Below, piece by piece: positions 1-64,000 of a stretch of DNA of 64,000 nucleotides. The stretch is taken from positions 134,724 to 198,723 of the forward strand of contig CAVOFR010000001.1 in NCBI GenBank assembly GCA_963695075.1, given 5' to 3'. The notes under the pieces are model-generated. The model had not been told where the DNA came from. It saw nothing but the letters and a program-made list of their open reading frames with translations, and did not search any database. The DNA comes from an uncultured Acidimicrobiales bacterium. GTDB lineage: Bacteria > Actinomycetota > Acidimicrobiia > Acidimicrobiales > CAWCAL01. Both the position numbers and the translations under genes were made by a program. How positions within the stretch are numbered: the first letter of the stretch is position 1; each line of letters starts with the position of its first letter.

Positions 1-32
1 ATGCCCAGGTGGTGGTGTCGCGGGCGTGCGGT

Positions 33-902
33 TCAGGTTCCATGGTCCACGAAGTGCTCGATCTGTCGAGCCAGTTCGACGGGGAGCTCGGTTTCCAGCG
101 AGTGGCGGGCACCCTCGAACACGTGGAGCTCGGACCGGGGGAGCATCCCGTGCAGCTTCGCCACGCCGCGACCCATTCCGGCGCCGTTGTCGCGGTCGCC
201 CCACATGAGGAGCACCGGTTGTTCGATCTCCGGCGCTAGGTCGAACAGGCTGGTACCGATCTGGTCGGCGGCCAGGCCCCAGTACATGCGCACGAAGCCG
301 GGGCCGATCACTTCCCGGTAGTAGGCGAAGGTCGTACGCAGGGCCTCCTCGCGGCCGGGGAAGTCACTTCCGTACCAGAAGCGCGACTGGACCCTGACGG
401 TCGGCCAGAACAGCAACCGGGCAATCGAGGCGTGGTCTCCGATCCAGTGCATCGTCCTGGCGAGCCGGGGGCGGGCGCCCCAGGCACTGCCGGGGGCCCA
501 GACCACGAGCCGCCGGAACCGATCGGGAAAGCGGTGGCCGAGTCGCAGCACGAGGTTCCCGCCCAGGCTCCCCCCGACGGGTACGGCCTCTCCGATGCCC
601 AGGGCGTCGAGGAACCCGACGATCGCGTCCTCGTAGAGCTCGAGGTCGTAACGGCGCTCGGGTTTGTCCGCGTAGCCGCTGCCCGGTAGGTCGAGTATGA
701 GCACGCGATGACGCTCGGCCAGGGTCGAGGAGAGCTCGTCGTAGCCCTCGATCCGGGAGGTGTGGCCGGGGATGACGATCAGGGGCGGTCCGCTCGTCGT
801 CGCGGCGGTTGGACCGGTGTCGACGTAGCGCAGGGAGCATCCCTCGACCTCGACATCCAGCTGGGGGAATCTTGAGCCCGCGACGGCGGCCGGTCGAGCC
901 AT
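33..902 (-). CDS. alpha/beta fold hydrolase
   Basis: GGSLGG nucleophile elbow, LDLPGSG, WGDRD and C-terminal His (ARHS); start set at ATG 902, preceded by TACCAT-N6 (leaderless). Confidence 0.85.
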   Translation of the reverse strand: MARPAAVAGSRFPQLDVEVEGCSLRYVDTGPTAATTSGPPLIVIPGHTSRIEGYDELSSTLAERHRVLILDLPGSGYADKPERRYDLELYEDAIVGFLDALGIGEAVPVGGSLGGNLVLRLGHRFPDRFRRLVVWAPGSAWGARPRLARTMHWIGDHASIARLLFWPTVRVQSRFWYGSDFPGREEALRTTFAYYREVIGPGFVRMYWGLAADQIGTSLFDLAPEIEQPVLLMWGDRDNGAGMGRGVAKLHGMLPRSELHVFEGARHSLETELPVELARQIEHFVDHGT

Positions 903-976
903 CGCGGGATGGTAGTCGGCGGGCCCGTTGCACCGACCTCGATGACGACCGGGCGAGCCCACGTGGACCCCCACCG

Positions 977-1031
977 CCGAAATCTGGTCCGTCAGCGTCG
1001 ATTCACGACGGTCCGGCACCGGGAGAACCGG
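977..1031 (+). repeat. CCGAAATCTGG-family palindromic repeat, copy 1
   Basis: ccgaaatctggtccgtcagcgtcg is identical to 3748-3771; inner cgtcg/cgacg stem; overlaps the 3' end of the esterase. Confidence 0.75.
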
Positions 1032-1992
1032 CCACGGGCGCGCGGTTGCCGCCTCCGAGTGCGTCAGCCAACGCGGCGACGGCCTTCGCCTCGTACGCCC
1101 TCGAGGACTCGAGGAGTCGGGTGAGGGCGAAGCTCGCGTGGAGGTGGCCGGGCAGCCGAACGTGCTGCGCCGGAACGCCGGCCGCTCTGAGCGCGAGCGC
1201 GTAGGCCTCGCCGTCGCCGCGGAGGCGGTCGTACTCGGCGCTCATGATCCATGCCGGAGGTAGACCTCGGTGGTCGTCGGCCAGCAGGGGAGAGCAGCGG
1301 GGGTCGGTCGCCATCGCCGGATCGGGGAGGTAGTGCTCGAGGTAGTCGTCGATCGCCGCGGCGTCCAGCAGGTAGCCGTCGGCGACCTCCCGGTGGCCCG
1401 ACTGAGCCAGTGTCAGGTCGGTGGCCGGGACATCGAGCCACTGATGGCAGATCGTCGGTCCACCCCGGTCGCGTGCCATGAGACAGACCGCGGCCGCGAG
1501 GTTGGCGCCGGCCGACTCGCCGCCCACGGCCACCCGGTCGGGATCCACGCCCAGTTGATCGGCGCGGTCGACCAGGTCACATACCGCGGCGTAGCAGTCC
1601 TCGGGCGCGGTCGGGAACTGGTTCTCCGGGGCCATGCGGTAGTCGACGGACGCGACGACGCACTCGGCCCCGACCGCGATCGTGCGACAACGGGGGTCCC
1701 GCTCGTCCAGTCCCCCCTTGCACCAACCGCCACCGTGGAAGAACACGAACAGGGGCAGCGGCCCGGGAACGAAGGGCCGGTACAGCCGTACGCGGATCCG
1801 CCCACCGTCGACCGGCACGGCGATGTGCTCCAACGAAGCGACGTTCGGTCCCGGGAGCATCAAGGTCCATCCCGCCATGCGCGCCTGCCGAGCGTCGCTG
1901 GCCCGACGCGTTGGCATCGGGACGTCGAAGTCGTCGCGCTGCAGCCGTCGAGCGATGGGGAGGAGTCGCCTGATGCGGGCTTCGAGCGGCAT
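1003..1992 (-). CDS. HSL-family esterase/lipase (alpha/beta hydrolase fold-3)
   Basis: HGGGW oxyanion motif, GESAG, DYRMAPE, catalytic D (YDRL) and H (HASF); TAGCGT-N7-ATG. Confidence 0.9.
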   Translation of the reverse strand: MPLEARIRRLLPIARRLQRDDFDVPMPTRRASDARQARMAGWTLMLPGPNVASLEHIAVPVDGGRIRVRLYRPFVPGPLPLFVFFHGGGWCKGGLDERDPRCRTIAVGAECVVASVDYRMAPENQFPTAPEDCYAAVCDLVDRADQLGVDPDRVAVGGESAGANLAAAVCLMARDRGGPTICHQWLDVPATDLTLAQSGHREVADGYLLDAAAIDDYLEHYLPDPAMATDPRCSPLLADDHRGLPPAWIMSAEYDRLRGDGEAYALALRAAGVPAQHVRLPGHLHASFALTRLLESSRAYEAKAVAALADALGGGNRAPVAGSPGAGPS

Positions 1993-2002
1993 CCAGGGGA
2001 CG

Positions 2003-2782
2003 CTACCGGGCGTCGAAGGGGGCGAATCTGATCGCGGGGATGAATCCGGTCTTCTTCAGCAACGCGAACCGACCTCCCGGCACAGCGGCTGCCTCGGCCC
2101 GGATCATGGCGGTGATCTCCGCGGTGACCCCCTCGCGAGGGTGGTCGCGGAGTACCCGGTCGACAGAGTCGGCCGGTACGTCGCACAGGCGGAGTCCGCC
2201 GAGGTCAAGGGTGGCGCCGGCCTGGATGTAGAAGCCCTCGGGTCCGTCGGTGACCGGATCGATCCCAGGCGTGGTGTGCACGGTGATCGCGTCCTGCAGC
2301 CGGCGAACCTCGGCCTCGTCGCGGTGGGCCGCAGCGCACGCGGCCGCGGTACGTGCGCTCCGTATGGTGAAGTCCTCGCCGGCGATCGACTCGGCGATAC
2401 CCGCGTCGTGGAGGAGTGCCCCGACGTAGAAGAGCTCCTGGTCGAGCGAATTGTCACCGTCGAAGACGGCCAGGGCCCGGCCGAAGGCCCACGTGCGGTA
2501 CGAGTGACCGATGATCGAGGCCGGTTGCTCGGCGCACGCTTCTTCGGCCTCGCGGGCGAGCGCGCTGTCGGGTGGCGGCGGGAGATCATCGACCCGGTCC
2601 GGACGTCGACCGAGGAGTACCTTGACCCGGCTGGCGATGCCGTCGAGTTGGCCACGGCCGATGGCGACGAGGAGAGTCCGGCGTTCTCTCGACGTGAGCG
2701 TCCCGCCGGTCCGCTCGGTCCAGTCGATGCCGCCGACCCGCGCGGGATCGGGAATCGTCGTGGATGCCGGGCCCGGGTCGAT
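2003..2782 (-). CDS. HD-domain metal-dependent phosphohydrolase-like protein (non-canonical start)
   Basis: Hand translation upstream of the 92-aa ORF call gives PPDSALARE...GHSYRTWAFG...ALLHDAG...EDF; the frame is open to the TAG at 2792-2794 with no ATG/GTG/TTG; ATC at 2780-2782 follows TAGCGT-N6. Confidence 0.75.
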   Translation of the reverse strand: MDPGPASTTIPDPARVGGIDWTERTGGTLTSRERRTLLVAIGRGQLDGIASRVKVLLGRRPDRVDDLPPPPDSALAREAEEACAEQPASIIGHSYRTWAFGRALAVFDGDNSLDQELFYVGALLHDAGIAESIAGEDFTIRSARTAAACAAAHRDEAEVRRLQDAITVHTTPGIDPVTDGPEGFYIQAGATLDLGGLRLCDVPADSVDRVLRDHPREGVTAEITAMIRAEAAAVPGGRFALLKKTGFIPAIRFAPFDAR

Positions 2783-2814
2783 GGATCGACGCTAGTTGGT
2801 CCGCAAGCCGCAGG

Positions 2815-3744
2815 TCAGCGGTCGAGGAACTCGCGTGTTGTGTCGACGACGAAGTCGGTGTCGTCGAGCCATGGTGCGTGACCGGCGCCCGGCATGATCG
2901 TCAGCTCGGCATCGGGGACGTGTGCGCTGAACTCGGTGGCCGTGGTCGCCCCGCCGAAGGGATCCTCTTCGCCCCACAGGAATGCCACCGGTGTCGCAAT
3001 ACGGGCGAGGAGGCTCGTCGGCAGGAGGAAGTGGCCCATCGGATCGCCCCAGGGGTGGGGAACCGGTGGCCCGGCTCGCAGCTCGTTGCGCATCGTGTCG
3101 GTGTGCCGGAGCATGGCCACGAACCATTCGATGAGCTCGTCGGAGACCCGGCCGGCGTCGAGGGCCTGCCCGAGCCCTATCTGTCGCAGCATCGCGCGCA
3201 CCGCGCCGCGCGTCGGAGGGACAGCGGCCATCACCCGACCGAGGCCGGGGAGGGCGCCGACCCTCATCACGAACGGGAGGGTGCCGGTCGGGGCGCCGAC
3301 GGTCCATGCGATGTGGACCAGACTCGTGACGCGATCGGGGTTCGCCGCGGTCGACCGGAACGCGAAGTAGCCACCGAGCGAGGTGGAGACGACCGCCGCG
3401 GCCGGTAGTCCGATGCCGTCGAGCACGTCGCCGACCAGTTCGTCCGCGTACGCCTCCAGTTCCGCGACGTTCTCGAACGGCCGGGGGAGCGGTTCGCTTA
3501 GCCCACAGCCCGGCCGGTCCAGGACGACGCGGCGGAATCCGTCGAGGCCGGCGACGAGGGGCGCCCAGCTCGCCCCGCAGTTCGTCGTGCCGTGGATGAA
3601 GAGCACGGTCGGTCCCGTTCCGACCTCCTGGACCCGGACCGAGATGCCGGCCCGAGGCAGCTCGATCCGCCGCTCGGAGGGAACGACGCCCACCGACTCC
3701 CAGAGCCGCCGCTCGGCCTCTCGGTAGCGGGCCTCCATCGTCAC
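2815..3744 (-). CDS. alpha/beta fold hydrolase
   Basis: FIHG, LDRPGCGLS, STSLGG, WGEED, GHAPW; start may be the ATG at 3738. Confidence 0.85.
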   Translation of the reverse strand: MTMEARYREAERRLWESVGVVPSERRIELPRAGISVRVQEVGTGPTVLFIHGTTNCGASWAPLVAGLDGFRRVVLDRPGCGLSEPLPRPFENVAELEAYADELVGDVLDGIGLPAAAVVSTSLGGYFAFRSTAANPDRVTSLVHIAWTVGAPTGTLPFVMRVGALPGLGRVMAAVPPTRGAVRAMLRQIGLGQALDAGRVSDELIEWFVAMLRHTDTMRNELRAGPPVPHPWGDPMGHFLLPTSLLARIATPVAFLWGEEDPFGGATTATEFSAHVPDAELTIMPGAGHAPWLDDTDFVVDTTREFLDR

Positions 3745-3747
3745 CCT

Positions 3748-3800
3748 CCGAAATCTGGTCCGTCAGCGTCGGTGAGCGACGCCTGCGTCGTGGGAGTTCG
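3748..3800 (+). repeat. CCGAAATCTGG-family palindromic repeat, copy 2
   Basis: ccgaaatctggtccgtcagcgtcg-gtgag-cgacgc, intergenic. Confidence 0.75.
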
Positions 3801-3810
3801 CCCTCGAACT

Positions 3811-4656
3811 CTACGCGTGGACCAGTGGCTCGGCCGGTTCGAGCTCGGTCGGCTCCTCGCCGTGCAGCCAGCGACCGAGCAGCCCGAGTCCGGCGGCGAA
3901 TAAGGCCGCTCCGACGCCGAGCCCGACGGTGTTGGCGTGCCAGTATTCACCCCATTCGTCGACGGGCCCGAACTCGATGGCCCGTAGCGTCGTCCCGGTG
4001 GCGATCCCGATGATCCAGGCCGAGCCGAGGAGTGCGGTGGGCAGCCTCGGGGCCACGTCGACGCTCACCATCGCTGCGACGAACAACGCAGCCCCGAACG
4101 CCACCAGGGAGGCCCATATCAGGGGAAGCCACGCGGCAACGCCGGCGAGAGCGCCGAGGCTCATGCAGACCATTCCCGTGGTCGCGAGGAGACCGAGGCC
4201 GCCGAGGCGCTCCCGCAGGCCGACCATCACGGCGACGGTCAGTGTCGCGGCCGCGACGAGGGAGAACGTCCCGACCATCCAGGTCAGCTGACTGACGGTG
4301 TCCCATCCGCCCTGGGCGTCATCCCACCACAGCGAAATGAGTAGGCACAACGGCATGACGAGCCACAACCCGGCGGTGACCATCGCGAGGAGGCCGACGC
4401 CGTTGGTCGATCGGGTGGGCACAGCGATTCCAGCCCGGGAGGTGGTCGCCAGCGCTGCGGCGACGACCTCCGGCTCGCCGAACCGATCCAGGATGCGCTG
4501 CTGGGCGGTGTCGTCGCCGGAGGCGCCACCCACCTCGTCCATGGCCGAGTACAAGTGGTCACGCAGCTCGTCGATGACCTCGTCGGCATTGGCCCGCCAG
4601 TGCAAGCGGCCGGAGAGCCGCTCGAGGTAGGAGTCGATCAGGTGATAGCTGGCCAC
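3811..4656 (-). CDS. membrane protein with N-terminal HAAS/permease-prefix domain
   Basis: IDSYLERL...IDELRDHL...RFGEPEVVA followed by ~6 hydrophobic helices; overlaps the PadR gene, a typical pairing. Confidence 0.8.
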   Translation of the reverse strand: MASYHLIDSYLERLSGRLHWRANADEVIDELRDHLYSAMDEVGGASGDDTAQQRILDRFGEPEVVAAALATTSRAGIAVPTRSTNGVGLLAMVTAGLWLVMPLCLLISLWWDDAQGGWDTVSQLTWMVGTFSLVAAATLTVAVMVGLRERLGGLGLLATTGMVCMSLGALAGVAAWLPLIWASLVAFGAALFVAAMVSVDVAPRLPTALLGSAWIIGIATGTTLRAIEFGPVDEWGEYWHANTVGLGVGAALFAAGLGLLGRWLHGEEPTELEPAEPLVHA

Positions 4657-4976
4657 GGGGTACCTCCCAGCACCATGCCGACGGCGGCCGAGAAGGATTC
4701 CCAGCTCTGCCGCTGCTCTCCGAGGGCTGACCTGCCCCTGTCGGTGAGTCGGTAGGTCCGCCGCCTCCGGCCCTGGACCACGGACCACTCCGAGGCGAGG
4801 TGGCCGGCCTTCTCCAACCGGTGGAGTGCCGGGTAGACGGTTCCCTCGGGCAGGTCGAACACTTCGCCACTGCGGGAGCGGAGCTCCTCGATCACCGCGT
4901 AGCCGTGCTTCGCTCCGTCGGCGAGGACCGCCAGGGTCAGGAGGTCCAGGTGGCCCTTCAGAGTCTGGGTGCTCAT
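4638..4976 (-). CDS. PadR family transcriptional regulator
   Basis: LKGHLDLL, HGYAVI, EGTVYPALHRLE, RRRTYRLT. Confidence 0.92.
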   Translation of the reverse strand: MSTQTLKGHLDLLTLAVLADGAKHGYAVIEELRSRSGEVFDLPEGTVYPALHRLEKAGHLASEWSVVQGRRRRTYRLTDRGRSALGEQRQSWESFSAAVGMVLGGTPWPAIT

Positions 4977-5013
4977 ACCTAGGGTTTCTATACTAAGAAA
5001 GACTAGGTGTCAA
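4977..5013 (-). promoter_or_regulatory. PadR promoter with overlapping inverted-repeat operator
   Basis: acctagggtttct...agaaagactaggt imperfect palindrome (4977-5008) directly before the ATG; TTGACA on the minus strand at 5013-5008; AT-rich in GC-rich DNA. Confidence 0.7.
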
Positions 5014-5040
5014 CCCCTCGGCCGGCTCTGTTCGAGCCGC

Positions 5041-6234
5041 TCACGACTCGAGGCAGCCGTACACCGCGTCGATCAGGTTGGTGGTCCGGGGGTCGCCCGT
5101 GAGGCCCAGGAACATCTTGTTCATGACGTAGCCGAAGCCCAGCTCGTGGTCCGGATCGGCCATGCCCATCGAGCCGCCCGCGCCGAAGTGACCGAAGTTC
5201 CGGTCGTTGCCCAGCGGCATGATCGACGAGGGCAGCATGAATCCCAGCCCGTAGCGCAGGTCCATGTCCATCAGGACGGTGTCGGTGCCTTCGGACTGCG
5301 GTTCGATGGCGTCGGCGACCTGCTCGGCCGACAACAGCCTGGTCCCGTCGACCTCACCGACACACGCCGCGTACATCCTGGCCAGCGACCGGGCATCGCA
5401 GATGCCATTTGCCGCGGGGATCTCGGCCCGCCAGGTCTCAGGATGGTTGTAGCGGTCCATCTCGACCTCTTCGACCGGAGCGGCGAGCGCACGGCCGAGC
5501 AGCGTCTCGGGACCGATGAACTGGTCCATCATCGCCTTGATGGTCGGGTCGTCGGGTACCGGGAAGGTCTCGAGCATGGCGACGCGGTGGTGGTGCTCGT
5601 CGGGCGTGCCGATCCAGAAGTCGAGCCCGAGCGGGCCGGCGACCTCGTCCTGGAAGAACGAGCCGACGCTTCTGCCGCTGACGCGCTTGATCACCTCGCC
5701 CACGAGCCAGCCGTAGGTGACGGCGTGGTAGCCGTGTTTGCTGCCGGGTTCCCAGACAGGTGCCATGTTCTCCAGCGCGGACACGACCGGTTCCCACTCC
5801 AGCATCTCCGCGTGGGTCATCGTGTCCTCGACATAGGGCAGGCCCGACTTGTGACACAGCAGGTAGCGCACCGGAATCGTGTCCTTGCCGTGCTTGCCGA
5901 ACTCGGGCCAGTAGTCGACGACGGGGGCGTCGAGATCGAGCTCGCCGCGCTGGGCGAGCAGATTCGCGCAGATCGCCGTCGCTCCCTTTGTGGTCGAGAA
6001 CACCAGGGCGAGGGTGTGCTCGTCCCAGGCCCGGCCGGTCGCGGGATCGGCGATTCCTCCCCACAGGTCGACCACCTTCTCGCCGCGGTGGTACAGGGAG
6101 AACGCAGCGCCGATCTCCCGGGGACTGCCGCCCAGCATCGGAGCCAGCGGATCGACGTCCAGTTCGTAGTTAGCCTCGAAAGCTGCTCGGACCGGCTCCC
6201 AGCCGTTCGCTGTCTCGCCGTGGATCTCGGGCAT
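5041..6234 (-). CDS. serine hydrolase, beta-lactamase family (EstA-like)
   Basis: FSTTK (SxxK), HGYHAVTYG, FGHFGAGGS; SD-like ggggaa before MPEIHG. Confidence 0.9.
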   Translation of the reverse strand: MPEIHGETANGWEPVRAAFEANYELDVDPLAPMLGGSPREIGAAFSLYHRGEKVVDLWGGIADPATGRAWDEHTLALVFSTTKGATAICANLLAQRGELDLDAPVVDYWPEFGKHGKDTIPVRYLLCHKSGLPYVEDTMTHAEMLEWEPVVSALENMAPVWEPGSKHGYHAVTYGWLVGEVIKRVSGRSVGSFFQDEVAGPLGLDFWIGTPDEHHHRVAMLETFPVPDDPTIKAMMDQFIGPETLLGRALAAPVEEVEMDRYNHPETWRAEIPAANGICDARSLARMYAACVGEVDGTRLLSAEQVADAIEPQSEGTDTVLMDMDLRYGLGFMLPSSIMPLGNDRNFGHFGAGGSMGMADPDHELGFGYVMNKMFLGLTGDPRTTNLIDAVYGCLES

Positions 6235-6322
6235 GGTTTCCCCCTTGGTCGTCGGTCCCGGAGGCGCCAACGGTAGTACCTGCATGCCCGGGTGACCGCC
6301 TCCCATCCGCGAAGCTGTCGGC

Positions 6323-7996
6323 GTGAAATCGTTCCTGCGAAGGGTCGCGCCGGTGACCGAGTGGCTCCCGTCCTACCGGCGCGCCGATCTCCGCCCCGAC
6401 CTCCTCGCCGGCGCGACGGTGGCAGCCGTGCTCGTCCCCCAGGCGATGGCCTACGCACAGATCGCTGGTCTCCCCCCGGAAACGGGTCTGTACGCCGCGA
6501 CCTTGCCGATCGTCCTGTACGCCGTCTTCGGGTCGTCCCGACAGCTGGCGGTGGGTCCCGTTGCGCTCATTTCGCTCATGACGGCGGCCGCGCTCGCCAA
6601 CACCGAGCCAGGGGTCGACCCTCTTGCCGCCGCCGCGGCCCTGGCCCTGCTGGTGGCGGTGGCTCACCTGGCTCTGGGCGGGTTGCGACTCGGCTGGCTC
6701 TCGAACTTCCTCTCCCATGCCGTCCTCGTGGGCTTCACGGCAGCCGCGGCGATCCTCATCGGGGTCAGCCAGGCTCGCCGGCTACTGGGGGTCGACATCG
6801 AACCGAGCGAGCGGTTCGTCGAGTCGGCGACCCGGATCGGCGATCGACTGGGTGAGGTCCACGGCCCGACGCTGGCCGTCGGAGTCACGGCGATCGTCGT
6901 CCTGTTGGCCATCCGGCGGTTGGCGCCGACCCTGCCGGGCGCCCTGGTCGTCGTGGCCGGCGCCATAGGTGTGAGCGAGCTCTTCGACCTCGAGGGGAAG
7001 GGTGTGGCGGTGGTCGGTGACATTCCCGACTCGCTCCCCGGCTTCGGCCTCCCCGATGTCTCGAGCTCGCTGCTCGTCGATCTCGCTCCAGCCGCCGTCG
7101 CGATCACGCTGGTCGGCTTCCTGGAGTCGATCGCCGTAGCCAAGGTGGCCGGTCGGCGGCACGATCACGAGCCCGGGCCCAACCACGAGCTGGTGGCGCT
7201 CGGGATGGCGAACGCAGGCGCGGGCGTGTTCGGCGGTTTCCCGGTCACGGGCAGCTTCTCGCGTACGGCGGTGAGCTCCGAGGCCGGAGCCCGAACGCAG
7301 CTCGCCTCGGTCGTCGCCGCCACTCTCGTCGTCGCCACGATCGCCCTGCTCACGCCGGTACTCTCGTCGCTGCCACTGGCGGTTCTCGCGGCGGTCGTGA
7401 TCGTCGCGGTGATCCGGCTGGTCGACGTGGCCGAGATCCGTCGCATCGCGCGCGTGAAGCCGATCGACATGGTGAGTCTGACCGTGGCGTTCGCCGCGAC
7501 GCTGCTCCTCGGAGTCGTCGTCGGCATCTCGGCCGGCATCGTCGTGTCGCTGCTCGTGGCGCTGATCGAGCTGGCTCGGCCCAGCGTCGTGGTGCTCGGC
7601 CGGCGTGCCGACTCGACGTCGTATCGGAGCGTGAAGCGATTCGACGATGCCGATGAGGTGCCGGGCGTGCGCATCGTCCGGGTCGACGCACCGCTCGTGT
7701 TCGCCAACACGTCGTGGGTAAAGAATGTGCTCGTCCTCGAAGCCCGGACCGCGGCTGACAACGGCGTCCACGTGCTCGTCGTCAACTGTGCCGGCATGAA
7801 TGACGTCGACTCGGGTGGTGTTGCCATCTTCGAGGAAGCGCTCGACGAGATCGAGGCGATCGGTGTGGAACTGCACCTCGTCGACGTCAAGGGCCCGGTG
7901 CGAGAGGTGTTTCGCCGGAGCGGCACCTGGGAGCGACTGGAGGGCCGGCTGCACTACGGCATCCACGAGGCGGTGGAGTCGGTGCTCGGCCACTGA
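6323..7996 (+). CDS. SulP family inorganic anion transporter with STAS domain
   Basis: PQAMAYA, GLY, GSSRQLAVGP, GSFSRT, C-terminal STAS (DVDSGG). Confidence 0.93.
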   Translation: MKSFLRRVAPVTEWLPSYRRADLRPDLLAGATVAAVLVPQAMAYAQIAGLPPETGLYAATLPIVLYAVFGSSRQLAVGPVALISLMTAAALANTEPGVDPLAAAAALALLVAVAHLALGGLRLGWLSNFLSHAVLVGFTAAAAILIGVSQARRLLGVDIEPSERFVESATRIGDRLGEVHGPTLAVGVTAIVVLLAIRRLAPTLPGALVVVAGAIGVSELFDLEGKGVAVVGDIPDSLPGFGLPDVSSSLLVDLAPAAVAITLVGFLESIAVAKVAGRRHDHEPGPNHELVALGMANAGAGVFGGFPVTGSFSRTAVSSEAGARTQLASVVAATLVVATIALLTPVLSSLPLAVLAAVVIVAVIRLVDVAEIRRIARVKPIDMVSLTVAFAATLLLGVVVGISAGIVVSLLVALIELARPSVVVLGRRADSTSYRSVKRFDDADEVPGVRIVRVDAPLVFANTSWVKNVLVLEARTAADNGVHVLVVNCAGMNDVDSGGVAIFEEALDEIEAIGVELHLVDVKGPVREVFRRSGTWERLEGRLHYGIHEAVESVLGH

Positions 7997-8008
7997 CGGC
8001 GTGCCGCG

Positions 8009-8041
8009 TTCAGCTTCTGGTCAGGGGACCCGGAGCATGGT
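8009..8041 (+). promoter_or_regulatory. OmpR-type direct-repeat box and -10 upstream of the PepSY gene
   Basis: TTCAG-N6-GTCAG (11-bp period), then CATGGT 11 nt later. Confidence 0.6.
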
Positions 8042-8079
8042 GGAGGTGAAGAACGCTCGGATCGAACACGGGAGATCTC

Positions 8080-8412
8080 ATGAAGCAGCGTACGAAGTTG
8101 TTCCTCGCCGGTGGAGTGGCCGTAGCCGTGGCCCTCGGAACGGGCGTCGGTGTGGTAGCGGCCGGTTCCGCTGACGACGACGGCACGACAGGACCCATCA
8201 GCGGTGCGGCCTATGACGAGGCGACCGCCGCCGCACTCGCCCACACCGGTGAGGGCCGGGTGACCGGAACCGAGGCCGGCGACGAGCAAGGCGCCTACGA
8301 GGTCGAGGTGACCCTCGATGACGGACGCCAGACCGACGTCCACCTGGACGCGCAGTTCAACGTGATCGGCGCCCATGCCGACGACGAGAGTGAAGCCGGC
8401 GACGCCGACTGA
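8080..8412 (+). CDS. secreted PepSY-domain protein
   Basis: Signal peptide, then AYEVEVTLDDG...DVHLD; adjacent to an OmpR/HK pair. Confidence 0.85.
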   Translation: MKQRTKLFLAGGVAVAVALGTGVGVVAAGSADDDGTTGPISGAAYDEATAAALAHTGEGRVTGTEAGDEQGAYEVEVTLDDGRQTDVHLDAQFNVIGAHADDESEAGDAD

Positions 8413-8430
8413 GGGACACCGCCGAGCCGA

Positions 8431-8474
8431 GTCAGGTCGTGTTCAGCTTCCGTTCAGACTGGATCGAGCATCAT
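8431..8474 (+). promoter_or_regulatory. OmpR-type triple direct repeat and -10 upstream of the response regulator
   Basis: GTCAG-N6-TTCAG-N6-TTCAG, then CATCAT 11 nt later and ATG 7 nt after that. Confidence 0.65.
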
Positions 8475-8481
8475 GGACGCC

Positions 8482-9159
8482 ATGCGGGTGCTCGTGGTCG
8501 AAGACGAGAAGCGACTGGCCGCCGGGCTCAAGAAGGGTCTGGAGGCCGAGGGATTCGCCACCGACATCGCCCTGACCGGGACCGACGGCCTCTGGATGGC
8601 ACACGAACACCCCTACGACGCCGTCGTCCTCGACATCATGCTCCCGGGAATGAACGGCTACAAGGTCTGTGCGAGCCTCAGGGAAGAGGGTGATTGGACT
8701 CCCATCCTGATGCTCACCGCGAAGGATGGTGAACTCGACGAGGCCGAGGCGCTCGACACCGGTGCCGACGACTATCTCACAAAGCCGTTCTCCTTCGTGG
8801 TGCTGGTGGCCCGCCTGCGGGCCCTGATCCGCCGAGGCGCTCGCGAGCGGCCCGCCGTGCTCGAGGTCGGCGACCTCCGGCTCGATCCGGCCGCCCGCCG
8901 GATCTGGCGGGGTGACGACGAGGTCGCGGTCACGGCCCGGGAGTTGTCGTTGATCGAGTACATGCTGAGCCGTCCGGGCGAAGTCGTCTCGAAGCGAGCG
9001 ATCCTCGACCACGTCTGGAACTACGACTTCGACGGAGACCCGAACATCGTCGAGGTCTACATCCGTCGCCTCCGGAACAAGATCGACCGACCCTTCGACC
9101 GAGCTGCCATCGAGACCGTCCGGGGCTCGGGGTACCGCATCGACCCCGACGGCGGATGA
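8482..9159 (+). CDS. OmpR/PhoB family response regulator
   Basis: VVEDE, LDIMLP, LTAK, GADDYLTKPF, VEVYIRRLRNKID, TVRGSGY. Confidence 0.95.
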   Translation: MRVLVVEDEKRLAAGLKKGLEAEGFATDIALTGTDGLWMAHEHPYDAVVLDIMLPGMNGYKVCASLREEGDWTPILMLTAKDGELDEAEALDTGADDYLTKPFSFVVLVARLRALIRRGARERPAVLEVGDLRLDPAARRIWRGDDEVAVTARELSLIEYMLSRPGEVVSKRAILDHVWNYDFDGDPNIVEVYIRRLRNKIDRPFDRAAIETVRGSGYRIDPDGG

Positions 9160-10511
9160 TCCGCCCCGAGCATGGCCGCCCCTGGCGCGCCGGCCTCGGG
9201 ACCGTACGGGTCCGCACGACGACCATCGCCGTGCTGGTCGTCGGTCTGGCGCTCGTCGTGGCATCGGTCGCGTTGCTGGTCGGCGTGCGTCGTTCCGTCG
9301 TCGATCGCGTCAGATCCAACGCCGAGCTACGAGCGGCCGACATCGTCACCGCCATCGACGCCGGTGTGCCGGCGGCTGACCTCGCTCTCGACGAGGGATC
9401 CGACCGCTTCATCCAGATCGTCGGATCCGACGGCGATGTCATCGCCGCGAGCCGAAGCGCCGCCGATGTCCAGTCACTGGCCGACCGGGCCGGGACCGAC
9501 GTGCAGCTCCCCTTCGGCGACGCTGACGATCGGTGGGTGGTTTTCGTCGACCGGCCCGCGACCGGCGACGTCGGCGCCGTGATCGTCGGCCGGGAGCTCG
9601 ACCCGGCACGGGAGACCTCCGGCACGCTGACCCTGCTCCTCGTGATCGTGGTTCCTGCCGTGCTCGCCGTGGTCGGGGTCACGACCTGGCAACTGACCGG
9701 CCGGGCCCTGGCGCCCGTCGACGCCATCCGACAGGAAGCCGACGAGATCAGCGCGACCGAGCTCTACCGGCGACTTCCCGAGCCGCACGGGGCAGACGAG
9801 ATCGCCCGCCTGGCCACCACCATGAACAACATGCTCGACAGGCTCGAACAGAGCCAGACCCGCCAACGTCGGCTCATCTCCGACGCCTCCCACGAGCTGC
9901 GATCCCCGGTCGCCTCCATCCGTCAACACACCGAGGTCGCCCTCACCCACCCCGGAGAAACGTCTCTCGACCAGCTCGCCGAGACCGTCTTCGCCGAGAG
10001 CCAACGGCTCGGCCACCTCGTGGACGATCTCATCCTCCTCGCCCGGGCCGACGAACGATCGCTGCCCGGAGGGCGCACCCCGGTCGACCTCGACGACGTG
10101 ATCTTCGCCCAGGCCGAGCACCTCCCCACGCGCCTCCTGGTCGACCGGACAGGGGTTTCGGCCGGCCAGGTCATCGGCGACCGCCGCCAACTGGAACGCG
10201 TCGTCCGCAACCTCGCCACCAACGCGGCCACCCACGCGACCGCGCGGATCGCCTTCGGACTCGCCGAGAGTGATGGTGACGTCGTCCTCACCGTCGACGA
10301 TGACGGCCCCGGGGTCGCACCCGCGGACCGGGGTCGCATCTTCGAACGGTTCGTCCGACTCGACGAGGCCCGCGACCGCGACCTGGGGGGGAGCGGACTC
10401 GGGCTCGCCATCGTCGACGAGGTCATCCGTGCCCACGACGGCCGCATCGCCGTGTCCGACTCGCCGCTCGGGGGCGCCCGCTTCGAGATCCGACTCCCGG
10501 CCGCTCCCTGA
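9156..10511 (+). CDS. HAMP-domain sensor histidine kinase
   Basis: Two TM helices, DASHELRSP H-box, NLATNA, DDGPG, FERF, GSGLGL; ATGA overlap with the regulator. Confidence 0.95.
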   Translation: MIRPEHGRPWRAGLGTVRVRTTTIAVLVVGLALVVASVALLVGVRRSVVDRVRSNAELRAADIVTAIDAGVPAADLALDEGSDRFIQIVGSDGDVIAASRSAADVQSLADRAGTDVQLPFGDADDRWVVFVDRPATGDVGAVIVGRELDPARETSGTLTLLLVIVVPAVLAVVGVTTWQLTGRALAPVDAIRQEADEISATELYRRLPEPHGADEIARLATTMNNMLDRLEQSQTRQRRLISDASHELRSPVASIRQHTEVALTHPGETSLDQLAETVFAESQRLGHLVDDLILLARADERSLPGGRTPVDLDDVIFAQAEHLPTRLLVDRTGVSAGQVIGDRRQLERVVRNLATNAATHATARIAFGLAESDGDVVLTVDDDGPGVAPADRGRIFERFVRLDEARDRDLGGSGLGLAIVDEVIRAHDGRIAVSDSPLGGARFEIRLPAAP

Positions 10512-10558
10512 CCCAACCCCGCACCGCTCGACCCGGCACCGCTCCAACCCCGCCCCAA

Positions 10559-10593
10559 CCGAAATCTGGTCCGTCACCGTCGGTTTCCGACGG
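10559..10593 (+). repeat. CCGAAATCTGG-family palindromic repeat, copy 3
   Basis: ccgaaatctggtccgtca-ccgtcgg-ttt-ccgacgg. Confidence 0.75.
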
Positions 10594-10625
10594 CTGGGTG
10601 AGGTTGGTAGGAGTACGTTCGGGTC

Positions 10626-11408
10626 ATGGCCTGGGTCGATGGTGTGCTGCTCGACATCGATGGGGTGTTGACGGTCGCATGGGAGGCCATCCCGGGAGCG
10701 TCCGAGGCACTCGTCGAGGTGAGGGACCGGGGGGTCCCCCTCCGATTCGTCACCAACACCACCTCCCGGACCCGGTCCGAGATCTCCGTGCTGCTGCGGA
10801 AGGCGGGCTTCGCGGCCGACGTCGAGGAGATCTTGACGGCGCCGGCCGCGACGGCGGCGTATCTCCGCGCCAACCATCCGGGGGGACGGTGTTTCGTCCT
10901 GACCAGCGGAGACGTGAGTGCCGATCTGATCGGGGTGGAGCTCGTCACCGAGGGCCCGGCCGACGTGGTCGTGATCGGCGGGGCCGGCATGGTGTTCACC
11001 CACGACCAGCTCAACCACGCCTTCCGCCTGCTCCTCGACGGTGCAGGTTTCGTCGCCATGCATCGCAACATCTACTGGCGAACCGCCGACGGGTTGTCCC
11101 TCGACAGCGGCGCCTACGTCATGGCCCTCGAGGCGGCGACCGGCCTCCGGGCGGTGGTGGTCGGCAAGCCGGCCCCGGAGTTCTTCGGCTCGGCGCTCGA
11201 AGCCCTCGGCCTACCGAAGGAGAGGGTCGCCATGGTCGGTGACGACATCGTCAACGACGTTCTCGGCGCCCAGACCGCCGGGCTGCACGGCGTGCTCGTC
11301 CGGACCGGAAAGTACCGCCGGGATGCCGTCGAGTCGGCCGATGGCCGGCCCGAGGTGATCATCGACTCGGTGGCGGACCTCCCCGAGCTCCTCCGCCGGG
11401 GTCCCTAG
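10626..11408 (+). CDS. HAD-IIA family hydrolase (LHPP/HDHD2-like)
   Basis: LLDIDGVL, VTNTT, GKP, MVGDDIVNDV, VRTGKY; TACGTT-N6-ATG. Confidence 0.92.
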   Translation: MAWVDGVLLDIDGVLTVAWEAIPGASEALVEVRDRGVPLRFVTNTTSRTRSEISVLLRKAGFAADVEEILTAPAATAAYLRANHPGGRCFVLTSGDVSADLIGVELVTEGPADVVVIGGAGMVFTHDQLNHAFRLLLDGAGFVAMHRNIYWRTADGLSLDSGAYVMALEAATGLRAVVVGKPAPEFFGSALEALGLPKERVAMVGDDIVNDVLGAQTAGLHGVLVRTGKYRRDAVESADGRPEVIIDSVADLPELLRRGP

Positions 11409-11448
11409 CCGAAATCTGGTCCCGGGCCGTCGCTCTGCGGTGGTTCGG
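11409..11448 (+). repeat. CCGAAATCTGG-family palindromic repeat, copy 4
   Basis: ccgaaatctggtcc begins immediately after the TAG stop; degenerate inner stem. Confidence 0.65.
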
Positions 11449-11458
11449 CGCGCCTTGT

Positions 11459-12025
11459 TCAGGGTGCCCGCGGGCGGTCCGGACTCACGGCCACGATCCA
11501 GGCCACGCCGTCCGCCTCGCCGTCGGCCAGGACGTCCAGGTCGGCGCAAACCCTCCGCAACTCACCCCGACGGGCCCGGAACCGGCCCGGCTCGGCGCCG
11601 ACCTCGCTCAGTACGGCGACGGCCAGCATCCCGCCGGGCGCCAGGCGCTCCACGAGAGAGCCGTACAGGTCCGGGTCCCGGAAGCGATTGCACAAGACCA
11701 GGTCGGTGGGCCGGCCATCGGGGAGACCATCGTCGAGGTCGACCACGTCGAAGTGGCAGCGGTCGGCGACCCGATGCCGAGCTGCCAGCTCAGAGCCGCG
11801 GGCGACGGCCACGGGCGACACGTCGAGGCCCCGCACTTCCATCCCACGGAGCGCGAGCCACACCGCGCTGTGGCCCGTTCCGCACGCGAGGTCGAGGGCG
11901 CCGCCTCGGGTCGGGAAAAGGTGCTCGACGGCACCGAAGGGCGACGGGGGGCCCGGCACTTCATCGGGGGTCGCCGTCTGCGCGCGGTACCGAGCATCCC
12001 AGCGTCGGCGGTCGTCCTCGCTCAC
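11459..12025 (-). CDS. class I SAM-dependent methyltransferase (TehB-like)
   Basis: RRWDARY, ALDLACGTG, LAPGG; TACGGT-N7-GTG. Confidence 0.85.
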   Translation of the reverse strand: MSEDDRRRWDARYRAQTATPDEVPGPPSPFGAVEHLFPTRGGALDLACGTGHSAVWLALRGMEVRGLDVSPVAVARGSELAARHRVADRCHFDVVDLDDGLPDGRPTDLVLCNRFRDPDLYGSLVERLAPGGMLAVAVLSEVGAEPGRFRARRGELRRVCADLDVLADGEADGVAWIVAVSPDRPRAP

Positions 12026-12062
12026 CGGTCACACCGTAGGCCCTCGTGACATGTCACCAGAT

Positions 12063-12121
12063 CCGCCGAACTTTGTGCGCTGGCTTGCACATCGGTACTG
12101 CCAGAGCACAAAGTTCGGCGG
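12063..12121. repeat. palindromic repeat, CCGAACTTTG variant
   Basis: Perfect 16-bp arms ccgccgaactttgtgc / gcacaaagttcggcgg; the 53-bp core matches 57438-57490 in length and termini. Confidence 0.75.
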
Positions 12122-12127
12122 TCGGGC

Positions 12128-12901
12128 TCAGAAGCCGAACAGCTCGGTGATGCCGTGGTCCCGTCCGGCGGTGTATCCGCCATCGACCGCCAGGGCCTGG
12201 CCCGAGATGAACGATGCCTCAGGTGAGAGGAGGAAGGTCGCCGTGGTCGCGATCTCGTCGGGCCGCCCGAAGCGGCGGAGCTTGTGCTCCCGCTCGGTGA
12301 GGCGACGGGGCTCTTCGAGCCCTTCCATCGCCCAGACCGAGGCCAGGAGCGGGGTGTCGATGAACCCCGGACAGATGGCGTTGGCCCGGATGCCGACGGC
12401 GCCGTAGTCGATGCAGATGTTCTTGGTGAGGAGGATCACGCCGCCCTTGGAGGCGTTGTACGCACTGCCCCCGGCCGTCGCTTCGAGCCCCTCGACGCTG
12501 GCGATCGTGACGATCGAGCCCCGTTCCTCATCGATCGGATCCTGTTCGAGCATGGCGGCGGCGGCATGTTTGCAGCCGAGGAAAGTGCCGGTCAGGTTGA
12601 CGTCGATCACGCGCCGCCACTCCGACTGATCCATCGAGCTGACCGGACCACCGCCGGCTATGCCCGCCGCCGTCACCAGGCCGTCGAGGCGGCCGTGGTC
12701 GGCGACCACCGAATCGATCAGCGCCTTCGTCGCTGCCTCGTCGGCGACGTCCAGCGCGATGATGTCGTCGCGGCCCTCGGGGATGGCGATGTCGCTGCGG
12801 ACAGCGGTGCCGCCCTCGGCTTCCACCCGGTCGGCACAGGCGGCGCCGATGCCACTCGCGGCGCCGGTGATCAGCACCACCTTGCCGTTGAGCTTGCCCA
12901 T
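12128..12901 (-). CDS. SDR family NAD(P)-dependent oxidoreductase
   Basis: [29 protein letters not shown]. Confidence 0.93.
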
Positions 12902-13005
12902 GGTTGTCTCCCGTTCGGCGTCCGTCTCGCCCGCGATCGGTACGGGTCTATCAGATCGAAATCGCTGCGTCCGCGGGGGTGCCCACCGCAGTAGCGTCTG
13001 GTGAC

Positions 13006-13896
13006 GTGGCTCGGGTCATCGTGGTCGGATCGGTCAACGTCGACCTCGTCGTCGTGGGTGCAGAGCTACCCACTCCTGGTGCCACCGTGACCGGCGGCCG
13101 CTTCAGTCGGACCCATGGCGGCAAGGGCGGCAACCAGGCCGCTGCGGCCGCTCGTCTCGGGGCCGAGACGGTGATCGTCGGCGCGGTCGGCGACGACGAG
13201 TACGGAGTCGATGCCCGCGCCGCGCTCGAGCACGTGGGCGTCGATTGCCGTCACCTGGCCCGAACCGGCTCCGCCACCGGCATCGCGCTCGTGATGGTCG
13301 ACGCGGCCGGCGAGAATCTGATCTCCGTCGCCCCCGGCGCCAACCGTGATCTTCAGATCGGACCTGTGGCAGGCATCGTTGCATCGGAGACCGAGCGGGG
13401 TGACGTGATGCTGCTCGGTCTGGAGATCCCCATGCCCGTCGCAGTCGCCGCGGCCCGGGCCGGCGCTGCGGCCGGGGCGAGGGTCGTGCTCGATCCCGCA
13501 CCGTTTCGGCCCCTGTCCGGAGCACTCCTGCAGACATGCCATGTCGTTACGCCGAACGAGGGCGAGGCCACCTCTGCGGGAGGGGCCGAGGCACTTCTTG
13601 CGGCGGGGGCCGACGCGGTCGTCGTGACGCTCGGCGATCGGGGAGCGACGCTCCATACCCTCGGAGCAGATCCACTCCACCGCCCGCCACATCCTGTCGA
13701 CGCCGTCGACGCCACCGGGGCGGGCGACGCCTTCGCTGCGGCCCTGGCCGTCGAACTGGCCCGCGGCTGCGCACTGGCGGACGCGGTGAGCGTGGCCAAC
13801 GCAGCCGGTGCTCTGGCGACGCGGGCGGTCGGAGCGCGTTCGGGTAACCCGACCCGACCCGAGGTGGAGCGCCTGCTCGCGGGCCGCGAATCCTGA
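13006..13896 (+). CDS. ribokinase / PfkB family sugar kinase
   Basis: [29 protein letters not shown]. Confidence 0.9.
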
Positions 13897-13918
13897 GCCG
13901 GACCGCGGTCGTCGACGA

Positions 13919-14863
13919 TCAGGAGACGCGGAACCGGCTGATCTGGATGTCGCTGGTTCCCAGGTCGCGATAGTTGTCGCCGGCGCGGCCCTTCATGAGG
14001 TCTCGCCAAGGGAACGGTCGGTAGCGGGGAGCGCCGTCGGCCAGCTGGTCGAGCGGGGCGATCACCGCGTCGCGGGCCGGGTTGAAGAAGTACGGGATAC
14101 TGAAGCGGCCGCGCTCGTGCATGGGAACGACCCTGTGGACAGCCGCTCGATACCGGTCGTTGGTCCAGACCTGCATGATGTCGCCGAGGTTCACCACGAT
14201 CGTCCCGGGCCGAGGAGGCACGTCGATCCACTCCGACGAGCGGGTTGCCGTCTGCAGGCCACCGGTGTCGTCCTGGAGTAGGAGCGTGATCACCCCGGGG
14301 TCGGTGTGGTCGCCGAGGGCGTTGTCGCCCAGGTCGGCCAGGCCGATTCGATCCGACGGGGCGACCGGATCGCCGACCGGATAGTGATTGAGCCGCACCG
14401 TGCTGCTCCCACGGTCGCCGACACCGCCCGCCACCGGATCTCCGGAGAGCCCGAGCGCCCGATGGATCATGGCAACCACCTCGGGGGCCAGTGCCGACAT
14501 CGCCTCGAAGTACTCAGCCATTGTCGTCCTGAACCCGGTGAGGCCTTCCGGCCACCGATTGAGCTCGCCTTCGGAAGGCAAGGCGGGATCGATGAAGTCG
14601 AATACCTCTTTGTGGTCCCGCAGGCGTTTCGTGAGCTCGCGGTCGAAGTAGCCGAGCGGGTTCTTCTCGGACCGGACGATGCGTTGACGCACCGATCGGT
14701 CAGCCGAGAAGAAGCGACGGCAATCTGCCCAGGTCCGGTCGATCAGGTCGTCGAGGCCGTGACCGGCGATGAGGAAGAACCCGTGTGCTCGACCGGCCCG
14801 GTCGAGGGCTTCAAGCGACGTGGCCGACGGGTCGCGCAGATCGACCGTGGGGACGAACTCCAT
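13919..14863 (-). CDS. 2-oxoglutarate/Fe(II) oxygenase (IPNS-like)
   Basis: PTVDL, GFF, RLNHYP, HTD...HRV, RFS; TAGCGT-N7-ATG. Confidence 0.9.
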   Translation of the reverse strand: MEFVPTVDLRDPSATSLEALDRAGRAHGFFLIAGHGLDDLIDRTWADCRRFFSADRSVRQRIVRSEKNPLGYFDRELTKRLRDHKEVFDFIDPALPSEGELNRWPEGLTGFRTTMAEYFEAMSALAPEVVAMIHRALGLSGDPVAGGVGDRGSSTVRLNHYPVGDPVAPSDRIGLADLGDNALGDHTDPGVITLLLQDDTGGLQTATRSSEWIDVPPRPGTIVVNLGDIMQVWTNDRYRAAVHRVVPMHERGRFSIPYFFNPARDAVIAPLDQLADGAPRYRPFPWRDLMKGRAGDNYRDLGTSDIQISRFRVS

Positions 14864-14910
14864 GGGCCCGACGCTATCCCCACCGCTGGGTCGACTCGCG
14901 CCGGCGGGCG

Positions 14911-16722
14911 CTATGGAAGGTGCAGGGCCAGCAGGTGGGCGGGGGCCCCGAAGCCGACGGGAATCACGATGAGGTCTCCCGCGATCGCCGGCCATCCGTT
15001 GATGCCGCCGTCGGCCTGCATCGACCACACCTCGTAGCCCGTCTCGCGGTCGAGAGCGAGGATCAGACCGTTCAGGGTGGAGGTCAAGACCAGGTCGTTG
15101 ACGACGGTCATGGCGCCGACCACGTCCCCATCGATCCGGCGATCCCACAGGACCGTTCCGTCACCCGCATCGACGGCCACGACGTTGCTGGGCATGACCC
15201 CGACATCGGTACCGAACCCGGTGCTGGACTCGTCCGGTGCGTAGGTGATCGGTGCGTTGATCATCGCTACGTAGGCCACTCCCTCGGCGAAGGCGATCGG
15301 CGTGGCCACGCCGCCGAGCCCGCCGGGAAGCACGCTCATCGCTTCGTCGAGCTCGACGACCCCGTCGTTCTCGTGGCTTCCGACGCTCCTCGACCACAGC
15401 TCTTCACCCGATGTGGGATCGAGCCCGAACACGATTCCACCCTTGCCGGCGGTGACGAGCATCGGACGAGCATCGTCACCCGTTCCCACCCGGCCCAGGG
15501 CCGCGTGGACGTGATCGCGGTCGAACAGATCGTGGGGGAACGGTTGATGGCCCCAGGCGAGCTCGCCGGTTTCGCCGTCCAGCGCCACCGTCGAGCTCGT
15601 CCACCGATTGTCGCCGGGACGGCTCGTGGCGTTGGGGAAGCCTTCCGCCCCGGGGAACGGGTAGGGATTCCCGACACCGAAGTAGATCGTGTTGGTGTCG
15701 GGGTCGACGGCCGGCGGGTACCAGGCTCCGCCCCCGCTGTTGACGTCGGGGTGGCCCCACAGGTCGGGTGACTCGATCGTGTCGAACTCCCAGACGACCG
15801 CTCCGGTCGCCTCGTCGAGCGCGGTGATGGTTCCCCGGACCCCGGCCGGGAAGCCCGACGTCGCACCCAGGACCAGCCCGTCGTGGACCGAGGTCTGTAT
15901 GTTCACCTGGCCGCCGTTGGCCGTGATGTCCGTGGCCCAGATCTCCTCACCCGATTCGACGTCATAGGCGGCGATGTACTGCCCCGGTCCGCTCTCGCCG
16001 GTCTTGGTCCCGAACACCTTGCCCCATCCCACGGCGACGCCCGTGGGTCCGAACAGGGACCCCGTCGGACCGGCGGTCCAGAGCCCGCTCCCGGTGTCGC
16101 GGTCGACGGCGTGCACCACGCCGCTGTTGTCCTCGAGGAAGATGTCGTCGCCGAGAATGAGCGGAGTCGTCGACGCAGCACCGAACGTGCCCGAGTTGGG
16201 GAGCTCGTAGCGCCACGCCTCCTCCAAGTCGGCGACCGTGCTGCTGTCGATTGCCGTGTCGAACGTCGATCGGCTGTTGGCGTGGTCCCGGTTAGGCAGG
16301 GGCCAGTCGGCCGCGTGGTCGATGATCTCCGGCGGTGCGCCGTGGGTCGTCCGTTGATCGGCCGTCGGCTGACCGCCCGGATCCGCTGGTGCGGTCGAGT
16401 GCAGGTCGGAGCGGACGAAGGTGACGATGGCGTCGATCGCCTCGGCTGAGAGCTCGTCTCCGAAGCCGCTCATCTGGGAGTTGCCGTCGGAGACAACGAG
16501 GGCCATCTCGTCGAAGGTGTAGTCGTCGTTCGCGGCACCGTCGGCGATCGCCGGACCGACGGCACCGGATCCATCGGCAGCGTGGCAGGTCGAGCAGTTC
16601 TCCGCGAAGAGCCTGGCGCCGTCCGATCTGGTGTCGGACCGCGCGCCCACGCTCTCGCCGCCCGAAGAACAGGCGGCCGAGACGATCAGCAGTCCGGTAG
16701 CCGCCAGCCGACCGATGGTCAT
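14911..16722 (-). CDS. lipoprotein quinohemoprotein: cytochrome c + PQQ beta-propeller (PVA dehydrogenase-like)
   Basis: Lipobox SAAC, CSTCH heme motif, W-containing PQQ propeller repeats, SGGGAW, GVGN, HDLFD. Confidence 0.8.
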   Translation of the reverse strand: MTIGRLAATGLLIVSAACSSGGESVGARSDTRSDGARLFAENCSTCHAADGSGAVGPAIADGAANDDYTFDEMALVVSDGNSQMSGFGDELSAEAIDAIVTFVRSDLHSTAPADPGGQPTADQRTTHGAPPEIIDHAADWPLPNRDHANSRSTFDTAIDSSTVADLEEAWRYELPNSGTFGAASTTPLILGDDIFLEDNSGVVHAVDRDTGSGLWTAGPTGSLFGPTGVAVGWGKVFGTKTGESGPGQYIAAYDVESGEEIWATDITANGGQVNIQTSVHDGLVLGATSGFPAGVRGTITALDEATGAVVWEFDTIESPDLWGHPDVNSGGGAWYPPAVDPDTNTIYFGVGNPYPFPGAEGFPNATSRPGDNRWTSSTVALDGETGELAWGHQPFPHDLFDRDHVHAALGRVGTGDDARPMLVTAGKGGIVFGLDPTSGEELWSRSVGSHENDGVVELDEAMSVLPGGLGGVATPIAFAEGVAYVAMINAPITYAPDESSTGFGTDVGVMPSNVVAVDAGDGTVLWDRRIDGDVVGAMTVVNDLVLTSTLNGLILALDRETGYEVWSMQADGGINGWPAIAGDLIVIPVGFGAPAHLLALHLP

Positions 16723-17678
16723 GCGCCGCCCTCCCGGATGAATGCGTCCGTCGAGCAGTCGAGGGGCGCCGGGGTGAGGCCGAGCTCGACCGGTCCCGAA
16801 GAACCCTTCGGGTGTGAGGCCAGGAGCTCGGCCCAGTACGGCGTGGCGTGGGTGATCCAGATGTGACCGGCGTCCTCGGTGCACGCCACCTGCCGGACGG
16901 CGGGTTGCGCGTCGTAGTACTGCGATGCCAGCGAGGCGTCGGCGACGAACTCGACCGTGACGCAGCCCGGTTCGTCACCGAATTCGGCGCCCATCCGGCC
17001 GTCGGGGCAGCCGGTCCACACGTCGGTGTCGCCTCCCCAGGTGACGACGACGACCATGTCGTCGAGGGGTATGGGGTCGCCGGGCGAGGTGAGGATGAAG
17101 TTGCCTGACCCGACGATGCCCCCGGCGAACAGGTACGAATGGCGCTGCAGGAGGTAGTTGACCATCGTCCCACCGATCGAGATGCCACCGACGAAGATGC
17201 GGTCCCTGTCGATCGGGTGGCGGGCGGCCAGACACTCGATCAGTTCGACGATGAACGTCGCATCCGGATTGGGTTGGGTCTGTTCAGGGGTGCGCAAGGC
17301 GTCCCACGGTTCCCAGATCACGCCGTTGCCGTTCCGCACCGGTGCGACCACCATCCAGCCATCGTCGGGCAGCCGGTCGATGCCGGACTGCTCCATGAAC
17401 GCAACCTCCTCCTGCACGGTTCCGGTGAGGGAGACGAACAGGGGCACGGGCTCCGACGCATCACCGTTGGGCAGGAGGAGGTGGAACGATCGGTCCTGGC
17501 CGGCCGATGCGAAACCCTCGTGGGTTCCCGCCTCGGGCGCGTCCTCGTCGAAACCGTTCGGGCAGTCGGTGGGGTCCCGGGCGGCGCCCTGCTCCGGCCC
17601 GGCGGAGTCGCTGCACGCCGCCGACAGGAGAGCGACCACCATGAGAAGCGGGATGAGGATCCTGCTGCCGTCAGGCAT
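16719..17678 (-). CDS. lipoprotein serine hydrolase (oxidized-PVA hydrolase / PHB depolymerase-like)
   Basis: Lipobox LSAAC, GGISIGGTM, TWGGDTD, AC...GHIW; ATGA overlap with the downstream gene. Confidence 0.75.
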   Translation of the reverse strand: MPDGSRILIPLLMVVALLSAACSDSAGPEQGAARDPTDCPNGFDEDAPEAGTHEGFASAGQDRSFHLLLPNGDASEPVPLFVSLTGTVQEEVAFMEQSGIDRLPDDGWMVVAPVRNGNGVIWEPWDALRTPEQTQPNPDATFIVELIECLAARHPIDRDRIFVGGISIGGTMVNYLLQRHSYLFAGGIVGSGNFILTSPGDPIPLDDMVVVVTWGGDTDVWTGCPDGRMGAEFGDEPGCVTVEFVADASLASQYYDAQPAVRQVACTEDAGHIWITHATPYWAELLASHPKGSSGPVELGLTPAPLDCSTDAFIREGGA

Positions 17679-19050
17679 CGATCGGCTCGAAGCGGGCTCC
17701 GAAATGGCGAAGGGGCCGGGGCGGGCTGGTGATGCGGTAGCCACCGAGCTCGTCCGCACGCTCGGCCACCTCGAGGCAGACCTCGATGACGTAGTCGATG
17801 TGGCTCTGCGTGTACGTGCGGCGAGGGACCGCGAGTCTGACGAGCTCCATCGTCGCGGGTTGTTCGGTTCCGTCGGGCTGGAGCCCGAACATGACCGAGC
17901 CGATCTCACATCCCCGGACACCACCTGCCTCGTACAGCGCCACGGCAAGGGAATGACCGGGATACTCGAGTGGCGGGATGTGGGAGAGCAGGGAGCCGGC
18001 ATCGATGTAGACGGCATGCCCGCCGATCGGCTGCACGACCGGGATCCCCGCATCGGCCAGGGCATTGCCGAGGTAGGCCGTCGAGCGGATGCGGTAGCGG
18101 AGGTAGTCATGGGACACGGCTTCGCGCAGGCCTTGGGCGAGAGCATCGAGATCGCGGCCGGCCAACCCGCCATAGGTCGGGAATCCCTCGGCCAGGATCA
18201 GCAACGTACGGCATTGCTCGGCCAGCGCTTCATCGCGCATCGCCAGCCAGCCGCCGATGTTGCCGAGCGGGTCCTTCTTCGCGCTCATCGTCATGCCGTC
18301 GGCCAAGGCGGCGATCTCTCGAACGATGTCGCGCACCTCGCGGTCGCCCTGTCCGGCCTCACGTTCTCGGATGAGCCAGGCGTTCTCCGCGAATCGGCAC
18401 ACGTCGAGGAACAGGGGGACGCCGTGGTCGTCGCAGACCTCGCGCACCGCCCGGAGGTTCCCGAGTGAGACGGGCTGGCCGCCCCCGGAGTTGTTCGTGA
18501 TCGTGACGAAGACGACGGGGACGGTCTCGGGGCCGTGCTCGGCCAACAGGCGGGCCAGTCCGTCGACATCCATGTTTCCCTTGAAGGGATGACGCGACGC
18601 GGGGTCGCGACCTTCGGGTATCACCAGGTCCACCGCTGTCGCCCCGGTGTACTCCACGTTGGCGCGCGTCGTGTCGAAGTGCGTGTTGTTCGGAACGATC
18701 TTGCCCTCGCCCCCGATCGCCGTGAACAGGATCTTCTCAGCGGCCCGTCCCTGGTGGGTCGGGATCACGTGCTCGAACGGGAACAGGTCCTGAACGCTCT
18801 CGAGGAATCGGAACCACGAGGGCGAGCCGGCGTAGCTCTCGTCGCCGCGCTGGATCGCGGCCCACTGATCCCGGGACATCGCGCCCGTGCCCGAGTCGGT
18901 CAGCAGGTCGATGAGTACATCCTCGGCCCTGAGCGAAAACAGGTTGTGGCCGGCCTCGGCCAGCGCGGCTCGCCGATGATCCGGCGTGGTCATGACCAGC
19001 GGCTCGACCGAGTGGATGCGGAACGGCTCGATGATCGTCCGGAAGGGCAT
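17671..19050 (-). CDS. tnaA: tryptophanase
   Basis: EPFRI, IDLLTDSGT, HQGRAAE, HFDTT, SAKKD (PLP Lys), YGGL; EIG and LRHF favour tryptophanase over tyrosine phenol-lyase. Confidence 0.85.
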   Translation of the reverse strand: MPFRTIIEPFRIHSVEPLVMTTPDHRRAALAEAGHNLFSLRAEDVLIDLLTDSGTGAMSRDQWAAIQRGDESYAGSPSWFRFLESVQDLFPFEHVIPTHQGRAAEKILFTAIGGEGKIVPNNTHFDTTRANVEYTGATAVDLVIPEGRDPASRHPFKGNMDVDGLARLLAEHGPETVPVVFVTITNNSGGGQPVSLGNLRAVREVCDDHGVPLFLDVCRFAENAWLIREREAGQGDREVRDIVREIAALADGMTMSAKKDPLGNIGGWLAMRDEALAEQCRTLLILAEGFPTYGGLAGRDLDALAQGLREAVSHDYLRYRIRSTAYLGNALADAGIPVVQPIGGHAVYIDAGSLLSHIPPLEYPGHSLAVALYEAGGVRGCEIGSVMFGLQPDGTEQPATMELVRLAVPRRTYTQSHIDYVIEVCLEVAERADELGGYRITSPPRPLRHFGARFEPIDA

Positions 19051-19160
19051 CGACCCATGATGCTCCAAGACAGGCCGGGGCGTTCGGCTCATCGGACGAG
19101 CCGAGGGACGCGATGCAGGACGCCGGCCTGACCGGCGGCTGGGCCGAGCGGTCCTGCCGG

Positions 19161-20351
19161 TCAGTCCTTCTTGAGGACGGTCATGCCCATGGCGGCCACG
19201 TCGGCCCAGCCGGACAGGCCACCCTGGTTCTCGGCGAAAGCGATCTTCGGGTCGCCCGGCACCTGGTGGTCACCGCACCGGCCCATCAGCTGCTCGTACA
19301 ACTCGACGACCTGGAGGACCCCGGTGGCGCTCACGGGATGGCCTCGACCGATGAGGCCTCCGCCCGCATTCACCGGCTGTCGCCCGTCGCGGCCCGTGTG
19401 CCCTGCCATGGTGGCCTTGCCCGCCTCGCCCACGCCGTAGAACCCGCACGCCTCGAGGGCCCACAGTTCCTCGAAGGCACACGCGTCGTGGACTTCGATC
19501 ACGTCGACGTCCTCCGGGCCGATGCCGGCCTCTTCCCAGACGTCGTCGGAGAGCTGGGTCATGCGGTCGTGGTCTTCCATCGTCCCGTCACCCGAGAGGA
19601 ACTTCGTCGAGATGATCTTCGGTCGGTCCGGGCACTCGTCATCGCTGATGACGAGTGCCCCCACGCCGTCGCTGAACGCGCTGCACATGGCCATGCGGAG
19701 CGGGTCGGCGATCACCGGGGAGTCCATGACCTCGTCGAAGGTGACCGGCTTGCCGCTGAATCGAGCCTTCGGGTTGATGGCGCCGTTCCCGCGGTTCTTC
19801 ACCGCGACCCATGCGGCCTCTTCCTCGGTGGTGCCCCGCTCGTCGATCTGGTGTCGGGCCCATGACGCATTGATGCCCATGAACACCGAGTTGAACGGGT
19901 TCTGGTTGGCCTCGATCAACTCCTCGCGGAGCCGCTGGTTGACCCCGCCTTCCATCAGGGTCATCAGTCCATCGCCGTGATCGATGTTCCAGATGTCGGA
20001 TTGGACCGTGGTGTACATCTTCTCGGCGCCGATCACGAGCACGGGACCGGATCCGCCGCGCAGGGCCATCGCCCCGACCTCGATGGCGGTGGCCCCTCCG
20101 GCGCAGGCGTTCTCCACGGTGAGGACCGTGGCCCGGCCGTATTCCATCGGATACAGCCATGCGTTGGCGACGACGCCGCCTTGACCGTCCCAGATGCCGC
20201 CGATGTTGCCCATGACGACGACCTCGATGTCGGCCGGCTTCACGCCGGCGTCGTCCATGGCCTCGGTGACCGCGGCCTGCACCAGGTCGTGGCCCCTGGA
20301 CTCGAGTCTCCCCTGATCGCTCATCGCTGCGCCGCGGATCGTCCAGCTCAT
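19161..20351 (-). CDS. thiolase family protein (SCP2/Ltp-like)
   Basis: VENACAGG, EVHDAC, GHP, ENQGG. Confidence 0.88.
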   Translation of the reverse strand: MSWTIRGAAMSDQGRLESRGHDLVQAAVTEAMDDAGVKPADIEVVVMGNIGGIWDGQGGVVANAWLYPMEYGRATVLTVENACAGGATAIEVGAMALRGGSGPVLVIGAEKMYTTVQSDIWNIDHGDGLMTLMEGGVNQRLREELIEANQNPFNSVFMGINASWARHQIDERGTTEEEAAWVAVKNRGNGAINPKARFSGKPVTFDEVMDSPVIADPLRMAMCSAFSDGVGALVISDDECPDRPKIISTKFLSGDGTMEDHDRMTQLSDDVWEEAGIGPEDVDVIEVHDACAFEELWALEACGFYGVGEAGKATMAGHTGRDGRQPVNAGGGLIGRGHPVSATGVLQVVELYEQLMGRCGDHQVPGDPKIAFAENQGGLSGWADVAAMGMTVLKKD

Positions 20352-20452
20352 CTCACTCTTCCCCTCGACCCCGCACTTGCTGAATGTCGTTCAGGAGAAT
20401 AGGAAAGACTCAGCGACGATGTCAGATCGGGACGACCGATACCGTGATCCGC

Positions 20453-20668
20453 ATGCGACGGCGCTCTCCGGTACAGCTCGCCCGTGAGCTATTCGGTGGC
20501 CTACTCATCGGGGTGGGCACGATCTTCCAGCCGAAAGCCCGGCCCGACGACCACTGGTCCAGGAGCCCGAAGGTCGAGATCCGGTCGGAGGAGGTGGTCG
20601 AGGCTCGGCGCCGGATGCCGATGCCGCACCGAATGCGCCGTGGATGCGACGATCACCGGGCCGGTTGA
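20453..20668 (+). CDS. small hypothetical protein
   Basis: TACCGT-N7-ATG leaderless geometry; short hydrophobic stretch; fills the intergenic gap. Confidence 0.45.
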   Translation: MRRRSPVQLARELFGGLLIGVGTIFQPKARPDDHWSRSPKVEIRSEEVVEARRRMPMPHRMRRGCDDHRAG

Positions 20669-20716
20669 GGCAGTATCTCCATTGAGCCGTATCCCGAGAG
20701 CAAAGCAAGGTGACTC

Positions 20717-21049
20717 ATGGTCTTCCTGTGGTTCGTGCGCACCGTGCGTTCGATGTGGAACAAACCCAACAGCCGGATGCTGATCGGGGCCTCGGGATTC
20801 ACGATGCTGATGGGCACCGTGTTCTACCGCTTCGTCGAGGACCTGAGCTGGGTCGACTCGTGGTACTTCACCATCGTCACGCTGACGACGGTCGGCTACG
20901 GGGACATCTACCCCTCGACGACGGCGGGGAGGCTGTTCACGAGCTTCTACCTGCTCGTAGGCGTGGGGCTGATCCTGGCGATGCTCAACGCCGTCGTCGC
21001 CAACGCCGCCGCCGACCGGAAGGAACGACGCGAGCAGAGCGGAGAATGA
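20717..21049 (+). CDS. minimal 2-TM potassium channel (Ion_trans_2)
   Basis: TLTTVGYGD selectivity filter between two TM helices. Confidence 0.92.
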   Translation: MVFLWFVRTVRSMWNKPNSRMLIGASGFTMLMGTVFYRFVEDLSWVDSWYFTIVTLTTVGYGDIYPSTTAGRLFTSFYLLVGVGLILAMLNAVVANAAADRKERREQSGE

Positions 21050-21143
21050 CTCCGGCGGACCGCCGCGCCGCTGCAGCACTCGCCGGGCTCTTGCACGCCG
21101 CCGACTCTCTCCGCCGCTCGGGACGTTCGCCGAGGGGCGATGC

Positions 21144-22316
21144 ATGAGTTCGCCCGAACCGACCGCCGCGGCCGGTCTCTGGCGAGACGCCTGTGCTCGA
21201 CTGGGGGAGATCGGGTCCGAGATCCTCTCGGATCCGATCGTGTCGACCGACCGGGAGCAGGCCGAGGGCATCCGCCACCTCCTCCGTCAGCTCATGTTCA
21301 CCGTCCGGTCCGAGATCGAGTACGCCGACCCTGCCCACCCCACGCTGTTCCGGTTCGATGACGACGTGGTCAAGTGGGGCGGTCCCAACGCCGACAACCA
21401 CTACCTCCGTGCCGCTGTCGACCCAGACCGGACGTACCGGTTCAGCGCGGATGTGACCGGCGTGAACCAGCTGATCCTGAGCCTGCACGAGGGCGACATG
21501 CAGCTGGGCCGGTTCGGGGTCTACGGCGAGCGGTCGTTGGAGCAGCTCCAGGTCGATCCCGACGGAACAGTGACGGTCACGATCTCGCCCGACGAGCACC
21601 CCGGCAACTGGATCCTGAGCGATCCCGCGGCGCGCCTGTTCCTGGTGCGCATCTATGTCTCGGACTGGGGCCGAGACCGGATCCCGGCGCTGGTTCTCGA
21701 GGCGTCGGACCCCGACACCGGGCCCGCTCCGGTGACGCTCGACACGATGGTCGACGGCCTCGACCGGGCCCTGAACTGGATTCGGGACAGCGTCCCGTTC
21801 TGGTTCTCGTACCTCCGGGGTCTGGACGCCGGCGAGCGCAACGAACTCTCGCCGCCGACGGCACCGCCGGGCGGAGCGTCCGACATCGCCTACGGGGGTG
21901 GCCTCTGGCAGCTCGCGGACGACGAGGCGTGGCTCATCGAGTTCGACGCGCCCGACGCCGACTACTGGTCGGTCCAGACGTGCACCTGGCCGTTCTTCGA
22001 GTCCGGTGACCTCGCCCACCAGACCAGCCTCAACCACGAGCAGTCCCACGTCGACGACGACGGCGTCGTCCGCATGATCGTGTCGGCTCGCGATCCCGGC
22101 GTGGCCAACTGGATCGACACGGAAGGTCGCGCTGACGGGCTCATCGTGTACCGGTGGATCTGGGCGCGTTCCCGCCCGGTCCCGGCGGGCCGGGTCATTC
22201 CCGTGTCCGATGCCACCGCCGCGGTGCCCGGCACTCACCCGAGGGTCGGTCCCGCCGCCCGGCTCGACCGGTTGGTCGAACGGCGGCGGGCCGTGCAGCA
22301 GAGGTTCAGTCGATGA
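21144..22316 (+). CDS. DUF1214-like protein
   Basis: WGGPNADNHY, QTSLN, DPGVANWIDT; family typically next to sulfotransferases in actinobacteria. Confidence 0.8.
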   Translation: MSSPEPTAAAGLWRDACARLGEIGSEILSDPIVSTDREQAEGIRHLLRQLMFTVRSEIEYADPAHPTLFRFDDDVVKWGGPNADNHYLRAAVDPDRTYRFSADVTGVNQLILSLHEGDMQLGRFGVYGERSLEQLQVDPDGTVTVTISPDEHPGNWILSDPAARLFLVRIYVSDWGRDRIPALVLEASDPDTGPAPVTLDTMVDGLDRALNWIRDSVPFWFSYLRGLDAGERNELSPPTAPPGGASDIAYGGGLWQLADDEAWLIEFDAPDADYWSVQTCTWPFFESGDLAHQTSLNHEQSHVDDDGVVRMIVSARDPGVANWIDTEGRADGLIVYRWIWARSRPVPAGRVIPVSDATAAVPGTHPRVGPAARLDRLVERRRAVQQRFSR

Positions 22317-23551
22317 CCGTGCGCCCGAGCTGGACCCCGCCCGAACTGCCGACGTGGGCGCGGAAGCTCAACTCGCACGGGACGTCGGTCGGAGGGCCCG
22401 AGCGCCTCGTGGGGTTGGATCGCGACGAGCTGATCGAGACGGCCCGCTCGTCGACAGGGCTGCGGGACTTCGGCGACGACGGATGGCGGTCCCACTTCGA
22501 CGCACTGATGGACTCCATCGACGCCGAGTGCACCCTCCATCTCGTGGGCAGGATGATGCTGCGGGCCGACCTCCTACGCGTGCTCGGAAATCGCCTGGCG
22601 CTCGCCGATGCATGGGTGCAGACGCCGCAGATCCGCGACGAATCGACCGCCGAGCCCCTCTTCGTCGTGGGAGCTGCCCGGTCCGGCACGTCCATCCTCC
22701 ACGAGCTGCTGGCGTTGGATCCCGCCCATCGAGCCCCCCTGGGTCGGGAGGTCCACCACCCGCTGGCGACCGCGGGACCCGAGCATCCAGCCGAGACGGC
22801 CGACGACCTCTGGACGTTCTGGCACGAGGTGCTACCCGACTACGAGGCGATGCACACGAACGGTGGAGACCTGCCGGCCGAGTGCATCTTCATCACCGGC
22901 CACCAGTTCATCTCCGACCAGTGGGCGGGCAACCACACCGTGCCCGCCTACTCGATGCACGTGGCCATGGCCGACCACGCACCGGCATACGCCTACCACC
23001 GGGCATTCCTCCAGACCCTGCAGCACGGACAGCCGACCCGGCGGTGGGTGCTCAAGGCGCCCAGCCACCTGCCGGTCATGGGGGCCCTCTTCGCCGAGTA
23101 TCCCGATGCCCGAATCGTGCACATCCACCGGGACCCCCTGAAGACGGTGCCGTCCACGCTGTCGTTGATGGGAACGCTCCAGGCCATGCGCTGCGAAGGC
23201 GTCGACCTGGCGCCGCTCGCATCGATGCTGCCTGGCGGGATGGCACACATCCAGCGGCAGCTCATCGAGGACCGGGCCAGCGGTGCGGTCCCCGACGCCC
23301 AGTTCCACGACGTTCGCTACTCGGACCTGATCGCCGATCCCGTAGGGTCGGTCTCCGGGATCTACGACCGTTTCTCCTGGGATGCTCCTGTCGACCTGGG
23401 TAAGCGAATCGTGGACTATCTCACGGCCAAGCCGCGTCACTCCCGGGGGGTCCACCCCTACTCGGTCGAGGAGATGGGGCTATCGGCCGAGGAGGAGCGG
23501 GAACGATTCCGGTTCTACACCGACCGGTTCGAGATCCCGACCGAAGGATGA
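22313..23551 (+). CDS. sulfotransferase family protein
   Basis: GAARSGTSILH 5'-PSB loop, WVLKAPSH, HRDP...PS. Confidence 0.9.
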   Translation: MTVRPSWTPPELPTWARKLNSHGTSVGGPERLVGLDRDELIETARSSTGLRDFGDDGWRSHFDALMDSIDAECTLHLVGRMMLRADLLRVLGNRLALADAWVQTPQIRDESTAEPLFVVGAARSGTSILHELLALDPAHRAPLGREVHHPLATAGPEHPAETADDLWTFWHEVLPDYEAMHTNGGDLPAECIFITGHQFISDQWAGNHTVPAYSMHVAMADHAPAYAYHRAFLQTLQHGQPTRRWVLKAPSHLPVMGALFAEYPDARIVHIHRDPLKTVPSTLSLMGTLQAMRCEGVDLAPLASMLPGGMAHIQRQLIEDRASGAVPDAQFHDVRYSDLIADPVGSVSGIYDRFSWDAPVDLGKRIVDYLTAKPRHSRGVHPYSVEEMGLSAEEERERFRFYTDRFEIPTEG

Positions 23552-23607
23552 CGCCTCCTATGATCGCCTGACGGCCGCGGGCCGCAGCAAGACCGAGGGG
23601 GAACACG

Positions 23608-25053
23608 ATGGCACTGCCACCGCACGGATCGCCGACCGACGACGTCCTGGCCGAGCTGGCCGCATTCAAGGACGATGACATCTCGTGGGGTGACGGGAAG
23701 GTGATGACCAACGTCTTCCTCGGCACCGACGAGGGTCGTCGGGTGGCCGAAGAGGCCTACACCATGTTCCTCTGGGAGAACGCTCTGGATCCCACCGCGA
23801 TCGCCAGCCTGCCCCGGCTCGAACGTGAGATCGTGGCCATGGCGAGCGGTCATCTCGGCGGCGACGACGACGTGGTCGGCTCATTCACCAGCGGTGGCAC
23901 CGAGAGCTGCATGCTGGCGGTGAAGACGGCCCGCGACCGGGCCCGCGAGCTCCGGCCCGACATCGCGCGGCCGAAGATCGTCATCCCCGCCACCGGCCAT
24001 CCGGCGTTCCACAAGGGATGCGACTACTTCGGGGTCGACGCGGTCGTCACCGCTGTCGATCCCGAGACGGGTCGCGCCGACGTCGATGCGATCGCCGACG
24101 CCATCGACGACCGGACCGTGCTCGTCGTGGCGTCGGCGTGTTCCTTTCCCCACGGCTCGGTCGACCCCATCCGCGAGATCGGTGAGGTGACGGGACGACG
24201 CGACGTGCTCTTCCACGTCGACGGTTGCATCGGGGGATTCCTGCTGCCGCTCTGGCGCGAGCTCGGCGCCCCGATCACCGACTTCGACTTCACCGTCCCC
24301 GGGGTGACCTCGATGTCGATGGACTTCCACAAGTACGCCCTGTGCGCGAAGGGAGCGTCGATCATCCTGTACCGCGACGCCGAGCTCCGGCGTCACCAGT
24401 TCTTCACCTACTCCGGTTGGCCCGGGTACGTGGTCGTGAACTCCACGATCCAGAGCTCCAAGTCGGGCGGACCGATCGCGGCGGCATGGGCGACGCTGCG
24501 TCACTACGGGATGGACGGGTACGTCGATGTCGCCCGCTCGCTGAAGCAGGGGACCGACCGTGCGATCGAGATCATCGAGTCGATCCCCGAGCTGTACGTC
24601 GTCGGGTCCCCCGAGGTGTGCGTCTTCGCCATGGGCTCCGACTCGGAATCCGTCGACATCCTCGCCGTCTCGGCCGCGATGGAGGCCAAGGGGTGGCACA
24701 TGTACCCCCAGTTGAGCAGCCACGGTCTGCCGGCCAGCCTGCACGTCAGCCTGCTCCCCTGGAACGTCGAGCACATCGAGGAATGGGGGACCGATCTGGT
24801 CGCCGCGGTCGAGCAGGTCGCCGCGAGCGTGGGCGAAGCGGGAGGTCTTGCGGCCATGGTGGCCGAGATCGACGTCGAGAACCTCTCGATCGACGAGATC
24901 GAGGGTCTGATGGACATGGCCGGAATCGACGCCCACGCCCTGGGGGGCGACATGACCGAGGTCAACCATCTCCTCGACGACCTGCCCGCCGACGTGACCG
25001 ACCGCGTCCTGAAGGTCTTCCTCGACCAGCTGACGAAGCCACCGTCCCCGTAG
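23608..25053 (+). CDS. PLP-dependent group II decarboxylase / sphingosine-1-phosphate lyase-like
   Basis: TSGGTES, HPAFHK, HVDGCIGGF, SMDFHKY. Confidence 0.85.
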   Translation: MALPPHGSPTDDVLAELAAFKDDDISWGDGKVMTNVFLGTDEGRRVAEEAYTMFLWENALDPTAIASLPRLEREIVAMASGHLGGDDDVVGSFTSGGTESCMLAVKTARDRARELRPDIARPKIVIPATGHPAFHKGCDYFGVDAVVTAVDPETGRADVDAIADAIDDRTVLVVASACSFPHGSVDPIREIGEVTGRRDVLFHVDGCIGGFLLPLWRELGAPITDFDFTVPGVTSMSMDFHKYALCAKGASIILYRDAELRRHQFFTYSGWPGYVVVNSTIQSSKSGGPIAAAWATLRHYGMDGYVDVARSLKQGTDRAIEIIESIPELYVVGSPEVCVFAMGSDSESVDILAVSAAMEAKGWHMYPQLSSHGLPASLHVSLLPWNVEHIEEWGTDLVAAVEQVAASVGEAGGLAAMVAEIDVENLSIDEIEGLMDMAGIDAHALGGDMTEVNHLLDDLPADVTDRVLKVFLDQLTKPPSP

Positions 25054-25076
25054 ACGACGCCTCAGCCCCGCGGGGT

Positions 25077-25130
25077 CCATTCTGGTCGTTGGATGGCGTC
25101 GCTGAGCGACGGTGAGGGACCAGATTTCGG
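25077..25130 (-). repeat. CCGAAATCTGG-family palindromic repeat, most complete copy
   Basis: Reverse complement reads ccgaaatctggtccctca-ccgtcgc-tca-gcgacg...gaccagaatgg; outer and inner stems; between convergent genes. Confidence 0.75.
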
Positions 25131-25152
25131 ATGGCGGGGGATGGGGGGTGAC

Positions 25153-26172
25153 CTACCAGCCCCGTAGATCCACCGGCCACCGGTCCACGACGGCGGCCTC
25201 GAGCCCGGGGCCGTCGGCGACGTGCAGGACCTCGTGATAGGCGATGGTCGGATCGATGTGAGCGGGATCGACGAGCACACGGTCGCCCGGGGTGAGTCCC
25301 GTCGGGCCGTCGTCCGGCGCGAAGGTGATGTGTTCGTCCGAACAGAACCACACCTCGGCCCCTTCGACGGCCGGTTCGCCGTGGTCCATGCCCAATGCCT
25401 TGAGGCCGCAGTCGGCCACGGCATGGTTCGGGGTGACGTTGAGGACGGTGGCGACCACCCGCAGAGCCAGCTCGAACTCGGGAACCACCCGGAGATAGGC
25501 CGTGTCCGAGAACACGTAGCTGCCGGCCTGGATCTCGGTCGCCACCTCGTTGACGAGATAGGTCCCCGTGCCACCGGCCGACACGACGTCACCGCCCACC
25601 GCGTCGTGGGCGAGCTTCAAGAGGGCCATCGATGCCGAGCATTGTGCGGCGCGGGCGTCGTCGTCGGGATTGCCCACGACGTGACCCTCGTATCCCATCA
25701 CGCCGGCCACCTCGAGCCCGGCCCGGGAAGCCGCTTCGGCGAGCCGGCCGGCCACTTCCGGTTCGCACCCACCTCGCGGTAGGCCGACGTTCACGTCGAT
25801 CAGGATCGTCCGGATACCGGCGCCGGCGGCCGCCGAGATCGTCTCGGCCGAGTCGACCGCCACGGTGACCGGCGCGTCCAGGCCGGCGAGGTGCATCAAC
25901 CGGTCCGGGTCCAGGCACTGGTTGGCCAGGAGGAGATCGGCGCCGACACCCGCCTCGGCCAGCCCGATCAGTTCGCGGGGTGTGGCCGCGCAGAACGTGT
26001 CGTGTCCCACCTCCTGCTGGCGCCGGGCGACCTCGGTGGACTTGTGCGCCTTGACGTGGGGTCGGAGAGACCGGCCCGGCCTGGCTCGGGCCATGGTGGC
26101 GAGGTTGCGCTCGAAAGCCGGTAGATCGACGACGAGCGCAGGCGTGGGGAGTTCGCCGACGTGCACGATCAT
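25153..26172 (-). CDS. DSD1/D-threonine aldolase-like PLP enzyme (alanine racemase fold)
   Basis: TPALVVD, RPHVKAHK, MGYEGH, SAGGTGT, EIQAGSY, SDEH; start may be GTG 26166. Confidence 0.85.
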   Translation of the reverse strand: MIVHVGELPTPALVVDLPAFERNLATMARARPGRSLRPHVKAHKSTEVARRQQEVGHDTFCAATPRELIGLAEAGVGADLLLANQCLDPDRLMHLAGLDAPVTVAVDSAETISAAAGAGIRTILIDVNVGLPRGGCEPEVAGRLAEAASRAGLEVAGVMGYEGHVVGNPDDDARAAQCSASMALLKLAHDAVGGDVVSAGGTGTYLVNEVATEIQAGSYVFSDTAYLRVVPEFELALRVVATVLNVTPNHAVADCGLKALGMDHGEPAVEGAEVWFCSDEHITFAPDDGPTGLTPGDRVLVDPAHIDPTIAYHEVLHVADGPGLEAAVVDRWPVDLRGW

Positions 26173-26251
26173 CGACCTTATCCGGGGCGGCCGCGACGGG
26201 GCCGGGGGCTCAGGGTCGGGCGGCGGACGGGCGGCGTGGCATCATGACGCC

Positions 26252-27637
26252 ATGGGGGACACCACGACCTTTCTCGACCGCCTCGCCGACCGGTTCGAAG
26301 CCGATCAGATCCTGATCGGCGACGACATCAACGAGGACTACACCCACGACGAGGCGGTGACGGTCGAGCCGGTGACGCCGGCGGTGGTCGTGCGGCCCCG
26401 GTCCACGGCCGAGGTGGCCGCTGTCGCCTCGCTCGCCAACGAGCTCGGCGTGCCCGTCACGGCACGGGGAAGTGGTACCGGCCTCTCAGGGGCGGCGGTT
26501 CCCGACGCCAAGGGAATCCTTCTGTCCTTCGAGTGGATGAAGGAGATCCTCGAGATCGACGACGCCAATCACGTAGCCGTCGTGCAGCCCGGCGTGACCC
26601 TGGCCGAGCTGAACGAGGCGCTCGAACCGCACGGCTTGATCTATCCGATCATGCCAGGCGAGGAGTCGGCATCCATCGGCGGCAATGTCGCCACCAACGC
26701 CGGCGGCATGCGGGCGGTCAAATACGGCGTCACCCGGCACCAGGTTCTCGGCCTCGAGGCGGTGCTGGCCGGCGGCGACGTGATCCGATCGGGAGGCAAG
26801 TACGTCAAGGCCACCACCGGCTACGACCTGGGCCAGCTGATCATCGGCTCCGAAGGGACGCTGGCGATCGTGACCGAGATCACCGTGAACGTCGTGCCCC
26901 GCCTGGCCCACAAGGCCACCGTGCTAGCGCCTTTCGCGACGATGGCCGAGATCACGGCCGCCGTGCCGCGGATCCTCGGTGACGGACTCGGCCCCCTCAT
27001 GCTCGAATACGTGGATGCCGTGGCCATGGCGGCGACATCCGAGTCGGCCGGGCTCGATCTCGGGATCCCCGACGAGGTGAAGGAGTCGGCGGCGGCATAC
27101 CTCATCGTCGTGCTCGAGAGCACCTATGCCACGCGTCTGGACGAGGACGTCCAGGCCGTCGGCGAGCTGGTCGTCGAGCTGGGGGCGGTGGACGTCTACG
27201 TGCTGCCGCCATCGGCGGGGGCGGCGGTACTCGACGCTCGGGAGAAGGCGTTCTGGGTCGCCAAGGAGCTGGGGGTGAACGACATCGTCGACGTCGTCGT
27301 GCCCCGCGCCTCGATTCCCGACTACATGGATCGGGTGAGTGAGATCGCGGCTCGCCACGAGGCCTGGGTTGCAGGTGCCGGTCACGCCGGAGACGGGAAC
27401 GTCCACTTCTCGGTGTTTCAGGGAGACGATGAGAAGCGTCACGCCCTGATGACCGAGATCCTGAGTACGGGCATGGAGCTCGGGGGAACGATCTCGGCCG
27501 AACACGGCATCGGGTTGGCCAAGCTGCCCTACCTGATGGCCCTCGAGGACCCGACCAAAGTGGCGCTGATGCGGCGGATCAAGAAGGCATTCGACCCCAA
27601 CGGGATCCTCAACCCCGGGAAGGTGTTCTCGTCATGA
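26252..27637 (+). CDS. FAD-linked oxidase (GlcD / D-2-hydroxyacid dehydrogenase-like)
   Basis: RGSGTGLSG, GGNVATNAGG, GSEGTL, GHAGDGNVH, SAEHGIG, LNPGK. Confidence 0.92.
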   Translation: MGDTTTFLDRLADRFEADQILIGDDINEDYTHDEAVTVEPVTPAVVVRPRSTAEVAAVASLANELGVPVTARGSGTGLSGAAVPDAKGILLSFEWMKEILEIDDANHVAVVQPGVTLAELNEALEPHGLIYPIMPGEESASIGGNVATNAGGMRAVKYGVTRHQVLGLEAVLAGGDVIRSGGKYVKATTGYDLGQLIIGSEGTLAIVTEITVNVVPRLAHKATVLAPFATMAEITAAVPRILGDGLGPLMLEYVDAVAMAATSESAGLDLGIPDEVKESAAAYLIVVLESTYATRLDEDVQAVGELVVELGAVDVYVLPPSAGAAVLDAREKAFWVAKELGVNDIVDVVVPRASIPDYMDRVSEIAARHEAWVAGAGHAGDGNVHFSVFQGDDEKRHALMTEILSTGMELGGTISAEHGIGLAKLPYLMALEDPTKVALMRRIKKAFDPNGILNPGKVFSS

Positions 27638-29208
27638 CGATGAATGGCGCACAGGCGATGATGCGGACACTCGTGCGGTCCGGTGTCGACACGTGCTTCA
27701 TGAACCCGGGTACCTCGGAGATGCACTTCGTGGCTGCGCTCGACGACGTCCCCGAGATGCGAGGCGTGCTCACGCTTTTCGAGGGTGTCGCCAGCGGTGC
27801 CGCGGACGGCTTCGCCCGTATGGCCGACCGGCCGGCATGCACGCTGCTCCACCTCGGGCCGGGGCTCGGCAACGGCATCGCCAATCTGCACAACGCCCGC
27901 CGGGCCCGCACGCCGGTGGTCAACATCGTCGGAGACCACGCCACCTACCACAAGGCGCTCGACGCCCCGCTCGAGTCCGACATCGACGCCCTGGCCGGCA
28001 ACGTGTCGGGATGGGTTCGGTCCTCGAAGCTCGCCTCGGCCGTCGCTCGGGATGCGGCCGACGCCGTGGCCGCGGCGATGGCGCCGCCCGGTCAGGTCGC
28101 GACGCTGATCCTGCCTGCCGACGTCTGCTGGTCGGACGCCGACGGTCCGGTCGATCCCGTCGTTGCGCTCACCCCTTCGGCGGTCGAGGAACGGGCGATC
28201 GACGAGGTGGCGAAGGTCCTCACCGAGAACGCCGGCTCGCCGGGATCGGTCGCTCTCCTCCTCGGGGGCAGCGTCGGCCGCACGCAGGGCCTGGAGGCGG
28301 CCAGCCGGATATGCGGCGCCACGGGTGCCAAGCTCCTGGCCGAGACCTTCCCGACCCGCCTCGAGCGGGGAGCCGGGAGACCGACCGTCGAGCGGCTCGC
28401 CTATCTCGCCGAATTCGCCCAGATGCAGCTCGACGGCGTGAGCCATCTCATCCTCGTCGGGTCGACCGAGCCGGTCTCGTTCTTCGCCTATCCCGGCAAG
28501 GCCGGTCGGCTCTCGCCGGAAGGATGCACGATCCATCGGCTGGCGTCCCCGGCGGACGACCACACCGCAGCGCTGGAAGCGATCGCCGACACGCTCGGTG
28601 CCCCGGCTGATGCGTTCGAGCGCGCCGAGGTGGGCCGACCCGAGGCACCGACGGGCTCACTCACGGCTCAGAGCCTGTGCGCGGCCGTGGGGGCGCTCAT
28701 GCCCGAAGGTGCCATCGTCTCCGACGAGGGCAACACGGCCGGCCTCTTCCTGCCGGGCGCCACAGCCGGAGGCCCACCCCACGACTGGCTGTGCCTTACC
28801 GGTGGTGCCATCGGCCAGGGTATGCCGCTCTCGGTCGGAGCTGCCCTGGCGTGCCCGGACCGGCGGGTGATCAACATCCAGGCCGACGGCTCGGCCATGT
28901 ACACGTTGCAGTCTCTGTGGACCCAGGCTCGCGAGGCCTCGGACGTCACGACGATCATCCTGAACAACGGTTCCTACGCCGTGCTCAACATGGAGCTGGA
29001 CCGGGTCGGAGCCGAGGAGGCCGGCCCACGGGCGAGCGCCATGCTCGACATCTCCGGACCCCGCCTCGACTTCGTCTCGCTGGCGGCGGGCATGGGGGTG
29101 CCGGCAACCCGAGCCGAGACAGCGGACGAGTTCGTCGAACAGCTCGGACGGTCACTCGCCACCGAGGGGCCGACGCTGATCGAAGCCATGGTGCCGGCCG
29201 GGCTCTGA
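27634..29208 (+). CDS. ThDP-dependent enzyme, acetolactate synthase large subunit-like
   Basis: NPGTSEMH, LHLGPG, ADGS...NN ThDP motif. Confidence 0.88.
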   Translation: MTMNGAQAMMRTLVRSGVDTCFMNPGTSEMHFVAALDDVPEMRGVLTLFEGVASGAADGFARMADRPACTLLHLGPGLGNGIANLHNARRARTPVVNIVGDHATYHKALDAPLESDIDALAGNVSGWVRSSKLASAVARDAADAVAAAMAPPGQVATLILPADVCWSDADGPVDPVVALTPSAVEERAIDEVAKVLTENAGSPGSVALLLGGSVGRTQGLEAASRICGATGAKLLAETFPTRLERGAGRPTVERLAYLAEFAQMQLDGVSHLILVGSTEPVSFFAYPGKAGRLSPEGCTIHRLASPADDHTAALEAIADTLGAPADAFERAEVGRPEAPTGSLTAQSLCAAVGALMPEGAIVSDEGNTAGLFLPGATAGGPPHDWLCLTGGAIGQGMPLSVGAALACPDRRVINIQADGSAMYTLQSLWTQAREASDVTTIILNNGSYAVLNMELDRVGAEEAGPRASAMLDISGPRLDFVSLAAGMGVPATRAETADEFVEQLGRSLATEGPTLIEAMVPAGL

Positions 29209-29223
29209 GGTGGCCCACTCCCC

Positions 29224-30066
29224 ATGACCGTCGCATTCCTCGTCGCGATCGCACTCGTCGGGCTGATGGCCGGGTCCTTCACCACGATGCTGATACACCG
29301 CGCCCCGGTCGACACGTCGCTCGTGGGCGCGCCCGTCTGCCCACACTGCGACGCCCGCCTCGGTGGGCGGGAGCTCGTCCCCGTCGTGTCCTGGTTCGTC
29401 CAGGGCGGCCGGTGCCGGCACTGCGGTCATGCGTTGTCGCGGCGGTACCCCATCGTCGAGTTGGCGACCGCGGCACTGATGGTGGTGCTGGCGATCGCCT
29501 TCGGGGCGACTTGGGAGGTGGTCCCGCCGTTGGTGTCGGTCCCGGTCCTCGTCGCGGCGAGCGCCATCGACCTGGTCACCTACCGGATCCCGAACCGGCT
29601 CGTCTGGCCCTCGTTGGCGGTGGGTGTCGTCGTGGTCGTGGCCTGCGCTCAGCTGATGAGCGAGACCGATCGCATCGTGGGTGCGGGGGTCGGAGCACTG
29701 CTGTTCTCCGGGATGCTGTTCATCCCTCATCTGATCATGCCGGCCGGGATGGGATTCGGCGACGTGAAGTTCGCCCTCTTCCTCGGACTCAACCTCGGCT
29801 GGCTCCATGCCGCACTGCCCTTACCGGCCATGGTCACGGCGACCCTCCTCGCCGCCGTGATCGGCCTGGCCCTGCGGGGCACCGGCGTGATCTCCGCTCC
29901 CTCGAACGAGGACGGAGAGGGCGGTACCGAGGGACCCGAAGGGCTGCCACCGCCGAAGCGGAAACTCCGACGCACCCGGATCCCGTTCGGGCCATTCCTG
30001 GCCGCGGGTACGTACATCGCCTACCTGGTCGAGAACCCGGTGATCGACGCCTGGCTCAACTCCTAA
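29224..30066 (+). CDS. prepilin peptidase (A24)
   Basis: CPHC...CRHC Zn motifs, AIDL and GFGD catalytic aspartates, IPFGPFL. Confidence 0.92.
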   Translation: MTVAFLVAIALVGLMAGSFTTMLIHRAPVDTSLVGAPVCPHCDARLGGRELVPVVSWFVQGGRCRHCGHALSRRYPIVELATAALMVVLAIAFGATWEVVPPLVSVPVLVAASAIDLVTYRIPNRLVWPSLAVGVVVVVACAQLMSETDRIVGAGVGALLFSGMLFIPHLIMPAGMGFGDVKFALFLGLNLGWLHAALPLPAMVTATLLAAVIGLALRGTGVISAPSNEDGEGGTEGPEGLPPPKRKLRRTRIPFGPFLAAGTYIAYLVENPVIDAWLNS

Positions 30067-30800
30067 CCGAGCGACGACCAGACACCACAGCCGTTGGAGT
30101 CGAAGCGATCGACCTCGGGTCCGATGTCGACGGTGACCGGTCCGGCTTCGGTGCGCTCGTCGCTGAACAGCACCCGGTCATCGGCGGACAGCTTCTGGTA
30201 CCGGCAGCCGGCAGGGGCCATGGTCCGGTAGGTCCCGGCCGCTATGTCGGTGCCGACACGGAAGACTCCCGAAGCGAAGGCTTGCGCCGTCGGACCGGGG
30301 ACGGTCGAGCCGGTACCGGCGTCCAGACCGGCCTCCCTGGCGTCGAGCTCGGCCTCCCGGGCGTCGAGCTCGGCGACGAGCGCCTCGATCTCGCCCTCGC
30401 GCTCGGCGACGTCTCGCTCCCGGCTCGTGATCAAGACCTCGTCGGCGAAGCCGGGAGAAACGGTCGTCGACGTCACGGTCGTCGACTCGAAACCCACCTG
30501 GGCGTCGATCTCCTCCTGGAGCTCGTCACGCTGGTCGATCGCGATGTCGAGTCGCCGCTCGAGGAGTTGCTGGCGGCGGGAGAAGTCGAGTGCGTTCAGC
30601 GTCATGGCGACGATGATCAGGCCGCAGAATGCGACGAATGCCCACGGCAGCCAGGGCCGGCGGCCGCTCCACGAGCGAAGCGGCGGGAGGTCGGTGGCCT
30701 TCGGGGGTCGCTTCGGTGACCCGGTCGTCGGCCTGGGGCTCGCCTTCCTCGCCTCGGAGGTACCGGCGCGCTCTCCCTCTCCGTTTCCCCGTGCCATCAC
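30063..30800 (-). CDS. membrane-anchored coiled-coil hypothetical protein
   Basis: One TM, LDAREAE heptad repeats, C-terminal GVFRVGTDIAAGTY domain. Confidence 0.7.
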   Translation of the reverse strand: MMARGNGEGERAGTSEARKASPRPTTGSPKRPPKATDLPPLRSWSGRRPWLPWAFVAFCGLIIVAMTLNALDFSRRQQLLERRLDIAIDQRDELQEEIDAQVGFESTTVTSTTVSPGFADEVLITSRERDVAEREGEIEALVAELDAREAELDAREAGLDAGTGSTVPGPTAQAFASGVFRVGTDIAAGTYRTMAPAGCRYQKLSADDRVLFSDERTEAGPVTVDIGPEVDRFDSNGCGVWSSLG

Positions 30801-30894
30801 GTCCCCGCATCAAGCCCTGCCTTCGGGCGGTGTCATGGTAACCGTTCGGACGACGCCGAGGAGCTGCCGGGTCGGTCCGAAGCTGCAGCGGCTG

Positions 30895-32790
30895 TCAGAC
30901 ACCGACGGGCAGCGGCACCTCGACGCCGTGGCGAAGTGAGTGGAACGGGTGAGCCACCGTGCAGAACCAGATGAGGATGTCGGATGATTCCGTCGGAACC
31001 GCGGTGAACTCGACTCCGATGCGCCAGGTGTCGCGCTCCGCGAGCCGGCTGCAGTGGCGTACGAGGCCCGGCAGGTGGAGGATCTGGGGGTGGCCGCCCG
31101 CGTCGGTCAGCGTGGCCTGGACGTCGAGCGTCTCGTACGGCTCGTACGCGACGGCGGTTTCGATACCCATGCCGAGGGGGCTGATGTCCAGGACATGCAC
31201 CACCGTGTCGTCCACGACGGCCTGCATGTCGGTGAGTACACGGAACCGTCGACGGCGCTGAACGTGGCGGGACAGGATGCCCAGCACGTCCAGGATCTGT
31301 ACGACGAGCCAGCCCGCGACCGTGAACAGCACCAGGACGGCCAGGCCGCGGAGCGACCCCGGCTCGCGGGTGACGGCGACAGTGCGGTATGCCATGGCCG
31401 CCACCACCGCGGCGAGTACCCCCGTGAGGAGGCGCAGCTGGGAGAGCGGAGCCGCACCGCCGGTGGTGGTCGGGTCCTTGGGGACGTACCGGAACCGCGA
31501 CCGGCGCCCGAACAGGGCGCCGCTCAGCCCCGCGATGTGCACCCCCAGGTACCGAAGGTCCTGGCGGGTCCAGTCGCCCGGCTCGAGGCGGCCCCGAGCC
31601 AGGATCACCCGGCTGGCTCCGGCAAGAACCAAGTAGGGGACCGCGATGAAGGCGAGCTCGAAGATGGAGGCATGCAACGGTAGCGATCCCGATACGAGGG
31701 CGCCGACGAGGACGGCGATCACGAGGAGTTTCTGTACGGCCATGAGCGGCCGGACCAAGAGGCTGGCATGGCCCAGTCGGCTTCCGATGGACAGACCCGG
31801 CGCCCACAAGGGGGAGTCTGTCGTCAGGACGGCGCTCCACCGGCCACGCGTCGACCGCTCCCGGGTGCGCATCAACGCTTCCACCGACTGCGGTCCGTGG
31901 GTTTCGACCAACGTCTCGGCGTGGTGCCGGATCACGAGCCGCTTGCGCTGCATTCGCAGGCCGGTCAGGTACTCGGGTGTCTGGCTCAGCGTCGCCATGC
32001 CCCCGACGAGAAGAAGCGCGTCGCGGCGCACCATGGCGGGTCCCTCGACCCACGGCAGGTTGCCCGACCGATCGAGGCTGGGGACGATGACCTCGCGTTC
32101 GAGCGCGAGGTCGTGACGATCATCGAGGCTGTGGGTGATCGGGCTGCGGCTGGCGTCGCGGGATCCGCAGATCACGACCGCGACGTCGGGATCGTCGAAG
32201 TAGCGGTCGGTGGCGGTGAGCGTGTCCGGCATCGGCACATCTCCGGCGGCCAACAGGAGGACGAGCTCGGATGACAGCCGGGGGAGCAGCTCGTTGATGT
32301 TGCCCGCCCTCGCTCCATCGGTGGATCCGCGATGGACGTAGGCGACGCCGAGGCGGTGGGCCAGCTCCCGGAGCTCGCCTCGATCGCCGTCGTCGGCCAG
32401 CACGATGTTGGCCGCACCTGCGACCGACAGCGCGCCGAGCAACGACGTGCGAACCGAGGCGACCGGGTCGTTGAACGTGGTCACCACGATGTCGGTCGTG
32501 AAGTCGGGGCGGCGTCGTTGCCAGTCCCGGTCGGGCAGGTGCCATGTCTGCGACACGAGCAGGGCGAGCCCGACCCAGCCGATCATCTCGGCGATGATGA
32601 GCGGCCAGAACAACCATGGCGCGGCACCGTCGACGGTCGCCTGCATGCGCCAGCCCAGGTATCCCAGTCCCCAGATCAGGGTCACGACGCCGGCGCCGCG
32701 AACGGTCCGCTCTGCCACCGGCGATCGGCGACGGTACGGATCGGTGGCGATGCGTCTGTTGCTCGACGGCAGCCCTCTTGGTGCACGCAT
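30895..32790 (-). CDS. BcsA-like GT2 membrane protein with C-terminal PilZ; catalytic motifs degenerate
   Basis: YLGWR, TFNDP, DDG, RAGNIN, FRYVPK; PilZ QRRRRFR and DISPLG; DxD, TED and QxxRW replaced. Confidence 0.8.
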   Translation of the reverse strand: MRAPRGLPSSNRRIATDPYRRRSPVAERTVRGAGVVTLIWGLGYLGWRMQATVDGAAPWLFWPLIIAEMIGWVGLALLVSQTWHLPDRDWQRRRPDFTTDIVVTTFNDPVASVRTSLLGALSVAGAANIVLADDGDRGELRELAHRLGVAYVHRGSTDGARAGNINELLPRLSSELVLLLAAGDVPMPDTLTATDRYFDDPDVAVVICGSRDASRSPITHSLDDRHDLALEREVIVPSLDRSGNLPWVEGPAMVRRDALLLVGGMATLSQTPEYLTGLRMQRKRLVIRHHAETLVETHGPQSVEALMRTRERSTRGRWSAVLTTDSPLWAPGLSIGSRLGHASLLVRPLMAVQKLLVIAVLVGALVSGSLPLHASIFELAFIAVPYLVLAGASRVILARGRLEPGDWTRQDLRYLGVHIAGLSGALFGRRSRFRYVPKDPTTTGGAAPLSQLRLLTGVLAAVVAAMAYRTVAVTREPGSLRGLAVLVLFTVAGWLVVQILDVLGILSRHVQRRRRFRVLTDMQAVVDDTVVHVLDISPLGMGIETAVAYEPYETLDVQATLTDAGGHPQILHLPGLVRHCSRLAERDTWRIGVEFTAVPTESSDILIWFCTVAHPFHSLRHGVEVPLPVGV

Positions 32791-32861
32791 GGAAACTCCC
32801 GGATGTATTCGCCCACCATCTGCATCGGCAGCGAATGGCGTGACCTGAGGCGACCGGGTCG

Positions 32862-33800
32862 TCAGTGGCCGGACAGCGACCCCACGATCGGTGCCATCGC
32901 CTCGCACGCGTCGCCCTGGAGGACGTAGTAGGAGACGCCCCATCGGTCGCGGCGGGCTTCGAGATCGGCCCGGATCTCGGCTTCCGATCCGATCCAGACG
33001 TGGGGGATCTGCAGGGCGGCGTCTCCGTCGAGGCCGAAGAGGCTGCCGATCAGTTCGGCGGTGCCGGCTCGATCATCGGTCAGCACGGCGGCCAGGACGA
33101 GCATGTTGAGCTCGACCCGATCCCAGCGGTCGCCGGCCACCTCGCGCACCCAGGCGACCTTGCGGTCGGTCGCCTCGGCAGTAGCGTCGGCTGCGGCCTC
33201 GGGTCCGACCTCGCCGGCCTTCATGCTCGGGTTGATCCCGACGATGTCGGCCTCTCGTGCTGCGATGGACAGGACTCGCTTGCCGCCTCCGCCGATCAGG
33301 AAGGGGGGTCGAGGTCGCTGGACCGGCTTGGGGGTTCCCTCCAAGCCGGTGACCCGGTAGTGGTCACCGTCGAAGGTGACAGGGCCGTCGGCGAAGAGCC
33401 CCTTGATGACGGCGATGGCCTCCTCCATGCGACCGACCCTGACGCCGGGTGGGTCGAGCGCGATGCCGGCCTGCTCGTAGTCGGTGGTCATCCAGCCCGC
33501 ACCGAGGCCCACCTCGAGTCGGCCGCCGGAGAGCACGTCGATGGTGGCGAGCTCCTTCGCGGTGACGACCGGGTGCTTGTAGTCGTTGTCGAGGACGAGC
33601 GCGCCCACCTTCAAGCTGGTCGTGGCGGCCGCCGCTGCCATCATCGCGGGCATCGGAGCCAACTGGTCACCGAAGTGATCGGGAAGGAACAGTGAGTCGT
33701 AGCCGAGCGACTCCACGTGCCGGGCGGTGTCGGCCCATGATCGGTCTCCGAGGGGTTGATTGAGCTGGATACCGAACCGGAACGTACGGAGATGCGCCAT
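32862..33800 (-). CDS. LLM class F420-dependent oxidoreductase
   Basis: FRFGIQ, PDHF, LSGGRLEVGLGAGW, IGGGGKRVL; TAGATT-N6-ATG. Confidence 0.9.
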   Translation of the reverse strand: MAHLRTFRFGIQLNQPLGDRSWADTARHVESLGYDSLFLPDHFGDQLAPMPAMMAAAAATTSLKVGALVLDNDYKHPVVTAKELATIDVLSGGRLEVGLGAGWMTTDYEQAGIALDPPGVRVGRMEEAIAVIKGLFADGPVTFDGDHYRVTGLEGTPKPVQRPRPPFLIGGGGKRVLSIAAREADIVGINPSMKAGEVGPEAAADATAEATDRKVAWVREVAGDRWDRVELNMLVLAAVLTDDRAGTAELIGSLFGLDGDAALQIPHVWIGSEAEIRADLEARRDRWGVSYYVLQGDACEAMAPIVGSLSGH

Positions 33801-33906
33801 CCGCCGAATCTAACGGATTCGCCGAATCCAACGGGCCGAGTGGTGCCTGCCTCGAGTGCGGGGTTGCCGATGAACCCAGGACCGGAGGCGTTAGCCTCAA
33901 CTGGTC

Positions 33907-36159
33907 GTGAAGTACTTCGGTCGCACCGCTCTGCGCCTCATCGCGGTCTTCGTGATCGGTCCGCTGCTCCTGGTCGGCACCGTACTGGTCGCAGCGCCGT
34001 ACGTGGCCGAGCTCGCCGGAGTCGCTTCGGCCGAGAGCGACGAGATCGTTCTGCCTCCGCCCGAGAACCGCTCTGTGGTGTACGCGGCCGACGGCTCGGT
34101 ACTGGCCGTCCTCCACGGTGAGTTCAATCGATCCAACGTCCCGCTGTCGAGCATCCCCGATGCCGTGATCAATGCGGTCCTGGCGGTCGAGGACGACGAC
34201 TTCTACGAACACGACGGCGTCGACGTCAGCGCCACGGCCCGGGCGGCGTTGGCCGATGTCTCGTCCGGAGAGATCGAGCAGGGTGGTTCGACCATCACCC
34301 AGCAGCTGATCAAGAACACGGTGCTCGACTCGGGCCAGGACGTCGAGCGGAAGTTCCGCGAGGCCGTCCTGGCCATGAGACTCGAGGACCAGTACGAGGC
34401 CGAGCTCGGTTCCAAGGAGGCCGCCAAGGACAAGATCCTCGAGGAGTATCTCAACCGGGTGTACTTCGGCGGTGGCGCCTACGGAGTCGAAGCCGCGGCC
34501 GAGGTCTACTGGGGTGCCCCGGTGTCGTTCCTCGGCTACGGCGAGGCAGCTCTGCTGGCCAGTCTCATCAGGAGTCCGCACGCGTACGATCCGACACGAT
34601 CACCGGACGTTGCTCGCGAGCGTCGCGCTCTGGCCCTGGGCCGGTTGGTCGAGGAGGAGCACCTCACCCGGGCCGAGGCCGACGAGTATCTCGATGACCC
34701 CCTGCCATCGGCCCGCCAACAGGTCCTGCCTCCCCCCGAGGACTACTTCGTCGAGGACGTCAAACAGCAGCTGCTCGACGACCCACGGTTGGGCGACACG
34801 GCCGAGGAGCGGCAAGCCGCGGTCTTCTCGGGTGGCCTGGCCATCCACACGACGCTCGACCCGGTCGCTCAGGAGCAGGCGGTGGCGGCCCGTGACGCCC
34901 GTCTGCCCAGGGAACCCGTCGAGGTCGTCGATCCCGCGACGGGGGAGCTCACGACGGCGACGTTCGATGCAGCCATCGTCGCCGTGCAGCCTTCGACCGG
35001 GGCCGTCCGGGCCATGGTGGGCGGGCCCGGGTTCGACACGGTCCAGTTCAATCTCGCTTCGCAGAGCAGGAACTCGCCCGGGTCCTCGTTCAAGATGTTC
35101 GTCCTCGCGACCGCGCTGGAGGAGGGCATGGTCCCGACCGACACCATCTCCGGCAGCGGGCCCTGCGTGTTCGAGAATCCGCCGAACGCCGACTACGAGG
35201 CCGAGAACTTCGGGAATTCCCGCGGACGCACCGCCACGCTGAAGAGCCAGACCACGTCGTCCTCGAACTGCGCCTTTCTCCGACTCGGTCAGGTGGCCGG
35301 GCTGGAGAACGTGATCGACACCGCCCATCGCATGGGCATCACCAGTCAGCTCGATCCCGTCCTCTCGCTCCCGCTCGGCTCGATGGTGGTGACCGTCCTG
35401 GAGATGGCCGGCGCCTACGCCACCATCGCCAACGACGGCGTGCACCATCGGCCCTACCTCGTCGATCGAGTCGTCGACGGTTCCGGGAACGTCCTCGTCG
35501 AGCACCGGGACGATGCGCGGCGGGCGGTCAGCCGGCAGACGGCCCGCCTGGTCACGGAAATCCTCGAGGCGAACGTCCGCGGTGGCACCGGGACCAATGC
35601 CCGACTCGACTATCCCTGCGTGGACGAGCCGCTCGAACAGCCGGCGGCCGGCAAGACGGGCACCGGCCAGGACTTCAAAGACGCCTACTTCGTCGGCTTC
35701 ACCCCCCATCTGGCCACCGCGGTCTGGATGGGTAGCGCCGGAGATCAGAAGTACGAGATGCGTGACGTGCGGGGGACCGATCGGTGCGGCGCGACGCTGG
35801 TACGCAGCGTGACCGGCGGTTCGTTCCCAGCTGTGATCTGGGGTGAGTTCAACAACGCCTACCACCAGGGCCGCAGAGTCGTGCCGTTCGTCGAGCCCGA
35901 GTCGACCCGCAGCGGTCGCCACATCGATGAGGACGACGGCCTCACCTCCGGTGGGGGGCAGTCCTATAGCTCCAGCTCACCGGGAACGGCGACGTCGACG
36001 ACCACGGTGCCGACCTCGTCGACGACGATCGACCCGGACGGACCGGTGGCGACGACGATTCCCCCCGAACCAGAACCGACGGTACCTCCGCCCCCGGTGA
36101 CCGAACCGCCTGCCACCACGGAACCGCCTCCACCGCCACCTACTAGCGTGGCGGACTGA
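33907..36159 (+). CDS. class A penicillin-binding protein (transglycosylase/transpeptidase)
   Basis: EDDDFYEH, GGSTITQQL, YLNRVYFG, SSFK, SSN, KTG; Pro/Thr-rich tail. Confidence 0.95.
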   Translation: MKYFGRTALRLIAVFVIGPLLLVGTVLVAAPYVAELAGVASAESDEIVLPPPENRSVVYAADGSVLAVLHGEFNRSNVPLSSIPDAVINAVLAVEDDDFYEHDGVDVSATARAALADVSSGEIEQGGSTITQQLIKNTVLDSGQDVERKFREAVLAMRLEDQYEAELGSKEAAKDKILEEYLNRVYFGGGAYGVEAAAEVYWGAPVSFLGYGEAALLASLIRSPHAYDPTRSPDVARERRALALGRLVEEEHLTRAEADEYLDDPLPSARQQVLPPPEDYFVEDVKQQLLDDPRLGDTAEERQAAVFSGGLAIHTTLDPVAQEQAVAARDARLPREPVEVVDPATGELTTATFDAAIVAVQPSTGAVRAMVGGPGFDTVQFNLASQSRNSPGSSFKMFVLATALEEGMVPTDTISGSGPCVFENPPNADYEAENFGNSRGRTATLKSQTTSSSNCAFLRLGQVAGLENVIDTAHRMGITSQLDPVLSLPLGSMVVTVLEMAGAYATIANDGVHHRPYLVDRVVDGSGNVLVEHRDDARRAVSRQTARLVTEILEANVRGGTGTNARLDYPCVDEPLEQPAAGKTGTGQDFKDAYFVGFTPHLATAVWMGSAGDQKYEMRDVRGTDRCGATLVRSVTGGSFPAVIWGEFNNAYHQGRRVVPFVEPESTRSGRHIDEDDGLTSGGGQSYSSSSPGTATSTTTVPTSSTTIDPDGPVATTIPPEPEPTVPPPPVTEPPATTEPPPPPPTSVAD

Positions 36160-36180
36160 CCGAGCCGACCAGGAGGGTAC

Positions 36181-36903
36181 ATGGGCCAGTTCGAGGCGCT
36201 CTTGATCGTGCAGGAGCTGGACACCACGCTCGACCAGCTCGAGCATCGAAGGGCCACTCTGCCCGAGCGCGAGCGGTTGACCGCCGCCGAGGAACAACTC
36301 GCAGCCATCGATGGGGTTGCGTCCGAGGTGCAGGGACGCCGGGACGAGCTCGGCCGCAGGGCGAAGCGGATCGAGGACGAGGTGGCGCTCCTCGACGAGA
36401 AGATCGCTCGGGAAGAGGACAAGCTCTACCGGGGCAATCTGACGTCGGCCAAGGACGCGCAGATGCTGCAGGACGAGATCGCCGGGTTGCGACGCCACAA
36501 GACCCAGCTCGAGGACGGCATCATAGAGCTGATGGAGCTGAGCGAGCCGGTGGACGACGAGCTCACTTCGCTGGCTGAGCAGCGCGGTGGCATCGACGCC
36601 GAGATGGTGGCGACACGCGCCGATCTGGAGGCCGCTGAAGCTGAGATCGGCGGTGAGGTCGCCGTCCTCCGGGGTCAGCGAGATGAACGGGTCGGTGAGA
36701 TCGATGCAGATCTCCTCGCTGAGTACAGCCGCCTCCGCGAGCAGCTGGGCGGGGTCGCTGTGGCCAGCTTCTCAGCGGGTCGCTGCCACGGCTGTCCGCT
36801 GAACCTCCAGCATCCGGCGATGGAGGTCGATCGCATCGCCCACGAGCCGCCCGAGGCGGTCGTGTACTGCGACGAGTGCAGCCGCATGCTCGTGCGAGTC
36901 TGA
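36181..36903 (+). CDS. coiled-coil C4 zinc-ribbon protein (Rv2229c-like)
   Basis: LIVQELD, long coiled coil, CHGC...CDEC. Confidence 0.9.
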   Translation: MGQFEALLIVQELDTTLDQLEHRRATLPERERLTAAEEQLAAIDGVASEVQGRRDELGRRAKRIEDEVALLDEKIAREEDKLYRGNLTSAKDAQMLQDEIAGLRRHKTQLEDGIIELMELSEPVDDELTSLAEQRGGIDAEMVATRADLEAAEAEIGGEVAVLRGQRDERVGEIDADLLAEYSRLREQLGGVAVASFSAGRCHGCPLNLQHPAMEVDRIAHEPPEAVVYCDECSRMLVRV

Positions 36904-36909
36904 CCTTCG

Positions 36910-37416
36910 GTGTTCTTCTGGTTCGTCGGCGCAGGCGTCCTCCTCGTCTGGCTCGTCTTCCAGACCCCGACGATCGACTATCGCCTGGTGGCGGTCGGGT
37001 CGGTCGTCCCCCTGGTCGACGGGTTCTTCGGTGGCCCGCGGGTTCTCCACACGCTGTTGGCCCCGGTCGTTGCCTTGACCCTCGTGATGGTCGCCACCAT
37101 CGGGAAGCGCCTGCGTAGGAGGCAGTGGCTCGGCATCCCGATCGGGATGTTCCTCCATCTCGTCCTCGATGGGACCTGGTCGGATCAGGAGCAGTTCTGG
37201 TGGCCGCTGCGAGGTACCGAGTTCGCCAGTGGCGGGCTGGCCGAGTGGAACCGGGGCGTCACGGGTCTCGTCCTGGAGCTGGCCGGAATCGTCGCCATCT
37301 GGTGGATGGTGCACCGCTTCGATCTGGTTGATCCCGATCGCCGTCGGCGCTTTCTGGACACCGGCCAGCTCGATCGATCCCTGCTCGCCTCCGACCACAC
37401 CCCACCGCCGTGTTGA
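36910..37416 (+). CDS. membrane protein, metal-dependent hydrolase-like
   Basis: Hydrophobic helices, LHTLL, HLVLD, WWP. Confidence 0.7.
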   Translation: MFFWFVGAGVLLVWLVFQTPTIDYRLVAVGSVVPLVDGFFGGPRVLHTLLAPVVALTLVMVATIGKRLRRRQWLGIPIGMFLHLVLDGTWSDQEQFWWPLRGTEFASGGLAEWNRGVTGLVLELAGIVAIWWMVHRFDLVDPDRRRRFLDTGQLDRSLLASDHTPPPC

Positions 37417-37997
37417 TCCTGGTCCGTCACGGGCGCACGGCAGCCAACGCGGCGGGCCTCCTCCAGGGCAGACGTGACAACCCGCTCGACGAGGTGGGCC
37501 GGAAGCAGGCGACCGCCGTCGCCGCCCATGTCGGCCCGGTGGATCGCGTCGTGGCGAGTCCCCTTCTGCGGGCACGGCAGACGGCTGCGGCGTTCGGCGG
37601 GGAGGTCCGGGTCGACGATCGCTTCGTCGAGCTCGACTACGGCGAATGGGAAGCGCGACCGGTCGCTGATGTACCCCTCGAGACGTGGGCGTCCTGGCGA
37701 GAGGACCTGGACTTCAGACCGCCCGGCGGTGAGTCGCTCCGCACTCTCGGTACCCGCGTTCGGCTGGGGCTGGACGACCTGGTCGTCGAGGCGGCCGACC
37801 AGCGGGTCGTCGTCGTCAGTCACGTCTCGCCGATCAAAGCGGGGATCGCCTGGGCCCTTGGCGTGGGCGACGAAGCCACGTGGCGAATGTGGGTTGGAAC
37901 GGCTTCGGTGTCCGAGATCGGGCTACGCAACGGCGAGCCGTCGTTGCGTTCGTTCAATCAGACCGCCCCGACGGGGGAAGGCTCGACGGTCGGATAA
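37410..37997 (+). CDS. histidine phosphatase family protein
   Basis: LVRHG, SPLLRARQT, ELDYGEWE, GGES, VSH. Confidence 0.92.
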   Translation: MLILVRHGRTAANAAGLLQGRRDNPLDEVGRKQATAVAAHVGPVDRVVASPLLRARQTAAAFGGEVRVDDRFVELDYGEWEARPVADVPLETWASWREDLDFRPPGGESLRTLGTRVRLGLDDLVVEAADQRVVVVSHVSPIKAGIAWALGVGDEATWRMWVGTASVSEIGLRNGEPSLRSFNQTAPTGEGSTVG

Positions 37998-38002
37998 GGG
38001 TT

Positions 38003-38866
38003 TCAGACGGCCGCTTTCCGGCGTTTGGCCGGGAGCGGGTCAGTGGCGGCCGGATCCTCCAGGTACGTGCGGAAGATCCTCGAGATGGTCGCGGCCTGAT
38101 AACCGTCGATGAACCGATGGTCGATCCCGGCTGCGAGGGGCAGGATCGGGCGGGCGACGACCGCGCCGTCCTCGACGACCGCCATGTCCTTCACTCGGCC
38201 CACGGCGATGTTGACGGGGGCTTTGCACATCCGGGGCATCGGAGCGTAGGCCCGGTCGAGCCCGAATGTGCCGACGTTGGTGACCAGGACCGATCCGAAC
38301 GGGCGAGCCTCGAGCCCGAGCAGGGGGAGGGGAAGCTGGAGGTCTTCGGTGAGGAGCGTCGTGATGTTCACGAATGAACGCAGGACCAGCGGTGGCATCA
38401 GCCTGGTCAGCTGCTTGGTGGCCTTGAACATCGGATCGTTGCCGGTCCGGATCCGGTCAGCTCGATCGTCCAGCTCGCGGGCGATCTCCCACGGTGTCTT
38501 GTGGTCGACCTCGCGGACCACCGCTCCGGACAGGTCGGTGGCCTCGGCTTCTTCCCCGCTGGTGGTCACGTCCCGGCGCATCGAGACGGTGAAGAACACG
38601 TCGATGGTGGGGGAGGGGAGAAACCGACCTCCGAGCACGCGACCATTCAGGGCGGGCAGCTCGGCGATCACAAGCCCGCTGGCCCGGCCGACGAGGTGGT
38701 TCATGGTGACGTGCTCGCCGGTCCGGGAGCGTGCCGACCGGATGAAGGACAAGGCTCGGCGCGCGTCGATGTCCAGGTCGGCCATGATCCAGCCGTCGGT
38801 GCGCCGGCTCCATGTGGCCATCGCGATCTTGCGCCATTGGGAGAACGGGATCTTCTTCGCGGCCAT
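38003..38866 (-). CDS. stand-alone 2-oxoacid dehydrogenase acyltransferase catalytic domain
   Basis: TNVG, DHRFIDG; no lipoyl or E3-binding domain. Confidence 0.85.
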   Translation of the reverse strand: MAAKKIPFSQWRKIAMATWSRRTDGWIMADLDIDARRALSFIRSARSRTGEHVTMNHLVGRASGLVIAELPALNGRVLGGRFLPSPTIDVFFTVSMRRDVTTSGEEAEATDLSGAVVREVDHKTPWEIARELDDRADRIRTGNDPMFKATKQLTRLMPPLVLRSFVNITTLLTEDLQLPLPLLGLEARPFGSVLVTNVGTFGLDRAYAPMPRMCKAPVNIAVGRVKDMAVVEDGAVVARPILPLAAGIDHRFIDGYQAATISRIFRTYLEDPAATDPLPAKRRKAAV

Positions 38867-38945
38867 GACAACCCCCTGAGGTCACCCCATCCTCATCACC
38901 GCTTCGCCCGGCGCGCTAGGGCCGGAAGTCACCGCCTCGGGTGTT

Positions 38946-39872
38946 TCAGCCCGGCCAGAACTCGATGATGACGCCGGTCGCGTTGATGCACAGGTGGGCG
39001 ATGATGGCGGCTCCCAGCCGTAGTTTCGTCCATATCGTGAGCAGGGCGAGGATCACTCCGAAGACAGCGATGACGACGGTCACCGTGATGACCCCGGGCC
39101 ACTCGGGTACGCCGGCCAGGTGGGGGAGTGTGAAGATGAAGGTCGTGGCGATGACCGTCGCGGCGACCGACCAACCCCGCTTCAGACCGGAACGCAGGAA
39201 GAGGCCCCGGAAGAACAGTTCCTCGATGACGGGGGTCACGACGCCGACGCCGAAGAGGAGCAGGAGGAACGGCGGCCAGCCGTCCACCGACTCGATCGGG
39301 ATGTTGGAGGTGGGCTCCTCGGCGCCGAGAGCGTTGTCGACGACCGTGCCCAGCACACCCCCCGCGACGAGGGCGGTGATCCCTCCAGCGACGCCCAGGG
39401 GGATATCGACCCACTTGAAGGACAAGCCGAAGTCGCGGGCCAGGCTGCCGAGACCCTTTCGCCGGGTCACCAGGTAGGGGATGCCCGCGAACGCGAGGAC
39501 GTTGGCGAACAGCGCGAGGCTGATCCCCCAGACACCGATGTCGATATCGGCGGTGTCGGCGTTGGCGAGGTCGATGTCGCCGTTGGCGATCATGACGCCC
39601 AACACGATGAAGCTGACGAGGAACTGGCCGCCCCAGAAGGCGAGCATCCCCCAGCCGAAGTCGCCGAAGCCCCAACGGCTGGATCGCCAGTGATCAGCAG
39701 CGGCCGGTGGAGGGTCGTCGGGTGGGTACCAGCGATGGTCGCTGGCCAGCCACCAACCCGGTGCGGGTGGTGTCGCGGTCTGTCGCCACGTCTGGTCGGT
39801 CGCCAGGTACCAGCCCTCTTGCTGCGGTGGGGGCGATGGGGGCGGGTAGGACGGCAGATCCGGGGAGGTCAC
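38946..39872 (-). CDS. CPBP family intramembrane metalloprotease with Trp/Pro-rich N-terminal repeats
   Basis: EELFFRG, FTLPH, AHLCIN; GWYLATD / GWWLASD repeats; TACCAT-N6-GTG. Confidence 0.88.
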   Translation of the reverse strand: MTSPDLPSYPPPSPPPQQEGWYLATDQTWRQTATPPAPGWWLASDHRWYPPDDPPPAAADHWRSSRWGFGDFGWGMLAFWGGQFLVSFIVLGVMIANGDIDLANADTADIDIGVWGISLALFANVLAFAGIPYLVTRRKGLGSLARDFGLSFKWVDIPLGVAGGITALVAGGVLGTVVDNALGAEEPTSNIPIESVDGWPPFLLLLFGVGVVTPVIEELFFRGLFLRSGLKRGWSVAATVIATTFIFTLPHLAGVPEWPGVITVTVVIAVFGVILALLTIWTKLRLGAAIIAHLCINATGVIIEFWPG

Positions 39873-39950
39873 CCCGTGATGGTAGGGCTGGGAACCGGTG
39901 GCTCCATGTCATCGGTCGACCGGTTCGGGAGAGCTTCCTCGGCGTCTCCG

Positions 39951-40154
39951 TCAGGCGACCTGGTAGCCGGCTTTCTCGATGCCGGCGACGATGATCTCGT
40001 CGGCGGCGCCGCCGGCCACCGCGACGGTCTTCGAATCGACGTCGACCGTGACGCTCTGGATCGCATCGATCGAGCCCAGTTCGGTTTCGATGGCGTTCTT
40101 GCAGTGGTCACAGCTGATGGATGGGACCGAGAAGACTCGGGTGTCGCTCGTCAT
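39951..40154 (-). CDS. heavy-metal-associated domain protein (CopZ-like)
   Basis: ISCDHC, AGY. Confidence 0.88.
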   Translation of the reverse strand: MTSDTRVFSVPSISCDHCKNAIETELGSIDAIQSVTVDVDSKTVAVAGGAADEIIVAGIEKAGYQVA

Positions 40155-40299
40155 CGGCTCGGCTCCGGATGCTCGGTGGTCGGTGGAACCATAGGCCCTG
40201 ATCTCCATCTCCACGCGGCGCCCGCAAGTCCATGGTCAGCCAGTCCGGCCTCGCAGTGGTCCTGGTCGTCCTGCCACCGTCATCCGACCGGGCCATTGA

Positions 40300-40683
40300 T
40301 CAGAAGTCGATGTCAGGTCCGTCGGGGTCGCTGTCCATCGCTCCCATCAGGTAGTCGAACGACCCCACCAGCCAGAGAAGGGTGCCAAGCCCGATGACCC
40401 CCAGCGCCGGACCGAGGAGCGGTCCCGGGTCCTCCAGGACTGACGCCCCGACCTCTTGATTGATGCCGGCACCGAAAGACACCGCGCAGTAGCCGATGAC
40501 ACCGAGGACGGCCACGACAAACCCGCTCATGACGAGCCGCTTGCCGCGGTGCATCCTCTGCTCGGCTCTGGCATAGACCTCCGCCTTGGTGGCGAGCGGC
40601 TCGAGTTCGGACTCGATCGTGTCGTTGCTGTGCGTCGCGCCCATCGAGACGGGCACGACACCTGTGTTGCTCACAGTGCTCAT
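40300..40683 (-). CDS. 2-TM hypothetical membrane protein
   Basis: TAATG coupling to the upstream TDT gene, GGAGG SD, two hydrophobic helices. Confidence 0.7.
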   Translation of the reverse strand: MSTVSNTGVVPVSMGATHSNDTIESELEPLATKAEVYARAEQRMHRGKRLVMSGFVVAVLGVIGYCAVSFGAGINQEVGASVLEDPGPLLGPALGVIGLGTLLWLVGSFDYLMGAMDSDPDGPDIDF

Positions 40684-41867
40684 TACTGGGTACCTCCTGT
40701 TGCCGGTGTGTTGACGGTTGCATGGACCGGGGTCCGTTCGAGATGTGCGTAAGGTCGGTGGAAACGGAGCAGCACCGCGTACAGCACCCTCCGGGCCAGT
40801 CCTAGAAAGGTGAGCAGCCAGGCCGCGATCGCAGCGATGACGAACATGCGGGCGATCCACAGGAGAAAAGGCGCACCCATCGCGTCCGACAGGCGGAATG
40901 TGCACGCCGCGTACATTCCGATAGGGAAGACCAAGCCCCAGTAGAGCGGATCGTATGAGAGCCGGACGCCTTTGACCCAATGCCTCCAGATCCCCAGGAC
41001 CACGAGCATGGGGATCCACCAGGTCGCGGTCGCCCAGAACATCACGCTCAGCCCAAGGATGAAGGGGCGGAGCGGAGCGAGCATCACCGAATCCTCGACT
41101 GCGCTCGCAAGCATTGACCCCGCGTACGTGGAGATGGCGACTGCGCCCATGTTGATCCAGTACGGAGGCATGAGATCGTGCGGTGAGAAGGGGAAGAACA
41201 TGTAGCGATAGAAGATGAGGCCGATGATCCACAGGTAGAGCATTCCCCCGCCGAGCCAAAAGGCCATGAGTGTGAACAACGCGGCGTCTCGATCACCGAG
41301 GAGAGCGCCGTCGAGCACCAGGCCCAGGACGCTCACCGCCTGGGTGGCGACCACCGCGACGAGCCATCCACCGTTGATCCCCTTCGCCAGGGATGGCTTG
41401 TCCTCGCCCACAGTGAGCAACGCGAAGATGGTGTAGGTGCACGCCGCCCACAACGCGACGCAGACCCACCACAAGACCTGCGCAACCAGGATGGCGTCAT
41501 GGAGCAGCACCATCTGCGCGCCCAGCACGCCGGTTGCAGCGACGATGGTGAAGTAGCCGGGAGCGCGCGTATGGTCGCGCCAATCGGCTGCCACCCGATC
41601 GGGGAACATCACCGCCCGTGTGATGAATAAGACCCAGAGTGTGGGATAGGCCACCAGGTTGATCCAGGAGAGGAGGCGGGCCAGATCGTGCAGGCCAAGC
41701 AGATAGCACGAGACCGCGACGATCCCCGTTGCCATGGCAAGCGCGAAGCTTGCCGGGTGCATGATGGCCAGCCGAGCTTTTAGATGAATGACGACAGGGA
41801 GTTCGGCGTATTCGCGAAGGTCCGCGATGTCCCTCGTCGGCTGAGATTCCAGCAGCATGCTGCTCAT
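40683..41867 (-). CDS. TDT/SLAC1 family transporter (tellurite resistance / C4-dicarboxylate)
   Basis: FALAMATGIV, GGWLVAVV, PYWINMGA, YWGLVFPIGMY; TAGCCT-N6-ATG. Confidence 0.9.
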   Translation of the reverse strand: MSSMLLESQPTRDIADLREYAELPVVIHLKARLAIMHPASFALAMATGIVAVSCYLLGLHDLARLLSWINLVAYPTLWVLFITRAVMFPDRVAADWRDHTRAPGYFTIVAATGVLGAQMVLLHDAILVAQVLWWVCVALWAACTYTIFALLTVGEDKPSLAKGINGGWLVAVVATQAVSVLGLVLDGALLGDRDAALFTLMAFWLGGGMLYLWIIGLIFYRYMFFPFSPHDLMPPYWINMGAVAISTYAGSMLASAVEDSVMLAPLRPFILGLSVMFWATATWWIPMLVVLGIWRHWVKGVRLSYDPLYWGLVFPIGMYAACTFRLSDAMGAPFLLWIARMFVIAAIAAWLLTFLGLARRVLYAVLLRFHRPYAHLERTPVHATVNTPATGGTQ

Positions 41868-42000
41868 ACTTCGAGGCTAGGACGCACCGGGCGGAGGGCA
41901 TATCGGCGCTCGTCTGAACCCCATGCCAGATGATCGGGAGCTGTCTGTAGGTGTTTGACTGACACCGGCCGGTGCTGCACTGACCGGTGGAACTGGCCGT

Positions 42001-42636
42001 CTACTGCACCAAACCGTGCCGCATTGCGTAGCGCATGAGCTGCGCATTGGAGCTCATACCCATCTTCTCGAGGATCCGCGACCGGTAGGTGCTGATGGTC
42101 TTGACGCTCAAGCCGAGCTGAGCGGCGATCTCGGACACTGAGCGTGCCGACGCCAGGAGCAGGAGCACCTCGTACTCGCGGGGAGAGAGCAGATCGTGCG
42201 GTGTTTCGGATCCGGATCCGACGAGAGCGACATAGTCTGCGAGCTCCGCAGCCACGGTCTCGCTGAGGTAGCGCTTGCCGTCGAGCACGCTGCGGATGGC
42301 CTCCAGGAGCTCCTCGGGCGCACGGTCCTTCGTCAAATAGGCTGAGACGCCAGCGCGCAGTGCACGGACCACGAACTGCCGCTCGCCGAACATGCTCAAG
42401 ACGACGATCGGCATATTGGGGCGGCTCTCCAGCAGCTCTGGCACCAGCTCCAGGCTGTTTCGGTCTTCGAGCGCGATGTCGAGAACGAGTACGGACCAGC
42501 TCCTCTCGCGGATCTTGTCGCGAAGCTCGCTGCAGGAGCCGACCTCGCCGACGATTGCGCCGGGAAACGCATCGGCGACGATCCGGCGCAGCCCTGAGCG
42601 TAGGATCACATGGTCGTCAGCCAGGAGAATGCGCAT
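42001..42636 (-). CDS. NarL/UhpA family response regulator
   Basis: LADDH, LDI, LSPREYEV, LSVKTISTYRSRI. Confidence 0.93.
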   Translation of the reverse strand: MRILLADDHVILRSGLRRIVADAFPGAIVGEVGSCSELRDKIRERSWSVLVLDIALEDRNSLELVPELLESRPNMPIVVLSMFGERQFVVRALRAGVSAYLTKDRAPEELLEAIRSVLDGKRYLSETVAAELADYVALVGSGSETPHDLLSPREYEVLLLLASARSVSEIAAQLGLSVKTISTYRSRILEKMGMSSNAQLMRYAMRHGLVQ

Positions 42637-44422
42637 CGGCGCCTTCCGCTCGGGTCTGCACTGGAACGGTCACGGTCACGGTGGTCCCCTCATGTGGGGC
42701 TCCGTGGATCGAGATGCGCCCATCGACGAGCGTCGCCCGTTCACTCATGCCGATGATTCCCAGCGACTCGCCGCTGTCGATCGCGTCCGTCGTGATTCCT
42801 CTTCCATCGTCGCTTACCACGAGAACCGTGTCCTCTCCCGTCGTTGCCAGGTCGATTTGGACTACCTTTGCCTGCGCGTGGCGAACCACGTTGTTGAGCG
42901 CCTCCTGTGCGATCCTGAACAGCGTCACCGAGACGAGCTCGTCGAGGGCCCCGTCGTCAACTTCCGACTCCACCTGGATGGCGAGGCCGGTACGGGTCTC
43001 GATCTCGCGAGCCTGCCACTCGAGGGCCGCTGTGAGCCCGAGCCTGTCCAGCACACCGGGCCGGAGATCCGAGGAGATTCGTCGCACGAAGTCCACCGCG
43101 TCGTCGAGCTGTCGGGTCATCGCGGCAGCTCCCTCTTGGAGCGCTGCCGCACAGTGTGGCGGCCGGTCGTCAGGGGAACAAGACGACGCCAACCGCGACA
43201 GGTCGATCTTGAGGGAGGTGAGTGTCTGGCCGATCTCGTCGTGCAGCTCGCGGGAGATCCGTGTCGCCTCCGCCTCGCGCGCCACCTGGAGCCGGCTTGC
43301 GAGCGCTCTCAAACGAGTCTGCGCGTCGACGGCTTCGCGCTGACGGGCGGCGAGGGACTCGGCCATCTCGTTGAATGCCGTGGTCACCGACGCCAACTCA
43401 TCGTGGGCGCGTGGCACCTTGGCCCGCGCCGCGAGGTCGCCGGCTCCGAGGCGGCGAGCAGCACGCGCCAGGGAGCGCAGACCACGCAGGAACCCGAACT
43501 CGGCCGCGATGAACACCGCGGCGATCGTGAACAGGGTGAGGACGGTCAAGCCCGCGAGCGTGCGGTAGAAGGCTGAGTTGGCTTGCTCCACCACGCGATC
43601 GTAGGGAAGAGAAACAGCCGCGAAGAGCTCCGGTGATTCCTGCAAGGGGACGGCTACGAAGTAGCGACGGTCGCCCGTATCACCGATTTCGAGCACCCGC
43701 CCCTGCTGCGACTGCGAGAGCTCCGAGACGCCGGCGATGCGCGGAGCACTGGTGTTCTCGACCTCGGCGCCACCACTGTCAGCTACCGCGAGCAGCCGAT
43801 CTCCCGAATCCACGATGAACAGGGCGAGTCCGTCTGGGAGACCGTTCTGTCGATCGATGTCCGAGAGCCAGGCGAGATCGAGTCCGTTGAACAGTACGGC
43901 CATCACCTCGTCGTTGGCATCTCTGACTGCATAGGCGAGATTGAGCGTTGGGCGCTCGAAGATGGTTGAGACGACATAGGTCCCCGACGCAACCTCTTCG
44001 GAACGCAACGCGGCGATGTAGGCCGGGTTGTCTCGCCAGCTTTCGTAGCTCGAGAGGGGATAGGCACTCGCGAGGACCTCGCCGTCAGGCGAGAGAACGC
44101 CGATGTTCGCGAGCTGCGGGTGACCGGCGAGCAGCGCCTCCAAGAACCCGGGGTCCTCGAGGATCGGTGACTGCAACCCGTCAGCGGCCATCTTCGTACC
44201 GAGCCAGGACAGCAGGTCGCGGGCGCCTTGAATCTGATGGGCGTGCTCGCGGCTCGCGAGGCCCGCCAGGTGTAGTGCATCGAGTTCCGTGCGCTCCAGC
44301 GCAGCGGAGCGCTCGTTTCCGGCCACGAAGAATGCGAACAGAACCGCCGGCAGCGTGGCGAGGCAGATGAGAAAGAGCATCCGACCGCGTAGCGACAGCG
44401 GAGTTCTCCTGATGCGGCTCAT
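42617..44422 (-). CDS. Cache-HAMP-HisKA_3 sensor histidine kinase
   Basis: Two TMs around an extracytoplasmic domain, RELHDEIGQ, QEALNN, DDGRG, GMSER. Confidence 0.92.
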   Translation of the reverse strand: MSRIRRTPLSLRGRMLFLICLATLPAVLFAFFVAGNERSAALERTELDALHLAGLASREHAHQIQGARDLLSWLGTKMAADGLQSPILEDPGFLEALLAGHPQLANIGVLSPDGEVLASAYPLSSYESWRDNPAYIAALRSEEVASGTYVVSTIFERPTLNLAYAVRDANDEVMAVLFNGLDLAWLSDIDRQNGLPDGLALFIVDSGDRLLAVADSGGAEVENTSAPRIAGVSELSQSQQGRVLEIGDTGDRRYFVAVPLQESPELFAAVSLPYDRVVEQANSAFYRTLAGLTVLTLFTIAAVFIAAEFGFLRGLRSLARAARRLGAGDLAARAKVPRAHDELASVTTAFNEMAESLAARQREAVDAQTRLRALASRLQVAREAEATRISRELHDEIGQTLTSLKIDLSRLASSCSPDDRPPHCAAALQEGAAAMTRQLDDAVDFVRRISSDLRPGVLDRLGLTAALEWQAREIETRTGLAIQVESEVDDGALDELVSVTLFRIAQEALNNVVRHAQAKVVQIDLATTGEDTVLVVSDDGRGITTDAIDSGESLGIIGMSERATLVDGRISIHGAPHEGTTVTVTVPVQTRAEGADAHSPG

Positions 44423-44703
44423 TCGATCTCCCGTCGGGATCGCCGGCGATGATCATCCAGGCGTGGCGGTCTCGGATCGCCATGGCTTCTAAGCCCAACC
44501 GAACCAACACGCTGAACGATCATGACTTGCCCTGTCACACCAATGCCTCCAGGTAGGTCTCCACGCCGCTTTCGACCCGGCTGAGGCGGGGCGAACCGGA
44601 GGACCTCGTCCGGCCCGAACCCTTCGTGTCGGAATCCAAGCTCGAGCTCGGATCCGGCGATTATCCCACCGGAACTGCCCCGGCGCCTGTCGATCGACGG
44701 GTT

Positions 44704-44732
44704 GGTGACGGTGAGTCGGCCTGTAGGCGGGG
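44704..44732 (-). repeat. att core: duplicate of the rnpB 3' end
   Basis: ggtgacggtgagtcggcctgtaggcgggg identical to 57020-57048 (29/29). Confidence 0.92.
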
Positions 44733-44792
44733 CACAGATCACCCAACCGGCGAACCGTTACCAACGATGGGATCGGGGAGTTACGCCGACCG

Positions 44793-44815
44793 GCCGTGAC
44801 AAAGCCATGACAACG
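44793..44815 (+). repeat. putative integrase arm-type sites, left end
   Basis: gccgtgacaaagccatgacaacg, tandem 11-bp unit, 20/23 identical to 56899-56921. Confidence 0.6.
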
Positions 44816-44996
44816 CATCGTCCGAGGTTCCCATGACTTCGGCGACGGCGGACCTCGTCTCCTCGGCTGAGTCCGCCACGTGCACCCAGGGAACGGCGCC
44901 GAACTTTCGAACACATCGACGGCTCGGAGGAGAAGTTGTCAATGGAATGAAGCGGTTCGTGTCGCGGACGTCATCCACCGCCCGAGATCCGAGACT

Positions 44997-45674
44997 TCAC
45001 GTGAATTCGTCGGCCTGGGATCGGGTACTCGGATGCTCGCGCAACACAGTGACGAGGATGAAGTACAAAACCGGGACCGAGAAGTACAGGACCGTACTGA
45101 GCGTTGTAGACACATCGGCCAAGGCGATCGCCACGAGGTAGAGGGCGAGCGGCGCCGCCGTGATGGCGAGCCCCAGGCCCGTTCGGTCGGTCGACAGGTC
45201 GGTCCACAACAGTGCCGGCCGTTTGACCGCGTACCGGTAGAGCACAAATCGCATCAGGGTGGCGGCGATCAACACGACGCCGTAGAGGTGCAGAGCGACC
45301 GGCTCGTCTGGATACTTTCCGAGCACCGACGCTGCAAACGGGATCAGACTCACCGGCAGCAGGAACAGCAGGTTCAGCCAGACCAGATCGCGATTGACGA
45401 CCCTGACGCGAGCGAGGAGGTCGCGGTGGGCAACCCAGAACATGCCGGTCAGCAGGAAGCTGATCACCCACGCGACGAGGGTGGGTCGCAAGTCGTCGAG
45501 GGCCTCGTGCAGCGACTGCTCCGAGAGATTCTCGGGGACGGCGATCTCGAGCACCAGTATCGTGATGATGATCGCGAACACACCGTCGCTCAGCGCCACG
45601 ACGCGATCAGGGCTGCGCAGTCGTCGCTGCGTACCGTTCGTTCCCGAGTCGGGAGGGCCCTGCTCCTCAGTCAT
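44997..45674 (-). CDS. TMEM175/DUF1211 family channel
   Basis: RVVALSDGVFAIIITILVLEI, FWVAH, WLNLLFL. Confidence 0.9.
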   Translation of the reverse strand: MTEEQGPPDSGTNGTQRRLRSPDRVVALSDGVFAIIITILVLEIAVPENLSEQSLHEALDDLRPTLVAWVISFLLTGMFWVAHRDLLARVRVVNRDLVWLNLLFLLPVSLIPFAASVLGKYPDEPVALHLYGVVLIAATLMRFVLYRYAVKRPALLWTDLSTDRTGLGLAITAAPLALYLVAIALADVSTTLSTVLYFSVPVLYFILVTVLREHPSTRSQADEFT

Positions 45675-45709
45675 CGAGCCATCCTCGCAGACACCACCGG
45701 CGACGCCAA

Positions 45710-45726
45710 TCGCTCATTGTGGATGA
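45710..45726. promoter_or_regulatory. putative LuxR operator between divergent TMEM175 and ClC genes
   Basis: TCGCTC-attgt-GGATGA fits TCRYNC-N5-GNRYGA. Confidence 0.5.
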
Positions 45727-45826
45727 TCGTTCACCGACCGACAGCTGCAAACATGGTTCGGATCCGGGTGCGTTGATCCCGGCGCGGCAACATCGTGGCG
45801 TCCGTACCAGAACCCGAGGCACCAAC

Positions 45827-47089
45827 ATGACGACGGCGCTCCCCATCGACCGACCGTGGTACCGACAACTTCTCGCCATCGCCCTGGCGATGGGACTCGT
45901 CATCGGCCTGCTCGGGCTCGTCTATCTCGCGATCACCGGCGGGTTGACCGATCGGATCTTCGGTGATCCACGGATCGACACCTGGTCCGGCGACTGGTGG
46001 TGGATCCCGTTCATCGCGGCCGGCGGTCTGGTGGCGGCGGCGGTGCGCAGCTGGCTGAACATCACCGATCACGTGCCCGGTGGCGTCGCCGTCATCGAAT
46101 CCGGTTCGGTCGACCACAAGGTCGCACCGTCGTGGGTCCTCCTCTCGGCCGTCTCAGCGATCGCGGGCGCCAGCCTCGGGCCATCGTTTGCCCTGGTCAT
46201 GATCGGAGGCGGCCTCGGTTCGTGGATCGCATCGCGGCGCTGGCCGGGTGACGAGCCGGCCCGTCTCGACACGACGTTGGCGGGCATCTCCGGTGGCTTC
46301 GGTGGCGCCTTCACCTCCCCGGGTCTCGGGACGCTGATCGTCAGCGAGCTGGCCCCAACGCCGAAGGATCGGTACATCGAGTCGATCCTGCCGCAACTGT
46401 TCGCCGCGACGATTGCCTTCGCCGTGTTCTTCGGCGTGGTCGGCACGACGTTCCTCAACAGCTTCGCAGTGCCGGTCGACGACTTCTCGAGCTGGCACCT
46501 CCTCATCGGTGCCGCGCTCGGAATCGCCTCGAGCGTGATCATGATCGTGTTCGTCTTCATCGTGAAGCTGATCCAGGCGGTCGCGACGAAGCTGTCGAAC
46601 CCGTACGTGCGCGGCGCCGTCGGTGGCGCGCTCGTCGGGCTGATCGCGTTCGCACTCCCGCTCACCATCGGGGCTGGCAACGATCAACTCACCACGGTGA
46701 TCGACGAGTCGGCATCGATCAGCATCTGGCTGCTCGTCGCGGTGCTCGTCGGCAAGATGCTGGCGATGGCGATCAGCCTCGCCACGGGCTTCATCGGCGG
46801 CAACGTGCTGCCGATGCTCTTCGTCGGCGGCACCGCCGGCGTCGTCGCGCACCTGATGTTCCCCGACATCCCGTACGCAATCGCTGTCGGGTGCATGCTG
46901 GCGGCCGTCCCAGGGGCGACGATCAAGGCGCCGATCGGGCTCACGTTCATCGCCGTGCTCGCCGTGGGCCTCGGTCCACTCACGGCCGCTCCGGTCTTCA
47001 TCGCTGTGGCGACGGCGTACCTGACGACCTCCACCGTCGTCGCGCTGATCAGGTCACGGCGAGTCGACGTACCCGAGCCGCACGCCTGA
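45827..47089 (+). CDS. ClC family chloride channel-like protein
   Basis: GASLGPSFA (GxEGP-equivalent), GGAFTSP, GFIGGNVLP, multiple TMs. Confidence 0.85.
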   Translation: MTTALPIDRPWYRQLLAIALAMGLVIGLLGLVYLAITGGLTDRIFGDPRIDTWSGDWWWIPFIAAGGLVAAAVRSWLNITDHVPGGVAVIESGSVDHKVAPSWVLLSAVSAIAGASLGPSFALVMIGGGLGSWIASRRWPGDEPARLDTTLAGISGGFGGAFTSPGLGTLIVSELAPTPKDRYIESILPQLFAATIAFAVFFGVVGTTFLNSFAVPVDDFSSWHLLIGAALGIASSVIMIVFVFIVKLIQAVATKLSNPYVRGAVGGALVGLIAFALPLTIGAGNDQLTTVIDESASISIWLLVAVLVGKMLAMAISLATGFIGGNVLPMLFVGGTAGVVAHLMFPDIPYAIAVGCMLAAVPGATIKAPIGLTFIAVLAVGLGPLTAAPVFIAVATAYLTTSTVVALIRSRRVDVPEPHA

Positions 47090-47118
47090 CCACCGGATGG
47101 TGAATGGTCGCGGCGTCG

Positions 47119-48867
47119 TCACCCAGGGGGTGCGCTCGGGTGGAGCGTCTGATGCATGGCGACCGCGGCCTCGATGTTGTCGTGGACGTGGCTCCGATCG
47201 ACGAGGTCGAAGAAGCCGTCCCGTTCGAGCACCTCGGTCACCTGTGGTTTCACGCGGGCGAGGTGCAGGTCGATGCTCTGGTCGATGCCGGCCCGGGCGA
47301 TCGCCGTCAAGACGTCGGCCCCCTCGGTGTCGATGAAGTTGACGCCCTCCATGCTCAGAATCACGCCGTCCAAACCTGTCGGTTCCTGGACACGGATCTG
47401 ACGGAGGCGGTCCGCGAGCGCATCGGCGTTGACGAAGAACAGCCCGCCGTCGAACCGGAGGATCTTCAGCCCGGGAATGGTCTCACAGTCGTCGTGCCGC
47501 TCGAGGTCGTAGAACGCATCGGTCCCCGGCTTGCGGCCCAGCTCCGGGATGTACGGCAGCGCCGAGACCGCGATGAGCCAGATCATCGAGATCCCGACTC
47601 CGATGAAGACCCCTTGCAGGATGCCGAATGTCATCACGCCGAGCAGGGCGAGGAGCGCAGCGCCGAACTCGTACCGCTTGACTGTGACCAGTCGCCTCAT
47701 CTCCCCGACGTTCATCATGCCGAGCGTCACGGCCTCGATGATGATCGCTCCGAGCACCGCCTCGGGGAGCTTCGAGAAGATCGGCGCGAGGAAGAGCAGG
47801 GTCAGGATCACGAAGCCACCCTGGGCGAGGGTCGACACCTGTGACCGTGCCCCGGCGCCGTCGTTGACGGGGCTCTTGGAGAGGCTGCCGTTGTTGAAGA
47901 TCCCCTGGAATACGCTCGACGACACGTTCGACATGCCCTGGGCAAGCAGTTCCTGGTCGACGTCGATCCGGTAGTTGTGCTTGGTCGCGTATTGGCGCAC
48001 CCCGGCGGTCGTCACCGAGAACCCGATGAGCACCAGTCCGACCGCTGCGCCGAACACCACCGACCAGTTGTCGAAGATGATGTCCAGGTCGGGGAACGAG
48101 GGATTCGGAAGGCCTCGCGGCACGTCGGCGATCAGTTCGACTCCGCGGTCGCCGAGATCGAAGACCACGGTCGCGAGAATGCCGAGGAGCACCGCGACCA
48201 GCTCGGCGGGTACCTTCGGCACGAGGAACTTGAGGCCGAACAACACGACCAGCGCCACCGCGCCGACGGCGACCGTGGTCCGGTTCGCGTCGGACAGGCT
48301 CGCCGCCCACTCCCAGAGCTTCTCCCACGTGTTCGAACCCGACTTCTCGGTCCCCGCGAGCTTGAAGAGCTCACCGGACACGACGTTGATTGCGACGCCG
48401 AAGATGAACCCGGTCAACACGGCCGCCGAGAGGAACTCGGCGATCCAGCCCATCTTGAGTACGGCCATGATTACGAACAGCAGCCCGGCGACCAGCACGA
48501 TGGCCGTGGCGATCGCCACCGCGTCGTCGGAGCCCGCCGCTCCGATCGACACGATGGCCGCACCCAGCACCGGGGCGGTCGACGAACCCGGGCCCTGCAC
48601 CAGTTGCTTCGACGTCGTGAAGAGCGCGAACACGATCATGCCGAACGCCGCGGCGTACAACCCGTTCTGGACCGGGACGCCGCTCAACGACGCGTAACCG
48701 AGCGAGGTGGGGACCATCAGCGCCCACACCGACAGCCCGGCGATCACGTCCTTGGTGAGCCAAGACCGCTGATACTGGGGCAGCCAGGCCAGGATCGGAA
48801 CGAACCGCTTGATCGAACTCGGTTTGGATTCCGCCGTCGCGACCCCTTGGCTGCCCTCAGCACCCAT
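47119..48867 (-). CDS. SulP family anion transporter with STAS
   Basis: PTSLGYA, GLY, QGP, GSLSKS, GARSQ, FIDTEG. Confidence 0.92.
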   Translation of the reverse strand: MGAEGSQGVATAESKPSSIKRFVPILAWLPQYQRSWLTKDVIAGLSVWALMVPTSLGYASLSGVPVQNGLYAAAFGMIVFALFTTSKQLVQGPGSSTAPVLGAAIVSIGAAGSDDAVAIATAIVLVAGLLFVIMAVLKMGWIAEFLSAAVLTGFIFGVAINVVSGELFKLAGTEKSGSNTWEKLWEWAASLSDANRTTVAVGAVALVVLFGLKFLVPKVPAELVAVLLGILATVVFDLGDRGVELIADVPRGLPNPSFPDLDIIFDNWSVVFGAAVGLVLIGFSVTTAGVRQYATKHNYRIDVDQELLAQGMSNVSSSVFQGIFNNGSLSKSPVNDGAGARSQVSTLAQGGFVILTLLFLAPIFSKLPEAVLGAIIIEAVTLGMMNVGEMRRLVTVKRYEFGAALLALLGVMTFGILQGVFIGVGISMIWLIAVSALPYIPELGRKPGTDAFYDLERHDDCETIPGLKILRFDGGLFFVNADALADRLRQIRVQEPTGLDGVILSMEGVNFIDTEGADVLTAIARAGIDQSIDLHLARVKPQVTEVLERDGFFDLVDRSHVHDNIEAAVAMHQTLHPSAPPG

Positions 48868-48873
48868 CGCGCA

Positions 48874-49401
48874 TCAGCTCTCTGCCTCGGCGTCCTTCTT
48901 GATCTCCGCGGTGTCAGCCTCGAGCTGTTTCTCCTCGACCTTGTCGGCCTTGCCCATGACGCCCTCGATCTTCGCGCCCATGTCGGACACACCGACCACG
49001 ACGAGCCCGGCCTCGCCGGCATCGAGGTTCTCTCCGAGCTCCTTGAGGTCCTTGCGGCTCATACCGGCCGCTGCGTGCCCGGCCATTGCACCGAGGGCCG
49101 CACCGCCACCGGTGGTTGCCGCGAGCAGCCCGCCCCCTAGCGCGGCCGCCGGGAACAGCGCGACGACAAGGCCGGTCGCGAGGCCGATGCCCGCGCCACC
49201 CCAGCCGCCCGCCCGTGTGGGCGTCTCGTGCTTCTTGACGATCTTGACCTTACCGTTGTCCTTGCGCTCGATGACGGCGGCGTCGTAGGCGTCGATGAGG
49301 CCTTCCTTGGTGTGGAGGTCGTGAACTGCCTGGTAGTCGGCCTTGGCGTCGTCGACGCCCGAGTACACGCCGACGTACGCCATGAATGTGTCCATTGCCA
49401 T
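48874..49401 (-). CDS. DUF1269-like membrane protein
   Basis: DAAVI, Gly/Ala-rich hydrophobic hairpin, LGENLDAGEAGL; AGGAG SD. Confidence 0.8.
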   Translation of the reverse strand: MAMDTFMAYVGVYSGVDDAKADYQAVHDLHTKEGLIDAYDAAVIERKDNGKVKIVKKHETPTRAGGWGGAGIGLATGLVVALFPAAALGGGLLAATTGGGAALGAMAGHAAAGMSRKDLKELGENLDAGEAGLVVVGVSDMGAKIEGVMGKADKVEEKQLEADTAEIKKDAEAES

Positions 49402-49467
49402 GTCCTGCTCCTTCGTTCGGTGAACCACTTGACAACGCCATCCTGACCCCGACTCGCGCAGCAGCAG

Positions 49468-49654
49468 TCATGCAACCTGGGTGATCCGATCACCGACGGG
49501 ATCGACCGGCGGATGTGGATTCCCGGTGTCAGCCGAGCACGCTCGGCGCCAGCAGGCCCAGCTCCCGGGCCCGGTCGACCGCCTCGCTACGACCGGACAC
49601 CGCCAGCTTCCGGTAGATCGAGTTGGCCTGGGTGCTCACCGTGTTCCTCGACAC
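49468..49654. repeat. 187-bp direct repeat, copy A (orphan luxR 3' end + operator)
   Basis: Matches 52915-53101 with one mismatch seen. Confidence 0.92.
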
Positions 49655-50409
49655 ATCCCGAGCGACGTGTGAACTCAGCTGCCGGGTGATCGCGCCCCGC
49701 CGGGGTAATCACTCCGACGACGCGCTGCCACCCCACCCGCGGATGACGCGCTCCTGTTCGGTCTGATCGGTGATGGCCTTCGTGCCGGTGGGGTTGCGCC
49801 ATCAGAACTTGCGGTCGTCGTCGTCGCCGGTGCGGTCGTAGATCGGGTAGTCGGCATCTGCGGGAGGGAATGCATCTCTGGACGCTGAACGGGCGACACG
49901 CCTGTGCGGCGGTTGGGCCCTAGTAACCCAGTACTTCATGTGCGGCGAACAGTTCGTGTTCGATGTCGCACGGCAACTGGACATGCCGACGTACGAAGCG
50001 GAGCAACTCGTCGCCCATTTGGAGCAGTACCAGCTCCGTCGTTCGACTGGGTGATGAACTTCACGCTGGCGTGAACCTTCGGCGCAGGCGCAACCGTGCC
50101 AAGGGTCCAGCGAATCGGCGCCCCGAGCCGCTGAGCGGCTCTCCGACCGCCGCTGGGGTCGCCTGCAAGGGGCCGGTAGTAGCGTCCATCGTCCAGGCTG
50201 ATGAAAGGCGCAGCGACCTCAGTCACATGCGCCACGACCTCGCCAACGTCAGACTGGAGAGGGCGTCGCCTTCAGGCGTCGTGGGAGCAGAACCAGCCGC
50301 AGTCGGTGCCTGAGCAGCCGCCCTCCGAGCAGACCGATCGGCAGGACTCTGGGGGCGGAGCGGTCTTCGGCGCGATCACGTAGCGGGTCTGGCGGACAAG
50401 AACGGCGAT

Positions 50410-51156
50410 TCACGCCATTCGCGTCCGGAGTTCGTCATAGAGCGCTCGGTAGGTGGCGGCGGCGGCGGTCTTGGGTCGTTCGACGGTGACCGGGGAGCGG
50501 TAATCGGCCATGGTCTCGATGTGGACGGAGGCGGGAATCGACTGGTCGAGAACGGGCTCGCGCTCGAGCGGGAGGCGTTCGGACAGCTCTCGGTGTCGCT
50601 TCTTGCGTCGGTCGACCATCGAGAGGAACGCGAGGGCTTGGACGTTGCGGAGTTTCCTGTCGGCTCGGAGGTAGGCCGTCAGTTGGTCGAAGCTCCGTAG
50701 GGGCAGTGCCGCCGGAATGATCGGGACCAAGACGGTGTCGGTCGCTCGTAGCGCCGTGTCGATTGTCAGCGTGATGCCGGGAGGGCAGTCGAGGAACACC
50801 GAGTCGAAGCGATCTTCGACTCGTTCGAGGATTCTCGTGATCTGCGCTCTCGGCTTGGCGAGGTCGGCGAGTTCGAGGTCGAGGTAGCGGAGCGAGAAGT
50901 CAGCGGGCACGACGTCGAGCCCTGGGTGGATCGTGTGGACGATCGATTCGCTCATGCGGCGGCGTTTCCTCACCATCCTCCTTCCACCCCCTGGGACGCG
51001 CTCCCCGACCCGCAGGATGTGGGTTGCAGCACCTTGGGGATCGAGGTCCCAGAGAAGGGTGCGGTCGCCGGACTCGGCCGCGAGTTGTGCGAGATTGACC
51101 GCGGTCGTTGTCTTGCCGACACCACCCTTGATGCTCGCCAGTGCGATGACCTTCAT
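50410..51156 (-). CDS. ParA/MinD family ATPase
   Basis: KGGVGKTT deviant Walker A, DLDPQ, DCPP; TGATG coupling to the CYTH-CHAD gene. Confidence 0.92.
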   Translation of the reverse strand: MKVIALASIKGGVGKTTTAVNLAQLAAESGDRTLLWDLDPQGAATHILRVGERVPGGGRRMVRKRRRMSESIVHTIHPGLDVVPADFSLRYLDLELADLAKPRAQITRILERVEDRFDSVFLDCPPGITLTIDTALRATDTVLVPIIPAALPLRSFDQLTAYLRADRKLRNVQALAFLSMVDRRKKRHRELSERLPLEREPVLDQSIPASVHIETMADYRSPVTVERPKTAAAATYRALYDELRTRMA

Positions 51157-52661
51157 CAGCGGCGCCTGGTGGCGAGGTCGGCTCGGTCGGTCCGCTTCCA
51201 CTGCTTTCGAAAGTCGGCCTCGCAGTGGCCGGCGCGAGCGACGAGCAGGCCGGCCAGTTCCCCGGCCGCGAACGCAAGTTCTGGATGTCGGCTTGCCGTG
51301 GTGGCCAGGTGAGCTCTGATGACGATGGCGTCGTTGAGGTCCCCCAACGAGTTCTGGATCAGCTTCATCGCCTTCGCCAACCGGCGGGCGGGCTTGCCCA
51401 TCACCGGCTCGACTGCCTCCGCTGCATACCGGCATCGTTTCGACCTGATTCTGATGCGATGGATCTCCCCATGGCTCGGTTCCGGGCCGAGCCGTGCCAC
51501 AGCCTTGCGGAGCTTGCGCCATGGCCGATCGACCAGCGCCGGGATGGTTTCCTCGGCGGGGTCATCAGCCTGAGGGGCCGTTCGTGGGTCATCGGCTGCG
51601 GCGACCAGGTGGTCGAGGAGTTCGGTGCACCGTGGGCTGTCGAGCGCTTCGAGGAGGCGGGCATGCGCTTGGTTCCGTTCGACCCGCAAGTGCTCGAGCA
51701 ACGCCTTGGTGTCGTCTTCGTCGATATCGGGCTCGCCGTCGATCACGTGGGTCAGGACCTCGATGCGGACGTCGGCGTCGCGGACTTCGCCGAGCCGGTC
51801 TCCAAACCATCGAACCTCGTCGGAGACCTCAGCGACCCAGATCGGATCCAGAAGCGGACCGAAGGTCCTCAGATCAGACCGAAGGCGCCGTAACGCCACC
51901 CGGGCCTGATGAACACCTTCGGTTCCCTCGCCGACCCGTGCGATCGGAAGATTCAGGAGATGCGATTCGACCGATCGGGCGATCGCAGCGTGGATCACCT
52001 CCCTCGCCGTGGGAGAACCGCTCACGGGAGGAATGACCACGTCCGGAGGGGACTCGGCGGACGCTCCGAGTGCACGTGACAGCTTGGATTGAAGCGTGAG
52101 CCGGCCGCCCGCCTGCTCGTAGCACTCCAGGATGGAAGCGACGTCGTTCGTCGTGCGTCCCTCTGCGAGCTCGATCTCCACCATCTTGAAGTTCCACGCA
52201 GGCTGCCCCGGCACCTCGACGCGGACGTCGTCTTCCACGAGTTCTGCGACAGGGTGGCTGTCCGCATCGAGCACAAGGACCGGCTGTCGGATGGTATGGA
52301 GACGGGCAACCGTGACGAGCGCCTCGCCGCGGGCGAAGGGGCCGACGAGGCGGCTCGCGAGCGCCGGGGGCGACGATCCATCGTCGGCGATCAGGACCTC
52401 GGTGCGCAGCAGAACTCCCGAGCCGTCATTCCCGGTGGGCGCAGGGAGTTTCACCATCCACCCCTCATCGGACCGGCGCCGCAAACTGCACCCCCAACGG
52501 GTCAGGCGCAGGCTGTCCCCCGTGTCGAAATACTCGGCGCCGAGCTGGCGCTCGGGCAATACCGTGACCGAGCCACGACCGGCGCCAGCGGTCTCACCCA
52601 GATCCGGAATCACCAGTCCCGCATCAAAATCCAGCTTGATCTCTCGCTCGACCGACGCCAT
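51156..52661 (-). CDS. CYTH and CHAD domain protein
   Basis: EREIK, YFDT, LRRR, VEIEL (CYTH); HQARVALRRLRS, LGEVRDAD, HRIRIRSKRCRY, QNSLGDLND (CHAD). Confidence 0.92.
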   Translation of the reverse strand: MASVEREIKLDFDAGLVIPDLGETAGAGRGSVTVLPERQLGAEYFDTGDSLRLTRWGCSLRRRSDEGWMVKLPAPTGNDGSGVLLRTEVLIADDGSSPPALASRLVGPFARGEALVTVARLHTIRQPVLVLDADSHPVAELVEDDVRVEVPGQPAWNFKMVEIELAEGRTTNDVASILECYEQAGGRLTLQSKLSRALGASAESPPDVVIPPVSGSPTAREVIHAAIARSVESHLLNLPIARVGEGTEGVHQARVALRRLRSDLRTFGPLLDPIWVAEVSDEVRWFGDRLGEVRDADVRIEVLTHVIDGEPDIDEDDTKALLEHLRVERNQAHARLLEALDSPRCTELLDHLVAAADDPRTAPQADDPAEETIPALVDRPWRKLRKAVARLGPEPSHGEIHRIRIRSKRCRYAAEAVEPVMGKPARRLAKAMKLIQNSLGDLNDAIVIRAHLATTASRHPELAFAAGELAGLLVARAGHCEADFRKQWKRTDRADLATRRR

Positions 52662-52914
52662 CAGTGATCCGCCGAGCCAAGCATCCTTGCGGTGGACGAA
52701 CTCTGGGCGAGGGCGCCGAGCTGGCGGTGGTGACCGACAGCCACCGCGTCGGACATCTCCGGCGTCCTCAGCGAACGCGCCGGCGGCGGCCGGTTGAAGG
52801 ATGCGTGGCTCGCGATCCGGTGGCTGGCGCTCAACAGGGACTCCGGCGGCAGACGATGTAGACGCCGGTCAACATAGCTGGGGGGAGGAGGCCCACCGAC
52901 GCACCGAAACCGAA

Positions 52915-53101
52915 TCATGCAATCTGGGTGATCCGATCACCGACGGGATCGACCGGCGGATGTGGATTCCCGGTGTCAGCCGAGCACGCTCGGCGCCAGC
53001 AGGCCCAGCTCCCGGGCCCGGTCGACCGCCTCGCTACGACCGGACACCGCCAGCTTCCGGTAGATCGAGTTGGCCTGGGTGCTCACCGTGTTCCTCGACA
53101 C
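52915..53101. repeat. 187-bp direct repeat, copy B
   Basis: See 49468-49654; includes the last 42 codons (incl. stop) of the LuxR gene. Confidence 0.92.
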
Positions 53102-55225
53102 GTACAACCGTTCACCGATCTCCTTGAGCGAGAGATGCGTCTGCAGATACGGCAGCAGACGGAGTTCGGCGGTCGACAGTGCGGTGCCGTGCAGATTCGT
53201 CGGCCACTCGCTCAACGTCTGTCGGAGCACGTCTGCTCGCGCGCCGAGGCGGCCGAGTTTCGGTCGCCGGTACAGGACCCCTTCGACCTCCTGTAGCAGC
53301 GTCCTGGCGGCCCCGGGATCGCTCAATACCAGGTGGGCATCGGCCATCTCGAGACGCAACCACACCGCACCCCACGGGTTCACCCAGGTGACCGACGTCC
53401 GCAAACGCATTGCACGGGACAACGACACCCGACCCGTCTCGGTCTCGTTGCGCTGGAGCAACAGCCGGGCGCGGGCCGCCTCGACGATCGAGTTGACGGC
53501 GTACTCGGCGAGCTGTGCGCCATCGACCACCGAGACGGCGAGCTTGAGGTCGCGGTCGGCACTCTCCCAGTCGCCCCGATCCATCGACAGCACCGCCCGG
53601 TAGGCGAGGTAGCGCGCCTCGGGGTCGTCGAATCCGTCGACGCTGGTTGTCACCTCGATGCTCTCCGAAAGGAGTGCGAACGCCTCGTCGTCGTCGTCCT
53701 GCAGCCATCGGGCCACCGCGAGAAAGCCCAGGGAAGCCGGCCGCCATAGAGACCAGACCGGCTCATCGGTCACGACCGATCTCGCGTCCGCTTCCATCTG
53801 CTCGAGGCCGTGCGCACAGAGAAAGGCCCGGAGCGCAGCACGGCTCGACACGAACGATTCGTCCTCCGAGTCACCCGCGGACGTCAGGCGCTCGATGCGA
53901 TCGGCCCAGCGCTGCGCTCCGACGGCATTCCCAGTCAATGCTTCGAGCCAGCCGACCAGTCCGGCCAGTTCCGGATTCCGTTCGATCATCTCCTCGCCGA
54001 GTTGGTCCAGCCAGCTCCTGACAGCGCTCAACCGTCCGTCGTTGTACGCACGCGGCACCTCCGTGACGATCACGTCAGCGGCGATGGTGAGATCTCCGCC
54101 TGCCCGAGCATGTTCGATCGTGCGCTCGACCGAACCGGCCGCCGCCCACCACCGAGCGGCGCGCAGGTGGCGCTCCCGAACGGCGTCCAGTCCGGAACGG
54201 CTGGCCTCGTCGAGCAGCGCCGTCCTGAACATCGGGTGATAGCGATACCACCCGGCATCTCCGGCGAGTGGCGTGACGAACAGACGCGCGTTCATCAGGG
54301 TGTCCAACATCGCCGCCGAGTCGGTCGAGCCGACGACCGCGTCGCAAAGCGAGGGGTTCAGCACGTCCAGGATCGCCGTCCGATGCAGAAAGCGCGCGAC
54401 CTCTGGTGGGAGCCCAGCCAGGACCTCCGATCGGATGAGTTCGGACACGGCCCGGTCGGGCGACGACGGCGCGATGCTGGAACCGATCATTGCCGAGTCG
54501 CTGCGCTGGGTGAGCGCCAGGAGCGCAAGACCAGCGGGCCATCCCTCCGTTCGCTCGAGCAACCCACGAACCCGTTCGGGTGACGGTGCCAACCCATGGA
54601 GATCGAGGAGTTCCGCCGCCTCGACAGCGTCGAAGACGAGATCGGGCGCACCGATCTCGAGCACCTCGCCGTGCACGCGCCGACGACCCCCGGCGAGCCA
54701 CACCTCCCGGCGACTGGAGACGACCAGCTGGACCTGCTCGGGCAGGAGATCGAGGAGCAGCCGGAGCGCGTCACGGCAGTCGAGTGATCGGACCTCGTCG
54801 AGGTGTTCCAACACGATGACGAGCGGCTCGTCGACCGCACCGATCGAGGCCGCCAACGCCGGCACGACACGGCCTAGTATCGAGACGTCGGGCGAAGCCA
54901 GTTCCTGGGAGAGGGAGGGGTCGAGCTTCCGCACCCGCCTCACCCCGGTGACGATCGATGTCATCAGCGTCGCGACGTCGTCGTCGGTCCGGTCCAACGA
55001 CACCCACGCGACTGCGCGATCATCCTGTTCCAGCCAGTCGACGAGCAGCGTCGTCTTGCCATATCCGACTGGCGCCGACACGACGACCAACGGGAGGTCC
55101 GCGCCGGCCGCGAGCAGGCTCGTCAGGCGCCGCCGCCGGACGATCCCCGAACGCACCCGCGGCACACCGGTCTTCGCATCGACGAGAACCTGGTGAACGT
55201 CGATGCCGCCGATCCGGGTACCCAT
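52976..55225 (-). CDS. MalT-like large ATP-binding LuxR-family regulator
   Basis: APVGYGKTT P-loop, AWVSLD, TEGWPAGL, WYRYH, C-terminal HTH LSTAELRLL...VSRNTV...IYRKL. Confidence 0.92.
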   Translation of the reverse strand: MGTRIGGIDVHQVLVDAKTGVPRVRSGIVRRRRLTSLLAAGADLPLVVVSAPVGYGKTTLLVDWLEQDDRAVAWVSLDRTDDDVATLMTSIVTGVRRVRKLDPSLSQELASPDVSILGRVVPALAASIGAVDEPLVIVLEHLDEVRSLDCRDALRLLLDLLPEQVQLVVSSRREVWLAGGRRRVHGEVLEIGAPDLVFDAVEAAELLDLHGLAPSPERVRGLLERTEGWPAGLALLALTQRSDSAMIGSSIAPSSPDRAVSELIRSEVLAGLPPEVARFLHRTAILDVLNPSLCDAVVGSTDSAAMLDTLMNARLFVTPLAGDAGWYRYHPMFRTALLDEASRSGLDAVRERHLRAARWWAAAGSVERTIEHARAGGDLTIAADVIVTEVPRAYNDGRLSAVRSWLDQLGEEMIERNPELAGLVGWLEALTGNAVGAQRWADRIERLTSAGDSEDESFVSSRAALRAFLCAHGLEQMEADARSVVTDEPVWSLWRPASLGFLAVARWLQDDDDEAFALLSESIEVTTSVDGFDDPEARYLAYRAVLSMDRGDWESADRDLKLAVSVVDGAQLAEYAVNSIVEAARARLLLQRNETETGRVSLSRAMRLRTSVTWVNPWGAVWLRLEMADAHLVLSDPGAARTLLQEVEGVLYRRPKLGRLGARADVLRQTLSEWPTNLHGTALSTAELRLLPYLQTHLSLKEIGERLYVSRNTVSTQANSIYRKLAVSGRSEAVDRARELGLLAPSVLG

Positions 55226-55293
55226 GGTCCCGACACGGTAGCGGAACCCGCTCGGCCGCTTCCGAAGGTGTGGGCTCCGACATCCACGCCCTG

Positions 55294-56712
55294 TCAGAGG
55301 TCGCGGACGATGGGCACCCGGCCGTCGTCGACGGCACCGATCAGTTCGTCGTAGTCCTGCTCGGTGCGATCCGCATAGGCCTCGGCGAACCGGGCTACCG
55401 CCCGATCGAAGGTGTCGTCGTCGCCGATGTACCCGGAGATCATCGACGCGTCACCGGACCGGGCGTGGGCGCGTCCGAGCGCTGCTCCACAGGCCATCGC
55501 ATAGCGTCGGATCACCTTCGCCGTCATGGTCTCGACGTCAGCGGACGCCTTGCCGTCCCAGAGTTGACGGACGTAGAAGTCGGTGGTCGATTCGTCGTCA
55601 CGCTCGTAGCGGGCCCACCCGAGGAGCGCGTCCGGTGTCGCCTGGATCCTTCGTTGGCCGTCGACGACGCGGTGGCCTTCCTGGTCGAATCCGCTCGGCG
55701 CCAGGTGCGCCTCGAGCACCGACGGCGCCGCCTCCTTGATCTGCAGGAACAGCGGTTCGCCGTCGCCCGATTCGAACAGCGCGATCAGACATCGGGTACC
55801 AACACTGCCGACGCCGACCACCTTGCGTGCCAGGTCCGTCAGCGAGTAGCGGTCCATCAGTTGGCGCCGGTCGGCGTTCAGCGTTGCCCGGTAGTCGTCG
55901 AAGAACCCATCGATCCGCGTCATCTCCTCCCGGCGTTGCGCATCGGTCATCGCCACGATCAAAGGCGGGTTCGACACGATCACGCGGCGACCGTGGACCA
56001 CGTCGGTGAGCTTGCCCAGCGCCCCGAGGCTGTTCTTCTTCGCCGACTTCCTGCGCGTCTTCGCCAGACGGCGCCGATCGCTCTTCGCCGTGGCGAGCGT
56101 CGTGGCCAGCTCCTCGACATCCAGCCGGTAGTAGAAGAGATCGAGTGGGTTCATCGCCGCCGCGGTCTGGATCGCCCGGCGATACTCGGAGGTCGCTGCC
56201 CGCGCGATCTTCCGACTGGTCTTCTTGTCGAAATGGTTGTTCCGGCCCGCCACCACGACGCTGGCCGCGAGTCGCTTGACGTCCCATTCGAAGGGTCCCG
56301 GAAGCGTCTCGTCGAAGTCGTTGATGTCGAACACGAGACGGCGTTCGGGTGAGGAGAACATCCCGAAGTTCGACAAATGAGCGTCACCGCACAATTGCAC
56401 GGTGATGTCGGTCCGCGGACCCGCCGCCAGATCGGCTGCCATGACCGCCGCCGACCCGCGCAGGAACGTGAACGGTGTGGCCAACATCCGCCCGTATCGG
56501 ATCGGCACGAGATCCTGAAGTCGGTTCGCGTCCTGGGCCTGCAGGATCGCCAGAGCGCTGGCTCGATCATCGGGAACGACGAGATCTGCGTGCTCATCGA
56601 GCGGCACCGACTCACGCCGGCCCCGACCGGCAGCAGCCCGCGCTACCTTGGGCTCGCGCCGACTCTCGAGCGACCAGCGTGGGTCACGCTGGGAGGTCTT
56701 CGGGACACCCAT
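55294..56712 (-). CDS. DUF2252 family protein (kinase-like)
   Basis: RYGRM, FLRG, CGDAHLSNFG, FDINDFDE, KVVGVGSVG, LQIKEA, FYVRQL, AHARSGD. Confidence 0.92.
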   Translation of the reverse strand: MGVPKTSQRDPRWSLESRREPKVARAAAGRGRRESVPLDEHADLVVPDDRASALAILQAQDANRLQDLVPIRYGRMLATPFTFLRGSAAVMAADLAAGPRTDITVQLCGDAHLSNFGMFSSPERRLVFDINDFDETLPGPFEWDVKRLAASVVVAGRNNHFDKKTSRKIARAATSEYRRAIQTAAAMNPLDLFYYRLDVEELATTLATAKSDRRRLAKTRRKSAKKNSLGALGKLTDVVHGRRVIVSNPPLIVAMTDAQRREEMTRIDGFFDDYRATLNADRRQLMDRYSLTDLARKVVGVGSVGTRCLIALFESGDGEPLFLQIKEAAPSVLEAHLAPSGFDQEGHRVVDGQRRIQATPDALLGWARYERDDESTTDFYVRQLWDGKASADVETMTAKVIRRYAMACGAALGRAHARSGDASMISGYIGDDDTFDRAVARFAEAYADRTEQDYDELIGAVDDGRVPIVRDL

Positions 56713-56809
56713 GACTTCTCCCTGTGGTAGGTGGCGTGGTGGTCGATGGCGTGATGAGCCACGATCGCAGGATCGATCTTCATTTTCCAGGACGGCGATG
56801 CGATCCGCA

Positions 56810-56826
56810 TCATCCGTTCTGCGCGA
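56810..56826. promoter_or_regulatory. putative LuxR operator upstream of DUF2252
   Basis: TCATCC-gttct-GCGCGA. Confidence 0.5.
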
Positions 56827-56898
56827 TGCCTCCCCGTTCACCCGCAGTGGACGACGGGCCCACTCTCGGGCCACCGGACAACGACGCATGGTCTCGAC

Positions 56899-56921
56899 GC
56901 CGTGACAACGCGATGGCAACG
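56899..56921 (+). repeat. putative integrase arm-type sites, right end
   Basis: gccgtgacaacgcgatggcaacg. Confidence 0.6.
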
Positions 56922-57022
56922 GTGAGGACGAGACCGGACGAAATCGTGAGTGTCCGTGCGAAAGCCAGCGGACCCCGGATCCCCTGTGCCCCTTGGGATT
57001 CCCCCTGAAACTCAGGGCCGGT

Positions 57023-57415
<393 letters not shown>

Positions 57416-57437
57416 GATCCCCAGTGTGCCAGCTCCT

Positions 57438-57520
57438 CCGAACTTTGGGCAACGGCCCCTCACATACACCGGTATCTGCCCAAAATTCGGCGTCACGGCC
57501 GGGGAGCGCCCAGATTTCGG
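57438..57520. repeat. palindromic repeat (CCGAACTTTG variant) plus adjoining half copy
   Basis: ccgaactttgggca...tgcccaaaattcgg (57438-57490), followed by cccagatttcgg ending at 57520. Confidence 0.7.
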
Positions 57521-57532
57521 GGCGGTCGCCGC

Positions 57533-58981
57533 TCAGAACTCGACGGCGGAGAGGTCGCTGTGCCATCGGGCCGATCGATCGACCGCCTCGCGCCACCGGT
57601 CCCGGTCGGTGGCCGGACCCGGGTCGACCACCACGGCCGGCGACCACAGCTCGGCGATCTCCTCGAAGCCGGCCCACATGCCGGTGGCGAGGCCGGCCAG
57701 ATAGGCGGCGCCCATGGTGGTCGCCTCGGTGATCGGTGACACCTCGACAGGTCGCTGCGCCGCGTCGGCGAGCGCTTGACAGAACGTACGGTTCTGGCTC
57801 ATGCCGCCGTCCACCCGCAGCGCCGGGATGTCGATCCCCGCGTCGGCCTCGGCGGCCTCGACCAGATCGGCCCCGCTCTCGGCGACGCCTTCCAGGACGG
57901 CGCGCACCAGTTGGGGGCGCCCCGTGCCGCGGGTCACGCCCAACAGCGTGCCCCGAGCGCCGTAGTCCCAGCGCGGCGTTCCCAGCCCGAGGAGCGCCGG
58001 CACGAACACCACACCATCGGTGTCATCACAGGCCGCCGCGATCTCGTGGCTCTCGGCGGCCGAGGCGAGCACGCCGAGGTCGTCCCGCAGCCACTCGACG
58101 TTGGTACCCGCCGCCAGCATGATCGCCTCGAGGCCCCACACCGGTCGGCCCCGTTCCTGCCACGCCACTATCGGGAACGTGCCGTGCTGACCGCTGACGT
58201 CGAACGACGGACGATCCGGGCCCACGCAGACGTCGAGCATGCCGCCGGTGCCGAATGTGATCTTCGCCATGCCCGGCCGGACCGCGCCCTGACCGATGAG
58301 CGAGGCCTGCTGGTCGCCCGCGATACCGGAGATCGGCGGCGCACCGTCCAGAACGGTCGCCTCGGCGACCTTTCCGGTCGAGTCGACGATCGAGGGCAGC
58401 ATCGCGGTCGGGATGTTCAGCCGGTCGAGGACGGTCGAGTCCCAGGTCGGCCGCCCGTTCTCGACGAGGCCTGTGACGGCCACGTTGGTCCGGTCGGTGA
58501 TGTGGGTCCGGCCTTCGGAGAGAAGCCAGACGATCCATGTGTCCATGGTGCCGAACCGGAGGTTCCGGGAGCGGTCCGGATCGTGCAGATCGAGCAGATG
58601 CGACAGCTTCGTGGCCGACTGGTTCGGTGCCAGCCGCAGCCCATCGGCCTGCAGGACGAGGCAGTCCCCGACGGTGCGGAGGTCCTGCCAGCCGATCGCC
58701 GGAGCGACCGGTTCACCGGTATCGGCGTCCCAGACCACGGTGGAGGCCCGCTGATTGGCCACCCCGACACCGACGACCGGACCGGCTGCGGCGAGGGTGG
58801 TTCGAGCCGCGTCGAGCGCCGCTTCGGCCACCGCGATCGCGTCGAACTCGACCAGGCCCGGAGCAGGCGTGACGGGAAGGGCGGCGCGGACCTCTTCGTG
58901 GGACACGGTTCCGTCCGCGGCCACGACGGCGGCGCGGACCGAACTGGTCCCGAGGTCGATCACCAGCAGACGCGATGTCAC
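57533..58981 (-). CDS. FGGY family carbohydrate kinase (glycerol kinase-like)
   Basis: IDLGTSSVRA, NQRAS, WQDLRT, GDQQA, KITFGTG, VDGGM. Confidence 0.88.
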   Translation of the reverse strand: MTSRLLVIDLGTSSVRAAVVAADGTVSHEEVRAALPVTPAPGLVEFDAIAVAEAALDAARTTLAAAGPVVGVGVANQRASTVVWDADTGEPVAPAIGWQDLRTVGDCLVLQADGLRLAPNQSATKLSHLLDLHDPDRSRNLRFGTMDTWIVWLLSEGRTHITDRTNVAVTGLVENGRPTWDSTVLDRLNIPTAMLPSIVDSTGKVAEATVLDGAPPISGIAGDQQASLIGQGAVRPGMAKITFGTGGMLDVCVGPDRPSFDVSGQHGTFPIVAWQERGRPVWGLEAIMLAAGTNVEWLRDDLGVLASAAESHEIAAACDDTDGVVFVPALLGLGTPRWDYGARGTLLGVTRGTGRPQLVRAVLEGVAESGADLVEAAEADAGIDIPALRVDGGMSQNRTFCQALADAAQRPVEVSPITEATTMGAAYLAGLATGMWAGFEEIAELWSPAVVVDPGPATDRDRWREAVDRSARWHSDLSAVEF

Positions 58982-59391
58982 GGTTCCCCCTCCGTCCCGG
59001 ATCGGGCCTTCCGATCCTCGCCGACCATCCAACGGTTGGCCACCATCCCCCCGACGACCCCGAGCGACGAGGCGAGGATCCCGAAGACCGGGTAGCGCCA
59101 GAGGTCGACGGGATCGCCGGCCGCGAGGCGGCGGAGGTGGAGGACCACCTGGAGGAGGACATAGGCGATGACGGGGGCGAGCGCCGCGTGCTGGAGCGGA
59201 GTGGTGCGCTCGATACGAGCGGCGCCGAAGCCGGCGGTCATCAGGCCGAACGCGATGGCCAGCACGAACAGGGCCACGACCCCGGCACCGGCACCGTTCC
59301 GGGTTATCAGTGTGCCGATCACCGCGGCCGGACCGGCGATGAGCAGACCGGCCGCCGCTCCGTTGACGAGCGCTCCCCAGTTGATGGTCAT
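58978..59391 (-). CDS. 4-TM membrane protein
   Basis: Four hydrophobic helices; GTGA overlap with the kinase start. Confidence 0.75.
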   Translation of the reverse strand: MTINWGALVNGAAAGLLIAGPAAVIGTLITRNGAGAGVVALFVLAIAFGLMTAGFGAARIERTTPLQHAALAPVIAYVLLQVVLHLRRLAAGDPVDLWRYPVFGILASSLGVVGGMVANRWMVGEDRKARSGTEGEP

Positions 59392-59431
59392 GCCGCTCCC
59401 GTCACGTCGTCACGCCCGCGTGCGGGGCCCC

Positions 59432-60940
59432 TCAGTCCCACGGCGGGGCGGAGCCGAACGGGTCGGGGAGACCCAGCTTTCCCGGATTCAGGATCCCGTG
59501 AGGGTCGAGAGACCGTTTGAGGGAGACGAGTACGTCGAACGCGTCGCCGAGCGCCTCGGGCACGAACCGGGCCCGGTTGACGCCGATGCCGTGATGGTGG
59601 CTGAGCGATCCGCCGTGTCCGAGGACCGCCCGGGTCCCGGCGTCCCACACCGCCCGGTAGTAGCGGTCCTTCCCGCCGGCGGGAGGCTTGCCGGCGAAGG
59701 TGAAGTAGAGGCAGGCCCCGTCCTGGTAGGCGTGGGACTGATGGGACGAGACGGCCAGGGTCCCGTCGGTGCCCCCGATCGCCGCGATGGTGTCGTCGTA
59801 GATGCGGGGAAGGGCGGCCCAGGATCCGGTGATCTCCATGGTGTCCACGACCAGGCCGCCCGAGATCAGTTGCTCCAGGGCCGAGACCTCGTTGCGGTGA
59901 CCCATCCACTGGTCTACGAGACCCGCATCGAGCGGCTCCGCGCCGTCGCATGCGGCTTCGGCCATGTCCATTCGGGTGCCCACCAGGTCGCCTTGGCCCT
60001 CGTCCATGAGCAGCAGGACGGCGTGATCGGGGCCGGTGCCGTAGTTGCGATCGCTCTCGACCGCGTCGTAGAGGCGCATGACGGCGGGGGCGGCGCCGGC
60101 CTGGGTCATGGCTCGGCAGGCGTCGAGTCCGGATGCGAACGAATCGAAACCGAATGCGGCGGAGCGGGTCGCGGTCGGGACCGGATGAACGCGCAGCCGG
60201 GCTCCGACGATGAGACCCAGGGTGCCCTCGGAACCCACGAAGAGCTGGTTCAGGTCGGGGCCGATAGCGGCACGGGCGTTGCCGCCGGTCCGGATGAGGC
60301 GGCCGTCGGCCAGTACCACATCGAGGCCGACGACCATGTCCTCGATCTTCCCGTAGCGGTTGGACAACTGTCCGGCGCCGCGGCACGCGAGCCAGCCGCC
60401 GACGGTGGACAGGGCGATGCTCTGGGGCCAGTGGCCCAGCGTGAGGCCGTGGGTGTCTCGGAGCTCGGCTTCGAGCAGGTCGCCGAACGTGCCGGGAGCG
60501 ACGTCGAGGATCATCGACGTGCTGTCGACCGAGGTGATGCCGGTCATGGCGCAGAAGTCGATGACGATCCCGCCCCGGGCGGGGACCGAGGACCCGCAGA
60601 CGCCGGAGCGCCCAGCGGCAGCGGTCAGGGGGATGTGGTGGTCATTGCAGATCCGGGCGATGGCCTGGACCTGGCCGACCGACGTGGGGAAAACGACAGC
60701 CCCGGGGAGGGCCAGGACGCGGTTGTCGAGCGCCCAGGTCATCGCCAGCGGCCACCAGTCACGGGCGTGTTCGGCCCGCGACCCGGCATCGGTCTCGACC
60801 GAGGCGCCCGTCCCGCGGAGCTGCTCGATGAGGTCGGCTTCCACCGCGACGCCCTCCTTGGCCGTAGCGGTCGTGGCGGCGGGCTCGCCGGAGAGGGCGA
60901 TCGGCGGGGTCGGGGCGCCGGGCCCCAGTTCTGGGCTCAT
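59432..60940 (-). CDS. FAD-binding oxidoreductase (alkyl-DHAP synthase-like)
   Basis: GHWPQS, TVGGWLA, GSEGTLG, HQSHAY...CLYF, SHHHGIG, LNPGK. Confidence 0.88.
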   Translation of the reverse strand: MSPELGPGAPTPPIALSGEPAATTATAKEGVAVEADLIEQLRGTGASVETDAGSRAEHARDWWPLAMTWALDNRVLALPGAVVFPTSVGQVQAIARICNDHHIPLTAAAGRSGVCGSSVPARGGIVIDFCAMTGITSVDSTSMILDVAPGTFGDLLEAELRDTHGLTLGHWPQSIALSTVGGWLACRGAGQLSNRYGKIEDMVVGLDVVLADGRLIRTGGNARAAIGPDLNQLFVGSEGTLGLIVGARLRVHPVPTATRSAAFGFDSFASGLDACRAMTQAGAAPAVMRLYDAVESDRNYGTGPDHAVLLLMDEGQGDLVGTRMDMAEAACDGAEPLDAGLVDQWMGHRNEVSALEQLISGGLVVDTMEITGSWAALPRIYDDTIAAIGGTDGTLAVSSHQSHAYQDGACLYFTFAGKPPAGGKDRYYRAVWDAGTRAVLGHGGSLSHHHGIGVNRARFVPEALGDAFDVLVSLKRSLDPHGILNPGKLGLPDPFGSAPPWD

Positions 60941-60944
60941 GGCG

Positions 60945-62630
60945 TCAGGCTCCGATCAGGTCGGCCAGATGGGTCTCGGGCAGGTTGGGGGCCGCCCGTT
61001 CGGCCACCACGGCCCGCCGGTAGGCGGCGATCTGTTCCTCGCGCTCGGTTTCGTCCCAGCCGAGCACACCACCGATGAGCTCGGCGACGTCGGCGGCGGC
61101 GTCGGACGAATCGTCGCGAGCCCAGAGGCGAGCTCGGGTTCGGCGCGAGAGGACGTCGTCGACGGTGTTGGCCATCTCGTGGCGGGCGGCGTAGACCGCC
61201 TCGGCCCGGAGGTAGGGGAGTCCCGGCACCAGGGGGTCACCCAACGAGGCGTGGCCTTCGACCATGGCCAGGAGGACGCGGGCATCGCCACCGAAACGCC
61301 TGTCGAGATGGGCCACGGTTGCGTCGGAAACGATGCCTCGGCGGGCCCAGCGGTCGAGCTCTCCCCGGTGGTCGTGTCCGCGGAGCGGCAGACGCTTGGT
61401 GCGCGACCGCCCGGCGGAGACATCATCGGGGAGGAGCGGGAGGGCCGCGTCGACGGTGTCGGCTGCCATCTCCCGGTAGGTCGTGAGCTTGCCGCCCGTG
61501 ACGGTGACGAGGCCACGCTCGGAGGTCACGATCGAATGGCGGCGACTGAGATCGGCGGTTCGTTCGCTCTTGGCCGCGTTCACGAGGGGTCGGAGGCCGG
61601 CCCAGGTGCCGACGACGTCGGAACGGCTGATCTCGACGGTGGACCAAGCATTGACCGTCGAGATGAGGTAGTCGACGTCCTCGGGTGTGCACTGGGGGTC
61701 GTCGAGCGGTCCGTCGTAATCGGTGTCTGTGGTGCCGATGTACGCCAGGTCGCCTTCGCGCACGATGAAGATCGAGCGCTTGTCGTTGGGCACCGGGAGG
61801 ATCACGGCGGTTTCGTTGCGGACGCGGTCCCACGGCACGGTGACGTGCATTCCCTTGGCCGGGCGGATCATGTCGGGATCGCGTCCCTCGTCCATGGTTC
61901 GGAGGTCGTCGACCCATACGCCGGTGGCGTTGATGACCGCCGAGGCATCGACGGCCACAGCCGTTCCGTCGACATGGACCTCGGCCCCTGTGACGTTCCC
62001 GTCGGGGCCGTGGCGCAGTCCGGTGACCTTCGCTCGGTTCACGACGACCGCACCGTGGTCGAGCGCCGCGGTGCGGGCCAGGGTCAGCGTGAGCCGGGCG
62101 TCGTCGGCTCGGCAGTCGTAGAAGAGGTAGCCGGCGGCGAGGCGGTCAGACCGCAGCGTTGGCATCCGGGCCAGCGCTGCCTCGGCCTTGAGGCGGCGAT
62201 GACGTTTCCCGATGCGCCAGCCGCCGGTGAGGTCGTACATCCACATGGCCATGCCCAGAGCCCGCGACAGCTTGCTGTTGATGAGACCGTCCCTGGTGAA
62301 GATCGGAAGGAGGAAGGGCTGAATCGACACGAGGTGGGGCGCGTTCTTCAACAGCCGTCTCCGCTCGCGGAGCGCCTCGTACACGAGTCGGACATCACCC
62401 TGCTGGAGGTAGCGGAGTCCGCCGTGGACCAGTTTCGACGACTTCGACGAGGTGCCCGATGCGAAGTCGTCCCGCTCGACGAGAGCGACCCGCAGCCCTC
62501 GGCTGGCGGCGTCGAGGGCGACGCCACACCCGGTGATCCCACCGCCCACGACCAGGATGTCGAACCGCTCGGAGCCGAGCGCCTCGATGTGTTCGGCACG
62601 GTCGAAGGTCGCGGATCTCAAGCTCCTCAC
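60945..62630 (-). CDS. glpD: FAD-dependent glycerol-3-phosphate dehydrogenase/oxidase
   Basis: VGGGITG, GTSSKSSKLVHGGLRYL, DDARL, AGLRP, GGKLTTYR. Confidence 0.9.
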   Translation of the reverse strand: MRSLRSATFDRAEHIEALGSERFDILVVGGGITGCGVALDAASRGLRVALVERDDFASGTSSKSSKLVHGGLRYLQQGDVRLVYEALRERRRLLKNAPHLVSIQPFLLPIFTRDGLINSKLSRALGMAMWMYDLTGGWRIGKRHRRLKAEAALARMPTLRSDRLAAGYLFYDCRADDARLTLTLARTAALDHGAVVVNRAKVTGLRHGPDGNVTGAEVHVDGTAVAVDASAVINATGVWVDDLRTMDEGRDPDMIRPAKGMHVTVPWDRVRNETAVILPVPNDKRSIFIVREGDLAYIGTTDTDYDGPLDDPQCTPEDVDYLISTVNAWSTVEISRSDVVGTWAGLRPLVNAAKSERTADLSRRHSIVTSERGLVTVTGGKLTTYREMAADTVDAALPLLPDDVSAGRSRTKRLPLRGHDHRGELDRWARRGIVSDATVAHLDRRFGGDARVLLAMVEGHASLGDPLVPGLPYLRAEAVYAARHEMANTVDDVLSRRTRARLWARDDSSDAAADVAELIGGVLGWDETEREEQIAAYRRAVVAERAAPNLPETHLADLIGA

Positions 62631-62703
62631 TCTAGGTGCGCCGGGCTGGTGGCTGCCCAGAGGACGGCGATCGCCTGGTCCCGGAAAATCGTGAGCCTGG
62701 AAC

Positions 62704-62732
62704 CAACAACGATTGTTGATTGAGGCTAGGAT
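62704..62732 (+). promoter_or_regulatory. inverted repeat (putative Fur/PerR-type operator) and -10
   Basis: CAACAA-cga-TTGTTG, then TAGGAT-N8-ATG of the Fur gene. Confidence 0.6.
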
Positions 62733-62740
62733 CATCGGCG

Positions 62741-63187
62741 ATGACGCCCGATCTCCTTCTGGAAGCGCTGCGCTCCGGTGGTCGCAAGATCACCGCTCAG
62801 CGTCGCGCCGTGGCCGTCGCCCTCGCTGAGGGAGATGGTCATGCTACGGCAGAAGTGATCTGGCGTGCGGCCCGAACGAGTCTCCCTTCGCTGTCGCTCC
62901 GCACCGTCTATCAGGCGTTGCACGAGCTTGAAGCGGTCGGGGCCGTGCGGGGCATCGATGTGGGTCGCGGTTCGACTCGATTCGATCTGACCACCGGCGC
63001 TCACCACCACGTGGTGTGCAGTCGGTGTGAGCAGATCGAGGACGTCTGGAACGCGGCTCCCGGTATCGGGGTTCCCCCCGATGCCATCTGTGGCTTCGAG
63101 GTCTCCTCGGTCGACATCGTCTATCACGGCCTGTGTCCTGCATGTGCCGCCGAATCGACGACCAACCCGGGTCCCACGAAGTCCTAG
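62741..63187 (+). CDS. Fur family regulator (PerR/FurA-like)
   Basis: [29 protein letters not shown]. Confidence 0.93.
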
Positions 63188-63216
63188 CCAATCAACTCAC
63201 GAGGAGCACACAATTC

Positions 63217-63636
<420 letters not shown>

Positions 63637-63641
63637 CCCGA

Positions 63642-63719
63642 GGGGACGGCTCATCGATGCCGTCCCCCGACCCGTGAGTCCGACCCGGGGTCACACCGGC
63701 CCATCCGGCGTGACCCCGG
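63642..63719 (+). terminator. two GC-rich stem-loops after rubrerythrin
   Basis: ggggacggc / gccgtcccc and ccggggtcacaccgg / ccggcgtgaccccgg; no U-tract. Confidence 0.55.
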
Positions 63720-63762
63720 AGGCTCGCCGCCGATCACCGACGCGAAGGAGCCTGGTGCTGCG

Positions 63763-64000
63763 ATGACCACCACGTACGACCCGTTCCACCCCAAGTACTT
63801 CGATGACGGCGATCTCCGCGAGGAGATGAACCGGGTCTTCGACCTGTGTCACGGCTGCCGGCTCTGTTTCAAGTTCTGTGATTCGTTCCCCGTCCTGTTC
63901 GCTGCCGTGGATCAGCACGACGACCAGGACACCGAGAAGATGACGCGGGCCGAACAGGACGCGGTGGTCGACGGCTGCTGGCAGTGCAAGCTCTGCTACG
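63763..64000 (+). CDS. Fe-S oxidoreductase (GlpC/HdrD-like), truncated by window end
   Basis: MTTTYDP...[11 protein letters not shown]...CWQCKLC; AAGGAG SD. Confidence 0.88.

Follow-up and report, generated by a model that had tools for sequence, protein, structure and literature searches.

Within the window, the 64,000-nucleotide stretch of DNA that was analyzed, two genes on the minus strand encode a predicted hydrolase and a predicted cytochrome c-propeller protein, and they overlap by the four bases ATGA, just as the sequence-only reading had described (Table 1). The hydrolase open-reading frame runs from an ATG at 17678 to a TGA at 16719 (319 aa), and that of the propeller protein from an ATG at 16722 to a TAG at 14911 (603 aa). 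GC3 was 0.87 for the hydrolase and 0.86 for the propeller gene, like that of the adjoining genes (0.83-0.90), suggesting that the two are real, long-resident genes, and the closest named relatives are Acidimicrobiia, which gives indirect support to an actinobacterial host. A tryptophanase gene overlaps the pair on its upstream side and a 2OG-Fe(II) oxygenase gene lies downstream. Both were rejected as members of a module with the pair for want of recurrence beside homologues: tryptophanase gave no match in any of 168 further loci, and no 2OG oxygenase match lay beside an OPH gene in the loci compared, many of which are short. The flanking genes are not conserved and name no substrate, and a promoter/terminator scan returned a single weak site, at chance level.

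Table 1. Features of the hydrolase-propeller locus, in window coordinates
Feature	Position	Strand	Basis
OPH-family (oxidized-PVA/beta-diketone hydrolase-like) alpha/beta hydrolase, predicted lipoprotein, P0001	16719..17678	-	sequence, fold, tree
Signal peptide and lipobox of hydrolase, Cys22	17613..17678	-	Cys in 45/49 homologues, gaps in 4
Ser167, predicted nucleophile	17178..17180	-	49/49 homologues; aligns with the Ser altered in PDB entries pOPH S172A/S172C
Asp219 in WGGDTD, predicted triad acid (OPH: WGGEKD)	17022..17024	-	49/49 homologues
His272 in GHIW, predicted triad base (OPH: GHMW/GHRW)	16863..16865	-	48/49 homologues
ATGA stop/start overlap of the two genes	16719..16722	-	ORF coordinates
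Cytochrome c plus eight-bladed quinoprotein-fold propeller, predicted lipoprotein, P0002	14911..16722	-	uncharacterized lineage, not PVADH
Signal peptide and lipobox of propeller protein, Cys18	16669..16722	-	Cys in 109/116 homologues
N-terminal class I cytochrome c domain, CSTCH (residues 43-47; 16582-16596) and Met84	16408..16626	-	CxxCH
Propeller domain, residues 127-603	14914..16344	-	fold match to XoxF 6DAM
Asp401-Arg-Asp403, catalytic-Asp position of quinoprotein dehydrogenases plus extra XoxF-type Asp	15514..15522	-	116/116 and 115/116 homologues

Judged by sequence, fold and tree, the hydrolase is a true member of the OPH family with a predicted activity to match, which upholds the likeness first proposed from its motifs GGISIGGTM, TWGGDTD and VAC...GHIW, all of which are present. 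The top four matches in a PDB sequence search were OPH, with E-values from 3e-30 (3WL6) to 8e-28 compared to 1e-5 for PHB depolymerase, and eight OPH chains ranked first in fold comparison (TMq 0.72-0.76), followed by PHB depolymerase as the next family (0.51). Identity to the OPH of Sphingopyxis 113P3 was 30% along the whole length. In a tree with six PHB-depolymerase-like proteins and one paralogue as outgroup, the hydrolase fell together with this OPH in a 37-row clade (support 100/100), within which it sits on a separate Acidimicrobiia-type branch and of which the only characterized members are beta-diketone hydrolases. It scores over the cut-off of Pfam Esterase_PHB and far under those of the NCBIfam PHB depolymerase models (75/150 and 44/108 bits). 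Assignment as a PHB depolymerase was rejected on these NCBIfam scores, the TMq of 0.51 and its position outside that group in the tree, so that the clustering with generic PHB depolymerases named beforehand as the contrary outcome did not occur.

When aligned with OPH/PvaB (EC 3.7.1.7; 3WL6, 3WLA), the hydrolase keeps the Ser-Asp-His triad positions with a GxSxG lipase box, where we take Asp219 and His272 to be the acid and the base, and the two proteins share their Cys pattern and the motifs TGT/SV, WGGxxDxW and GHxW. Among the hydrolase homologues, these OPH-specific motifs (TGTV, WGGxxDxW and GHxW) show almost no variation. Of the positions associated in OPH with the lid and the double oxyanion hole, TGTV and the lid Trp/Cys are retained, but two insertions present in OPH (about 25-28 residues) are missing, so the specificity of the hydrolase may differ from that of OPH. 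As in the OPH system, the hydrolase gene lies upstream of, and beside, the propeller gene.

The propeller protein combines the N-terminal heme domain with a propeller that is closest to quinoprotein and quinohemoprotein alcohol dehydrogenases by profile (E 1e-60) and by fold (for XoxF 6DAM, Z 40.2, rmsd 2.5, 458 residues aligned). The heme domain is optional in the family, as CxxCH is present in 63 of 116 homologues. Fold scores were higher for quinoprotein dehydrogenases (Z 37-40) than for BamB (Z 33-34), and together with a BamB NCBIfam score of 89/285 bits this led us to reject a BamB identity, which had also been named as an outcome that would speak against the proposal. Compared to MxaF, XoxF, PedH and ADH-IIB (type I/II), the protein shares the cofactor-face Trp, Asn, Asp and Lys/Arg and the extra Asp of the XoxF type, but identity is just 22-26%, the NCBIfam score for the quinoprotein dehydrogenase family is far under the cut-off (154/480 bits), the heme is N-terminal rather than C-terminal, and the Glu ligand and vicinal disulfide are missing. 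The second-best NCBIfam model was acido-empty-quinoprotein (group A, TIGR04528), a group that likewise combines a quinoprotein fold with genomes in which PQQ synthesis is not detectable, but the protein scored just 145 bits where the cut-off is 650, and is not a member. Searches of the ESM Atlas returned generic PQQ/BamB clusters only, and the family is large, with over 1,000 matches at E 1e-30 or better.

At the cofactor face, alignment indicated that Trp334, Asn352, Asp401, Lys427 and also a Ser are retained. The metal-ligand Glu is present at the aligned column in none of the 116 homologues, the vicinal Cys-Cys of PVADH and MDH is absent from the window propeller, and equivalents of Glu55, Arg109 and Thr241 of PQQ-dependent dehydrogenases are missing. 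The homologues share a new invariant set of residues (Asn328, His450, Asn452, Thr474, Asn489 and Asn575). With the Glu ligand, the Cys pair and the Glu55/Arg109 equivalents missing, PQQ binding by the propeller is not assured.

The proposed resemblance to PVADH held for domain order and failed for orthology. Like PVADH/PvaA of Sphingopyxis 113P3 and Pseudomonas VM15C, the window protein has a cytochrome c domain at its N-terminus ahead of a quinoprotein propeller and is encoded directly after an OPH-family gene. Identity to PVADH is only 23%, however, whereas the dehydrogenases of PVA operons proper are 70-85% identical among themselves; the Glu and the CC motif of PVADH (CC being invariant in 11 PVADH-clade rows) are missing; and the window protein carries RPGDNxW and HDxFD, motifs found on the side of the alcohol dehydrogenases, is a predicted lipoprotein and belongs to a family with an optional heme domain. 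In trees with BamB as outgroup, its clade was sister to the classical ADH/MDH/GDH group (support 97/93 and 95/95), and monophyly with PVADH was rejected (AU p 0.005). On these grounds PVADH orthology was rejected, and the comparison places the propeller in a separate, unstudied lineage with a superficial PVADH likeness limited to domain order; its clade lies nearer to the classical alcohol/methanol dehydrogenases. A first tree, midpoint-rooted without an outgroup, had placed the window clade on the same side of the root as PVADH; this grouping collapsed once BamB served as outgroup.

Both N-termini match a lipobox, scored with a PROSITE-type pattern, at Cys22 and Cys18, in agreement with the sequence-only reading. 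The pattern was matched by 41 of 49 hydrolase and 103 of 116 propeller homologues; among 601 long ORFs from the genome, taken as a rough background, 20 matched. Neither OPH nor PVADH of Sphingopyxis 113P3 matches it, OPH having a leader of the signal-peptidase-I type. Predicted lipid anchoring is the norm in the family, Binatia and Myxococcota relatives included, and no actinobacterial special case. Genes for Lgt and for cytochrome c assembly are present in the genome.

The search for pqq genes elsewhere in the genome, suggested by the sequence-only reading, found no pqqB, pqqC or pqqE in the 96% complete source genome, with a positive control giving signal. A PqqE candidate was rejected as a match to MoaA, and a PqqD match at C3:370960 as an isolated domain beside an aminotransferase-like ORF with no pqq operon. 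Likewise, pqqC scored over the cut-off in none of 401 genomes of the class, hence in none of the 25 with the propeller. Because G407, a Sphingopyxis genome that carries a genuine pair of the OPH/PVADH clade, gave no pqqC match either, a lack of PQQ synthesis does not exclude PQQ use. PQQ uptake being possible, pqq genes of its own are no strict requirement for an organism.

There is good support for a functional link between the two genes. They are adjacent in L037, adjacent in reversed order in G217 and one gene apart in L006. Of the 401 genomes in the class sample, 2 carry the hydrolase and 25 the propeller, the pair lying side by side in both hydrolase-bearing genomes; in a second class each gene was present in 8 of 121 genomes and both in 5 (expected 0.5), there without linkage. 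OPH-family genes adjoin four separate quinoprotein-fold propeller lineages, and three proteins (P0193, P0213 and P0227) join an OPH-family domain to one of these lineages in a single chain. The hydrolase and propeller genes of relatives diverge deeply and roughly in parallel. The hydrolase is missing from 23 of the 25 propeller-bearing genomes, indicating that the propeller has uses without it. Of 69 OPH-family loci, 49 have no propeller gene within 1.5 kb, as do 21 of the 36 whose flanks are complete, and outside the Acidimicrobiia-type clade the window propeller type is absent from 14 of 21 hydrolase-family genomes.

Given slightly better than even confidence, the reading we favor is a predicted surface-anchored module that oxidizes and then cleaves a natural 1,3-diol or polyol by way of a beta-diketone, with scavenged PQQ as its presumed cofactor, and that is not a PVA operon. 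Both predicted lipoproteins would be membrane-anchored and act in sequence outside the cell: the heme-propeller protein would convert the secondary alcohols into a beta-diketone, whose C-C bond the OPH-family hydrolase would next break, releasing an acid and a methyl ketone. Electrons would pass from the propeller cofactor to the heme and on to the respiratory chain. The cofactor may be PQQ from the environment, held in a remodeled site where Asn352, Asp401 and Asp403 might bind the metal in the absence of the Glu ligand. Probable substrates are natural ones, such as a polyketide-type polyol, a wax diol/diketone or sporopollenin-like units, and PVA itself is an unlikely one. Of the module proposed in the sequence-only reading, the coupling of the two genes is borne out by linkage, co-occurrence and fusion, and the natural substrate that it named beside PVA is the more probable one.

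It is rather unlikely that hydrolysis comes first, with the hydrolase acting as an esterase on a secreted or cell-wall ester and the propeller oxidizing the freed alcohol. The Pfam Esterase_PHB match, the weak match to PHB depolymerase models, the two missing insertions and a PDB entry title that has pOPH S172A with p-nitrophenyl butyrate are consistent with this order, and linkage and fusion are compatible with either, but the low NCBIfam PHB scores, the near-invariant OPH motifs and the beta-diketone hydrolases of the clade argue against it. An unlikely reading is that the propeller is a quinoprotein fold without PQQ, which feeds or assists the hydrolase as a retro-aldolase, hydrolase or binding protein, or by carrying a different cofactor. 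The absence of the Glu, the Cys-Cys and two PQQ-carboxylate contacts, the new invariant residues, the lack of pqqC in the propeller-bearing genomes and the acido-empty-quinoprotein match all point that way, and tetrathionate hydrolase, which uses the quinoprotein fold cofactor-free, is among the fold matches. A further precedent, apo-PVADH with aldolase activity, is described in PMC11644497. Set against these are the c-type heme domain in over half of the homologues, which points to redox work, the retained cofactor-face residues (Trp, Asn, Asp and Lys) and a fold nearest to dehydrogenases.

A working PVA-degradation operon like those of Sphingopyxis 113P3 and Pseudomonas VM15C would account for the gene order and overlap, which match the 113P3 oph-pvadh pair, for the identical domain order of the dehydrogenase and for the intact OPH triad. 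We consider it quite improbable: the propeller is too distant from the true PVA operon dehydrogenases, its monophyly with PVADH is rejected, and native codon usage with deep, roughly parallel divergence argues for an old natural role. The pair may have a side activity on PVA. Accidental adjacency in a shuffled genome, the two proteins having unrelated jobs, is largely refuted and very improbable, since the neighbors recur in both orders, co-occur when unlinked and exist as fusions, even if the flanks are unrelated and non-conserved and most relatives of either gene do not lie beside the other.

In the largely open-access literature searched, there was no publication on the pair, on OPH homologues in Acidimicrobiia, or on sporopollenin breakdown by bacteria with enzymes of this kind, nor was a natural role of PVA-degrading enzymes established in it. 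The pair couples predicted OPH chemistry to a non-PVADH dehydrogenase lineage in organisms with no evident PVA link, and so hints at the origin of bacterial plastic-degrading chemistry. Tentatively, and with considerable doubt, PVA degradation might be a recent offshoot of an old, widespread oxidize-and-cleave system for natural skipped 1,3-polyols (PVA-like units of sporopollenin, polyketide polyols), in which the OPH family recruited at least four unrelated quinoprotein-fold partners; the window partner would then represent a new class of dehydrogenase whose rebuilt cofactor site lacks the Glu and possibly binds a lanthanide, and which works on the surface of Acidimicrobiia, Binatia and Myxococcota cells with scavenged PQQ or a different cofactor. 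Annotation of such genes as PVADH in plastic-degradation surveys would be wrong at the orthology level. The pair offers a first functional handle on a large uncharacterized quinoprotein-fold family in genomes that seemingly do not make PQQ, and a short list of enzymes, the single-chain fusions included, with which to seek the natural substrate. One OPH locus (L031) also encodes a homologue of the acetylacetone-cleaving enzyme.

The genes for the hydrolase (P0001) and its cytochrome c-propeller partner (P0002) overlap by ATGA, and this overlap, the hydrolase motifs and the two lipoboxes described in a sequence-only reading were all found in the window, with N-termini of lipobox type at Cys22 (P0001) and Cys18 (P0002). 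Scored with a PROSITE-type lipobox pattern, such N-termini occur in 41 of 49 hydrolase and 103 of 116 propeller homologues, whereas a background set of ORFs gave 20 of 601; they are missing from the Sphingopyxis 113P3 reference proteins, oxidised polyvinyl alcohol (PVA) hydrolase (OPH) and PVA dehydrogenase (PVADH). The GC3 of the pair is on par with that of neighbouring genes, the nearest named relatives of both proteins are Acidimicrobiia, and the host genome, G000 (4.65 Mb, 96% complete), encodes Lgt and cytochrome c assembly genes. A gene of the tryptophanase/tyrosine phenol-lyase family (662 bits to NF009709) shares its last 8 bases with the hydrolase start, so the two are probably co-transcribed, and a 2OG-Fe(II) oxygenase gene with a DIOX_N domain begins 47 bases past the propeller gene. 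At other loci neither gene accompanies the pair: no tryptophanase-family gene was seen next to it, and the oxygenase is not conserved there.

Coordinates of the gene pair and of other genes discussed
Feature	Location	Strand
Hydrolase P0001, 319 aa	window 17678-16719	minus
Propeller P0002, 603 aa	window 16722-14911	minus
Tryptophanase-family gene	window 17671-19050	minus
2OG-Fe(II) oxygenase	window 13919-14863	minus
Limonene-1,2-epoxide hydrolase-like gene (G217)	L106:10664-11128	
PqqD-like domain (G000, contig C3)	L002:1471-1752	
Haem-less propeller paralogue (G000, contig C7)	L107:7635-9236	
Propeller with C-terminal cytochrome c (G000, C7)	L108:6657-8381	
987-aa propeller fusion (G000, C7)	L109:5855-8815	
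Identical tblastn matches (G000)	C4:16882-17493; C7:1746820-1747431	
Apparent OPH-propeller fusion	L032:3-1553	
Dke1 homologue	L031:7991-8434	
Transporter-dehydrogenase frame	L033:2759-5992	
Beta-lactamase-fold/propeller fusion	L056:7594-10887	

P0001 is an OPH-family protein, and the resemblance proposed earlier is supported by PDB sequence ranking, fold match and tree. Oxidised PVA hydrolases take the top four places among its PDB sequence matches (E 3e-30 to 8e-28), with a PHB depolymerase next (E 1e-5), and its predicted model (pLDDT 89.5) ranks eight OPH chains first (TMq 0.72-0.76), followed by a PHB depolymerase at 0.51. Identity to the OPH of the 113P3 plasmid is 30% over the whole length. 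P0001 lacks two OPH insertions of ~25-28 residues. Ser167 aligns to the serine altered in PDB entries titled S172A/S172C and, like Asp219, Trp221 and TGTV, is present in 49/49 aligned homologues, with His272 in 48/49; Asp219 and His272 are the predicted acid and base of the triad, and Trp221 presumably has a functional role too. In a 48-row tree, P0001 sits in an Acidimicrobiia-type branch of 15 rows (support 99/93), nested in a 100/100 clade that includes the 113P3 OPH. OPHs are described as serine-triad enzymes cleaving beta-diketone C-C bonds (PMC12909831; PMC11644497).

The partner is not a PVADH, despite the resemblance proposed earlier, since it shares 23% identity with 113P3 PVADH and forms its own clade; PVADH-clade genes adjoining sphingomonad OPHs are 70-85% identical to the 113P3 PVADH. 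P0002 joins a class I cytochrome c to an eight-bladed propeller whose fold matches quinoprotein dehydrogenases (Z 37-40) better than BamB (Z 33-34), and profile comparison of its type gave E 1.3e-60 against seven classical alcohol/methanol dehydrogenases and 1.5e-38 against eleven PVADH-clade proteins. Propellers of this window type form a 100/100 clade in every tree built and, with four BamB rows as outgroup, are sister to the classical enzymes (97/93 and 95/95). As the trees were built under LG+G4, with no mixture model and few reference sequences, the deep branching order is less certain than the separation from PVADH. A single clade of window type and PVADH was rejected (AU p 0.005).

The hydrolase/propeller pairing is real. 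The two genes are adjacent, in reversed order, in G217, adjacent at L037 and separated by one gene at L006; five more pairs are likely, the hydrolase and propeller of each coming from contigs of equal length and one source. Hydrolase and propeller are not near each other at L004, L005, L007, L008 (short flank) and L036, and the propeller is present in 4/5 genomes behind L004-L008, once as broken pieces. Three subgroups agree between the hydrolase and propeller trees, the window's own pair being the exception. In a second class, around G408, each gene occurs in 8/121 genomes and both in 5/121, unlinked, against an expected 0.5 (hypergeometric p 1.5e-5; 1.4e-4 leaving out the centre genome), values that overstate the association because related genomes do not count as independent and every carrier has a large genome. 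Counter-evidence comes from 14/21 other OPH-family genomes without a window-type propeller (E 1e-100) and from the class sample (401 genomes, 3-5 candidates scored per genome): only G000 and G217 yielded the hydrolase, against 25 genomes with the propeller, 23 of which gave no hydrolase. A limonene-1,2-epoxide hydrolase-like gene lies directly upstream of the G217 pair on the same strand. The literature searched, including PMC8708025, PMC13461043 and PMC12960351, gave no account of a hydrolase/propeller pair like that of the window; actinobacterial genes annotated as PVADH are known as annotations (PMC8708025), and an HMM survey counts PVA/PE matches in Actinomycetota (PMC13461043).

Profile alignment to the classical enzymes showed that the cofactor face keeps Trp334, Asp401 and Lys427 in 116/116 propeller homologues and Asn352 and Ser289 in 104/116 each, while the vicinal Cys pair and the equivalents of Glu55, Arg109 and Thr241 in MDH numbering are missing. 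The Glu ligand is found in 0/116 at the aligned column, 11 having an acid elsewhere in the loop, and the haem motif occurs in 63/116, the remainder being without it. Asp403 (115/116) occupies the position of the extra lanthanide Asp of XoxF-type enzymes (PMC10875860).

Searching G000 for pqq genes, as the sequence-only reading had suggested, gave no match to pqqB or pqqC; a pqqE-like match proved to be MoaA, and a lone PqqD-like domain has no pqq genes around it. The search detects the known pqq plasmid W01, and pqqC was above cut-off in 0/401 class genomes (12 with weak matches). It also gave no pqqC match in G407, which carries an OPH with a PVADH-clade gene, so missing pqq genes do not exclude PQQ uptake; Pseudomonas VM15C reportedly depends on a partner strain for PQQ. 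G000, itself without pqq genes, has three extra quinoprotein-fold genes: one is a window-type paralogue at 47% identity that lacks the haem domain, one has a C-terminal cytochrome c and is related to the L019/fusion group, and one is a propeller fusion. Identical matches on two of its contigs suggest a duplicated assembly segment.

Onto the observed anatomy and linkage we infer a cofactor, a substrate and an order of reaction, and lean towards a route in which the surface haem-propeller lipoprotein would oxidise a 1,3-diol or beta-hydroxyketone using scavenged PQQ, electrons would leave via its own haem, and the OPH lipoprotein would hydrolyse the resulting beta-diketone to acid and methyl ketone. 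That the hydrolase acts first, as an esterase, is unlikely. A propeller working cofactor-free, which would fit the missing pqq genes and Glu ligand, is somewhat less likely still given the conserved cofactor-face residues. A true PVA operon agrees with the OPH and not with its partner, and is improbable; chance pairing, consistent with the many unpaired genomes, is very improbable beside the recurrent linkage. For the favoured route the substrate is probably natural, because of the native codon usage and deep divergence of both genes among relatives. PVA units are reported in sporopollenin (PMC8155372, citing Li et al. 2019), which may thus be one candidate.

Such a two-step oxidise-and-cleave route predicts that a diketone hydrolase would repeatedly recruit different alcohol-oxidising folds. 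A quinoprotein-fold gene lies <=1.5 kb from the OPH-family gene at 20/69 loci, several being near copies, and at 15/36 loci having 2.5 kb on both sides. These partners belong to four separate lineages. One comprises PVADH and its sister group, and a second is the L019 group; the third, the L033/L034 group, is nested among the classical enzymes, and the fourth is the window type. Among 21 long matches out of the best 150 of a profile search, P0193, P0213 and P0227 have an OPH domain with intact motifs fused to an L019-type propeller. Two of these three also carry CBM96 and fibronectin modules, and what looks like a fourth fusion (L032) is cut by a contig end; such single chains are good assay targets.

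Other neighbourhoods were also observed. A Phenylobacterium locus (L031) holds an OPH, a PVADH-like gene, a homologue of the acetylacetone-cleaving dioxygenase Dke1 (E 3e-9), an SDR and a TonB receptor. In an Acetobacteraceae MAG (L033), MFS transporter, cytochrome c and PQQ dehydrogenase share one frame directly before the OPH gene, which may be a real fusion or read-through of two genes. PhyH-family dioxygenase genes, often with an SDR, lie near OPH-family genes in unrelated hosts (L001, L012, L033, L056), and downstream of the OPH/PVADH-like pair at L056 a beta-lactamase-fold domain is fused to a glucose-dehydrogenase-type PQQ propeller.

What the first reader, a model, noticed from the sequence alone, without database searches (positions are those of the whole stretch)
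30895..32790. Probably inactive cellulose-synthase (BcsA)-like protein that keeps a PilZ c-di-GMP site
Seen: full BcsA-like architecture in an intact 631-aa ORF. The DDG motif remains, but DxD reads LAAGD, FFCGS reads WVEGP, the TED catalytic base reads TPE, and QxxRW reads TRERS. PilZ RxxxR (QRRRRFR) and DxSxxG (DISPLG) are intact. No bcsB, bcsZ or glxA partner is nearby. Established: these motifs are needed for processive GT2 catalysis. Inference: a pseudo-synthase repurposed as a c-di-GMP-responsive membrane sensor, scaffold or channel, or a regulatory subunit of an active paralog.
Basis: partly seen in the sequence, partly recalled or inferred. Interest (0 to 1): 0.75.

Follow-up and report, generated by a model that had tools for sequence, protein, structure and literature searches.

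The report
Dead cellulose synthase, likely c-di-GMP receptor
This gene encodes an intact membrane protein that is predicted to fold like the bacterial cellulose synthase BcsA, has lost the sequence motifs that build sugar chains but kept those for the messenger c-di-GMP, and belongs to a conserved lineage of such proteins, so it likely works as a signal receptor for the cell envelope and not as an enzyme.

Summary
Confirmed, on the minus strand (30895-32790, 631 aa). The model matches BcsA (TM-score 0.74). DxD, QTPH, FFCGS, TED and QxxRW are gone; both PilZ motifs are intact. It is not decay: dN/dS is 0.09-0.25, like neighbouring PBP1A, and the gene lies by PBP1A in 7 genomes of 3 families. 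It belongs to a clade of 103 of 251 homologues with no motif-complete member (71 of 74 bootstraps), sister to motif-complete Acidimicrobiia synthases. No motif-complete paralogue was found in 10 of 10 genomes searched, and this is the genome's only PilZ match beside 22 GGDEF matches. In 60 of 96 clade members a tail follows PilZ, mostly a signal-peptide-like helix and adhesin-type domains; this member is unfused. Its syntenic orthologues keep the UDP-side residues but not the catalytic ones. Best reading: a non-catalytic c-di-GMP receptor, perhaps also binding a UDP-sugar, acting on an unidentified envelope partner. Binding and output are untested. Not found in print (8 searches); earlier scan notes flag the same family.

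The parts
30895..32790 (-). Pseudo-BcsA-PilZ gene, 631 aa (P0001)
32796..32800 (-). GGGAG ribosome-binding-site-like sequence before the ATG at 32790
   Evidence: sequence shown directly
32542..32712 (-). Two N-terminal membrane helices (res 27-83), counterparts of BcsA TM3-4; Y44, W47, R48, E68 conserved in the clade
31828..32499 (-). Degenerate GT-A (GT2) domain, res 98-321: keeps N107-D108, D133-D134, R161-A-G-N164, R312; lacks DxD, QTPH, FFCGS, TED, QxxRW
31267..31755 (-). Four membrane helices, interface helix and gating loop (res 346-508), counterparts of BcsA TM5-8
31477..31494 (-). Gating-loop motif FRYVPK (res 433-438) in place of FxVTxK; aromatic and basic ends kept
30961..31260 (-). 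PilZ domain (res 511-610) with RxxxR and DxSxxG; only PilZ match in the genome
30063..30800 (-). Co-oriented downstream gene (94-base gap): membrane helix, coiled coil, Rv1352/Rv1906c-like domain; adjacent only within the genus; candidate partner, untested
32862..33800 (-). Luciferase-like monooxygenase gene lying between the gene and PBP1A in this genus only
33907..37997 (+). Divergent cluster: class A penicillin-binding protein, CT398-like zinc-ribbon protein, YdjM-like protein, histidine phosphatase; the syntenic anchor in 7 genomes of 3 families

Best explanation
The protein is an intact, conserved descendant of a BcsA-type synthase that lacks the metal-binding, catalytic-base and acceptor motifs and likely works as a non-catalytic membrane receptor for c-di-GMP that is predicted to pass the signal to a cell-envelope protein. 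Shown: fold, motif loss, intact PilZ motifs, clade, synteny, purifying selection, no active paralogue found. Inferred step 1 (about 0.9): it cannot polymerise a glycan. Inferred step 2 (about 0.8): c-di-GMP binds R513/R517/D535/G540 and moves the PilZ linker and gating loop as in BcsA. Inferred step 3 (about 0.4): the GT domain still binds UDP or a UDP-sugar without turning it over, since D133, D134, R161, G163, R312, F/Y433 and K/R438 are kept in all 7 PBP1A-adjacent orthologues; the loop's insertion would then depend on both ligands. Inferred step 4 (about 0.5): the change crosses the six-helix bundle and controls display or retention of a surface protein. In most of the clade such a protein is fused behind PilZ; here it would be a separate polypeptide, not identified (candidates: the downstream Rv1352-like protein, PBP1A, a stand-alone surface protein on contig C3).
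For: Fold: pTM 0.73, best matches BcsA, TM-score 0.73-0.74. Motifs in 89 non-redundant clade members against 92 motif-complete homologues: KAGN 0/88 vs 88/92 and FxVTxK 0/86 vs 81/92 (neither used to define the groups); DxD 4/88, ED 1/89, QxxRW 5/89 (92/92 in the other group by definition); RxxxR 83/85 vs 76/81; loose D/NxSxxG 73/86 vs 60/81. Clade built without motif columns: the same 95 of 199 sequences from all columns (support 0.999), non-GT columns (0.542) and GT columns (0.932); 103 of 251 (0.983); 71 of 74 bootstraps on a 55-sequence subset. Mean identity GT vs PilZ: 0.75 vs 0.38 in 16 motif-complete sisters, 0.32 vs 0.29-0.32 in the clade. dN/dS 0.25, 0.09, 0.12 in three pairs; PBP1A 0.20 and 0.09. 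Base position reads E, E, Q, D, D and no acid in six syntenic orthologues and E in the seventh, so it is not held constant. 22 GGDEF matches and 1 PilZ match in the genome; sole PilZ match in 4 of 5 relatives. Tails (duplicates not removed): 54 of 92 clade members have 100+ residues after PilZ; of these 47 have a hydrophobic helix soon after, 42 an AxA, 33 a C-terminal membrane helix; outside the clade 24 of 87, 6, 2, 1. Tail domains are SdrD_B, CarboxypepD_reg, DUF11, SpaA-like. Two fused members are followed by a GGDEF-EAL gene one gene downstream.
Against: No binding, activity or expression data. This member has no tail, so the adhesin link is borrowed from relatives; its unfused sub-group is not a stable node (a 9-member subset in 9 of 74 bootstraps). 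The GT domain is under selection as strong as or stronger than PilZ in 2 of 3 pairs (0.21 vs 0.37; 0.08 vs 0.12), and Glu or Asp sits at the base position in 10 of 13 near relatives, which also fits a changed enzyme. G002 has Asp at position 183. The Ser of DxSxxG is replaced by Val in 5 of 13 near relatives. The review read assigns R382 to sugar stacking (PMC8892547, section 7); its phosphate contact is recalled, not from a call. The genome has three MshEN matches, so this is not its only possible c-di-GMP receptor. PBP1A adjacency may be positional only: other unfused members lie elsewhere.
Confidence: 0.62

Rival explanations
1. A still-active but changed glycosyltransferase: metal-independent, non-processive, using the kept basic residues (R161, R312, K438) to hold the diphosphate and E273 as base, gated by c-di-GMP, with a lipid or protein acceptor.
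For: DD, RAG, R312 and the gating-loop ends are kept in all PBP1A-adjacent orthologues; GT dN/dS 0.08-0.21; acid at the base position in 10 of 13 near relatives. Metal-independent GT-A enzymes exist (recalled).
Against: The base position is Gln in G026 and not acidic in G106, both syntenic; QTPH, FFCGS, QxxRW lost; in the 60 fused members even DD and KAGN are eroded.
Confidence: 0.13
2. A c-di-GMP-gated membrane conduit or assembly scaffold: the six-helix channel is reused to pass or hold something other than a glucan (a peptide segment, lipid-linked precursor or solute), and the GT domain is a lid.
For: All six channel-forming helices are kept, with Y44, W47, R48, E68, R338, G368, P371 conserved in 87-98% of the clade and clade-specific positions such as R469 (89% vs 32%).
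Against: The counterparts of the glucan-contacting F301, F316, H276 and W383 are lost; no pore analysis could be run; fused tails begin with their own signal-peptide-like helix, so they need no special channel.
Confidence: 0.15
3. A regulatory or structural subunit of an active BcsA-type paralogue.
For: 4 of 26 other genomes with a clade member also hold a motif-complete homologue (G056, G091, G358, G380).
Against: None found in this genome nor at full length in 10 of 10 genomes searched with a motif-complete query (four weak partial matches of 45 bits or less were not examined; completeness 77-100%).
Confidence: 0.05
4. A decaying remnant of a synthase with no present function.
For: G001 carries a frameshift near codon 140 and P0005 looks frameshifted.
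Against: dN/dS 0.09-0.25; open frames in 6 of 7 syntenic genomes at 31-73% identity; other genes at the G001 locus are also shortened relative to G002, which fits assembly errors.
Confidence: 0.02

Closest known systems
BcsA, catalytic subunit of bacterial cellulose synthase (R. sphaeroides 4HG6/4P00/5EJ1; E. coli 7LBY/9B8V/9FMV)
   Same: Six-helix core, GT-A domain, gating loop and C-terminal PilZ in the same order; TM-score 0.73-0.74; RxxxR and DxSxxG kept.
   Different: DxD, QTPH, FFCGS, TED, QxxRW and FxVTxK replaced; no counterpart of TM1-2; no BcsB found in the genome; CelA score 104 against a cut-off of 699.
LapD of Pseudomonas fluorescens (PMC3032553, abstract read) and PelD (PMC8892547, passage read)
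   Same: Membrane c-di-GMP receptors made from dead enzymes; LapD signals inside-out to control a surface adhesin, the role inferred here.
   Different: They use degenerate GGDEF/EAL domains; here the chassis is a GT2 synthase and the site is PilZ. No LapG-like partner was looked for or seen.
Fused AcsAB of Gluconacetobacter hansenii (PMC4877109, passages read)
   Same: A BcsA core followed in one polypeptide by an exported part that is processed off; BcsB has a signal peptide, extracytoplasmic domains and a C-terminal anchor (PMC8892547, section 7), the layout of the fused clade members.
   Different: AcsAB is an active synthase and its tail is BcsB; the clade's tails are SdrD_B/CarboxypepD_reg/DUF11 repeats, and the window's protein has no tail.
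OpgH of E. coli (PMC3723540, abstract read)
   Same: A membrane glucosyltransferase that uses UDP-glucose as a signal to regulate an envelope process; a precedent for the inferred UDP-sugar sensing.
   Different: OpgH is an active enzyme acting on FtsZ; no homology beyond the GT2 fold was tested, and no target is shown here.
CslA of Streptomyces (PMC11022532, search listing only)
   Same: Actinobacterial cellulose-synthase-like membrane protein without BcsB.
   Different: Active with GlxA; no glxA among the neighbours scanned here.

Membership tests
BcsA / processive GT2 synthase | GT-A fold between membrane helices forming a six-helix channel | tested here: met
BcsA / processive GT2 synthase | DD(G) motif | tested here: met
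   D133-D134-G135
BcsA / processive GT2 synthase | DxD metal/UDP motif | tested here: not met
   A181-A182-G183; 4 of 88 clade members keep it
BcsA / processive GT2 synthase | (T)ED catalytic base | tested here: not met
   T271-P272-E273; ED in 1 of 89; position varies among orthologues
BcsA / processive GT2 synthase | Q(Q/R)xRW, QTPH and FFCGS acceptor site | tested here: not met
   TRERS, ICGS, PWVEG
BcsA / processive GT2 synthase | FxVTxK gating loop | tested here: not met
   FRYVPK; 0 of 86 clade vs 81 of 92 motif-complete
BcsA / processive GT2 synthase | NCBIfam CelA/PRK11498 cut-off | tested here: not met
   104 of 699 and 87 of 992 bits
BcsA / processive GT2 synthase | BcsB partner | tested here: not met
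   PF03170 not found in the 96%-complete genome
BcsA / processive GT2 synthase | Polymerisation of UDP-glucose | not testable with these tools
   needs an assay
PilZ-type c-di-GMP receptor | PilZ barrel above the Pfam cut-off | tested here: met
   28.4 bits vs 22.5; six-strand region at pLDDT 78-93
PilZ-type c-di-GMP receptor | [quoted passage not shown] | tested here: met
   R513-R517; D535-I-S-P-L-G540; RxxxR in 83 of 85 clade members
PilZ-type c-di-GMP receptor | Measured c-di-GMP binding | not testable with these tools
   needs DRaCALA or ITC
LapD-type inside-out receptor | Degenerate GGDEF-EAL with HAMP and periplasmic output domain | tested here: not met
   only GT2 and PilZ found; resemblance is functional only
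LapD-type inside-out receptor | Controls a surface adhesin | tested here: inconclusive
   adhesin-type fusions in relatives, none in this member

The most novel reading that the evidence does not exclude
Acidimicrobiia turned a cellulose synthase into a family of inside-out receptors. The fused members are receptor-adhesin polyproteins, cut at an internal signal peptide like AcsAB, in which c-di-GMP sets the display of the adhesin. The unfused branch found here is a two-input detector: c-di-GMP frees the gating loop, a UDP-sugar locks it in a dead active site, and the bundle then regulates cell-wall building through the neighbouring class A penicillin-binding protein or another envelope partner. 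That would be a GT2 pseudoenzyme joining second-messenger and nucleotide-sugar status at the membrane.
Probability: 0.2. Interest if true: 0.88.

Novelty: new variant of a known kind. Interest (0 to 1): 0.68.

Why it matters
Known dead-enzyme c-di-GMP receptors (LapD, PelD, BcsE) derive from GGDEF/EAL domains; a whole processive synthase kept as a receptor was not found in the 8 literature searches run (open-access library only). It offers an output for c-di-GMP in a bacterial group whose genome here has 22 GGDEF matches and one PilZ match, warns that annotations of 'cellulose synthase' in these genomes overcall polysaccharide synthesis, and gives a graded natural series (active AED-type sisters, partly eroded, UDP-side-only, fully eroded and fused) for testing how BcsA's allosteric latch was reused. 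The family itself has been flagged several times in this scan; what this window adds is the unfused, PBP1A-adjacent branch with a selectively kept UDP side.

Tried and rejected
Plus-strand reading: stops throughout. Longer start at 32943: overlaps the upstream gene, and relatives start at the 32790 Met. Active paralogue in the genome: none. Long-branch artefact for the clade: a second degenerate lineage (P0098, L083, L092) and P0123 fall outside it, joining it in 1 of 74 bootstraps. Loss of the E371 latch as a clade marker: rejected, the motif-complete sisters lack it too (His in 15 of 16). Missing bcsB/bcsZ/glxA as a sign of inactivity: rejected. Word-index protein searches found only 4 close relatives and missed the clade. 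Separate-gene partner by homology to fused tails: 2 of 50 tails hit one gene (C3:32366-35311, best E 4e-9), a generic repeat domain, too weak to name it. Promoter scan: 0 sigma-70-like sites. Sequencing runs: no RNA holder was listed. Complex prediction of a fused member's core with its C-terminal anchor was not available, so docking is untested. Sequence look-ups in earlier scan notes returned nothing. Loci L137 and L154 of the class sample were not placed in the tree; my gene caller missed the gene in several lower-GC loci and two others, which were left out of neighbour counts.

Full report
Observation. The finding is an open frame on the minus strand, 30895-32790, 631 aa. Pfam gives GT2 and PilZ; NCBIfam CelA is far under its cut-off. 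The only solved relatives by sequence are BcsA proteins and, weakly, plant CesA. An AlphaFold model from a 7-sequence alignment (mean pLDDT 71.6, pTM 0.73) matches BcsA best (TM-score 0.73-0.74). It has six membrane helices corresponding to R. sphaeroides TM3-8, the minimal synthase core described in PMC8892547 (passage read). Motif roles are taken from PMC8892547 (section 7 part 1 and passages) and PMC10237404 (passages). R. sphaeroides numbers come from the alignment, anchored on D179 and Q379-W383.

Genome. The window lies in G000 (96% complete). The gene has no BcsA-like paralogue, none of 21 GT2 frames holds QxxRW, and BcsB was not found. There are 22 GGDEF matches, 1 PilZ match (this gene) and 3 MshEN matches. 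The lineage is Acidimicrobiia by the record title of a 73%-identical relative and a database name for a clade member.

Orthologues and selection. 12 of 61 related genomes matched. The gene lies divergent from a PBP1A - CT398 - YdjM - histidine phosphatase cluster in G000, G001, G002, G026, G036, G200 and G106, four genera of three families; in the window's genus a luciferase-like gene sits between. All seven lack the catalytic motifs. Nei-Gojobori dN/dS is 0.25 (G000/G002), 0.09 (G002/G001, C-terminal 482 codons) and 0.12 (G036/G200); the GT domain gives 0.21, 0.08, 0.10 and PilZ 0.37, 0.12, 0.05; PBP1A gives 0.20 and 0.09. The method is rough at high GC, so only the comparison with neighbours is used. 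G001 is frameshifted, as other genes at that locus seem to be.

Family. I pooled the best 150 of 2347 representatives with loci from samples of 401 order, 401 phylum and 301 class genomes (80, 42 and 40 genomes matched; only 2-3 candidates were scored per genome, and I fetched a part of the matches). With motif columns removed, one clade holds 95 of 199 sequences and 103 of 251 after additions (support 0.983), none motif-complete. It was recovered from non-GT columns alone (support only 0.542) and in 71 of 74 bootstraps of a 55-sequence subset. Its sister is a group of 16 motif-complete Acidimicrobiia proteins with an AED base motif, plus a small separate degenerate lineage. Of 36 matched genomes outside the class, 24 were placed and 0 fell in the clade; the unnamed representatives have no taxonomy, so a class limit is not shown. 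In 89 non-redundant members, KAGN 0/88, DxD 4/88, ED 1/89, QxxRW 5/89, FxVTxK 0/86, against RxxxR 83/85. No full-length motif-complete paralogue was found in 10 of 10 genomes searched, though 4 of 26 other genomes with a clade member hold one.

What the family is joined to. 60 of 96 non-redundant members carry 100 or more residues after PilZ. Of 54 such tails scored, 47 start with a hydrophobic helix, mostly about 25 residues past the core, 42 with an AxA and 33 end in a membrane helix; four end near an LPxTG-like motif. Pfam finds SdrD_B, CarboxypepD_reg, DUF11 and SpaA-like repeats. G073 has five copies and G795 three matches, most with long tails. Signal peptide, exported domains and C-terminal anchor is the layout of BcsB, and fused AcsAB is processed into two chains (PMC4877109, passages). 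Cleavage of these tails is inferred from sequence pattern only; no signal-peptide predictor was available.

What this branch keeps. In six PBP1A-adjacent orthologues tabulated and in G001, N107, D108, D133, D134, R161, G163, R312, an aromatic at 433 and a basic residue at 438 are constant, while both DxD aspartates (bar one Asp in G002), the QTPH His, F301, F316, Q379 and nearly always W383 counterparts are gone and the base reads E, Q, D or no acid. DDG, HxKAG and FxVTxK are the UDP-glucose-coordinating motifs. So the donor side is kept and the metal, base and acceptor side is lost. The fused members have eroded the donor side too. The 13-member group was picked by the NDP motif and had near-duplicates removed, so positions 107-108 are not counted from it.

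Mechanism. Shown: fold, motif pattern, clade, synteny, selection. Inferred: no polymerisation (about 0.9); c-di-GMP binding and BcsA-like movement of linker and gating loop (about 0.8; the mechanism in BcsA is); ligand binding in the UDP pocket (about 0.4); output to an envelope or surface protein (about 0.5). The partner of this unfused member is unknown. Rivals are a changed, metal-independent transferase (0.13), a gated conduit or scaffold (0.15), a subunit of an active paralogue (0.05) and decay (0.02). Results against my reading: the GT domain is as constrained as PilZ, an acid often remains at the base position, the unfused sub-group is not a stable node, and the DxSxxG serine varies.

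Known and novel. It fails membership of BcsA on five motifs, the family cut-off and the partner test; it meets the sequence definition of a PilZ receptor; it would work like LapD (abstract read) but shares no domains with it. OpgH (abstract) is a precedent for UDP-glucose sensing by a membrane glucosyltransferase. Eight searches of the open library and passages of two PilZ surveys (10.1101/814665; 10.1101/2020.02.11.943704) showed no description of inactive BcsA-PilZ proteins; subscription papers and the supplements of these papers were not seen and could list such proteins. Six earlier notes of this scan reach a similar family-level reading in other genomes; they were read after my analysis and are not independent support. 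Verdict: real, conserved pseudo-synthase; new variant of a known kind; interest 0.68.

Noticed in passing
P0098, L083 (G188), L092 (G091): A second, small lineage of motif-less BcsA-like proteins outside the main clade, next to motif-complete P0011/L077: an apparently independent loss.
   Followed up: partly
L076, L077, L138-L152, L162: Motif-complete Acidimicrobiia BcsA-like genes with an AED base motif and intact PilZ, with no bcsB/bcsZ/glxA among the neighbours scanned; G1010 has two in tandem. Product unknown.
   Followed up: partly
L091, L105, L106 (G073); L163, L164 (G795): Genomes with several pseudo-BcsA genes fused to 1900-5100-residue surface proteins (DUF11, SdrD_B, CarboxypepD_reg), two of them in tandem in G795.
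   Followed up: partly
P0064, P0111: Fused clade members with two tandem PilZ domains.
   Followed up: no
L073:3353-6849 and L075:4292-7965: Fused members followed, co-oriented, by a ~185-aa gene without Pfam match and a ~980-aa GGDEF-EAL gene.
   Followed up: no
P0105, P0135, P0117: Motif-complete BcsA homologues fused to a bactofilin domain (P0105, P0135) or to TPR plus BcsC C-terminal domain (P0117).
   Followed up: no
G000:C3:32366-35311: Stand-alone surface protein with signal-peptide-like start, CarboxypepD_reg repeats and C-terminal anchor, weakly similar to two fused tails.
   Followed up: partly
window 29224-30066 (+): Prepilin-peptidase (A24) gene converging on the Rv1352-like gene, away from any pilus cluster seen in the window; same place in the genus.
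   Followed up: no
window 40001-50000: GC falls to 0.63-0.66 from about 0.68-0.70 elsewhere, over a response regulator/kinase pair and membrane-protein genes; possibly acquired.
   Followed up: no
L019:10754-12653, L067, L068: In family f35 the gene is followed by a small GT2 and a SpoIID/LytB-domain gene, further envelope-related neighbours.
   Followed up: partly

Follow-up and report, generated by a model that had tools for sequence, protein, structure and literature searches.

Does the gene for RNase P RNA, rnpB, serve as an integration site for mobile elements, and is the DNA that separates an intact rnpB from a second copy of its own 3′ end what such an element left behind? Elements that integrate into tRNA and tmRNA genes by means of a tyrosine integrase follow the same logic as the one proposed here for rnpB; the mechanism is a known one, and rnpB as the target gene is not named in the literature searched. 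The DNA analysed (the window) comprises 64,000 nt inside a 348-kb contig of a 4.65-Mb genome. A first-pass annotation of the window had described an exact 29-nt repeat of the rnpB 3′ end, an intact rnpB, tandem motifs in the same orientation about 60 and 100 bp inside the two ends, and a lack of integrase or other recombinase genes between the repeats, and each of these observations holds.

The rnpB gene (57024-57410, minus strand) is complete and not truncated, matching the bacterial class A RNase P RNA model over its full length (Rfam RF00010, 232.4 bits, model positions 1-367 of 367). Its 3′ end (57020-57048, minus strand) forms the core of attL, and a displaced copy with 29/29 identity, the attR core, is located at 44704-44732 (minus strand). 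In the RNA sense the 29-nt block begins directly after the conserved ACAGAA, and spans a joining stretch, the 3′ strand of helix P1, and the 3′ tail of the working gene. Tolerating 3 mismatches adds no match in the window to these two, and there are no further copies genome-wide (4.65 Mb, up to 5 mismatches); an exact repeat of this length is not expected by chance, because none of 100 shuffles gave any match. As in integrase-mediated islands at RNA genes, the target is regenerated and its displaced 3′ fragment forms a direct repeat at the far end.

Both cores are adjoined by non-coding arms – one of 307 nt next to rnpB (56713-57019), and one of 264 nt next to the displaced fragment (44733-44996), the latter carrying a 16-nt motif that is also present beside rnpB in G002, a genome of the same genus. 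Each arm contains tandem arm-type repeats spaced by 11 nt and oriented in the same direction, 60 nt inside the left 29-nt repeat and 98 nt inside the right one. In the RNA sense, the motif GTTGYCA occurs at +106 and +117 from the core pattern on the rnpB-proximal side (56899-56921, plus strand), and at -84 and, with one mismatch, -73 on the distal side (44793-44815, plus strand). A degenerate 12-mer of this motif has 4 matches in the window versus 0.05 expected, and 11 genome-wide, 3 of which are at the two island ends. Arm-type repeats therefore flank the core at fixed distances on both sides, which in sequence is the layout of a heterobivalent att site. The 11-nt spacing is found throughout the integrase-bearing or remnant islands of other genomes (see below), with repeats at +103 to +130 and at -84 to -62, and the geometry in the window matches that of loci L080-L083 and L087. 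The motif itself varies by lineage (GTTGYCA in the window; TGAGGAC, GCGACAC, and others elsewhere), with spacing and distance kept. The spacing and core distances shared with integrase-bearing islands support the earlier suggestion that arm-type sites have been retained, and their geometry points to the repeats in the window as putative binding sites of the island's integrase.

The DNA between the arms encodes a TMEM175-like potassium channel (44997-45674, minus strand; PF06736, E 2.2e-26), a CLC-type chloride channel (45719-47089, plus strand; PF00654, E 6.1e-37), a SulP anion permease with a STAS domain (47119-48867, minus strand; PF00916, E 1.7e-82, and PF01740), a membrane protein with a weak, below cut-off likeness to DUF1269 (48874-49428, minus strand; PF06897, E 2.6e-4), a STAND-type ATPase with a LuxR (GerE) DNA-binding end (52976-55225, minus strand; PF00196 and PF13191), and a DUF2252 protein (55294-56712, minus strand; PF10009, E 7.4e-141). 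The DUF2252 gene occupies the rnpB-adjoining place where some related islands have their integrase gene, which begins about 190 nt from rnpB. Nested within this cargo is a 3.26-kb insert (49655-52914, minus strand) coding for a ParA-like ATPase (ORF 50410-51522) and a CHAD protein (51156-52661), and bordered by a 187-nt direct repeat. Copy 1 (49468-49654), at the left border of the insert, duplicates the 3′ end of the LuxR-type gene, and copy 2 (52915-53101) differs from it by 1 mismatch.

Relative to G002, identity is 87-88% for the cargo, which forms a block at another locus of that genome, 96% for the nested insert, and 74-79% for the core flanks. The cargo is more similar than the core flanks and has therefore moved between lineages recently. 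The ends of the G002 block have no att core, no arms, and no rnpB fragment; possibly, the att frame is the older part and the cargo came into it through some other type of recombination.

No recombinase was identified by Pfam among the 20 ORFs of 44.4-57.2 kb. Six-frame searches of the genome gave 15 matches to PF00589, none of them in the window (the nearest is at C1:7352-7579), and a single match to PF00239, on contig C3. The integrases linked to rnpB in other genomes have no match in the 64-kb window, either by tblastn or with an HMM of these integrases, and neither Pfam nor PHROGs revealed an excisionase among the small ORFs near the island ends. There is thus no integrase gene inside the island beside an att site. 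PHROGs searches with 21 ORFs gave only ParA-like protein and regulator matches, with no phage structural, packaging, or replication genes, and the island has the features of neither a prophage nor a phage satellite. The only gene resembling those of mobile elements is the ParA-like ATPase gene of the nested insert, and genes for integration or transfer are lacking. With attL and attR both intact in sequence, identical cores, arms on both sides, and no recombination or transfer genes, the island would fit the definition of a CIME.

Independent loci, in 17 genomes and 4 viral contigs, speak for the suggestion that rnpB acts as an attB. Of 401 genomes sampled from the same order, 59 contain at least two copies of the rnpB 3′ end, and a reversed-pattern control gave 4 matches in all. 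Seventeen of the 59 were examined, and all 17 have a genuine rnpB end and displaced 3′ fragments in the same orientation, 1-18 kb downstream of the full rnpB; Rfam identified one full rnpB at 9 of 10 such loci. Full tyrosine integrases are encoded inside the rnpB islands of five of the 17 genomes, three have remnants only, and nine have none. Use of the site by integrase-bearing elements is therefore seen in 5/17 genomes and in the 4 viral contigs. One island encodes a TrwC relaxase, another has terminase, capsid, and portal genes, and restriction and defence genes form the cargo in one relative, while arrays of 3-4 rnpB fragments are found in G324, G253, G365, and G244. In a sample of 401 genomes across the phylum, a fixed 21-nt pattern matched only 15, and 13 of these belong to this order; the pattern is order-specific and uninformative on other orders.

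The four viral contigs have the exact 21-nt rnpB core without rnpB, and an integrase beside it. Two of the four have a single core with one and the same tandem repeat to its left and right, resembling an attP. Six island integrases and three of the four viral ones form one clade in the integrase tree (support 98/93), and this clade stands apart from 10 of the 11 other integrases of the host. No integrase of the rnpB clade is present in the genome under study. Its nearest relative there, a frameshifted gene at one end of contig C7 (roughly 41% identical), was rejected as the island's own integrase; it lies beside the 3′ half of a tRNA and has tandem repeats of its own.

We consider it probable that the island is a decayed remnant resembling a CIME, and that the enzyme behind it was a heterobivalent tyrosine integrase with the rnpB 3′ end as its attB. 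A mobile element would have entered the rnpB 3′ end via such a (lambda-type) integrase, its attP carrying the 3′-terminal 29 nt of rnpB as well. Because attP carried the rnpB end, the working gene would have been rebuilt (attL) and the original end moved 12.3 kb away (attR). The integrase would have two kinds of binding site, the core and, on either side of it, the tandem arm repeats with their 11-nt spacing. Later the element would have lost its integrase gene together with whatever transfer or phage genes it had, so that what remains is two att arms of roughly 300 nt and, between them, ion channels, an anion permease, a STAND/LuxR regulator, and DUF2252 as cargo, with a second, nested insert of 3.3 kb inside it. 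The island is most likely immobile in this genome because there is no cognate integrase, and mobility would presumably require the integration, next to it, of a related element whose arm specificity matches.

The 12.3-kb boundary by itself leaves some variable DNA unexplained. The stretch outside the repeats at 39886-44703 (minus strand) is also strain-specific, being absent from G001 and G002, both of the same genus, and it encodes a SLAC1/TehA-like anion channel (40683-41867), a LuxR response regulator (42001-42636), and a Cache-HAMP histidine kinase (42617-44422). Neither G001 nor G002 has this island next to rnpB, and both are colinear with the window over 25.3-39.9 kb and from rnpB to the FGGY carbohydrate kinase gene (57533-59032, minus strand), a conserved flank 5′ of rnpB that also lies beside it in three other families. 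Between these colinear blocks there is 2.9 kb of other DNA in G002, 2.2 kb in G001, and 17.1 kb in the window. It is possible, if somewhat doubtful, that the true island is 17.1 kb long and composed of two insertions at rnpB, the older at 39886-44703 and the younger at 44733-57019, with the att fragment at the outer end of the older one eroded. The whole of 39886-57019 is missing next to rnpB in G001 and G002, the drop in G+C content starts at about 40 kb (0.63-0.68 over 40-57 kb versus 0.69-0.72 on the flanks), anion-channel or transport genes are present in both parts, and tandem arrays at rnpB occur in other genomes. However, the window contains no third rnpB fragment with up to 8 mismatches in 29 allowed, and the DNA downstream of rnpB in G001 and G002 is unrelated to the left flank in the window and also differs between the two; changes of another kind may be frequent at this site. 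Two successive insertions are compatible with the decayed-island explanation, which the lower G+C content and the absence of the island beside rnpB in G001 and G002 likewise favour.

The first-pass annotation had proposed to look for an empty site, with rnpB joined to the DNA left of 44704, and no exact one was recovered, either by blastn against the rnpB loci of G001, G002, and G005 or in G001 and G002 searched with 39886-44732. Four metagenome runs (from sediment, soil, and salt-marsh), each with at most 0.17 of the sampled words, yielded contigs of other strains with 85% likeness, none of which extends across either att junction or joins 44703 to 57020.

It is unlikely that the island is instead a working hitch-hiker, one that never needed an integrase of its own or whose att sites have been kept under selection, and that is moved in cis or trans by a related rnpB-targeting element or phage. 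The identical 29-nt cores and the intact arm pairs at canonical distances agree with such a role, the integrase-less state is frequent (9/17 islands), and the arrays of rnpB fragments in other genomes recall the tandem accretion by which CIMEs are mobilised, as described in PMC6323972. However, the genome is without a potential helper of the rnpB clade, the closest candidate being the diverged and frameshifted C7 gene, and no element with the same arm motif was found in three collections: the 22-nt arm pattern together with an integrase was not found, with 2 unrelated matches in 185,579 species genomes and only 1 chance match in metagenome contigs. Nor do the metagenome contigs contain an excision or circle junction, though these contigs represent other strains and carry no weight on excision. 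It is highly improbable that the repeat results from an assembly error, or that the rnpB end was duplicated by chance or illegitimately, for although the reads that bear on it come from other sources (runs holding at most 17% of sampled words), the shuffles gave no such repeat, the arm repeats lie at canonical distances, the window lies inside a 348-kb contig, and the displaced rnpB-end layout recurs in the 17 genomes, with integrases in some, and in the four integrase-bearing viral contigs.

Lambda-type heterobivalent attP sites, including those of actinomycete elements such as pSAM2, have a core flanked by arm-type repeats and an adjoining integrase gene. The rnpB islands share the two-sided arm repeats and the attP-adjoining integrase gene with these elements, and in one case a TrwC relaxase, but their arm motifs differ between lineages while the spacing is kept, and binding is putative here. 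The CIMEs found beside ICESt3 of Streptococcus thermophilus have the 3′ end of fda as their target, whereas here an RNA gene is the target and the host is of high G+C content. In other genomes this rnpB site is occupied by related elements that do carry an integrase, but the island in the window has no known partner with the same arm motif, and any mobilisation of it is putative. In islands of the kind described in PMC4383910, as here, insertion is into the 3′ part of a structured-RNA gene, a replacement end brought by the element rebuilds the gene, the displaced fragment lies at the far end, and tandem arrays are formed; that resource leaves rnpB outside its scan by design, and the copy in the window differs in having no integrase and in an identity block made up of the P1 3′ strand and tail rather than a tRNA stem-loop. 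In the ProBord survey (PMC13626063), ncRNA genes constitute 13.5% of the RNA targets of proviruses, and RNase P RNA has 0 occurrences in the main text, although the supplements may list rnpB. We did not find rnpB named as an attachment site in the literature searched, and the rnpB papers checked use it only as a phylogenetic marker.

For the window alone this is a modest finding, a relic island at an unusual address. With intermediate confidence, we propose more broadly that this order has a major integration hot spot in the rnpB 3′ end, unnamed in the literature searched, that it serves two or more tyrosine-integrase lineages whose carriers are phages, relaxase-bearing elements, and defence islands, and that it marks up to about one genome in seven. 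Arm spacing and distance would be fixed while the motif changes, most islands would end integrase-less and CIME-like, and island finders limited to tRNA and tmRNA genes would overlook all of them. The series from phage or relaxase-bearing element to integrase remnant to integrase-less island shows decay into fixed cargo. As rnpB is single-copy, essential, and nearly universal, an integrase family landing there gains a conserved and predictable docking site, and integrase/att pairs with clear arm and core geometry are possible integration tools for high-G+C bacteria.

The zinc-ribbon (36181-36903) and histidine-phosphatase (37410-37997) genes, named in the first-pass annotation as usual neighbours of actinobacterial rnpB, are indeed present about 19 kb from it, and are closer, at 4-5 kb, in two same-genus genomes.

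The RNase P RNA gene, at 57024-57410 on the minus strand, is intact, matching the bacterial class A model of Rfam over 367 of 367 positions (232.4 bits). It is the sole RNA gene that Rfam finds in the window, which sits within a 348-kb contig, and ARAGORN identified no tRNA or tmRNA gene there. As the first-pass annotation had reported, the 29 nt at 57020-57048 are present again, exactly, at 44704-44732. No further copy was found in the window with three mismatches allowed, no third copy across the 4.65-Mb genome with five, and no match arose in 100 shuffles. Read as RNA, the block starts immediately 3′ of the conserved ACAGAA and comprises a joining stretch, the 3′ strand of helix P1, and the 3′ tail of rnpB. 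Because several relatives natively have the identical tail, the entire block is rnpB sequence, and not 'gene plus 4 nt'.

The DNA between the two copies is probably what remains of a tyrosine-integrase element for which the rnpB 3′ end served as attB, and it now fits the definition of a cis-mobilisable element (CIME), in which both att sites are kept and the recombination and transfer genes are gone (PMC6323972). Among 20 ORFs (42.6-57.2 kb), the Pfam matches within the island are ion transport genes (a TMEM175-like channel, a CLC channel and a SulP-STAS permease), together with a weak DUF1269, a ParA-like ATPase, a CHAD protein, a STAND/LuxR regulator and DUF2252. That no recombinase lies between the repeats had been claimed from the sequence, and the searches agree: Pfam shows none, the 15 six-frame matches to PF00589 and the single one to PF00239 in the genome all lie outside the window, and PHROGs, applied to 21 ORFs including the small ones near the ends, yielded nothing beyond the ParA-like protein and matches to regulators. 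An HMM built from five integrases of rnpB islands likewise matched nothing in the window or at the corresponding loci of the same-genus genomes G001 and G002.

Displaced rnpB ends recur in the order. A 21-nt rnpB 3′-end pattern, with up to two mismatches, matched in 298 of 401 sampled genomes and at least twice in 59 of them by the per-genome table, the source genome and the unpublished genomes G143 and G255 included; 59 is an upper bound, since some double matches lie on separate contigs of fragmented genomes. The reversed pattern gave four matches altogether. Nineteen loci from 17 genomes, with listed matches on one contig and strand, were fetched, and all have a copy with true rnpB upstream, then one to three copies with unrelated DNA upstream, 1.2-18 kb downstream of the true rnpB end. 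Rfam found one full rnpB in nine of the ten loci given to it; the tenth (L081) has two fragments, and the true rnpB lies 100 kb off on the same contig.

A search for linked integrases had been suggested, and some of these islands hold them. Pfam was run on 123 of 596 ORFs (at least 150 aa, with a third-position G+C filter), and PF00589 was found in L080, L081, L082, L086 and L087, with a TrwC relaxase in L082 and terminase, capsid and portal genes in L084. The island-integrase HMM was run on all ORFs of at least 50 aa in the 19 fetched loci, the window as a whole, and the corresponding G001 and G002 regions. This search revealed a further full integrase in L084, and integrase remnants in L083, L077 and L093. 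By genome, full-length integrases are present in 5/17, only remnants in 3/17 and none in 9/17; an unrelated recombinase might escape an HMM of this kind. The integrases of L080, L081, L082 and L087 share 50-81% identity, and that of L086 is 30-36% identical to them. Moreover, the exact 21-nt core occurs in four IMG/VR viral contigs of 8-40 kb, none with a full rnpB, and in all four an integrase adjoins the core (E 3.5e-147 to 2.6e-33 with the island HMM). Displaced fragments in 17 genomes, integrases in five of these, and a core with an integrase in four viral contigs support the proposal that rnpB acts as an attB.

In a phylogenetic tree, six island and three viral integrases form one clade (support 98/93); the fourth viral integrase lies elsewhere on a long branch. 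The clade's sister is a frameshifted integrase from the source genome (L045, G000:C7:2199086-2200182), which lies at the end of a contig, next to a tRNA 3′ half and an 11-nt tandem repeat. This suggests that enzymes targeting tRNA genes gave rise to the rnpB-targeting clade.

Same-orientation tandem motifs had also been described inside both island ends, and these are confirmed at 44793-44815 (distal side, 60 nt inside the core) and 56899-56921 (rnpB side, 98 nt inside). A degenerate 12-mer has four matches in the window versus 0.05 expected, and 11 genome-wide, about the number predicted from base composition by our own estimate; the island ends hold three of the 11. Relative to the core, GTTGYCA is found in the window at +106/+117 and -84, with a further copy at -73 having one mismatch. 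In L080, L082, L083 and L087, TGAGGAC lies at +103 to +137 on the rnpB side, in two to four copies in 11-nt steps (8-nt once; L080 has a single copy), and at -84 to -62 on the far side in two copies with 11-nt spacing. L081 and L077 have the same arm design with different motifs, in L084 and L085 tandem repeats occupy +47 to +60 and -141 to -129, and L086 has one common motif at +56 and -134. Two of the viral contigs have an identical tandem repeat either side of a lone core, resembling an attP. This shared geometry is the strongest support for taking the window repeats to be putative arm-type sites of an integrase since lost, which we read as having had its own arm specificity. No integrase cognate to these arms, and no sibling element, was found in the genome or in the genome and metagenome contig collections.

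The proposed mechanism of insertion into rnpB is a known one. The use of rnpB as a target and its frequency in the order appear to be unreported: full-text literature searches did not find rnpB named as an attachment site, and the main text of a 2026 provirus survey, in which non-coding RNA genes account for 13.5% of RNA targets, names none of them (PMC13626063).

An empty site in relatives had been put forward as a check. Both G001 and G002 are colinear with the window at 25.3-39.9 kb and at rnpB plus an FGGY kinase gene (74-79% identity; about 92% for rnpB of G002). Only 2.9 kb (G002) and 2.2 kb (G001) of unrelated DNA separate the colinear blocks, versus 17.1 kb in the window, and the island is therefore absent beside rnpB in both. 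A 4.8-kb stretch to the left of the displaced fragment, encoding a SLAC1/TehA-like channel and a two-component pair, is likewise absent, no third rnpB fragment bounds this stretch, and G+C is reduced across all of 40-57 kb; no exact empty site was thus found in these genomes, and the variable region exceeds the repeat-bounded island. Within the left colinear block, the conserved acyltransferase-like and CAAX-protease-like genes (38031-38888 and 38950-39885) are in reversed order relative to both relatives, with strand unchanged.

Much of the cargo is found at another locus of G002, where a single contiguous block (L108, G002:C6:710473-717475) is 87-88% identical to window 44997-49654 and 52915-55430; the cargo is thus closer between the two species than are the core genes (74-79%). 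Interrupting it in the window is a 3.26-kb segment (49655-52914) with the ParA-like and CHAD genes, bracketed by 187-nt direct repeats (49468-49654 and 52915-53101; one mismatch, sharp borders) that duplicate the 3′ end of the LuxR-type gene and are single-copy in the G002 block. A third G002 locus shares 96% identity with window 50254-52909, and in one metagenome contig 49442 is joined to 52981, the insert being missing. These observations identify the segment as a later nested insertion, and it resembles a further insertion, again lacking an integrase, at the 3′ end of a gene. Neither an rnpB core nor arms are present in the G002 cargo block, the 46 kb retrieved hold no tRNA gene, and none of 36 ORFs scanned gave an integrase; the block's neighbours are accessory genes (PRiA4_ORF3, Schlafen/AlbA_2, and HTH and DUF6036 pairs).

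Several other arrangements were seen at rnpB ends. G244 has four rnpB 3′ ends on one strand within 128 kb (G244:C31:96524-224638; L081, L082), bounding a 10-kb island that adjoins rnpB and encodes an integrase and the TrwC relaxase, and a 14.5-kb island 100 kb away with an integrase, a prohead protease and WhiB; the layout is that of a very large array, or else of a rearranged region. The occurrence of WhiB in one island, along with the composition of the phylum-level genome sample, hints that the source taxon belongs to a small class of Actinomycetota. L078/L079 (G324:C5:242962-264865) has three copies arrayed at rnpB; the 17.6-kb member of this array, with GmrSD, an MmeI-like methylase-nuclease, an SNF2 helicase and a PLD nuclease (Pfam), is a defence island in which no integrase was detected.

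In many genomes of the order (loci L001-L028, L077-L095), a CTGACC(W)GG motif occurs 10-40 nt 3′ of rnpB, frequently following a hairpin, and its inverse (GGTCAG/C) precedes many displaced fragments; together they may represent the core-type inverted repeat in the att sites, and the window island is without it. At 44755-44772, 22 nt away from the displaced core, lies a 16-nt motif that matches at 15 of 16 positions the sequence directly adjoining G002 rnpB and is similar to a palindromic site near rnpB of G253; the loci concerned are L031 (17844-17859) and the attL region of L091. Its position is at odds with a simple integration scheme, and it may be an additional protein-binding site.

Follow-up and report, generated by a model that had tools for sequence, protein, structure and literature searches.

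Described regulons closest to the locus

In Actinoplanes SE50/110, the palindrome TCATCC-N5-GGATGA is found 34.4 +/- 1.0 nt ahead of the transcription start site (TSS), in a region activated by a MalT-like LuxR protein (Droste et al. 2020, PMC7567727). Deletion of this regulator lowers 42 of 51 genes, its overexpression raises 39, and the regulon responds to maltose and growth phase; no binding experiment for the regulator was found in the consulted parts of PMC7567727. Both the regulon type and its box are already published there, which makes the core of the present finding ordinary and corrects the original prediction, to which no characterised version was known.

Three other systems offer partial parallels, as described in the consulted sections of the respective papers. 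E. coli MalT has the same succession of NOD, helical sensor and LuxR-type HTH (PDB 8BOB; PMC10427625), and its core GGA(T/G)GA, as quoted in PMC7567727, accommodates the half-site GGATGA; unlike in the maltose system, the targets considered here include no mal genes, and the two half-sites are arranged as an inverted pair at a constant spacing of 5 nt. Streptomyces BldM, a footprinted protein with a LuxR/NarL-type HTH, uses the same half-sites in its group I box, but this box is 16 bp long (spacer of 4), and BldM is an atypical response regulator with developmental targets (PMC4125116). A BldM-type box was rejected on its spacer, which is 5 here and 4 in BldM. Mycobacterial IniR is likewise an actinobacterial MalT-like ATPase regulator, linked to trehalose and envelope stress, but it regulates only iniBAC, and the text of PMC5760070 that was consulted contains no binding motif.

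The locus studied here is a 12-kb block within a 64-kb window (the whole stretch of DNA analysed, 64,000 nt). As in Actinoplanes, a 17-bp box would abut the -35 region, the register being deduced here from -10-like elements, and a MalT-like LuxR gene lies inside the region, where in Actinoplanes it is co-transcribed with cargo (PMC7567727). DUF1269, SHOCT, AI-2E, diacylglycerol kinase, MFS, RNase BN/BrkB, DUF308 and ppk2 genes are common to the Actinoplanes type and this lineage, DUF2252 is shared by this block and the A. missouriensis region, and in both cases the cargo order is shuffled and horizontal transfer is likely (PMC7567727). Differences from the Actinoplanes type described in PMC7567727 are the likely Acidimicrobiia host, the 12-kb extent of the block, a short regulator of 749 aa whose recognition helix has Ser in place of Lys and whose Walker B contains His, and a relaxation of the boxes at position 5. 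Supplement file 1 of PMC7567727 gave no match for "SulP" or "chloride channel".

The palindrome in the window and in its genome

The original prediction listed four palindromes of the pattern TCRYNC-N5-GNRYGA in the block. A pattern search confirmed their positions and letters and returned two additional window matches, at 5645 and, in the DUF2252 promoter, at 56838, the latter being a fifth box of the block that had been overlooked. Each of the five is one or two mismatches away from TCA(T/C)CC-N5-GG(A/G)TGA. Taken by itself, the pattern did not exceed chance across the window, where the 6 matches compared with 3.65 expected and 6 or more occurred in 17 of 100 shuffles; genome-wide, the pattern matched 149 times, or 0.39 per 12.3 kb, versus 5 in the 12-kb block. 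Once an intergenic position, a -10 register and a start codon were also required, 8 of the 149 sites remained, none of them more than 7.3 kb from the C1, C5 or C7 MalT-like regulators (one, 56838, passing only through overlap with the neighbouring box), and the same filter left 1, 0 and 0 sites at spacers 4, 6 and 7. Perfect intergenic TCAYCC-N5-GGRTGA boxes numbered four in this genome, all less than 4 kb from the C5 or C7 MalT-like genes, with none at spacers 2-4 and 6-9. Intergenic or coding status was assigned throughout by a gene caller trained on the genome itself.

Within the block, a -10-like element stands in register at four of the five promoter-facing positions, the CHAD-facing one being the exception. 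The proximal box of the DUF2252-luxR operon (TCATCC-N5-GCGCGA, 56810..56826), which is kept in relatives, is followed by GAAAAT at 56787-56782, with the start codon 97 nt away. The second, upstream box (TCACCC-N5-GGACGA, 56838..56854) lies 28 nt from it and recurs at the same offset in four related loci (L001, L002, L003 and L007), although its seeming -10 register is merely a half-site of the proximal box. Between the divergent ClC and TMEM175 genes, a bidirectional box (TCGCTC-N5-GGATGA, 45710..45726) has -10-like elements on each side, AAACAT at 45749-45754 towards ClC and GAGGAT at 45686-45681 towards TMEM175, whose start is only 35 nt away; the TMEM175 transcript is likely leaderless, judging from this spacing. 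The box ahead of the DUF1269-like gene (TCATGC-N5-GGGTGA, 49468-49484) precedes CAGGAT at 49445-49440 and a start 72 nt away, and both box and -10 are kept in 7 of 7 aligned related loci.

Two of the four listed boxes had been described as copies from one duplication, and this was borne out. A 187-nt repeat, 99% identical, occupies 49468..49654 and 52915..53101, and its boundary coincides exactly with the outer edge of the box. The former copy keeps the original DUF1269 promoter, and the latter comprises the luxR 3' end and a box (52915-52931) with no -10 element behind it. Since CHAD is moreover 253 nt off, this copy is probably not the CHAD promoter. The CHAD and ParA-type ATPase cassette (50254..52909, minus strand; CHAD 51156-52661, ParA-type 50410-51156) is absent between luxR and DUF1269 in L001-L006 and L067, and is 96% identical to a cassette in a different island (L034) of the congener G002, where no box lies ahead of it. 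The cassette is probably a later insert and not a regulon member. It was rejected as a target, contrary to its inclusion in the original prediction as CYTH-CHAD/ParA: the box in front of it is a passenger of the duplication. No CYTH match was obtained.

The box in other genomes

The 348 kb covered by 18 distant actinobacterial loci yielded 60 perfect boxes at spacer 5, while the remaining spacers between 1 and 10 gave 0-2 each; three Chloroflexota loci searched for perfect boxes had none. A -10-like A..T (box positions 41/45 or 42/46) was present on the gene side of 35 of 44 de-duplicated sites, compared with 5 of 44 on the far side, and only one of these 35 gene-side elements carried the -12 T. 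The shortest box-to-start distances cluster at 34-40 nt, which matches the 34.4 +/- 1.0 nt to the TSS in PMC7567727.

Siting near MalT-like genes was also recovered in wider samples. Across a phylum sample of 69 genomes, in each of which only 13 candidates were scored, a MalT-like match lay within 11 kb of 12 of the 29 perfect boxes, and the other 17 lay away from any match, the reversed-pattern control giving 7. Two of the genomes, 8.5 and 9.2 Mb in size, have just three boxes between them, all within 5.4 kb of the single MalT-like match. A motif-first metagenome search retrieved a MalT-like gene on 8 of 14 loci of at least 10 kb (7 of 13 contigs). One unpublished genome (G078; one box, one match) was excluded from all counts.

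In a FastTree phylogeny of 72 of 76 regulators (four shorter than 700 aa were dropped; Actinoplanes ACSP50_3915 was not among them), a box lay within 8 kb in 45 of 53 members of one clade versus 3 of 19 proteins outside. Several of the eight clade members without a nearby box are on short contigs. Because this association is confined to one clade, it counts as about one evolutionary event; 28 loci had been chosen by likeness to the 749-aa protein, and these loci also supplied the search profile. A family-level search of three genomes yielded no further clade member. Regulators with SPATVK, TLDTVK or NTVR helices, part of them accompanied by the same cargo, were searched for a different palindrome nearby; only GC-rich noise emerged, by a weak method that ranked the true half-site tied fourth in its positive control.

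The 749-aa regulator and its recognition helix

The regulator gene (52976..55225, minus strand) encodes a MalT-like STAND activator of 749 aa with a NOD, a short helical-repeat sensor and a LuxR-type HTH (Pfam AAA and GerE). It matches E. coli MalT (8BOB) at E 7e-36 with 25% identity across the N-terminal 420 aa, scores 253 bits against NCBIfam MalT (NF003420), below the equivalog cut-off of 537, and has no match to the TPR_MalT domain; its sensor is 100-150 aa shorter than that of the long form. The structure model (pLDDT 86) has MalT as its top fold match. Walker A (G-Y-G-K-T) is intact, and Walker B reads E140-H141 versus D-D in MalT; the second residue is His in 6 of 7 clade rows, and D-D is found in 53 of 65 others. 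This gene had been called the only regulator of the island. That holds between the two RNase P RNA repeats described below, but a NarL-type two-component pair lies just outside at 42001-44422, and MalT-like paralogues occur on C5 (helix SRNTVKSH) and C7 (helix SANTVKTH). With perfect boxes alongside these two paralogues, the block does not appear as the self-contained regulon that had been proposed.

The recognition helix, S710-R-N-T-V-S715-T-Q717, shows the Lys-to-Ser change characteristic of the local regulator clade. Boxes relaxed at position 5/13 amount to 25 of 26 near Ser-helix regulators versus 11 of 86 near K-type ones, and half-site position-5 deviations to 25 of 60 half-sites versus 12 of 206, although these counts are inflated by kinship and represent one event at about six orthologous promoters. 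Within the half-sites, relaxation falls mainly on positions 5 and 3. The HTH is the best-kept part of the protein in the local clade (97-98% identical, against 76-80% for the NOD). In DosR, bases are read by K179, K182 and N183 (PMC13486717, consulted in part); Ser at the DosR-K182 equivalent would remove one base contact, which likely explains the free variation at half-site position 5. The congener G002 shows that box type is not always tied to a local gene: its island L034 carries four boxes intact at 5/13 with no MalT-like gene within C6:1-49500, and the only full-length Asn-helix regulator found in this genome is of the Ser type.

A probable island at the RNase P RNA gene and its cargo

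On its right, the block is bordered by the RNase P RNA gene rnpB (57024..57410, minus strand; Rfam RF00010, 232 bits). An exact 29-nt copy of the rnpB 3' end (57020-57048) lies at the other end (44704..44732, minus strand) and is likely a displaced attachment-site fragment. Two congeners (G001 and G002) have a single copy of the rnpB end at the same locus and lack the block. An intact RNA gene at one end, a displaced 3' fragment at the other and an empty site in relatives are the marks of an island, and the block looks like one that integrated where the RNase P RNA gene has its 3' end; no integrase was found among the 22 + 11 window ORFs scanned.

Most of the proposed gene identities were upheld by Pfam, including CHAD, the ParA-type ATPase and the regulator. 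DUF2252 (472 aa, 55294..56712, minus strand; E 7e-141) belongs to a family placed in the Pfam protein-kinase clan (PMC9758233, in the part consulted). The Gly-rich membrane protein (48874..49395, minus strand) is DUF1269-like by a weak match (21.7 bits against a cut-off of 26.9), its orthologues in L001-L006 being 88-95% identical. It is followed by a SulP/SLC26 anion transporter with a STAS domain (47119..48867, minus strand; Pfam and NCBIfam). A TMEM175-family K+ channel (44997..45674, minus strand; E 2e-26) and a ClC-family protein (45827..47089, plus strand; Pfam Voltage_CLC; best NCBIfam match PRK03655, far under cut-off) complete the set. In canonical CLC Cl-/H+ antiporters, the gating glutamate lies in G(K/R)EGP. 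The window ClC reads G-P-S-F at this place and therefore falls outside that type; the C8 paralogue retains G-P-E.

Cargo at paralogous loci of the same genome comprises SHOCT, DAGK and MFS genes. The pH or ion homeostasis purpose that had been suggested is not supported: cargo varies from locus to locus, with the ion genes as one local selection from it, the ClC reads G-P-S-F at the gating-glutamate motif, and the Actinoplanes regulon responds to maltose and growth phase (PMC7567727). Instead of a system devoted to pH, the regulon likely puts out a set of genes for membrane and stress adjustment.

Reading of the palindrome and its alternatives

The 17-bp palindrome is very likely a MalT-clade activator site, and the prediction that it marks a MalT-like LuxR regulon is likely right, given the spacer controls, the -10 register, the genome-wide siting near MalT-like genes and the Actinoplanes genetics (PMC7567727, as consulted). 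The local 749-aa gene is probably the main reader of the boxes. Overall, the best explanation, and one in which we have good confidence, is a class II activator site of MalT-like LuxR proteins, most likely of this regulator. The palindrome stands at a fixed distance ahead of a -10-like element at four promoters in the block and would abut the -35 region. By a mechanism modelled on E. coli MalT and Actinoplanes genetics, the sensor domain would bind a small-molecule signal, perhaps an alpha-glucan-derived sugar accumulating in later growth; a sugar ligand is a tentative proposal by analogy. The ligand-bound regulator would assemble into oligomers. A pair of its HTH domains would recognise the inverted TCAYCC half-sites, whose centre lies near -43, and the housekeeping RNA polymerase would thereby be brought to weak promoters without a -12 T. 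The mechanism predicts as targets DUF2252-luxR (by positive autoregulation), DUF1269-SulP and, off one shared box, both ClC and TMEM175, with CHAD-ParA as a likely passenger.

The activator sites might instead be read mainly in trans by the Lys-helix C5/C7 paralogues or by mixed oligomers, with the local Ser-helix protein as a minor partner. Perfect boxes beside each paralogue, the L034 boxes without a local regulator, the loss of the helix Lys and the second Walker B Asp from the local protein, and the slight effects of a second MalT-like gene in Actinoplanes (unpublished data cited in PMC7567727) would all fit. We nevertheless consider this unlikely: the local HTH is the most conserved part of its protein, relaxation sits at half-site positions 5 and 3 instead of spreading as decay would, and in G002, which retains relaxed boxes, no full-length paralogue with a Lys/Asn helix was found. 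Reading by another LuxR-type protein, either the NarL-type response regulator at 42001-42636 or a BldM-like factor, is highly improbable. Two-component pairs do flank some loci, and BldM binds the same half-sites, TCACcCgnncGgGTGA (PMC4125116), but the distant loci hold no perfect box at the BldM spacer of 4 against 60 at spacer 5, nothing closely matching the response regulator occurs in L001-L007 and L067, which retain boxes, and the Actinoplanes deletion implicates the MalT-like gene (PMC7567727).

Still less probable is an RNA hairpin or a recombination site for cassette shuffling, even though the sequence could in principle fold into a 6-bp stem closed by a 5-nt loop, the 187-nt duplication stops precisely at the outer edge of a box, and cargo order is highly variable. 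A hairpin was rejected, since at 72 sites pairing did not extend the stem, either outside the box or inside it (22, 21, 25 and 23, 18 against 19.8, 21.7, 24.3 and 25.7, 20.4 expected), and positions 4/14 did not vary in a compensatory way; lying upstream of the deduced and published starts, the box is also not in the transcript it controls. That the pattern was fitted afterwards by chance to three GC-rich intergenic stretches would agree with the window count (6 against 3.65 expected), yet this has a negligible probability in view of the independent loci, spacer controls, -10 register, footprint conservation and published motif.

A possible re-tuned MalT-like switch

Beside the published regulon type, the Ser-helix clade with its relaxed boxes is likely a new element. 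No account of the helix variant or of rnpB integration was found in the literature, by a search that had missed the Actinoplanes paper too. Tentatively, the clade may be a naturally re-tuned MalT-like switch, in which Lys-to-Ser widened specificity at one base, loss of the second Walker B aspartate maybe made the protein hydrolysis-poor and partly signal-independent, and a five-gene channel/transporter module moves between Acidimicrobiia families via RNA-gene 3' ends such as rnpB. The behaviour of E. coli MalT D129A is the model for the hydrolysis-poor, partly signal-independent state; our literature search returned no source for MalT D129A or NarL Lys188.

The regulator family spans Actinomycetia, Thermoleophilia and Acidimicrobiia, and the Ser-helix clade offers a testable one-residue, one-base prediction. 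If true, the re-tuned switch would let DNA recognition in this Actinomycetota-wide regulator family be read as a simple helix-to-base code, and would serve as a compact test case for the role of this enigmatic regulon.

The palindrome within and beyond the window

The original prediction had placed a 17-bp palindrome, TCRYNC-N5-GNRYGA (hereafter the box), before the cargo units of a candidate MalT-like LuxR regulon at 44997-56826. All four of its sites (45710, 49468, 52915 and 56810) were recovered, together with a fifth box at 56838, 28 nt from that at 56810. Within the window, the pattern does not stand out (6 matches vs 3.65 expected); it is the tests conducted outside the window that support it and establish the box as more than a chance occurrence. 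In the bacterium's own genome, TCAYCC-N5-GGRTGA occurs as four perfect intergenic copies, all less than 4 kb from two other MalT-like genes, and no perfect intergenic copies were found there with other spacers. A promoter filter applied to the predicted pattern (intergenic position, -10-like register and start codon) retained 8 of 149 matches in this genome, none of them more than 7.3 kb from one of three MalT-like genes, the match at 56838 passing solely through its overlap with the neighbouring box. A one-mismatch box on another contig (G000:C3:331453), 29 nt upstream of an inorganic pyrophosphatase gene and 74 kb from the nearest MalT-like gene, failed this filter.

Using the local regulator protein as query, 28 loci were fetched: 18 distant actinobacterial loci contained 60 perfect boxes with a 5-nt spacer and 0-2 with other spacers, 7 close loci had no perfect box and 11 with one mismatch, and no perfect box was detected in the 3 Chloroflexota loci. 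In an even sample of the phylum (69 genomes; G078 excluded from the counts), 12 of 29 perfect boxes had a MalT-like hit no more than 11 kb away and 17 had none at that distance, the reversed pattern giving 7 as a control. When metagenome loci were collected by motif first, a MalT-like gene was present in 8/14 loci of at least 10 kb, 2/9 of 5-10 kb, 5/32 of 2-5 kb and 0/74 of the shorter ones. In Thermoleophilia loci (L009, L011, L014, L016-L018, L020), an extra TCACCC half-site is often found 7 nt beyond the box, sometimes on both sides, and the resulting arrays of three or four half-sites would fit oligomer binding.

Site architecture and alternative readings

An A..T pair at box positions 41/45 or 42/46 was found on the gene-facing side of 35 of 44 de-duplicated sites and on the far side of only 5. 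The -12 base is T in just one of the 35 sites with this register, and the shortest distances from box to start codon group at 34-40 nt. Such a layout suggests an activator site centred near -43, with a weak, sometimes leaderless promoter. The palindrome might otherwise be read as an RNA hairpin, which is unlikely given that neither stem extension nor compensatory change was found around the boxes. BldM recognizes the same half-sites but with a 4-nt spacer, and is thereby excluded as reader of the box.

In the window, the register accompanies DUF2252 (box 56810) and DUF1269 (box 49468), the single box 45710 has one for both ClC and TMEM175, and alignments with relatives reveal the box and the -10 as conserved blocks. 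The predicted gene labels were mostly upheld, and the 187-nt duplication (49468 and 52915) is real, its end coinciding exactly with the outermost base of the box. Behind its second copy, a 600-nt stretch (49655-50253) matched none of the fetched loci and, besides loose half-sites, contains a short ORF remnant. Box 52915 lacks the register, CHAD-ParA is absent between luxR and DUF1269 in the related loci L001-L006 and L067, and the cassette is 96% identical to that of another island in congener G002 with no box before it; CHAD-ParA, originally proposed as regulon cargo, is thus likely a passenger.

The regulator and its relaxed boxes

The product of luxR (52976-55225, minus strand) is a STAND protein whose top match, by sequence and by fold, is MalT, with a score under the MalT equivalog cut-off and a short sensor. 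In a FastTree phylogeny of 72 MalT-like proteins, one clade (SH-like support 99) had a box within 8 kb for 45 of 53 regulators, compared with 3 of 19 outside it; the association amounts to a single clade and not to many independent events. Most box-bearing members have the helix S-x-N-T-V-K-x-H, and the window's clade S-R-N-T-V-S-T-Q. By residue pattern, S715 corresponds to K182 of DosR (K179-T180-x-K182-N183-Y184), a base-reading residue according to the available text of PMC13486717. Of the 26 boxes near the window's clade, 25 deviate from the consensus at position 5 or 13, vs 11 of 86 near K-type regulators. Deviations are concentrated at half-site positions 5 (25/60 vs 12/206) and 3 (12/60 vs 14/206), and the loose consensus originally proposed thus reflects a genuine local relaxation. 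Weighing against this are the origin of the 26 boxes in about six orthologous promoters and an island in G002 whose boxes are intact and near which no regulator was found.

The second Walker B Asp is replaced by His in 6 of 7 clade rows. That the regulator is a dead protein is disfavoured by identity within the clade, which reaches 97-98% for the HTH vs 76-80% for the NOD (STAND ATPase) module. MalT-like regulators with an S-P-A-T-V-K helix occur amid the same cargo (DUF2252, DUF1269, AI-2E, SulP, SHOCT) in L069, L070, L076 and L219; no clear 17-bp box was seen near them, and a search for another motif, by a weak method, yielded nothing beyond GC-rich noise.

Genomic setting

The 12.3-kb block (44704-57048) is bounded on one side by the RNase P RNA gene rnpB (57024-57410) and on the other by 29 nt that repeat its 3' end exactly (44704-44732). 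Because congeners G001 and G002 have a single 29-nt copy and lack the entire 40.2-57.0 kb stretch at this locus, the block is likely an integrated island; no integrase was found among the window ORFs scanned. From a limited literature search, the RNase P RNA gene seems an uncommon landing site. Just beyond the repeat, a NarL-type two-component pair (Cache/HAMP histidine kinase and regulator), a SLAC1/TDT transporter and a 127-aa protein that matched nothing in Pfam (40300-44422) are likewise missing from this locus in both congeners, and are possibly an older, nested insertion. The gene module of the block, at 76-95% protein identity and with differing flanks, occurs in L001-L007 and L067, from MAGs titled Ilumatobacteraceae and Acidimicrobiaceae as well as G002; several copies have split genes, which may be assembly errors. 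The G002 island with intact boxes (L034 and L247, G002:C6:10001-49500) is of the regulon type, has CHAD-ParA at its edge and carries a P-type ATPase, PPK2, DAGK, SulP, CLC, a K+ channel, DUF6325 and SHOCT; no MalT-like gene was found nearby.

A published counterpart and possible purpose

The original prediction knew of no characterised version, yet one of this kind has been published. In Actinoplanes, as reported in the available text of Droste et al. 2020 (PMC7567727), TCATCC-5 nt-GGATGA precedes 17 starts, its distance to the TSS being 34.4 +/- 1.0 nt; deletion of the MalT-like regulator gene ACSP50_3915 lowered 42 of 51 genes and overexpression raised 39; maltose induces the region; and three DUF1269 genes and SHOCT are among the cargo, while the A. 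missouriensis region has DUF2252. No binding assay was found in that text. The box is a real regulatory box of this published kind. Judged from sequence, the window appears to share the working layout of the Actinoplanes regulon and every membership feature compared here; it is a modest variant, marked by the Ser helix, the relaxed boxes, the altered Walker B and a setting bounded by rnpB.

The pool of genes that lie behind boxes varies across loci, comprising DUF7144, DUF1269, DUF6325, SHOCT, DUF308, diacylglycerol kinase, SulP, CLC, K+ channels, sulfatase-modifying factor, AI-2E, DedA/VTT, GAP, BrkB, PPK2, MFS and DUF2252. Also recurring right behind boxes beside the regulator is a small protein, about 50-115 aa long (L011:3152-3376 and nine similar ORFs, G000:C7:21448-21678 among them), with no Pfam match for two members scanned and no NCBIfam match for one. 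Since ion transport is only one repeated theme of several, and the ClC-like protein lacks the canonical gating glutamate, the proposed pH or ion purpose is a rather improbable guess. The C5 island of the same genome (G000:C5:239973-247151) encodes a GH63-like hydrolase, a glycogen debranching enzyme, an aldose epimerase and, 57 nt downstream of a perfect box, a G6PD, resembling the glucosidase and alpha-amylase genes co-transcribed with the Actinoplanes regulator. Based on its glycogen-debranching, GH63 and G6PD genes, the Actinoplanes data and E. coli MalT (available text of PMC10427625), our preferred, still tentative guess is that a sugar signal linked to the turnover of alpha-glucans and to later growth may activate membrane-adjustment genes.
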